Source: Folioceros fuciformis (Eukaryota). From it: DNA of 33,557 bases. Position 1 is the stretch's first letter; every line of letters begins with the position of its first letter. Under the pieces are notes generated by a model that ran no database searches, was not told the DNA's origin, and saw nothing but the letters and a program-made list of their open reading frames with translations. The position numbers and the translations under genes are program-made. Shown piece after piece: positions 1 to 33,557 of the stretch. The DNA lies in NCBI GenBank assembly GCA_049999805.1, contig JBNGIO010001516.1, forward strand, positions 1 to 33,557, written 5' to 3'.

Positions 1-2753
1 GGGTAGGTTGTATCCCTAGTCCTATCTATATTATCACCTGGATGGTTATTGTGTAGTCTCAACTCCCATGGCCAAGTACATGCATGCATGCCTACTACTG
101 TGGCTCCTGCCTCCAATTATAAAACAGCACAAGCACATCGATAGCCTAGGTGAAGTCCTGCAAACAATATTTGGGCTCTTCGGTCAGAGCCAGTGGCGTC
201 ACCCTCAGAGGCAACCATCGCCGCCCTTCGAGCTTTGCATCCAGGCCCAGGTGATCCCATACCTCAGGAGGTTCTACAATTTGTGCCTGAGGAGCCTTTT
301 TGCCTTGATTGGGTTGTATTTGGTCGAGCTCTCGTCACCACACCACACCAAGACTTTCTTCCGGTGGCCTATCTGGGATGGTCTACGACCACCTCCGAGA
401 CTACTTTGCTCTGGAGGACCCTTCTAGTGGCTTCTCTAAGCTTTTTTCCCTAGCAATTGCTGTGGTGCAAGGTGAGACTCACTCTCGAATTGCTCTGGTT
501 CTAGGTGTAAGTAGGTTGTTGGCTTTGGAGAAACCCACCCTGGGAGTGCGCCCATTGTGGTGGGTGAGGCGTTCTTTCAGCTCATTAGCCACAACATTGC
601 TCTCCAGCTCAGAGAGCAGCTTCAGGCCCAATTCAGTCCCCACCAATTCGGGATTGCTACCCTAGGGGGCTATGAGGCGGTGGCCTTCGAGGTTAGAGCA
701 GTCCAGATTGGGTTGCCTTGTAGGTTGATGTGGAGAGTGCCTTCAACACCGTCTCTAGGGTGGCTATTTTCAATGAGATGAATCTTGCTCGTGGTCGTTT
801 GGACTCTCTTATCCCCTTTGTCCGCTCCTTCTATGGTGCCCCGTCTAATCTCTACTTTCAACATGGGTCCACAGCAGAGGAGATTTCAGTGCTCAACTCG
901 ATAAGAGGTACGCACCAAGGGGATCCCCTAGGAGGGGCTCTCTTTGCTATGGCTCACTTTCAAAGACCTTTCAATTACCGCTTCTGTGGTAGGGGGTTGT
1001 CTCTTCTAATCTGTGGCCGATGACACTCATCTCCTGGGTCCAGGGGATAAGGGTAAGGAAGCCTTTGAGCTTTTTGCAAAGGAGCTCTTACGCTTGGGCC
1101 TAAAAGTCAAGATTTCCCATTGTAAGATTTGGTCTCTATCCGGTATCACTTCATCTCTACAATTTTCGGAGGGGAACATTGATTCTCCGTTGGGGATCCG
1201 CATCCTGGGGGTCCCTGTTGGCCCTCCGACTTCATCCGCGAATTTGTGGATGCAGCTTTGATGGAGGATTTGGTGCACATTGAGGACCCTCATCAACTTG
1301 GGAACCCACAGGTGGCCTATAACATCCTCTCCACCTGCTTTGCGCGAAGCTCTAGGTATCTCATCCGCATGGTGTCTCCATCCCCAGATTTTCTTTCCAA
1401 ATTGAGGGACTTTGACAAGCAGGTATTGAAGGAATTATAGGACATTGTTGGCCCGGGTTCATTTGATTGTACTGTAAGTGATTTGGCTAGGAGATAGGCA
1501 TCCCTACCCATTGCTTTCGGCGCCATTGGGCTACTGGCCATGGAGGCCTCGGCGCCAATTGCTTTTCTTCGTAGTTGGGCGCTCTTTGTCCCAACTTTAG
1601 TGACTTGCTTCTCCATTGGAAACTCGAGCGTTTTGGAGGGTTTTGTCACAGGAGTTGAGGAGGGCCATTCCCCCTCCAAAAGTCCCTTAGGAGGGCCTGG
1701 GATCTCTTATCCTCACAAGCTCGATTGGTCATACCTTCTTTCTTCTCCTTCCTTTGTGGGGGTATGAGGGGCTTCAGGCCACCCTCATGGAAAAGCATTA
1801 TGGGCAAGAGTTGCAGGCCCTTATGCTAGATTCCTCCATTGACAAGCAGGCTCGGGCACGCCTTTAATCTTGTTCGGGGAAGGGTGCTGGCTCTTGGATG
1901 TTGGCCCGTCTATGCATCCAGGCTTTCCGAATTGCACCGGCTTCTTTCTCTATCGCGTTGAGGTTCCGCCTTAACTTGGTCCAGCCGTTGGCCTGGTCTC
2001 TCTCTTTTGGTATCCGTGGGGTCCATCTCGAAAAATCCAAGGGCCACCTGGCGTGTTGCTTTATCGGCGGGCAGTGCATCGCCACCTATAATGCAGTGAG
2101 GGATGTTATGTTTTCTTTGGCTAAGGAGGGTGGCTTCTTCCCCTACAAGGAGCACCCATATACCTTGCTAAACGGCGTCTCCCTTATTGCAGATGTTTTC
2201 CTGATCAAGGGGGACCAGGTTTCTATAGCGGATGTGGTGGTCACAAACCCCACTCGGACAACCTTCAATGAGCACTTCGTTATCAACACCCCCAGGTTGG
2301 GCAGCAGAAGGAAGCGCGATAAGGAAGACTTGCAAGTACAGGCCCATGCAAGGTCACATGTTCATCCCCTTGCTATCGAAACGCATAGGGCCATGGGTAA
2401 GGATTTCTCCAGGTTTTTGAAGACATGCGCGAAGGCCTATCACGTCAACAGTAGTGGCGTGGGGCTTTTCCTATCCGGTGTGGTGACATTTTTCCAGCAA
2501 CGAGTTTTAATTGCGCTAAAAACAGCCTTGGCAAACGCTATTTTTCAGACAACATCAAGCGTGGCAAATGCGGCTTCAACGGCCCTTGTGGTAAGTAGGC
2601 CATACCTCATACCTGAATGTGACATCTTAAGGATGACAGGGAGTTCGAGGCTAGACGGACGAGGGGGTTAGGCCCCAATTCTTGGCTTTCCCACTGGGAT
2701 TGTTCCCCTTGTCACGGGGTAGATGAAACTTCCATCTTTTTTTTTTCTATAAA
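1..2753 (+). mobile_element. Degenerate non-LTR retrotransposon with RT and C-terminal restriction-like endonuclease (CRE/SLACS-like); 5' boundary undetermined, probably outside the window
   Basis: RT motifs are spread over shifted frames: RLLALEKP..GVRP (~510-555), VGEAFFQL...PHQFGIATLGGYEAV (557-690), VESAFNTVSR (730-760), GTHQGDPLGGALFAMAH (907-957), ADDTHLLG (1016-1040), GIRILGVPVG (~1192-1221). RLE-type C-terminus: GAGSW, FSIALRFRL, HLACC..GG...YNAVRD (degenerate RHN..RD), IADVFL...ADVVVTNP, PLAIET..AMG. T-rich 3' tail at ~2737-2753. Multiple stops and frameshifts. Confidence 0.85.
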
Positions 2754-2837
2754 GTCTTCAAGTTCCCTCCCTTCTGCTTCTCTCGATGATTGAATGGTGG
2801 CAAATCAACCATTCCTGGAGTACGGGTTGTAGCTACG

Positions 2838-2915
2838 GATGTCAGTTCTTGCCCCACTTTCACCACTTTGTGAGATGTCAGTTCTGTTGCCCCACTTTCA
2901 CCACATTGTGAGATG
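2838..2915. repeat. Tandem duplication, 2 copies of a 36/38-bp unit
   Basis: gatgtcagttcttgccccactttcaccactttgtga (2838-2873) is followed by gatgtcagttctgttgccccactttcaccacattgtga (2874-2911) and then gatg. Confidence 0.9.
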
Positions 2916-3969
2916 AACGAACACAGATGCTACTGCGAGTGAGCTGCACAAACACGGATGGAGCCTGGAATTCGTTGTCGCTTCCGCCACTTATCCCCAC
3001 CATATTCATATAGTATTACAGGCTATTATCCACGACCCAGACTTTATCTCCTTCTCCCCATTGTCGTACTGGGGAGAAAACAGTACATCATTGTGTTGCG
3101 TGCGGGCTTGATGCCCGCATCCGGCATGCTCCGGGGATACACTTCATTGGGTCCTCTGCCAATACCTGCAAGCATCAAAGCTGCAGACTTGCTCAGCATT
3201 CCAAGAACTGCAAACCCCAGAGTAAAGACATCTGTAGAGTAATATCATGATATTGTATTATGTGTAATTCTACAACAGAGAGATCCATATGCCAGTAGAG
3301 CCTAGACCAGGAGTTCGTCTCACAGGTGACTCGGGAATGGCTCTGGACGGAAGCACAACATTAGCCAACTTGTCCAATCTCCAGTCCAGCAGAGGACGGG
3401 ACAGAGGAGATTGTGATACGTTGCGCTATGTCTGCTCCCCCGGCCTTCCTTCTAGTGGGGAATTTAATTGACGCTCCTGCTACTACCAAAAAATTGGGAT
3501 ACCCAAGGTATCGAAAACTGTATCTCTACCTACTTAAAGATAAACTTGCTGCTGCCCTTCCCGCCAGCACATGTAAGCTGAAACAGCTTGCCGGCCGACC
3601 GTGGGTGAGAAGGGGATCAGCAGGTGGCAAGCACCAGCACTGGACAAATCCAGCCATTCAGTGGCTGCATTCGCCGGCCAGCCGCCTTGCGCAGGTAATG
3701 GAATACACCATACATGTACATAAGTGCCCCTGGTCCAAGCACTGTCGGATGAGCCCTACCATCCGCTCCTCGTCAATATACAAATGAAGCAGGTACGCAC
3801 CGGCGCAGACCAATCAAACCTTGTGGAGGCTGATCAGTCGGCCGGCCGCGACGCCCAGACAAATCATGAGCAACAGCTCTGGCAATTTAGATGGGAATTG
3901 CCGGCCGAGCAAACTCGATGAATCAAAAGAACTTGTGTACACCAGCTCCAGCTTCCGCGCTCTGTACAT

Positions 3970-5802
3970 TCACTGCTGCGTGGCAAGCTCTTGCGCCGTG
4001 ACGTAGGTACCGTGAAAGCCATAGGGCACCCTAGAAGACAGGTGCACCTTGGCCACAGGCTCCAGAGAGGGAGACTGAGCATCCAGGACCAGGAGCTGCG
4101 ATTTCCCCGTCTCCTCGTTGTGCATGAAGGTGACAATGTAGCCGTCGTCCTCTGCCGCGTGAGGGTGCGAGGAGCGCGGCACAAAGCAGGGTTCTCCACC
4201 GTAGCAGTTTTCCGGATAGCGGATTCTCCCAACCATACTCGTCTCCGCTCTCGAGAGCAAATCCACCTTGGCTATGCCGGAAACCTTGGGCCACGGCTCC
4301 GCCACAGCCAGATAAGCGTAGCGGCTTCTCCTTCCGACAAACTTCTTGTTCACCTGACCCGCCTCCAGATTGAGGCCCGGTGTGATCTCCCTCCTCGTGG
4401 ACTGACCAGTGCGGCGATTGAGCCTGATCTCTGACAGAATGCTTGCCAGCGCCTGTTGGGACTCGTTGAAGATGCTGTCGGGCGGAGTCATGCAGGAGCC
4501 GATCACCACCACCTCATCCTCATTCTCCTCCCACGCGTTCCAGAGATGGAAGCAGAAGCAGTCGGGAACATCGATCCACTGCATCCGACTCTCATCCGTG
4601 TCGTAGCGCGGGAGAAGGCCGAATCTTGCCATCTTGGTGCCGTCATAGATGACCGGGGAGCCTCCGTGCAGCAGCTCCTTCATCTGAAACACCACCTGCT
4701 GGTCAGGCACGACCACGAAGTTCTCAGTGATGGCGAAGTCGTGCATCATGGTCGGCTGCTGCAGTGTGATGTCCACCTCGGGGCTCTTCACGCCGTGAGG
4801 AGACACATAGAAGTACTTGAGGAAGGGAGCCGCCAGCACGTTGTAGCTGAGATTGAACAATTCTCCCGTGCTTGCATCCACCTTGGGGTGTGCGATCATG
4901 GAGTGCACGCTGGCGAGCTGGCCGTTGAAGTCATAGCGTCCCAGCGTCTCCAAGTCCCCGTTCTCCGTGATGCGCACGTGGTAGGGCAGGTCATCCTCCG
5001 ACATAGCCAGAAGCCTGCCGTTGTGGAACACGAGTCCGGCATTGGCCACTCCCATCCCCTGCGAGGCATCCACCAGGCCGCACAAGGCCCTCGCTCCGTA
5101 CAGCATGAGCCGCGCCACGCCGCCATGGCCGTGCAGCTCCCCGATGGCCTTGGGAAACACCGGCCTGCCGGTCCTGGCCTCCTCCTCCAGCCTATAGGTC
5201 CGGGTGTATTTGCAGCAGTAGCTAGCGAGCCCTTGCTTGAAACTCACGGCATGCACCATGCCGTCTCCATCGAAAAAATGATGTCCTGCCAGCGGCGGGA
5301 ACTGCGGATTGGCGCCGTTGCGGAGATACATCCCTTCCAGGCACTCCGGGATGCTCCCTTCCACCTCCAGCTCGTGCTCCACCGGATGCTCCGACACTGG
5401 GGAGAAGTTGCCCTCCAGTTGCACCCGCGGATCCGCTGTGGACGGCAGTGGCTTGGCGCCTTCCAGCTTGGGAATCCAGTCCGTCTCGATCACATCCAGC
5501 GCCGATGCCGCCATCACCTGGAAGAAATTCCTCGATCTCCTGGCATCCCCGGGCTCCTCCTCCGCCCGGAGCGTCCGGCTCCCACTCCAGCTCCCGACAC
5601 AGGACACACTTCCCCGGGCATCGCTCACCGCCGATAGCCGGTCACAAGCGGGTAGCGACTTGCTGGACTGGTGGACGCTCAAACTGGCGGTGGCGCGAGC
5701 GCCAGCCGGATAGGCAGCAATCCGCTTTGAGGCGCAATTGGCGTGCACCCTGGGCGTGGGGCGGGCGAAATCGAGACACGCCAGGCTCTTCATGGTCAGC
5801 AT
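3970..5802 (-). CDS. NCED: 9-cis-epoxycarotenoid dioxygenase (ABA biosynthesis), intronless, with plastid transit peptide
   Basis: 610-aa single ORF. Ser/Ala/Arg-rich N-terminus and amphipathic [12 protein letters not shown] helix. Motifs [58 protein letters not shown]. All four Fe-binding His contexts are present: [35 protein letters not shown]. Confidence 0.95.
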
Positions 5803-6251
5803 TCTTCACCGTCCGGACACCAATTCCCGCACTTCCCAGGGCAGAATAATGTCACGGACTTGTGGCAATCCAACGCAGCGCAACCGGCGGGGAGGAGGAG
5901 ATTGCGCAAGCCTTCATGCAGAACTGGAATCCCCGGCAGCGAATACACGCACAACCACAGCCACTGGTGCAGGAGCAGCGCAATCCAAGAGAGTCGCGAA
6001 ACGCGAGCGAGCAGCAATCCGGGGTCTGCAGAGGCAGCAGGCAGTAGAGTGGACAGCGGGCAGCAGACAGGGCTATGGAGGAATGCGGAAGAGGGGCAGA
6101 GAGGCAGGAAGGAGAAAAGCGAGGGAGGAAGCAAAGGATTGATTGTTGTGGTCCCGAGAAGGCAGAGGGAAAGCTTGAAGCTTGCCGCAAGCGCAGTGCG
6201 TGTGCCTGGAGCCTGTGCGTTCCCAACGGCGGGGCTCGCGCGCTATATGGA

Positions 6252-6535
6252 GAGCGTGGCACCCGGGCTACGTGTCGGGACTCCACACGGGCTCTGTGTT
6301 GCAGCAATAGAAAAAACAGGACCAGGGGTCGCGAGGGGTAACAAGTGAAAAAGGGTCCCGAGTTACCGCACAGTGTGCGAGCAAGTCACGTTCCACAGTC
6401 ATATGGCATTGAATGTGCAGAGTGTGGGCGCACTAGGTGATATGTGCAATATCCCACCCGAAGTAAATACGTACGTACAAAGGCACCAAGGCCCACGACC
6501 CAAGGCCCATGGGGGGACCACACATCATACGTGCC
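6252..6535. promoter_or_regulatory. ABRE-like elements upstream of NCED
   Basis: Canonical ABRE TACGTGTC at 6269-6276, GCGTGGC at 6254-6260, and further ACGT cores near 6388, 6469-6476 and 6529. Motif match only. Confidence 0.4.
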
Positions 6536-7014
6536 CGCGTCTCCGCATGCCGTTCCGTTATGCAAACACATGTCCTCCTGGCTACAGTCCCCGTTACTTA
6601 TTTTGGCCCGTCACGCGGGTCGCGACTGGCCCCCCTGCCCGAATGCTTCATGATGCTGCCAATTTTTGGACAGCCCTGTTTCTGTTTGTGTCGCTCCTAG
6701 GACTCCAACTTCCAACTCCTTCTCCCAAGACTACTGGAATCTTCACTCTGCTGCCTCTTCCGATCTGCCACATGGTTCCAACTCCCAACCAGCGCGCGTT
6801 GCCCACTCTCCTCTTCAACATCTGCCTGCATCTTGCATGATGTTGCATCATGGGAGTACTTGTTGCTCTCAGTTTGGTATTGAATTGCCAAAGAACTAAA
6901 TTACCCACCAAAGCATGGAATGCAAGAGACAAAAGTTGCACAACCAGCGAGGAGATATCATCGATAAGGTAAGGCAAGAGACAATAGGACCACACCAAAG
7001 CATCCATACCTCTA

Positions 7015-9415
7015 CTATTCTAGTGGAGGTACGTCATCACAATTCAACTCTTCTTCATTACAAATGTTCCTTTTGCTGGCTTTGGTTTCCATTTCCTACA
7101 AAATACATGTTGGGTGCATTGAAGTATATGCAAGGATGAGGTTCACTTTTCCATTTTGCAGCGAGACAAGACAAGATAAGATAAGACTGTGAGGTAGATC
7201 ATGTGCTTACTTGGAGAGTCATGTTTTGATCCTTTTCAACATCTTTGATGCTACAAACTTTCACACTTTTCTTCTCTTCTTGTTTCTTGGGTGTGACTTG
7301 GCTGTTCTCAAGCTTTGCAGTGATGAAGGTCATGGCATCTGTCTTGGATTTTATTTTAGGCATTGTTACCGCAAGATTGCCGGTAATGGTGCATCTTTGT
7401 GCAATACTGTTGTCCATCTTTACCTATGTCATTCAAGATAGATTAGATAACTTATGATCAGAATTTTGATGTGTTTGATTTCGTTCAAGGCATACTTACC
7501 TCATCTGGAAGTTGCAGTTGTAATAGCTTTCCTTTAATTAAGATTCTAATCCAATTTGGCTGAATATCAATGTCGATAAATGAGGTATCTAAAAACTTGC
7601 TCACTTTCAAATCCAAAATCAGCATCTCCTTGCAATCACTTTCATGTAGTTTAAATTTCCATCTATCCAAGCAACAGTCTTATGAGGTGCAATTTGTATA
7701 CCTATGAACTTCCAATTGCTGAGCTTCAAACCCTAAACTAAGAGAATCTTAAATGTGTGTTCATATGTTTTGAACATACCCTCCCTCATTTTTCTGATAG
7801 ATGCGGCCTTCAGAAGGCAAGGGATCAAATCCTTTGCGTCTTTTGGATTTTTTCACTTCTTCAACCTTGGTCTAACATGCATTCAAGAAATAAGAAACTC
7901 TTTGTGCCAAAAGTAAGACAAAACTTTCAAAATGTTGGTCTCCCTCATTTTGTGTTCGAGATTGCAAAGAGTACAGTTTTTGGAAGGACATCTACATACA
8001 TCTTGACCTTGTTTTCTCATTTCTAGCAACTCTTCATGTTCCGCAATTCTAGTAGCTGGAGAGTAGGTGCGCACTTTTTCTCCTTTCTCATTTCTACATC
8101 AAACTCTTTGTTTGCACTAGGAAACTCATCATCTTAAGGTGGAGCAAGATAACAAAATTTTAGCAATAAATTACCTACACTTGAACTTCTTCATCCTTCA
8201 ATTCATTTTCCTTTGAAAGAGAATCATCACACTCATTTTGGTTCTCTACTTGTAGTTCATCACAAATTGTGCTATATTCCTACAAGCATGGTAAGCATGT
8301 AGATACAAATAAATGTCAATGAGAAGAAAAATCACTCATGTAAGAACTAAAAGGATATGTACCAAACTGCTTTCACATGTTGCTAACCTTTCTTGCTTTT
8401 TGACGTTCCAAATTTGTTACTCGTTGTGCATCCAACCTCTTGGATTGCAAAAAACAAGGAAGAGGAAGGGTGTTCTTAAGTACATTCATTTTTCTTCCAT
8501 CATACTCTATTAATTAAAATTAAGTTATAAATTCAGGGTGCTAACCTTGAGATTAGGAAGTGTTGCTATCACAAAGTTCCTATACCCATGAAAATCTTGA
8601 CAAGGATTCCCTGTCAAAAAACTGTTTGCAACTCAGAAATAATAGCCATGAAGGAGACAAGTACCTCGCCTTACTAGAACTCAAGAATAAGAAAACGATC
8701 AATATTAGAGAAGTACATTGCATTCTTACAGCTCTTTTAAGTGAATATTTAGTGTAAGACTTCTTAGGCTATGGAGAGTTTGTTTGTCCACAAAATTCAA
8801 GGTCAAATCAAGCTTCTCCAATGACTCACATCCTTCCAATCCCTCTACCTTTCATAACAACAAGAGCAACATTACAAGCAATTTGGGGCAACATATTTTC
8901 ACCACCCACATAGCCATATTCCAAGCTAGGGGTTCCAACCTTCACAATATTGTTCAAAGCCAGATTCAAATACTCTAGTTCTTTCAATCGTCGCAAGTTT
9001 TCTAATAACATGATGGTAATGAAAACTTGTAGTCAGATCCAAAAGAATGATGCAGAATGCAAGTTGTGTAAAACCGAAACCTATTCCACAACCATGTACC
9101 AAGTTTTCCAATCAAGTTGTTGGGCATGTATAAAATCTTGAGGTGAGGACAAACTTGGCCAAGCAGCTCGATCTTTTCAATTCCCTCTTCCTGCAATACT
9201 AGCTCCTGCAGTGCTATCCCTTGAGAAGTAGGTCAAAAATCGCAGCTCTTTGCTTGCTTGAATGTGCTCTAAATGAGATGCGTAGGGAATGAAGAGAAGG
9301 AGTTAGCAGCTGAGATGAAGGAGGATGAAAATACGGCATGCACCTCCAAAGTAAAGAGGATTCCTTCATTGTGCTCCGCTCGCCGCCTGATCATGTCAAT
9401 AGTGATGGGCGCCAT
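7015..9415 (-). CDS. LRRC6: Leucine-rich repeat dynein axonemal assembly factor (LRRC6/DNAAF11/TILB homologue), 12 exons, ~409 aa
   Basis: Manual GT-AG splicing gives exons 9415-9344, 9205-9100, 9001-8940, 8848-8730, 8621-8546, 8438-8388, 8279-8179, 8093-8000, 7871-7780, 7662-7500, 7423-7211, 7095-7015 (1230 nt, phases consistent). The protein starts [39 protein letters not shown] and continues with LRRs ([37 protein letters not shown]), an LRRcap ([22 protein letters not shown]) and a CS/p23-like part ([28 protein letters not shown]). It ends in the family-typical DDVPPLE. Confidence 0.92.
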
Positions 9416-9787
9416 GTTTGGCCTCACACGCTACGTGGGGCCGTACGATGGAAACACGCACGAGCCACCCAGGATACCTGGGAAGGGGACGTAATAAGGC
9501 TGCGCAGATATTCCAGAGCCTCGATTACATCAGTGTATTTGTGTACAGCCAGCCAAGCCCGAGAAGCGGGCCGACCGGCAGGTGGCCTGACGTGCATGGG
9601 CCTCCGGTGTACATGGGGCCCAAGCCCTTATCCGGCCGCCAGCCCGACTTAACCGCCGGGGAGCCGTTTTCCGGCGGGGAGGATTCTACTCTTTCCGCGG
9701 GCCAGGAAATTGATTGAGAAATCTGCATCCGGCCAATGTGTGGCCGACACCTGATTCGGACCTAAGTGCGGGCACCGCTTCAGCCGG

Positions 9788-10399
9788 TCGCCCCTGAAGC
9801 CAAAAAAAAAACCAACAACGAGGACACGTAACGTGTTTCGGATGACAAGATTTTTTTTGTTTTTTGGGCAGTCCGCATAGCCATGTCGGTAAGAAGTAAG
9901 CGAGTCTTTCCCACCGGCCTGAAGTGGGCCACTTGTCGACTTGTATAGATGGAGAAGAGAGCAGTTGGTACGGGGATGGATGCGGCACAGGGCCATGCCA
10001 GGCGCCCTGTGAAGATGACGGGGTGCATCCAGGAAGGTGCCGGCATGGTGGTCGGTAACTTTGGCTGCGCCGTCCAGGATGGTGCTGGCAACTGGGAGCC
10101 AGGATGGATAGTACGATGGAGGAGGAGGGGTGCATTGTTGGCCTGCGCAGTCCACTTGGACTTTGGAAGACTTGTTCCTCTTCGTCTTCCAATCGGATGC
10201 AGAGTTTGGACTGGCGATTGCAATAGCATCGTCGGTTGGACCTTTCAAATTGGTCGGTTCATGGGCTTCTGCTCGTCCGGCCAAACTGCTGCCGATTAGC
10301 ATGGGTCGGTTGATCCTTTGGTCGGTTCATCGGCTCCCGCATGTTCGGCCAAACTGAATGCATGTATCCAATTGGCGATAGAGGCTTCTTCAGGGGCGA
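9788..10399. repeat. 612-bp segment bounded by a perfect 12-bp inverted repeat, with internal degenerate direct repeats (possible MITE-like relic)
   Basis: tcgcccctgaag at 9788-9799 and cttcaggggcga at 10388-10399. Internal repeat pair gtcggttg...ggtcggttcat...cggccaaactg at ~10231-10288 and ~10305-10356. No clear TSD. Confidence 0.35.
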
Positions 10400-11978
10400 G
10401 TACCGGGGCCAGGTGTTGTGATGCTCACCTGCACAGATGTCCGCTTGCCGAGGAGTGTGGGTTCAGGTGGTAAGTGGTGGGCGCGTGGGGGCACTGGCCA
10501 TGGCAAGATGTGGGCGGATATGGTTGGCTGCTGGGTGGCCATGCCATTGGGTTCGACTTGCTGTGTTTGTCTGTAGTGGTATGTATGGGTGGGTATGGCT
10601 GGCCATGCGTGCAACTGTATCCATTTTACCAGTACATATATGTATGTAAGTCTGACATCCATTGGTGTGATACATATGGAGACCCGAAACACTGTGTGTG
10701 GCTGGCTTGTAGATCGGGAAGGGGCCAAGGGGGGGCGTTCAATGGAGAAATGGGACTACCTACAGACACCCTGTGCATGCAGACTGTAAACAGTAGTGTG
10801 GACTTGCATATTGTATTGCGCATGAGGGGGGTGACGTGGTGGTTGGAGCAGTTAAGTGTGCGCATAACTGCCTCCCAGTCGGCTACAAGGATGAGCTCTC
10901 ATGACCAGAATCTGGGTGTGGCAGAAGTGGTGTGACAGTCGCTGTTAGACGCGTCCAAGGAGTCCCAATCGCTCCGACGTTGGCAGTTGCAGAAGGTTCA
11001 CATTATGTACTGTACTTGTCTACACTCTACTGCACACTGTTGCAGGCTCCCCATGTGCTGCGAGGATCAGGCGCATGGCAGAGGCATGCTCCAGACACAT
11101 ACACAATGATGTACCCTCCCCCTACCTGGCGAGTGGCTGCGACTTCCCCGGTACCAACACTGCCGCTTTCCCTTTCCTCTGTCACCATCCGTGGAAGGAG
11201 GCTGTAAGAGGGCGAGCGTCTGGCCCTGACCATTGTGCCGTGAACACTGGAAATCCAACCCCCACATGTGACTTGGAGCTGCCGGCAGGAGCAGCTGCTT
11301 TCCCCAGTTTCCCAGACAGGTTCCTGATGGGTGTCAGAAACAAGGAAAGGATGTACAGTATGTATCGCTACTACTGTACGCGGGGTTGTCGCATCCCATG
11401 GCTCTCGGGACTGGAAGCCTGGTTGGGTACACGCATACGTATGGAGCTTAGCCTACTTCTATTCTGGTTCAGGGCATGGGTACGTAAAGACATGGAGCTT
11501 AGCCTAGTTCCGGTACAGAAGATAGGCCATGGGCCGTGCTCCGAGTGGCCCCCTCCATGGGCGGGGAGCCTGTGAAGCGCTCTGGGAATTCAATCAAGCA
11601 GGGGGAGCGGAATCTGGGGTGCTCGATCCCTCCCGACTCCCCCCAGTCTTCGTCCCAGTTGTCGTCCAAGTCCCCGCACATGTGGTGCACCTCGAGGCGC
11701 AGTGGTGCGTCCTGGAAAGCCCTTCAGCTTTTTCTTTTGGGGACTTGGACAGGCCCTGGCGCCCCGATGCCCTGCCCATGTTCTCGGCCTGCTGCATGCG
11801 CTTTTGCGCAGGGCGCGGCGTCACAACACGCGTCCGAGCTTGCATTCCTAAATAATCACAGCTCTGCCACTGCGTCGACGCGTCTTTCGTCCTCGCACCA
11901 CCACGCAACGGCCCAGCAAGACTAGTCCACGACTATGCTACGCCATCGTGCCATGAGACGAGATAACAAGAGACGTAT

Positions 11979-12026
11979 TCCGGATCCTTGCCTTGCTGCA
12001 TCCGGATCCTTGCCTTGCTGCATCCG
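11979..12026. repeat. Exact 22-bp tandem duplication
   Basis: tccggatccttgccttgctgca at 11979-12000 and 12001-12022, followed by tccg. Confidence 0.9.
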
Positions 12027-13329
12027 CATCGCATTGCACCTTCCCTGCTTAACAGATTGACATGAACCACAAATATCAAGAGGAGCAACGGGCGATGGGA
12101 GATGGCTGACGGCTGACGGGCGTGGCACCCTTCTCTGCTTCGATCATACGGGCCTACGAACAATGCTTCCAGACCCGGGGACTGAGCTATGCACGCGTCC
12201 TTTCTTTTATTCACCCCGTTCCATGACATAACTTAGTGAAGGGAACACGCTTCTCCCACTCTCTTCCCTCAGAATTCCCTGACTAACACATTGGGCCACA
12301 ACTGGGGCAGGGCAACGTTTTTAATTCGTGTTTATTGCCCCATTCTTTTTTTCCCCTGCTCGTCACCGGAGGACACGACCTCACTGCAGACGTCCAACAC
12401 GCATGGCCAACGTCGATGCGCACAACCTTCCTTCCCAGCCTCCGTTCGTCGTCTCCAAATTCCAACCGGGCCCAGCGCCTATTAATAAGGCGGGCAGGCA
12501 GGTGTTGCAAAACCAGACCCGGCATCAAACGGGGATCGGATCCGGGTGACAGAAACCTGGTGCAGGCACCGGCCATGGCCACCAATTACAACTCCTACGC
12601 CTCCCTTCCGCAGACCAGCTTTTCGGCTGCAACCCTTAGGGGCTCTTCCTGGCCGTTGGGCACCCATGTCCCATGTGCGTTACGGTGACGCGTACATTGC
12701 ATCGGTCGATAGATGTGAAATTGGGCGGAGCAGGCCCGACACATGTGCAGGCGGGTCGAGTACAAGTCACTGTGCTCGCTCACTAATCGACCGAGAGTTA
12801 GCAGACAGGTGAAGATGGGATGTGTACCCTGACTTAGGCATCGGGCAATCGGACTTTCTCCCTGCTGCCGACACATAGCATCCACACAAAATTTGTGTGC
12901 ATAACGCGGGTGCTGGTCAAAGATGACGGGAAGGGAAGGCATGCACGTCGTCTGCAGCCTGGCGTGCCTGACCTGACACAGCACTCCGTGTTGCACGCGA
13001 CATGGGTACGTAGACTCCCTGCCTCCACTTGCTGTCCGACGCAACCAGAGTACAAAGCTGAGCAGTTTGCTTGCCCCGAAACCACGTCACTAGTAACGCC
13101 GCCTGGTACCAGTTTACCAGGATGTGAGAACAAGGACGCAACGAGGGAAGGAAGGCAGGGAAGGAAGGAAGAAATGTCTGCTGCTAGAACCTCCTACAGA
13201 AGCTTCGGGGAGTGTGTTCATGTGTGAGGGCAAGACCGGAACTCGTTACCGGCCAAGGAAGGAACACTGATCTGGGGTTCTAGAACACGGCAGTGCAACA
13301 GGTATCCAGGTCCAGCCTTTGTCCCCTCC

Positions 13330-16300
13330 TCACCCGAGCTCCAGGCTGGCCGCGTCGTCTTGCTTCACCACCACGTCAACCAGGTCGAAGCTCTGTGCGA
13401 TGTCACTGTAAGCTTGGCACACAATGAGAACGGTGCCTTGTGGCAGGTCTCGCAGCGCCGAAATCACTCTCGCTTTGCCCTCCCCGTCCAGATGCTGCAG
13501 TCAAGTGCAGTGCGGTTGCCCGACATCAGAGAGATGGCATGACTTGTAAAAGGCGTTCAACTTCACTTTACCAGAAAGATGGTTCAACTTGATATGCGTA
13601 TCACGTCATGAATGACAGCTGCTTCTTACCTGCAGCACCTCGTCCAGAACCAGAAGATCACAGTGCAGGCCGCCTCTCTCGGCTGCAAGCTCAGCGTACC
13701 CCAAGGCCAGTGCCAGTGCCTGCAATCGACCACCATGAGCTTGATCAACATCCACATTAATAACGAACACACATGGACTAGGTGAAAAACAGGCCAAGGA
13801 CATGTGCCCCTCACCAGCCTGCGACGCTCACCCCCGCTCAGCTGGCGGAGGGCACGTTCCTCGGTCGTACCGTCCGCCAAACGGACAGCAGCTATCTTCT
13901 CGATGCTCTCCACACTAGTCTTGGTTGATTTCCGTTCCCTGGTAGGTTTCAACAAAAGGTCCAATGCCCCTCCGGAGAAAGCATGTGCGAAACGAGCTGT
14001 CCGTTCTTGGAGCTCGGCCAATGCACTTTCCAACACGTAGCTCTGCAGCACGGAGAAAGATGCTTCATGTGTGTGAGCCCCATGTGAACAAAAGCACCAA
14101 GATAGTAGGTACCGAGGCACTGGAAGATCCTAGTACCTGGATACCGCTGTGGCCAAATGCTGCATCTATTTCCTTCAGCCATAGGGCGGATTGCTTTGCT
14201 TGCTCCAGGGAGGCCACCTTCTCCTGCAGTTCCCTATCCACTCGACTTTGGTACTCGGAGAGGGACTTGTACTCTGCTGCATAAAGGTTTTTCTCGGTCC
14301 TTGCCACATCCAGGGTCCGCTGGACATCCTGCAACCTCCTGGTGCAAACCCTTGCATCAGCCACTTTTCCGTTAAGCTCCACCACCAGTTGTCGCAGTTG
14401 TTCCAGTTTTGGTTCAAGGGAGTCATCGAAAGCAAGAGCTTGATTTTGGCTTTCTCTACGATCTGTATCCGCAGATTGAGAGTGCAGTTCGGGGGACACG
14501 TCCTTCAGTTCACGTGAGATGAAGCTGCAAGCTTCCTCCACACAAACTTTCGCGGATGCAACGGCCTCCCAAGTTCTGTTCACCTGACGACACAGTCAAT
14601 TCAAAGTATGAGCAATACGGATTGTAAGAAGACTGTCGCGTAAAGCCTTCTCAATCCACAAACTTACCCGAGCAAGAACCTTATTAGACTTCTCCTTCTG
14701 CCAAGCACGTGCGCTCTCTTGCTGTCGGCTCTCTTCCATCGTTGCTGCAGTCAAAGAGAGAATTTTTTGTGCCTTCTCCAATCTTGCCTGGAAATGTGTA
14801 GGTCTGTCAGTCACAGCATTTCGACGACTTACCTCAGCCACTGTCCAACAGATAATACAAACATGAAAAGGTTTGCGACACTCACAGCTTCCAGATTCAC
14901 TATCCTCTGCCGCAGGGCAGTGATGTCCTTCGATAGGCGTGATACGTGCTCAGAAATATGACTCTCAGAAATATCCTGGTGACAGTGGTCACAGAACAAT
15001 GTGTTCGACGTGCTCTCCTGGAACTTCTTCAGCGTATTCGCCCTCTGACTTACAGCATCTAGTGCGAGTTTGTACTGAAACATTCAGAGTCATGTCCATT
15101 CAGACACATCCAGGCGATTGCTTGCATCGCAGCAGTGCATCCAAGACTCCTAGCCCGTCCACCCCTACAACAGGGGTGAGGGGTGGAAATGCTGACCTCT
15201 ACGTCGATCTCTGCTTGCTGTCTCACAAGTGAATCACGTTCCTCTGACCGAATGCTAAGGGAAGTACCACTGAGTTCTTGTGGAGGAACTGAATCAGAGA
15301 CCAATAACTGCTCCAGAGAAATTGCAAAAGAATCCCACTCCCTTGCAGAATCTTGCACCATCTGCAAACAGCGAGTGCACTCTGCTGATGCTCTTCTCAG
15401 CTCCACTTGAGCCAGAAGAAGTTCAGATTCCATACGAGACAATTTTCTGGTCCTGGAAACATGAAGCAGAGAGTTGTGACCAAACCATGCACATCACTGG
15501 TGCTCCTTCAAACACTGTATCACCGAAACACTTGGCTATTTCCAAACGCCTCCTCTCATATGCATCACAGGAGAATAGATGGAACTACTTACTGTGATTG
15601 CTCCCAATCATGCACACGTTGATACGAAAGCTTCACCTACAGGTTGGACAGCTCAAGACACAGCTGAGGTAAGCAAGAATTCCGTTTTGGTCAATACTTG
15701 CAGGTACTTGATATCCCTTTTTTATGTCCAATTCTTCGTGTCCGAGTAGAAAGAGCAAAATCGTGTAAAATTCCTCTCCTGCACCTGATCTGAGAGCTGC
15801 ATGTTTTGTTCGGATAATTGGGCAGCCGCTCCTCCCATGTTCTCTACTTGATCTCGCACTTGCCTAAGGTCTGTGGAGCTTTTCTCCTTTGCTGCAAACC
15901 AAATTTCCATCAAGACTACTCTGCTGAGCTCCTCCTGCAGAACCAACTCTGCCATGAGAGACCTATACTTCATGACCTAAAAGCATAGAAACCTTGGCTA
16001 CATCTTACCTTGAAAGTTTTATCGTTAGCTTCAAGCAATCCACCAACCCCATACTGCCCATGAAAAACGGCTCGGTGCAATAGAGTCGTATTTCTGTCAG
16101 AAAACATGATTAGTAAGAAGGTAAGTGCCGTGCCAGTACAAAGCAGGGGCATTGGCAAGAATGATTGACGGATAACACTTACAAGGATGCGTCTATTCGT
16201 TCTTGAGTCATCTTAATCTCCTGGCATGTTTGATCCTCTTCATCCAAAATAAATCTCAGCGATTTCCGACTGAACCAGCATGTACGCTGCTGGTAAGCAA

Positions 16301-18874
16301 TGTCGAACACCGACCATCACAGAAAGGAACAGCAATCCTGTGTGACATTACCTGCCTGTCGTCCGCTCAATTATAAAAGGCTTCTCATTGACTGTGCCCT
16401 CCACCTGGACTCGAGCTCGTTTCGCCTTGTAATGGACAACGTCGGATGATGTTAAGCCTTTCGCTGAGTCTGGTCGTGGATCTGTTGAACCTGAAATACA
16501 AGTTACAGCATACCTGACATTAGTGACGGATCTTAAGGGAAAGCAACTGCTGGGACACAAGAGCAGATTTACCTGTGATCGCCCACAGGGGAGCCATTAC
16601 AAGGGTAGTCTTCCCAGCACCATTACTATCAGCTCCATAGGAATCTGAGTTTCTTCCAGAAACAACCCGTATTCCCCGCTGTGCAAGTGGATATGTCACA
16701 GGATCCAAGAAGGGGCCAAATCCCTCCAGCTCAACAGACTTCAACACCAGAGAAACTACAATTGAACAAAGCTTCAGTAAGGGAACACAACAGACAGGGA
16801 CGCAAAATCACGACAGCTTTCTGGAGCCGTTGTGAAAACCTTGAGGCCTCTGAATGGCATTAGCAGGCAACGGCAACGAATGGAGGATCTCTATAGCCAT
16901 TTTCGTGGCCCCAGTACTCATGTTCACACTCTTTGCAAAAAGTCTGAACAGTTCAAACGCATTCTGCAAGGTCAACAAATGACGTAAACACCCAAGCTGA
17001 AAAATAATAGATTCCTAGAGAGCAACGTTCACCATAACGAAATCAGCCACCTCTACTGACCAGGTCCTCAGCATTCTCAATGCGGGGCCTCGGAGCAATG
17101 CTCGGAAACACAATGTCAATATGCACTCCTTCACGCTTAAGCTTAGTCTGTTCCAAAAGCCAGGTGAACCTCAGTGAAACCTACCACTGCATGGGGCACA
17201 TAATACCCCGAGATGTCCGTATGCAACCATGATACAAAGAAATTCGAACAAGGCCATACAAAACAGGCTACCAAGAGTTTTTTGGAAGCGTTTGACAGTG
17301 TCTCCGTCGGCACGAGCCAGCGTACACGGTCACCTTTCCGGAGAGATTGTATGGCATCTGTGTCTAGCATTTCATTTTCATACACATAATGGCGTGGCCC
17401 AATGTCAATGGGGATCTCACCAACTTTCTGCAGGATCAGGAAATTCACGATGGTCAAAGACGTCCATAGCTTGCACGTGAACATGGTTAAACAAGAAAAA
17501 GGAGTTGCAAGATCCCGTCCAATAATGCTTACTCACTTCCCACTGATGATTAAGAAGCAAAAGCCTCTTTGCCTGTCCAGTTTCGCTGGCAGAAACCTGA
17601 TAGGGCGAGCCAACGTACTCAACCTGACTGCCCTTGACAACATGCGGCTTATGGTAGTGGCCCGTAAACACTGACAGATGTGAAGGGAAAATGGATGGAT
17701 CAATGCCATCGCTTGCCTGCCGTTGCTCATTCATGTAAGCCCCAACCTGATGCAGCTCACGCCTGTTCCTGGTTAGTCATTTCAGCAACCAAGTGAAAAC
17801 GATGTAACTAACACATGAGAACGTACCACGTCAAGGTGGGCGAAGATGACCCTTGTGTCAGAATGGCTTGCCACAGCATCCTTGATAACATCTGGCTCCC
17901 GTCGAAAGGGTAGCCACAATGCTCCCAAGTACTGAGTGGGCTCTGATATGACTTTAATAAAATAATTTGTAGCTTCCAGCACACTGAGAGCATGAATCTC
18001 CCCGCCATGATTGACCTGCAGAGTGTACGTATAAAACTTGATACGCTCATGGTAGTGAGCTGTGACTGGGCATCTTCAGAGGGTGCTACGAGAAAGACCT
18101 GGTCATGGTTGCCCGGTATGAAAATTGTTGGACAGGACCATGTCTGCAGCTCAGAAACGGCTAAGTTCAACAGCTCGACTGGGAGAGCTCCTCTCGTATG
18201 CCAAAAGTCTCCTAAAAATATTATCCCTGCATTCCTGGACAGCACAAAAAAGTACAGTTGAGAGCTTGAGCAAAAGAAGAGAGCAGCCTCTGACATGCTG
18301 TGTCCACAGGGAGGAGGGAAAAAACGTCAGACCTTGCAGATGCCTCGGCATGCACAGTTTGAAGCACTTCCAAGCAGATGTCAGCAGTTCTCCTGCTCAA
18401 GTGCAGGTCCGAGAAAACCACCCATGTCTTCACCTCTGCCCATATATCGGCATCTGTGAGCAGTCCCTGAAGCAAAAGACAGATGTTGGTCAACATTCGC
18501 TCTCAACAAACGGGTCCCATTCTTCACCGACGGACCTTCAAACACTCTACCTTCAACCTTTGTGCTGTAGATGCAAAAGGCGACAAGTTCGGATTCACAA
18601 ACTCGTCAGGCACCACCGTGTTCTGTTGTGCTTTCAACCCTCGGAGTAGGCTCTCCTGAAAATGCAAACTTGCCGCAACGCAGCGAAGCAGCCTCTGGCC
18701 TTCTCCCCTCTTCCTTAACAGCCTGTGCTCGAGATCATGTCCATACGTCAGCTGAGCCAAACCTTGCACCCTCCAGTGAACCAGCCTCGCGCAATGGCAC
18801 CTCAAACCGACGTCTTTGCACCTCACAAGAACAGAGGAAGGCAAGCGCAGAACTCCAGGCCCTGAGAGCACCAT
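13330..18874 (-). CDS. SbcD/Mre11-like nuclease fused to SbcC/Rad50-like ABC ATPase (single-chain SbcCD), with putative N-terminal organelle targeting peptide; 21 exons, ~1185 aa
   Basis: Exons 18874-18536, 18466-18333, 18234-18099, 18015-17827, 17746-17537, 17427-17272, 17147-17061, 16963-16840, 16755-16573, 16490-16352, 16269-16183, 16093-16009, 15934-15785, 15636-15593, 15452-15197, 15074-14886, 14787-14668, 14583-14137, 14042-13815, 13719-13630, 13494-13330. All introns are GT-AG, the total is 3558 nt, and phases are consistent. Metallophosphoesterase motifs: VFSDLH, FLGDFWH, IPGNHD, IFAHLD, FTGHYHKPH, YVGSPYQ. ABC motifs: LKSVELEGFGPF, Walker A SNGAGKTT, Q-loop VFHGQ, CDHC hook, signature LSGGERRR, Walker B/D-loop LLVLDEVLQHLD. 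The start ATG is inferred. Confidence 0.9.
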
Positions 18875-20444
18875 AACTAGGAAACAGCCTGGGCCAAGGT
18901 CCTCATCGCAGAAGCAGCTCCCCCGCCAATCCACAGCCCAAGCTGCATTCGCACCGTGGTCCTCGTATGTTCATGGGCACTTCAGCTCAGTCCTCGCATC
19001 AAAGAACTGGACCCTTCACGAGAGTGCAAGAAGATTAAGGACTGTTCAAATTCTTTAAAAGATCAGGGAAAAACCGATTAATTTTCGCCCTTTGAACTGA
19101 GGGGAGGACAATTTAGCGGGAGGCCACTGTGGACAGTACACATATACCTGCTGCCTTATTCATGGTCAGCAAGAGGTGATGGGATCAAGCACATGGAGGC
19201 AACAAAGCCATGGCACTGACTCCTTCCATGATACATCCTAATGGGGTCGGTTTGCTCATGGTTCCCACCAGCACCACTGAATCCCAATTCATGTCTCTCA
19301 TCCAGCCCTTGAATCCAGCTCCGAACTTATTTAGTTGGCCCTGGACAGTCGGCCAAGTACATCCAAGGGCACAGAATGCAATTGGAGCCATTGTTCGTCC
19401 TGGCACCCGACTTTTCGAGCTCTGAAGTATCCCGGTGACGACCTGCCCAACAAGTGACGATGGCGGCAGCTGCCGTCCCAAGCAGGGAGTGCGGTCGAAG
19501 GGCTTGCAGTATCTGCTATGGTTTTGAGAGGTTGCCACCTCGTCGTGTAGGGCACTTGTGGCTAGCGAGATGGCATTTCAGGTGCAGGAGAATTGATTAA
19601 CCATGGCGACCTGTCATAGATCTGCATTTAGAGAGAGAATTGGTGAACAATGGTGTGGGCTGGAGCGGCGTGAGGAGGAGGGCCCGCCTTGCTTTCCCCG
19701 ACGCCAGCTGCAAATGCTATTCAGCTGGCAAGAACGGGCTGTCTTTCACCAGAAGTAGCTTCAAGGCTTGGCTTGATGGGAGAGCCCATGAGCTAAGCAT
19801 GTTCGACTTAGGATTGAAGCAACCGAGCAGAATGTTTTCAAAAGCCCAGAAACCAATTGAACTTCATCATTCTAAGCGAAAATCGGGTTTCCTGTCACAA
19901 GAGTACCTCATTTCCATGTAAGGGGAGATGTTCATTGAGCATTGGCAATGAGCAAAACTGCAAAAGCCTTATGTTAGATGGAAATATATCCTTCCATCTT
20001 ACAACAGTTGGTTTGTGGGCAAAGAGGCAGAATACAAGCTTTGCTCCCTCGCAAAGGTGCTATGTGGAACATCTTAGCTAGAGATGCAAGGAACACATGT
20101 GTAAAGGAAAATGTAACGGCACTTTCTCTACAGGCATATAATATTCACAATAGCGCAAAAGAAGACCTTAGAGACAAAGAGACAACGTTGCCTTCGGTAA
20201 GTGGATCAGCTTCGTTTTGTAAATAGAAGAAAGATCGAAGAATGCACGCACTTTTGATTGTTCATTTTTGTTAATATGGTGGTTACTTGGCAAAACCTGG
20301 TAAAAAATGGTGAGACGAGATAATAATGATAAATACCATGATATAATTATTTTTATTTTTATTACATAAAATATTTAAAAATCAACTTTAGTTGAATTGA
20401 GTTCAGCAAAATTCTGGTGAAAAGGAAAGGGCTAAATAAACTAG

Positions 20445-23400
20445 TTAAGCGGACGCCACCCGAGAAGGAATGGGCTGCACGATGGGTTTGCCTGGTGCTC
20501 TCTTGAGAAATAGCAAACGCACTTCTGGTCCTAACTTTTCGTTGAGCTTAATCATAATCAAGAATAAGCATCTATACAGCAACATCTGTATAAAAATAAT
20601 ACCAAGATTTTCCCACTTGCCTCTGCTGGTAGCAACTTGAAAATAATCGCGAACAACTTCTTCCCCGCTAATCAACACCTGATTCTGCGGGTAGTCTCGA
20701 GGCCGAAACTGCAGGCCTAGAAAGTCGTTCTGGAATAATCCCTGACATCCCCCATACAGTATTCCAGTTTAGATGAAAAAGGATGGAATATGTACGACAT
20801 AATAAATGGATACGAATAACAAGTACGCACCGCTTACGTCACGCTTTGCTATGAACTACGTGAGCGTATGACGAAAAAGCAAGATGGTGGATTCGCTATG
20901 GGCCAGACGATACGAGCATGCACAGAGGTTGAGAATCCCAAGCAAACGCACCTGAAAGCCGTAGGTGTGAAACGCGATGTAGGACACGGGGTACCGCCAA
21001 ACGGGCTTGGGCAGGTCATTGGGCAAGCGGAAGAAACCACCGGTTGACATGAAGAGTCCCTACAGCCCAGCATGAGTGTTAGATATGGAAGACTTGGCAA
21101 TCCGCACAGGAAGAAAGGACGAAGGAAGCCGAACAGACCTGGATTCCAGCTCCGATGACTATGCCCATGAGGAAGTTTGGAACTACGCTTGAGATTGCCA
21201 TCATCAAGCCCTCCACTGCAGATGTGGTGGCGAAGATTATCAAGACGAAGTATAGGAAGTGGATGAAACCGGGATGCAGGCCCACCAGGAAGTACATAGA
21301 GGCTCCAGAAATGAAAGCGATGAGAAGTAGGAACGGAAGTGAAGCGAGGGTGTTGCTGATGACAAAAGCTACCACCCCGTAGTGCCCGTTCAGCCGCTCT
21401 CGAGAGAACACCTGGTAGTGTTTAGTTGGGTTGTGAGACTCTTTGAAATTGCCAAGTTTGTTAGGAGGACGCAACAGGCATGGTTACAAAGTGTACCTTC
21501 ATCTCCTCTACAAAAGAAGGGAATCCGCCGATGGCCATGAAGGTGAGGAAGCTTACGACGAAAATCAAGCACGAAGCTCTTGCCTGTACCAGCACCACCA
21601 ACAAATGGCAAGGAAGGATGTTAAGGATGAAGGCTAGGATGCACAGACTGGAGATGTGGGAGCGTGAGTTGAGAGGCTCAGCACTCACACCTGTATGGCA
21701 TCATAGCTGTGGCCGACGTTGTAGTATATGGTTCCCATGGCCAGGCACAGGGCAAGATACATTGCAAGACGTAGCCAGTAGTAACCCACGTCTCTGGACA
21801 TGTTGACGAAGGACCTTTGGGTGAGGGTGACACTCTGCATCAGGGTGCTGGCTTGGCTTCCTCGTGACTCTTGCAAGGGGCGATTCTGCACCAGGTTGAT
21901 GTGGTTTACAAAGACATGATGGACCAGAGACGACATCGCCGAACAGAAGTGGGGATGGCTGTATGTGCAGCTTGGTGTTGGGTAGGAGACGACATACCAT
22001 TTTAGAGACCTGTTCAGCGGTATCTGCAGCATTTTGAGCAAAGCTGGACGACTGGTACTTGGTCACTAGCATGTCCACTCGTGATGCGGTAGACATTGCT
22101 TTAAGCGGATCCAAATCTTCAGGGTCAGCTACGATCTGATCATCGAACCTAGCACTCGGTGTCCGGGACGCCTGCACGTGCCACAATCATGTGGTGAGAT
22201 ACTGGAAGAGCACGACAAGGTGTAAGCGCGAGAAGGTGATGGGATGGTAGATGAATTCCCACCGCCAGAAATCGGCGAGATCCTTGAACAGCAACCGAGA
22301 CTTTGTCGAAGTCCGCGTTGATAGAACGAAGAAAGTGGTCAGCTGGGTTCCGCCATGGTGGACAGGGTACACCAGCATCCACAAAATGCTGATTCAACAC
22401 GGGCCATCCGATCACCACACGCAAATGACATGCACAGGATCAAGCGCGCATGGAAATCCAGCTGGTGCCTGCTCTGCCAACCTGATTCGCCTCCGCAGCG
22501 GCACCAAAGTATACCGTCCTGCCACCAGATAGGAGAACGAGGTTGTCGAATAGCTCGAAGACTTCACTGCTGGGCTGGTGAATAGAAGTGATGACAGTTC
22601 GTCCGTCTCGAGCTAAATTCTTCAACGTAGTTGTAACAAAGAAGGCTGCAGCACTGCAACGAGCCAGCCACCCATTTCAGCGCACAATCAGCACTTAGTC
22701 TCAGACTGGAAGCAACTACAACGAGAGAAGCCAACTCCCAACATGCACAGTCCTCGCACACCTATCCAAGCCGCTGGTAGGCTCATCCAGAAACAACAAG
22801 CGAGGCTTGGTGAGCAGCTCCAAGGCAATGGTAACCCGTCTCCTCTCACCCCCGCTCACCCCTCGCATATGCCAGTTCCCAATTGGCGTGTGCAAAGCCT
22901 CCTGAAGACCCATTTCGTGGATCGCGTTGTTGATAGTCTCCATCTTCTGTGCCCTGGGCATCCTATCGGGAAGCCGGCAGAAAGCCGAGTACATGATCGT
23001 CTCAAACACAGTGAGCGTCCCCAACAAATTGTCATCCTGCGTCACATAGGCCTGCAATCGACATGGACAGCACCGGTGATCCCCCAAGATAAGAGCAACA
23101 ATCCCAGCCCCGCAACTCATTTCCTTCATGCCCACTCACCGCCACGCCGTAAGACAGCCTCTGCTTGTTCCCATTGAGCCACACGTGCCCCGTCTGGCTC
23201 ACATTCTTGGCCAGCCTCCCTGCTCACATGACAATGTGATCCACATGTAGCACATCCTGTCAAGCATTGTGAGAGCGACATCATAAAGTCCTTCCCGAAG
23301 GAACTGACAACACTGTAGCGTACCACATACTGTACCTGCCAGAGTGTCGAGAAGCGTGGATTTGCCGGAGCCCGAAGGCCCCATGATGGCAGTGATCCGC

Positions 23401-23534
23401 CCAGGCTCTGCGTAGCCAGTCACGCCATCCAGCAGATTGTGAGACCTCCCCGACGCCCATGACGCCGTCACTGTGAGATTCCTCCAGGCCAGATGAGCTC
23501 CCGGCAGGTCGTGCTCGCCTCCGACCTGCGCCAT
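20445..23534 (-). CDS. ABCG: ABCG half-size (WBC-type) ABC transporter, ABCG11/12/15-like (cuticular lipid export clade), ~11 exons
   Basis: [184 protein letters not shown]. Stop TAA at 20445-20447. The NBD precedes the TMD. Confidence 0.93.
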
Positions 23535-23907
23535 CTCATCTCATCTCATCTGGCCGACTACAGTTGAGAGCGCTCTTAACGGATTTCGTGAGGCCAGGAC
23601 ATTCGTTCCCAACGTGAGGACAGCCGGTGAGGAGAACGGGACGGTGGGCACTGAGTTGTCTTCCGTATTGCTTGTGTCAACTTGGCTCACGCCAGACACG
23701 TACTCATTGACACTCTTCAACACATGGGGCGGCGTAAAGTGGCCTGAAAGTTCCACCACACTTGCCTCTCTACTTCACCGACGACAGCCCGATTTTGGCA
23801 CCCGAAATGAGTACGCTGACGCTGTCTTGTGCCCACTGCACGCAGCCCGTGTGAATCTCGTTCAAAATATGGCTATTAATTCAAGCGAGGCCCTTTAGCC
23901 TCACACT

Positions 23908-23916
23908 TATTTATAG
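23908..23916 (-). promoter_or_regulatory. Candidate TATA box of the ABCG gene
   Basis: CTATAAATA on the - strand, ~375 bp upstream of the ATG at 23534. Motif only. Confidence 0.4.
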
Positions 23917-24084
23917 AATTTCTTTCCCGTAAAGGAGGAGTGTGTTGTAAACTGTGGGGGTGGCCTACCTTGGCAGATGGCGTTATGATGCGCGCATCTG
24001 CACGCATTAGCCAGTCACCTACCGGCCCGGATCACAAACCCCGTGAATGTTTGTCCGGAACAGCATCCCAGCCCCGAAGTCTAT

Positions 24085-24250
24085 AAGGTTATACATTACT
24101 TTAAAGCTTTATATTTAATGAATTATATATTTCTAGCTATAATATATAAATTTTATACTGTAAAATATTATAATATTTATTTGATATGTAATTATATATT
24201 TCAATATATATTAAATAAAATAATTATGCATATTTTTATTTAAATATCAT
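24085..24250. other. Very AT-rich low-complexity tract separating the gene-dense zone from the TE zone
   Basis: Almost entirely A/T, e.g. atatttaatgaattatatat...taaataaaataattatgcatatttttatttaaat. Confidence 0.7.
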
Positions 24251-24518
24251 CTATTGTAAGGCTATCCTAAGAACCCATCTACATCACCCATTCCTCTTTC
24301 CATTTGTCTGTTTCTTTGAATTGAAGTATTTTTTATTATTGAAAAAGAAATAAAAAAAAGTGTCATCTACTCTAAAGAGATAAAAAAGTCTCATCTACTC
24401 TAAAGATTAGAGGAACAACCCAAGCACAGCCAAAAGGGGTACTAGCCCCTTGGAACATTATTCTCAAACTTACATACCATTTGTCTATTTCTTACTCTTG
24501 AGGATTCTTGAGTAATAG

Positions 24519-25200
24519 CTAAAGAGGGTATGCCAAACAATCATCCCAATATGTCATAACAATGGAGGCATTAAACCTTTCAAGTACTCTACCATTCAAA
24601 TATATATATGCCAACATACCTATCCTTTCCATATCAATCTTGGCTCTGTTGTCAATCCAAATATGTTTCCAAGTAATCCAATTGCGTTCTCCATCTACTG
24701 CTATGGGTGGAGTATTCAATAGCTTGGCACCATTGTACTCCATTCCTAGTTAACCCTAGTGTGAAATGCATTTTGACATCCATAGCTAAAATATTAGGTT
24801 TAAATTGGTAGCTATGAAATTGAGGAATTACACATCTCCCATCACGAACAATGTCACCAAGTTGTTGTAGCATCTTGTCTCCTTTGTTTTGTTTAATATG
24901 AGGTATAGCTCTAATTTTGTCATAGAATTTAAGATCAACTAAACTTGTAGCTATAAAAGCATCATGCCAACCATATTGTCTCCTATCTGCCCAGAAACTA
25001 AGTAGCTCTAATAATACCTCGTGAAACAATACGCTCTAAAAATTTTGTTCACAAATATCTACTCTTCCATCCAACAATAGTAAAAAATTGATTGTAGTTG
25101 CCTCCTTCATGTGGACATCTATAGCTTTGTATTTCCAAAATGCTTCATCTAAAGTTAGTTGCTCACTCTCTAATTGATAAAGAGCATCTAAAGTAGGTTG
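24519..25200 (-). mobile_element. Degenerate hAT transposase fragment (C-terminal dimerization domain region)
   Basis: AKLLNTPPIAVDGERNWITWKHIWIDNRAKIDMERIGMLAYIYLN (ORF 24519-24743) matches the hAT dimerization pattern A.KLL..P...A..ERNWS.W..I....R..L...R...L.YIY.N. Upstream frames are broken by stops and frameshifts. Confidence 0.7.
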
Positions 25201-25634
25201 AAATAGATGGATTTCAACTTCTTAGCTTTAGAACTCGGCTTCAGCGTAGTTGTAAACTCAACGATCAACTTGGCTTCGACGATCAACTCAACAATCAACT
25301 TGGCTTTGGTAGTCAGCTCACGATCAACTTAGCTTAAGCATAGTGACCCCGCTTGAGGGGATATCTTAACTCCTTTGCCAAGTGCTTTCAAAGATTATTC
25401 TATTAAAGAAGCCCACCACTACCATTGCAAGCTTGAAGCCTATTTTGAGTGGTGTGCAACAATGCGCCCATGTTTCCAATCATTCCGTTATCTCTTCCCA
25501 TTGGACGCATTGGACACTTGCAAAAACTATCACCTTGTCTCTTCAATAATTGGGATGTTCTAAGGAGGGTGTACACATCTTGTTTCTAAAAAAAATTAAT
25601 ATTAGGTTTTCCCTTGATATTTGTATTAGATTCT

Positions 25635-28600
25635 TGTCGCATTCCCTGCGATAGAGTTCGCACCATTAGTCGCGTCCTCCGAGATAGAATGGCGAACGAG
25701 CCAAAGTGCGGGTTCTTAACTGCATTGGAGCGACAAGCGGACCAATAGGACCGTCTGGAGGCTACATCAGGTCAGCGAACCCGTTGTACCAATCAGTTGA
25801 CTCCAACGGGGAGAACGAGGGTGGTGGAAGTGAGGTGAGGAGTGAATGACAAGTGGGTGGTGAGGTATGGGAGCGCAGATTGGCAAGTTTTCGAAAGGCT
25901 CCGGTCCGGGTGCTTACCTCGGGGTACCACTTCTGTAATCGTTGTAGTGAGGCTTATCGGGTTTGTCCCTCGAACGTCATAGTCATTCCACGGCCCCTCA
26001 CGCAGGTCACGGACTTGGTCATCGGATGAGGGGGGGTTAGCACAACCTCCTGTCATAAGCTCACTCTTGGCATCTGGTAGAGGGCAAATCCCTCTTGATG
26101 ACGAAGACATGGGGACACGCCCAAGGGTGGCGAAGCGAGAGAATGGATGGAGATGGAGGGGAAAAGAAGAAACTAGATACAAACGTAGAATAATTCGAGG
26201 CCCCTATTGTGATAGCAAGTTCGTCTTTTATAGCATGGAGGGGCCCACAGCCCGAGGGACAATCATAAATACAAAACCATCTTAAGACTTGGGCAGGCTA
26301 GTCTTGCCAGACGACAGCTGGCTCATTATCAGTAAACCTTAATGACCCGATGGCGGAGTTGGCGGGGTGGGTCCGAAAGAGGAATTCACGGGAGATCTGC
26401 GTATTGGTGAGGCGGGCCCGGAGAGGATTCCGCTCCTCCAATCGTAATTGGTAGGTTGGCAGAACCAGCTTGAGGAGACCGAACTAGCCATTGGAGGTCC
26501 GGTGAGGAAGGTCTATCGGCGGGGTGGTTAGGGCTGCTAGGTGCCGTCCGTTCACCCATGGCTGTTGGTCTTGTCAGCACCGCTTTTGCTGTCATACTCA
26601 GGACCCGGAGTACCTCGCCATGGAAGGAGGCATGATAGTCATCCAACTATTGGGTGACATCAACCACCATTCTCCGAACGGTCCTGTACTCCGATTGCCA
26701 TCATGCCTTCGGGAGCTCAGCGTGATGTGTAGTGATGGTGCTGATGTGTCGATAAAGCTCTTCCAGAGCAACGGAGGTGACCATTGCCAATTCCGGAAGA
26801 CGAAGGGCAGACACAGCTTCTGTCTAAGCCCGGAGCAGGGTGACTTTGCATTGATCCTCTTGGGTCTCGAAGTTGGCCAGTTGTGCCTGCAATTCTTCGG
26901 CCTTGCTCCGGAAGCCGTTCACTCGATCTACGAGCTGCTTCCTCTCCTGCTCCTAGACTTTCCCATGCCTTTGCATGGTCTTGCGAGTTTAGGTGAGTTC
27001 GGTCTTCAGGGCGCGGACCTCCTGTTGGGCTGCTTTTTCCACCATCTGCAAGGTCCGCTGTTTGGTCCACATCTCCTTCACTTGTTGAGCGGCTTCAGCC
27101 AGCTTTTGAGCAGCCTCCTTCTCCGTTTCGAGAGCTTGGTTGCGCTCCTTCCTGTACCGATCCCGGTTCGACGTATGCTGTTCGCAAGCGGCCAAGGCGT
27201 CCAAGTCCCGTTTCCTCTATGACGGTCGTTCATCAGTATGGATGTCTTCCATCTAGGACCGCAACCTCTCTAGCTCCCCCTACGCCGCCCCGAGCTGGTT
27301 CTCCAGGTCTGTAGTTTGACTAGCAATTAGGGCCTTAAGGTCCATTAATTCCCACAAATAACCATCCCGCTCCTCTGCGTATATGGCCGACTCCTCCTGT
27401 AGCTCATTGCTAAGCCATGTTGCCTTCTCCCTTAGGGCAAACAACTGAGTGGCCAGCTCATTCATTCTCCTGCAGAAGGCGATGTTTTCGCCCTCCCGTG
27501 TCGGCACCTATCTGAAGGACCATGCAAGTCCTTCTGCTACACTAGCCACAATCCCTTGGGCTGCTTGTGTGTCTCCCTCCAAAGTTACTCCGGTGTAGAA
27601 CCGGTAGTTGGGTGGTAGCTTAGTCCTCCCGATGGACGTCCATATCGCCCTCCTCATGGGCTCTAGGTCCGTGATTTCCCATCAATCAAGTTCTCCAGGA
27701 CTATTGAACGTGGGAGAGTCCTCCACCGATACTCTTCTTCCTTTGCTGAAGTGGGAGTTGGTCGAGGAGCCGAAGGTAAGATCACTCTAGCGGGCGGTGG
27801 GCTGGGCGAGCGAGGACCTTTCCCCTTCTTTCGGCCCTGTGGTGAAGGGGGCCGCTTGACGCCGGAGGGTTCGATGCCCATGCTGCTCGTTGTAGTCTAG
27901 TTAGGCCGTTAAGCGAACCAGCTCCATGTGGTCCGTTGCTTCTCGAGTCTCGGGCACCGCATTGGTGGGTGCTACAAGAGCCAGAAAATCCTCTAGCTCC
28001 AGGCTGGTAGGTGGCAGGGCACTCCGAATCGGGATCCTCCGTCCTGCAATTGACATAGTACGGGGGTGTGTCGCGCAGCAGCCGCATAGCTGCATGCCTA
28101 CCTAGCCTGTCCATAAAGCTAAGTATCTAAGCACCAACCTGCCTTTGATATCCTTGGCCTATGGCCTGGGATCAACAACCTAGCCACAAATTGTCCTTAG
28201 CCTATGACCAAGAGCAAGGCGATAAGAATGGCTGGGTCTGCCTAAGAGAGGCAAGCCCAGGGCCGCGAACAGGTAAAATCAAGATGAAAAATTCTCTCAA
28301 CTTGGCAATGCAACAGACCACAAGAACCTCTAGAATACAAAGACAGAGCAGGGACAAAGTATGGTTGTCTATTAGAACAAGACAAACATCAACAATCGGA
28401 GAATCCATGGCTAGGTAGCCCACATATATAAGCAAAATCCTCAAGAACTCTTGATGAAGCGCCTCCTTGCACCGATGGTAGGCACTTTATAATCCTACTT
28501 CTCCTTGGCCTTTGTTTTATTACCAAATAATAACCAACTAAACAACCTACTTCGTTCTTTTCTTATTTTATTATTTTTATATTTATTGTGGAATATCTCC

Positions 28601-29768
28601 GCAACGGTTCATATGTGCCATGGCACTGCTCCTCACATGCATCCAACACACATGGTTCACATCCATCATGACACATACATCCTCTCTCTAGACATGTCAC
28701 ATGCATTCACATGACATCCTTCATCTTCATATGCACACATGCATACATGGCACAGACCCAGGCATACATGTCATGTGCAAGCCATCCATGGGCCATGTAC
28801 ATGGCATCATCAAGCACTTTAGCATCAGGGCTTATGCCTAGGATGCTCCAATCAGTATCCAGCGATAGAGTCTCAAGGGCTATGTTCTTCATACAGCAAT
28901 AGCATGACAGGTGCCTCCGCTTGCGCTAGGGTCCCTGAGTCGCATGTGCCTCTGCTTTCCGTTTCTGAGGTCAAGTAGCAAGGGAGTTAGGCACAAAGGC
29001 CATAAAGGGTGAGTCCAGCACAGGTCCGCAACTGCCTTCAGAGGGTTCCGAGATAGGTAGGGGCACCGAGGTTGTAGCTAGGGCCTTAGGCTGAGTTGTC
29101 GTGGATGTGGCCTTCTTCATAGGGGTAGGCTTGGGATTGGTGGCTGGAGGAGCGGGTGCAGGAGGAAGCCGGGCTAAAGCTACCTTTTCTGAGGTGATAA
29201 GGACTCCATAGTAGTCGCAGAAATGGAAAGGAAAGGAGACAAGCCTGAGGCGGGTAGCTTCTCATGCCTAAGTTTTCTAACATTGGATTGAATATGATAT
29301 GCCACTACCTTCCCCCAATCCACGGGGTTACCCTGTGCTAACTCATAGAGGAGTAGCATGACTCCGTCTGCAATATGGTCCGTCTTGATTACGAGTAACT
29401 AGTTGACAATGAGCCAAACTACTGCCCGGATTCTTGGGTCCAAGATATCGTGGATCAGCCACATGTTGGTGGTCTTCACGGAGTCCTCCTGCAAAAGTGC
29501 CGTTCCTGCTTCTTTGACCTTGTTTTTGTTGCACTGCGAATTGAGGTAGAGGCCACCGCGCTCCTCAACTGGCCTCCTATAGACCTCTTGCATCATTTGC
29601 ACAGTCCAGAGTGTGAGATTGTTTCGTACTCTGGCCGAAGAGGCACATAACAGCATGGTCTTGGTGAACTCGCGGAGGTGATAGGGGAATTGATGCCGCA
29701 CAAAAACTGAAAAATCCCGAGCTCGTACTACTCCATCAGGTCACCGACTACGTAATCCAGGGGTGTCA
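25635..29768 (-). mobile_element. Degenerate LTR-retrotransposon-derived segment carrying a broken accessory (non gag-pol) ORF with coiled-coil C-terminus, plus an LTR-like region at ~25635-26300
   Basis: Abrupt switch to GC/CpG-richer sequence starting tgtcgc at 25635, and a TATA-like ctataaaag on the - strand at ~26225-26233. Broken - strand ORFs: 29701-29200 (...DPRIRAVVWLIVN*...QGNPVDWGKVVAYHIQSNVRKL...SGLSPFL), Pro/Arg/Ser-rich 27881-27663, coiled-coil 27507-27280 and 27204-26989, and Pro/Ser-rich 26646-26386. This resembles the extra ORFs of plant Ty3/Gypsy elements (recognised from memory, not searched). Boundaries are approximate. Confidence 0.5.
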
Positions 29769-30914
29769 AGCATGACTGTGTGCTATCGCTTAGATGCATG
29801 CAAATAGTAATAATTTAATAATAAAGTAATGCTAATAAATAACATTGGTGGTAATTAATAACTACTTAGTGAAGATGATTAGAAAATATAATATAATATA
29901 ATGTCAATTAGATAGACACACAACTAAACGTGTGGATGTGGTTGCAACAGGTCTCAAGTAGCAAGCATAAAAGCTTGGCTCAGTGATGTTCGCTACAGTT
30001 GTAAGCTTGTATTCTCTTGCTTTCTAGAAAAAGGCTTTCTCCTGAGGAAGCATTCTCTTGTTAGAATCCGGTTGAGGTGAGCGTGTGTGCAGTGTGCAAG
30101 ATCATATAACCCAATCAAGGATTTTAGAAGCCAAGTTACAGCTTTGAGAAGTGTGGATGCAGGTGGAGGAAATTTTGTGGTGTCTGAAGGAAGCAAACAC
30201 TTCACTCTTACAGAGCTGCAACACCATCATGCAGTGTTTAATGTGTGTGTAATATGGCTTGGTATGAGTATTACTAATTAATGAACCACACATGAATGCG
30301 ATGTTTTGCGGCACAGCACGACAAGGGGCCAAATTCGGGTAAGAGCACATCTAGATTTGCTCAACATTGAGCTTCTAGGAGTTGCCGATCTCCAAGAACT
30401 GGCATGGCGACATGGTATGAGGCTCTTGCAGGTGTCGAGCGCAAAGGTGAAGGGTGGAGATAGTCACAAGACGAGGCGCGGTAGCAGACGGAAGTAGAGA
30501 TGATGTGGAAGTGAGAGCGAGCGGAGGAAAGACGGAGTAAAGAGAATGAGGTCAAAGTGAGGGGCGGGAGGGAGAGAAGGGGGATGGGGCGAATTGGCCG
30601 ACGTAGGCAAGAGTAAACACTTACGCTCTAATGCATGTATGCATGCAACCGTATGTGGTGGTTACGCCCCTGCCTTCTACATGATGGTAGAGTACTTCTT
30701 CTTGGACGGATTGTCCCGACTATTAGTCCAGCGGTTGACCCAATGGGACAGACTCTAGCATGTTGGATACTCCAAAAACTCAACTCCGCTATAAATACTA
30801 ATTTTTCTAGTCCGCTCCGATTCATTTGACTTCAAAAATTGTCTCCGGTGGACCATGGATAGGTATTTTTGGGGCTGAAAATTCTATTCATAATTTACAT
30901 CCCTCTTACATTGA

Positions 30915-30974
30915 TTACACATTTATATCTAGTTTACACTTTACTTACACTTTTATATCTGGTTTACATTTCAC
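30915..30974. repeat. 30-bp tandem duplication
   Basis: ttacacatttatatctagtttacactttac followed by ttacacttttatatctggtttacatttcac. Confidence 0.8.
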
Positions 30975-31378
30975 TTATATCCTTACAATAAAACTTGTCC
31001 TTACATGTAACTATAAAATCTCATATACCATCTTACATCAAACACTCTCTTACATGATAAGAAATTTGGTTTGATTGTAATTACAACTATAAAAAAAAAT
31101 ATAAAAGTAAACTGTAACAGAAGACCTCAACCCCTACTCTTTCGTAGAACTTCTAGAGTTCTTTCTAATAATATACTATATCTACATATTGATGGATAGA
31201 TTATTATAGGTTTTTCAAACTATGTCGTTATGATCTTTTAATTATCTTGTACCTCTTGGATTTGATGATAGCCCGTCCTTAAATGATTTAAATCTTGCAT
31301 CTACGTGATCTTGAGTGTTCAGGCTATGAGTCATCGTCAACAACATTTACAACATTTAAGAGTTGGTTGAGCATTCTA

Positions 31379-31800
31379 ACATTTGTTGCCATAATGTTCT
31401 AACTCTCTACATAAAAAACAAACTTTTTTTTTAAGACCCTGTCTGAACTTTTCTCTAAGTCTTGCACCCTCTATACGTTCCTTGATTTCTTCCATGAAAG
31501 GTTCCTCTAAAGTCGTCTTTTTGTAATTGTACTTTCATTAGTGTTCCTATAGTTTCTTTATCAACGGTACTAGAGAAAGCTCTAGTTTGGGCATATCATT
31601 CACATGTATTGCATTGAAATCTTCAAAAGGAGTTGATTGAATAAAAGCTAGTTTGGATAGCATCTACTAGACCTATGACTTTTGCCAAAGTCATTGAACC
31701 ATACAACTCAATTCTGTTAGCAGTCCAACTCTTCAAACCAACTATGAAGCAATATAACTTGTCATCTTAGTATAATGCATAACATCTTCATTAAAGGGAC
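31379..31800 (-). pseudogene. Degenerate Ty3/Gypsy gag fragment
   Basis: DDKLYCFIVGLKSWTANRIELYGSMTLAKVIGLVD (~31766-31662) is a gag capsid-like F..GL...I.L..P.TL..A pattern. A CX2CX4HX4C zinc knuckle CFLCRELEHYGNKC lies at 31420-31379. Frameshifts and stops lie between them. Confidence 0.75.
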
Positions 31801-31858
31801 TTATATATTCTTGTATAATGCTCATTAAGTAGTTATCAATTGCTTCAACACCATCATG

Positions 31859-32108
31859 CAATTACTTTGGTCCTCCACCACCTTTTAAGGGGTTGCTACT
31901 ACATATTGTTGTAAATTTGTACCATATAATTGCTGTGGTTCTTTATCCTCCTATTAGGGGTTGTCATCTTATATTGTTTCATAGATGCACCTTGTAGTTC
32001 CTATGGTCCTCTACCATCTTGCTAGGCTTGCCACCTCATATTATTACAAATATGCATGATATAATTGCTATGGTCCTCCATCCTCTTACTGGGGGTTGCA
32101 ACCCCCCT
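31859..32108. repeat. Degenerate ~68-bp tandem repeat (~3.7 copies)
   Basis: Units start near 31859, 31927, 31995 and 32062, each with aattgct(a/g)tggtcctc-like ... ggggttg-like ... atattg-like segments. Confidence 0.65.
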
Positions 32109-32854
32109 TTGTTTTTCAAGAGTAGTTTAATAATAATACTATTATGACTTCACATATATTTGGAGGGTGCCTATGAAGATCGTCCTCCACAACATCGAAC
32201 CCTTATGGAGGATGTCTTTCACAACATTCAATTTTAAGTTAAAAAAAAAACCCTCTAAAATGGCACCCTACCTAGATATTAATCTAATCGAGGAGTACTC
32301 AACCCTCGAATTTTGATGAAAGCTTATATACCAATCAAGTCTTGAAAGATTTAACCAATTTATAATCCAAAAGATATATAATAGATAGTGCAAACCTATC
32401 AAAAATCTAGTGCCCATACTTGGATGTTGCTATGATCTTAATGACCTCCCATCTATCACTAAGTTGTTTTTCTTACATAAGATATTTTAAGGAGTCCATA
32501 TTAAAGTGGAACATGAACACGATAGTCATCGTATTCAACTTAGAAATTTGTGGTTCTTTTGTGAAGAAGGTGATGGATTGTGCAGAGCAAAGGAGGTTGA
32601 AAAGTATGAAAACCTTGAAATGTAAGGTTCCACTTTTAACTTCTCACTCAAACCATGTAATTTTTTACAAAAAAATTAAAAATTATCCAAAATACGATTT
32701 CTTGTTGATAGACCCCAATTTTCACATCCTCAAAAATAAAGACAAGGAGCCATCTTCATTTCTTAGGAGACCTTGTTCTTAGTCTTGGGAGTCTTTGAGC
32801 TATTTACATCATGCTTGTTTTTCCACTTTTGCTATATCCACTAGGTCATCCTTT

Positions 32855-33557
32855 TGTAAGATAACTCTGAGTCCGTAGCAAACTTGGAGGAGTGCTCGGA
32901 TTGGAGGCTTGTTCCTGTAGGGTTATTAAAGCCCAATGTGCCTAGACTAATGTGTTTAGTCTAAGGTTAGTGTCTAGTTAAATATCATTAGTTTAGATTA
33001 GCTTAAGCTAATTTCTAGGAAGCTTCTTGTGCAGCTTCCTGTGGGCTTCTTATGAAGCTTCCTAGGGAGCTCTTCTAGAGGGTATAAATACCCCCTTGAG
33101 CTCCCTTGTATGTGTGACTCTATTGTGAGAGTGTGACCTCTCTTTCTCCTCTCCTCCTTGCCTCCTCTTCTCCTCTTCTACACCATGTAGCTTCTAGAGC
33201 GTTCCTTTAAGTGGTATCAGAGCCAGGTTGTGGAGCTCAAGTTGTGGAGTGAGGGAGCGAGATGCTCATGCCTGCAGATGCCACGGACAAAGGCCCATGA
33301 GAAAGGGCATGTAGGAGGAGCACAGAGCTCCAGGAGCCAGGGAGCCGGGAGCTCGGGGAGTCGGGAGCCTTGGCGGACACATCCGCGCAGGGCACTAGGA
33401 GGGTGCTGCCACGCTGCGAGGGGGATCTGCCCCCGGTGCGCCATCCACACCGGAGGTGCCCGGGCCGCGGGCCTCCCAAGTCGCCGCAGCCAGCCCGCCG
33501 GGGGCGGCCAGGCCCTAGACGTGGGCGGGCAAGCCCCGGCTGCTGGGGGTGCACCAC
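32855..33557 (+). mobile_element. 5' end of an LTR retrotransposon (5' LTR, tRNA-iMet PBS, start of probable gag), truncated by window end
   Basis: TATAAATA at 33083-33090, pyrimidine-rich U5-like tract, and PBS TGGTATCAGAGCCAGGTT at 33212-33229. An ORF from the ATG at 33278 (MPRTKAHEKG...) stays open to the window end. The LTR start (tgtaag at ~32855) is uncertain. Confidence 0.8.
33212..33229 (+). promoter_or_regulatory. Primer binding site complementary to the 3' end of plant initiator tRNA-Met
   Basis: TGGTATCAGAGCCAGGTT, the full 18-nt plant iMet PBS, immediately after the LTR-like region. Confidence 0.9.

Follow-up and report, generated by a model that had tools for sequence, protein, structure and literature searches.

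On the minus strand of the window (the whole 33,557-nucleotide stretch of Folioceros fuciformis DNA analysed here), positions 18874 to 13330 encode one polypeptide in which a Mre11/SbcD-like half precedes a Rad50/SbcC-like half (Table 1). When the gene was rebuilt from the sequence, 21 exons joined in phase with GT-AG borders at 20 of 20 introns (74–148 nt), in agreement with the initial annotation; the product, however, is 1180 residues long, not about 1185. The coding sequence of 3543 nt runs without internal stop from the ATG at 18874, the first in frame downstream of an in-frame stop, to the TGA at 13332-13330. Alignment of the spliced model to six annotated fused proteins (P0002, P0003, P0007, P0010, P0011 and P0015) is collinear from one end to the other.

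Table 1. Exons, motifs and junction intron of the fused gene (all on the minus strand; residue numbers are those of the motifs in the spliced product)
Feature	Position	Residues	Evidence
Whole fused Mre11/SbcD-like + Rad50/SbcC-like coding region	13330..18874		model, translation, collinear alignment, spliced contigs
Exon 1: ATG + 108 codons, unconserved basic N-terminal extension	18551..18874		composition; X1 + X2 contig cover
Exon 2: phosphoesterase motif I FSDLH (18415-18401)	18333..18466	126-130	model; tblastn 18454-18332
Exon 3: motif II LGDFWH (18215-18198), motif III GNHDQ (18113-18099), predicted dimer-interface helix	18099..18234	160-165; 194-198	model, dimer interface residues
Exon 4: motif IV FAHLD (17844-17830)	17827..18015	256-260	joint 17746/17827 in X1 + X2
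Exon 5: motif V GHYH (17662-17651)	17537..17746	290-293	both flanking joints in X1 + X2
Exon 6: capping-domain region	17272..17427		model; joint 17427/17537 in contigs
Exon 7: nuclease-half end, conserved PRIENAEDL (17087-17061)	17061..17147		model, X2 joint, X1 cover
Exon 8: helix-loop-helix-like linker ending NAIQRPQ	16840..16963		joints 16963/17061 + 16755/16840 in X1 + X2
Intron 8, 84 nt, GT..AG, separates nuclease and ATPase halves	16756..16839		skipped in X1 + X2 contigs
Exon 9: Rad50/SbcC-like ATPase start, Walker A GADSNGAGKT (16636-16607)	16573..16755	494-503	model; Pfam AAA_23 E 1.2e-05
Exon 10: ATPase lobe I	16352..16490		model, contig joints
Exon 11	16183..16269		model, contig joints
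Exon 12: Q-loop FHGQYG (16065-16048)	16009..16093	600-605	model, contig joints
Exon 13: outgoing coiled coil begins	15785..15934		model; joint 15934/16009
Exon 14, 44 nt	15593..15636		model, contigs
Exon 15: coiled coil	15197..15452		model, contig joints
Exon 16: zinc hook CDHC (14993-14982)	14886..15074	796-799	model, motif, conserved Cys
Exon 17: returning coiled coil	14668..14787		model, contig joints
Exon 18: returning coiled coil	14137..14583		model, contig joints
Exon 19: ATPase lobe II, signature LSGGE (13841-13827)	13815..14042	1088-1092	model, contig joints
Exon 20: Walker B LLVLDE (13656-13639)	13630..13719	1118-1123	model, contig joints
Exon 21: D-loop HLDGEG (13494-13477), H-loop region IVCQAYS (13425-13405), TGA	13330..13494		joint 13494/13630

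Transcript evidence comes from public runs of two studies, X1 and X2, the latter from a related species. Among the joints listed for the spliced contigs of X1 (7 of 7 at least 99% alike to the window), at least 15 of the 20 that the model predicts are present, exact to the base. The joint between the two halves (16755->16840) is present in contigs of both runs that extend 124 letters or more to either side of it. In addition, one 4844-nt contig of X2, 90–95% alike, runs from 13328 to 18987; because it covers the whole gene, this is one mRNA rather than two genes. The initial annotation had placed the junction intron at 16839-16756, exactly as in the rebuilt model, and had the nuclease half reading straight into the ATPase half. 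This is borne out by the bridging contigs and by a single open reading frame between the halves, with neither stop nor new start: exon 8 ends in NAIQRPQ plus one base, and exon 9 gives the two further bases (Val), followed by SLVLKSVELEGFGPF. Transcripts ending between 17061 and 16755 had been named as the sign of two genes, but contigs bridge this interval and one spans the gene. Overall, the locus is almost certainly genuine: an expressed nuclear gene, with fused architecture, of a seed-free land plant.

For exon 7, an acceptor at 17180 was passed over for 17147 on the basis of an X2 joint (17148->17275); by arithmetic on the cover table, this choice also fits X1 cover in the bin 17080-17273. 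Intron 13 (15637-15784), upstream of exon 14, is also found unspliced in one 203-nt contig of X1.

The five phosphoesterase motifs, Walker A, Q-loop, hook, signature and Walker B, recorded as intact in the initial annotation, were all found in the spliced product, a set far beyond chance. In an alignment of 50 sequences, the phosphoesterase and ABC motifs, including the D-loop, occupy invariant or nearly invariant columns, and the window product keeps all nuclease metal ligands. The hook cysteines (C771 and C774 of the Ceratodon orthologue P0010) do not vary in alignment A1 and show conservation of 90% or more in A2. Pfam models recognise the orthologue P0002 (Metallophos, 27.3 bits with a cut-off of 21.5; AAA_23, 39.3 with 27; SMC_N, 44.7 with 40); on the exon 3 piece of the window, Metallophos scores 21.4 bits against the same 21.5. 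Exon 9 also served as query of a homologue search.

Structure prediction points to the same family. When the AlphaFold2 model of P0010 (pLDDT 78.6) was searched as a whole with Foldseek, the best match was Rad50 (7zr1_D, E 2.4e-17), and E. coli SbcD (7yzo_B and 4m0v_A, TM by target 0.56) and SbcC (7yzp_C, 0.62) were also matched. Homodimer prediction for the P0010 nuclease domain scored 0.48, compared with 0.00 for the best of three controls, and so passed; of solved structures, 20 of 30 homodimers and 1 of 23 single chains attain this mark. The pass may stem from solved Mre11 dimers known to the predictor. Half or more of the contacts recur between runs, partner pLDDT is at least 82, and the predicted interface (P0010 residues 138-154 and 170-184) covers an invariant RGALPVELLN helix. 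The homodimer proposed in the initial annotation is consistent with this modelled dimer and with the CxxC hook.

E. coli SbcCD (PDB 6s6v, 6s85, 7yzo, 7yzp and 4m0v) has in common with the plant protein the fold of each half, with TM by target of 0.52–0.59 for SbcD and 0.62 for SbcC, as well as the metal-ligand motifs, ABC motifs, CxxC hook and predicted nuclease dimer, but is built from two chains instead of one. Identity in the fold alignments is 15–19%, and the NCBI curated SbcC/SbcD models (TIGR00618 and TIGR00619) score far under their cut-offs (e.g., 24.8–30.7 versus 478.5 for TIGR00618). Unlike SbcCD, the fused plant protein has an N-terminal extension and no conserved H-loop His, and its gene is eukaryotic and intron-rich. 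Nuclear MRE11-RAD50(-NBS1) (Chaetomium 7zr1, human 9q9h) follows the same plan of head, coiled coil and hook, but identity in Foldseek is only 10–14%. Nuclear MRN consists of separate subunits with a far longer coiled coil and an NBS1 partner, and acts in the nucleus.

Among viruses, Mimivirus R555 is a gene without introns. It encodes a Mre11-like and Rad50-like single chain that, in the 2011 tree, groups elsewhere, in a clade with metagenomic relatives of its own, and some of its catalytic residues are replaced (Yoshida, Claverie and Ogata, 2011; PMC3175470), whereas the window protein keeps all. Phage relatives were found by tblastn in 408 records, and those listed are mostly annotated as two genes; Lactobacillus phage 3-521 covers P0010 residues 132-1157 in one piece. 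Identity to T4 gp47/gp46 and other phage pairs is only 20–25%, and the phage coiled coils are shorter (PMC3175470).

The fusion class is not new. Fused Mre11/Rad50 proteins, including those of a moss, Micromonas and a diatom, were published in 2011 (Yoshida, Claverie and Ogata, Virol J 8:427, PMC3175470), with Physcomitrella A9RK34, Micromonas C1N0B1 and C1FJU6, and Phaeodactylum B7FXD6 forming a 'moss-diatom-prasinophyte group'. In that study, the fused forms fall outside the canonical clades and coexist in Physcomitrella with canonical separate MRE11 and RAD50; an origin in the viral gene pool and a role unlike that of the regular complex were argued. The window protein shares the part order of this group (nuclease at the N-terminus, then a linker, then the ATPase with its coiled coil at the C-terminus) and its lineage, being 49% identical to Physcomitrium P0008, but represents a different lineage of land plants. 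Fused isoforms of 1157–1175 aa are recorded for the Physcomitrium locus LOC112281621. In the literature searched, no biochemical, genetic or localisation data were found for any fusion-family member; the window protein is a further member of an experimentally uncharacterised family.

Full-length collinear orthologues are present in liverworts, mosses, a lycophyte, charophytes and many chlorophytes, and the initial annotation was right to expect homologues in algae and seed-free plants. Among the matches listed, no seed plant or fern is named, and the named members are all photosynthetic eukaryotes. The tree of fusion proteins follows species phylogeny: embryophytes form one clade (SH-aLRT 98), Spirogloea is sister to it (99), and one side of the tree holds the chlorophytes (90). 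Within the embryophyte clade, the window protein has its own branch (length 0.7) outside the moss and liverwort clades. In 2011 a sporadic distribution was seen and lateral transfers were proposed (PMC3175470); the present listing, by contrast, has the gene in the green groups named above, with a tree that tracks the species. The gene is best explained as an orthologue of the moss-diatom-prasinophyte group, inherited vertically in the green lineage.

A MR-type nuclease mechanism is quite probable. In a single chain, a Mre11/SbcD-type Mn-phosphoesterase nuclease (residues about 115-450) is followed by a short helical linker and a Rad50/SbcC-type ABC ATPase (about 455-1180) with an antiparallel coiled coil and CxxC zinc hook. 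By analogy with the family, two chains would pair via their nuclease domains, by ATP-driven engagement of the ATPase heads and by zinc shared at the hooks. The paired chains, equivalent to M2R2, would clamp DNA ends or hairpins and cut them in an ATP- and Mn-dependent manner.

As to ATP use, the Rad50-type H-loop His is not conserved in the fusion family, a point that the initial annotation does not raise, and therefore ATP turnover may not be the same as in the textbook enzyme. The family has a conserved Gln in this region followed by a variable position, which is H in Marchantia and Ceratodon, Y in Riccia and the window (C-Q-A-Y-S), and G in Tetraselmis; which residue corresponds to the Rad50 His is uncertain within one or two positions.

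Where the enzyme acts is suggested by its N-terminus. At least 40 residues precede motif I in 19 of 20 orthologues, and this extension is acid-poor in 19 of 19 (median 4.2% D+E versus 13.9% in the rest of the protein); in the P0010 model, residues 1-80 have pLDDT of about 30. A long, unconserved, basic, acid-poor and disordered N-terminus is typical of a transit peptide and not of a nuclear protein. As the extension is basic, acid-poor, unconserved and disordered, import into an organelle is suggested by this composition-based heuristic, and an organellar location has roughly an even chance.

The same enzyme could be nuclear or cytosolic, working alongside canonical MRN as a further, specialised nuclease of MR type that might cut hairpins and palindromes like SbcCD or attack viral or transposon DNA. 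Its architecture would be identical in either location, the window's own extension (6.4% D+E) is acid-poor to a moderate degree only and less so than most, Rad50, SbcC and Mre11 go unmentioned in the main texts of two organelle-proteome papers, and the argued viral origin and non-regular role (PMC3175470) would fit. This reading is nevertheless rather unlikely, given the extension kept across orthologues and the photosynthetic membership of the family. A loss of normal ATP hydrolysis with the fold kept, which would leave a DNA tether or sensor, or an ATP-binding-only nuclease, instead of a cycling SbcCD-type machine, is improbable. The Gln/Ala/Tyr at the window's H-loop position and the variability of the relatives' only nearby His speak for it, but the alignment to the Rad50 His is uncertain, the metal ligands are all present, and little or no variation is seen across the 50 sequences at the Walker A Lys, Q-loop Gln, signature Ser/Gly, Walker B Asp-Glu and D-loop Asp, which speaks for selection on a working ATP site. 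That two adjacent sbcD-like and sbcC-like genes were misjoined, or that the locus is a contaminant or a recent bacterial or viral transfer, has hardly any probability left: the nearest prokaryotic loci found do have separate genes (L001, ORFs of 370 and 633 aa with a 4-nt overlap; L002, a stand-alone ATPase of 1041 aa), but this is already contradicted by the junction bridged in two runs from two studies, 20 spliceosomal introns, a junction peptide LPA(K/N)(L/A)IQR.QV conserved in five land-plant orthologues, the tree, unremarkable plant genes as neighbours (an RPE65-family dioxygenase and an ABCG-type transporter), and identities of only 20–28% to prokaryotic and phage relatives.

A single-chain MR nuclease with the family mechanism and organellar import is, taken as a whole, the likely explanation. 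The protein would be imported into plastids and/or mitochondria, for which the table of a 2020 review lists no RecBCD or RecFOR homologue in plants. Its task there would be the processing of double-strand ends in the service of RecA-dependent repair or recombination-dependent replication, a role of the kind played by T4 gp46/gp47, which resects ends for recombination-dependent replication (PMC3175470).

Exons assembled by hand on the minus strand and then checked by script give a gene of 21 exons that runs from the ATG at 18874, the first in-frame ATG downstream of an in-frame stop, to the TGA at 13332-13330. Each of the 20 introns (74-148 nt) starts with GT and ends with AG, and the 3543-nt CDS has no internal stop and encodes a protein of 1180 aa. 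The in-phase joining of 21 exons described in the initial annotation is reproduced by this model, with a slightly shorter product than the earlier estimate of about 1185 aa. The intron that splits the nuclease and ATPase halves has exactly the boundaries first assigned to it (16839-16756): exon 8 ends in NAIQRPQ plus one base, and exon 9 supplies two bases (Val), followed by SLVLKSVELEGFGPF. For intron 6, an acceptor at 17180, which adds 11 aa, was dropped because homologues have no insertion there; the retained acceptor at 17147 agrees with an X2 joint and with X1 cover, the latter by our own arithmetic (see below for these sequencing runs).

The fusion is expressed as a single mRNA. A run search provided four public sequencing runs (X1-X4), none listed as RNA on record, all of which were compared with the window. 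In X1, each of the seven placed contigs matches the window at 99% or more and skips introns; contigs of this kind must come from spliced RNA. The 15 X1 joints that are printed (introns 4, 5, 7-12 and 14-20) all lie on model boundaries, ten further joints not being among those listed, and joint ends of CT..AC on the plus strand correspond to GT..AG on the gene strand. At introns 1, 2, 3 and 6, the X1 covered length per bin agrees with the model by our own arithmetic. The nuclease/ATPase joint (16755 to 16840) has 124 letters on its shorter side in X1, and the 1857-nt contig bearing it extends from exon 13 to exon 1 by its record coordinates. In X2, from a related species in another study (90-95% alike), a single 4844-nt contig covers 13328-18987 with the same joints; X3 and X4, which share the study of X1, have no contig placed on the window. 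The alternative of two genes, with transcripts ending within 17061-16755, does not survive these data, because spliced X1 and X2 contigs bridge the junction. The gene model and the transcripts together support the initial reading of a single chain with the nuclease preceding the ATPase.

Two further features of the transcripts concern intron 13 and the 5' end. Both long X1 contigs are interrupted at intron 13 (15637-15784), and a 203-nt X1 contig (15609-15811) is unspliced over it, with a depth of 9.9 versus 17-46.7 in spliced contigs. This suggests that intron 13 is partly retained; as the intron is 148 nt long, retention would shift the frame. In the 4844-nt X2 contig, about 674 nt upstream of 18987 have no fit to the window at 90% likeness, leaving a loose end at 18987. 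This segment could be a diverged long 5' UTR of the relative, or a join to a neighbouring transcript.

Every nuclease and ATPase motif listed in the initial annotation is present in the spliced product. The nuclease half has all five phosphoesterase motifs (FSDLH, LGDFWH, GNHDQ, FAHLD and GHYH), whose columns show invariance or at least 90% conservation across a 50-sequence alignment. The ATPase half has Walker A (GADSNGAGKT), Q-loop (FHGQYG), the CDHC zinc hook at aa 796-799, signature (LSGGE), Walker B (LLVLDE) and D-loop (HLDGEG), the ATP-site motifs being divided between its N- and C-terminal parts. In the numbering of the Ceratodon orthologue P0010, G471, G473, K474, S1070, G1072, D1103, E1104 and D1110 are invariant in the 50 sequences and Q575 is at least 90% conserved.

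The family departs from Rad50/SbcC at the H-loop and its presumed catalytic histidine. This histidine is not conserved in the 50-sequence alignment; in this region only Q1134 (P0010) is kept, and the residue two positions past it varies between His (some members), Tyr (Riccia and the window protein) and Gly (Tetraselmis). The corresponding window region is IVCQAYS (13405-13425, aa 1150-1156), with C-Q-A-Y-S at aa 1152-1156. In a profile alignment to M. jannaschii Rad50, T-H-H faces Q-a-h of the family consensus, in which the 'h' column is Tyr in the window protein, and no register of this alignment places a histidine at the window H-loop. We read the missing histidine as probably a sign of altered kinetics rather than of a dead site, in view of the invariance of the other ATP-site residues.

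Relative to the textbook families, the Pfam superfamilies are recovered at modest scores, whereas the curated bacterial SbcC and SbcD models are missed widely. Individual window exons match Pfam Metallophos and AAA_23 on their own, and the exon 3 piece alone scores 21.4 bits against the PF00149 cut-off of 21.5. PF00149 is above this cut-off in six of eight relatives scanned (21.5-27.7 bits; the orthologues P0014 and P0020 are not listed). In four orthologues the NCBIfam SbcD models reach 20.6-29.5 versus a cut-off of 77.65 (TIGR00619) and 17.9-26.1 versus 450 (PRK10966), which argues for a superfamily member rather than a bacterial SbcD equivalog. On the ATPase side, the orthologue P0002 scores 39.3 versus 27 for AAA_23, 44.7 versus 40 for SMC_N and 25.7 versus 27 for SbcC_Walker_B; the last model is above cut-off in P0014, P0020 and a further orthologue, P0019. 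NCBIfam SbcC TIGR00618 reaches 24.6-30.7 versus 478.5 (P0002, P0010 and P0011). The closest solved relatives by sequence are archaeal Rad50 heads (3aux, E 4.7e-09), with SbcD and SbcC ranking lower.

The predicted fold was obtained with AlphaFold2 and the 50-sequence alignment for P0010, in place of the window protein (mean pLDDT 78.6, pTM 0.61). In this model, residues 1-80 are disordered (pLDDT about 30), the phosphoesterase and capping domains are confident, two helices (386-413) lie ahead of the ATPase, the ABC head is assembled from the two ends of the ATPase half, and long helical arms (599-767 and 780-995) meet at the hook cysteines C771/C774. Foldseek ranks Rad50 from the Chaetomium MRN complex first (E 2.4e-17). 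The Mre11/SbcD structures 7yzo_B, 7yzp_A, 4m0v_A, 4lty_A, 3av0_A and 3tho_B match with a TM by target of 0.52-0.57. The Foldseek matches span E. coli SbcD (TM by target 0.52-0.59), Mre11 of archaea and of Thermotoga, and E. coli SbcC (0.62).

The homodimer modelling called for in the initial annotation was performed with two copies of the P0010 nuclease part (residues 85-420) and three controls. The predicted symmetric dimer scores 0.48 versus 0.00 for the best control; the mark for this score is reached by 20 of 30 solved homodimers and 1 of 23 solved single chains. The runs share at least 50% of contacts, with a partner pLDDT of at least 82, and the modelled interface (138-154 and 170-184) includes the family-invariant helix RGALPVELLN. 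As Mre11/SbcD dimers are already solved, the dimer may come from the memory of the predictor, and it indicates likeness rather than binding.

From the anatomy shared with Mre11-Rad50, we infer that the family mechanism would apply to the window protein. Two chains would pair via their nuclease domains and would be joined further by ATP-dependent engagement of the two ATPase heads and by a zinc that two CxxC hooks share. This assembly would clamp DNA ends or hairpins, which Mn in the phosphoesterase site would cut, and fusion would make an M2R2 stoichiometry obligatory. In the available text of the paper that defined the fusion class, fused M2R2 is argued to be sterically compatible with the Thermotoga complex (Yoshida et al., 2011; PMC3175470).

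A search with exon 9 identifies full-length proteins that combine Metallophos, AAA_23, SbcC_Walker_B and SMC_N in a single chain in Marchantia, Calypogeia, Riccia, Ceratodon and Diphasiastrum, and also a full-length Tetraselmis protein annotated as a calcineurin-like phosphoesterase. The window product is collinear with annotated fused proteins from the nuclease core to the C-terminus, its exon joints are free of indels, and the linker LPA(K/N)(L/A)IQR.QV is kept in all five land-plant proteins. Identity to the moss, liverwort and lycophyte proteins is 47-49% over about 1070-1130 aa, with no group closer. A profile search yielded 297 proteins at E <=1e-10. The best 120 of these include land plants (liverworts, mosses with Sphagnum and Physcomitrium, and the lycophyte), charophytes (Mesostigma, Chlorokybus, Spirogloea, Closterium and Chara) and chlorophytes (Tetraselmis, Ostreococcus, Bathycoccus, Chloropicon, Picocystis, Coccomyxa, Trebouxia, Chlorella-type algae, Dunaliella, Volvox and others). 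No seed plant or fern is named in these best 120 of 297, in the 27 exon 9 matches, or among shorter relatives of the nuclease half (the best 120 of 212); as for stand-alone nuclease forms, the last set consists mostly of fragments on short contigs. Flowering-plant proteomes are heavily represented in the public sources behind the protein collection, and the lack of a named seed plant suggests that the family was lost before or within seed plants.

A maximum likelihood tree of 27 rows (quick search, with SH-aLRT as the only support measure) tracks the species tree: chlorophytes fall to one side (90), embryophytes group as one clade (98), and the zygnematophyte Spirogloea is their sister (99). 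The window protein has its own branch, 0.7 long, inside embryophytes and outside the moss (100) and liverwort (99) clades. This agreement with the species phylogeny argues that the gene is old and vertically inherited in the green lineage, and excludes a recent transfer or a contaminant.

The novelty implied in the initial annotation is not supported, because the class was published in 2011. In the available text of that paper, Mre11/Rad50 fusions are described in Mimivirus and twelve other cases; Physcomitrella A9RK34, two Micromonas proteins and Phaeodactylum form a 'moss-diatom-prasinophyte group' (91% bootstrap), separate MRE11 and RAD50 genes are noted in the moss as well, and the fusion distribution is read as sporadic and due to lateral transfer (PMC3175470). 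The window protein is orthologous to the moss and prasinophyte members of this green-lineage group, as judged by identity and by the tree, which has Ostreococcus and Bathycoccus among its rows. Physcomitrium LOC112281621, presumably A9RK34, has fused isoforms (1157-1175 aa) whose only names are 'uncharacterized' or 'calcineurin-like phosphoesterase domain-containing'. The 2011 paper is the sole literature match of the Marchantia and Physcomitrella identifiers. In the open-access literature, we found no functional, structural or localisation study of moss-diatom-prasinophyte group members, and no report of purification, localisation or knock-out of any eukaryotic fusion member.

A pattern-based scan of genome contigs gave 86 pattern matches, leading to four loci of 25-28% identity, namely one with separate genes in a Clostridiaceae MAG, two SbcC-like genes of Spirulina and a fragment from Binataceae. 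Unlike the single chain of the window, the nearest prokaryotic loci found have the two parts as separate genes. A tblastn search against phages gave 408 records, all below 60% identity, of which 15 are listed at 20-25%; neither this search nor the prokaryotic scan separates a cyanobacterial from a viral origin. The neighbouring genes in the window are ordinary plant genes. The carotenoid cleavage dioxygenase would be NCED-like, a reading that goes beyond its Pfam match, and weak tblastn matches of the ABC signature region at 22740-22970 arise because an ABCG-type transporter lies there. G+C is 0.32-0.37 at 7001-9000, 24001-25000 and 31001-33000, versus 0.47-0.63 in gene-bearing stretches. No long ORF with a Pfam match was seen in these low-G+C segments, an ORF at 24652-25035 being without a match, and they may be intergenic or repeat DNA.

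Coordinates of the prokaryotic comparison loci and of the genes neighbouring the fusion gene in the window
Feature	Sequence	Coordinates	Strand	Description
Separate-gene locus L001	Clostridiaceae MAG	2851-5861		ORFs of 370 and 633 aa, overlap 4 nt
Separate-gene locus L002	Spirulina	2809-5934		1041-aa SbcC-like ORF, then 437-aa ORF
Carotenoid cleavage dioxygenase	window	3970-5805	minus	intronless 611-aa ORF, full-length Pfam RPE65, E 3e-133
ABCG-type half transporter exons	window	about 21079-23540	minus	ABC_tran 23199-23540 and 22716-23135; ABC2_membrane 21079-21483

The cellular location of the family is addressed by its N-terminal extension. At least 40 residues precede the nuclease core in 19 of 20 orthologues; the exception, Coccomyxa with 16, possibly reflects a short gene model. 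In all 19, the extension is acid-poor (median 4.2% D+E versus 13.9% in the rest), and by medians it is basic and Ser/Thr-rich. It is unconserved in the alignment and disordered in the P0010 model, and that of the window protein is Arg/Leu-rich and less acid-poor (6.4% D+E). In composition and disorder, the extension resembles a typical plastid or mitochondrial targeting peptide.

Plant organelles employ replication proteins of phage-like type, together with recombination-dependent replication. In phage T4, gp46/gp47 resect ends for recombination-dependent replication, as stated in the available text of the 2011 paper (PMC3175470). As excerpted, a table of organellar recombination factors, given in a review for Physcomitrella, Arabidopsis and Chlamydomonas, has no RecBCD/RecFOR homologue, and the fused protein is absent from it; an excerpt of another review gives organellar end processing hypothetically to RecJ and RecQ. 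Taken with the features of the extension, these review gaps, the T4 analogy and the phage-like organelle replication give an organellar end-processing role about an even chance, and a nuclear or cytosolic role instead rates as rather unlikely. The main texts of two organelle-proteome papers (PMC13419835 and PMC11135702) contain no mention of Rad50, SbcC or Mre11. The organellar role can be put in a fuller and more tentative form, which is possible though on balance doubtful: a phage-type, self-contained Mre11-Rad50 machine would be taken up by plastids and/or mitochondria in green algae and seed-free land plants, where it would give the missing double-strand-end resection for RecA-dependent repair and recombination-dependent replication, and would later have been lost towards seed plants, with another nuclease taking over.

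To the known fusion class, this analysis adds proof from transcripts that the fusion occurs in another land-plant lineage, a probably vertical and broad inheritance in the green lineage as opposed to a sporadic one, with no seed plant among the matches listed, the change at the H-loop, and a somewhat firmer basis for the organelle hypothesis. If the organelle lead fails, the gene would be just an ordinary orthologue within a family already described. A Mre11-Rad50 in one chain is a naturally compact form of a central DNA-repair machine, and it may represent a candidate nuclease for the end processing of organellar genomes in those bryophyte and algal models in which knock-outs are easy.
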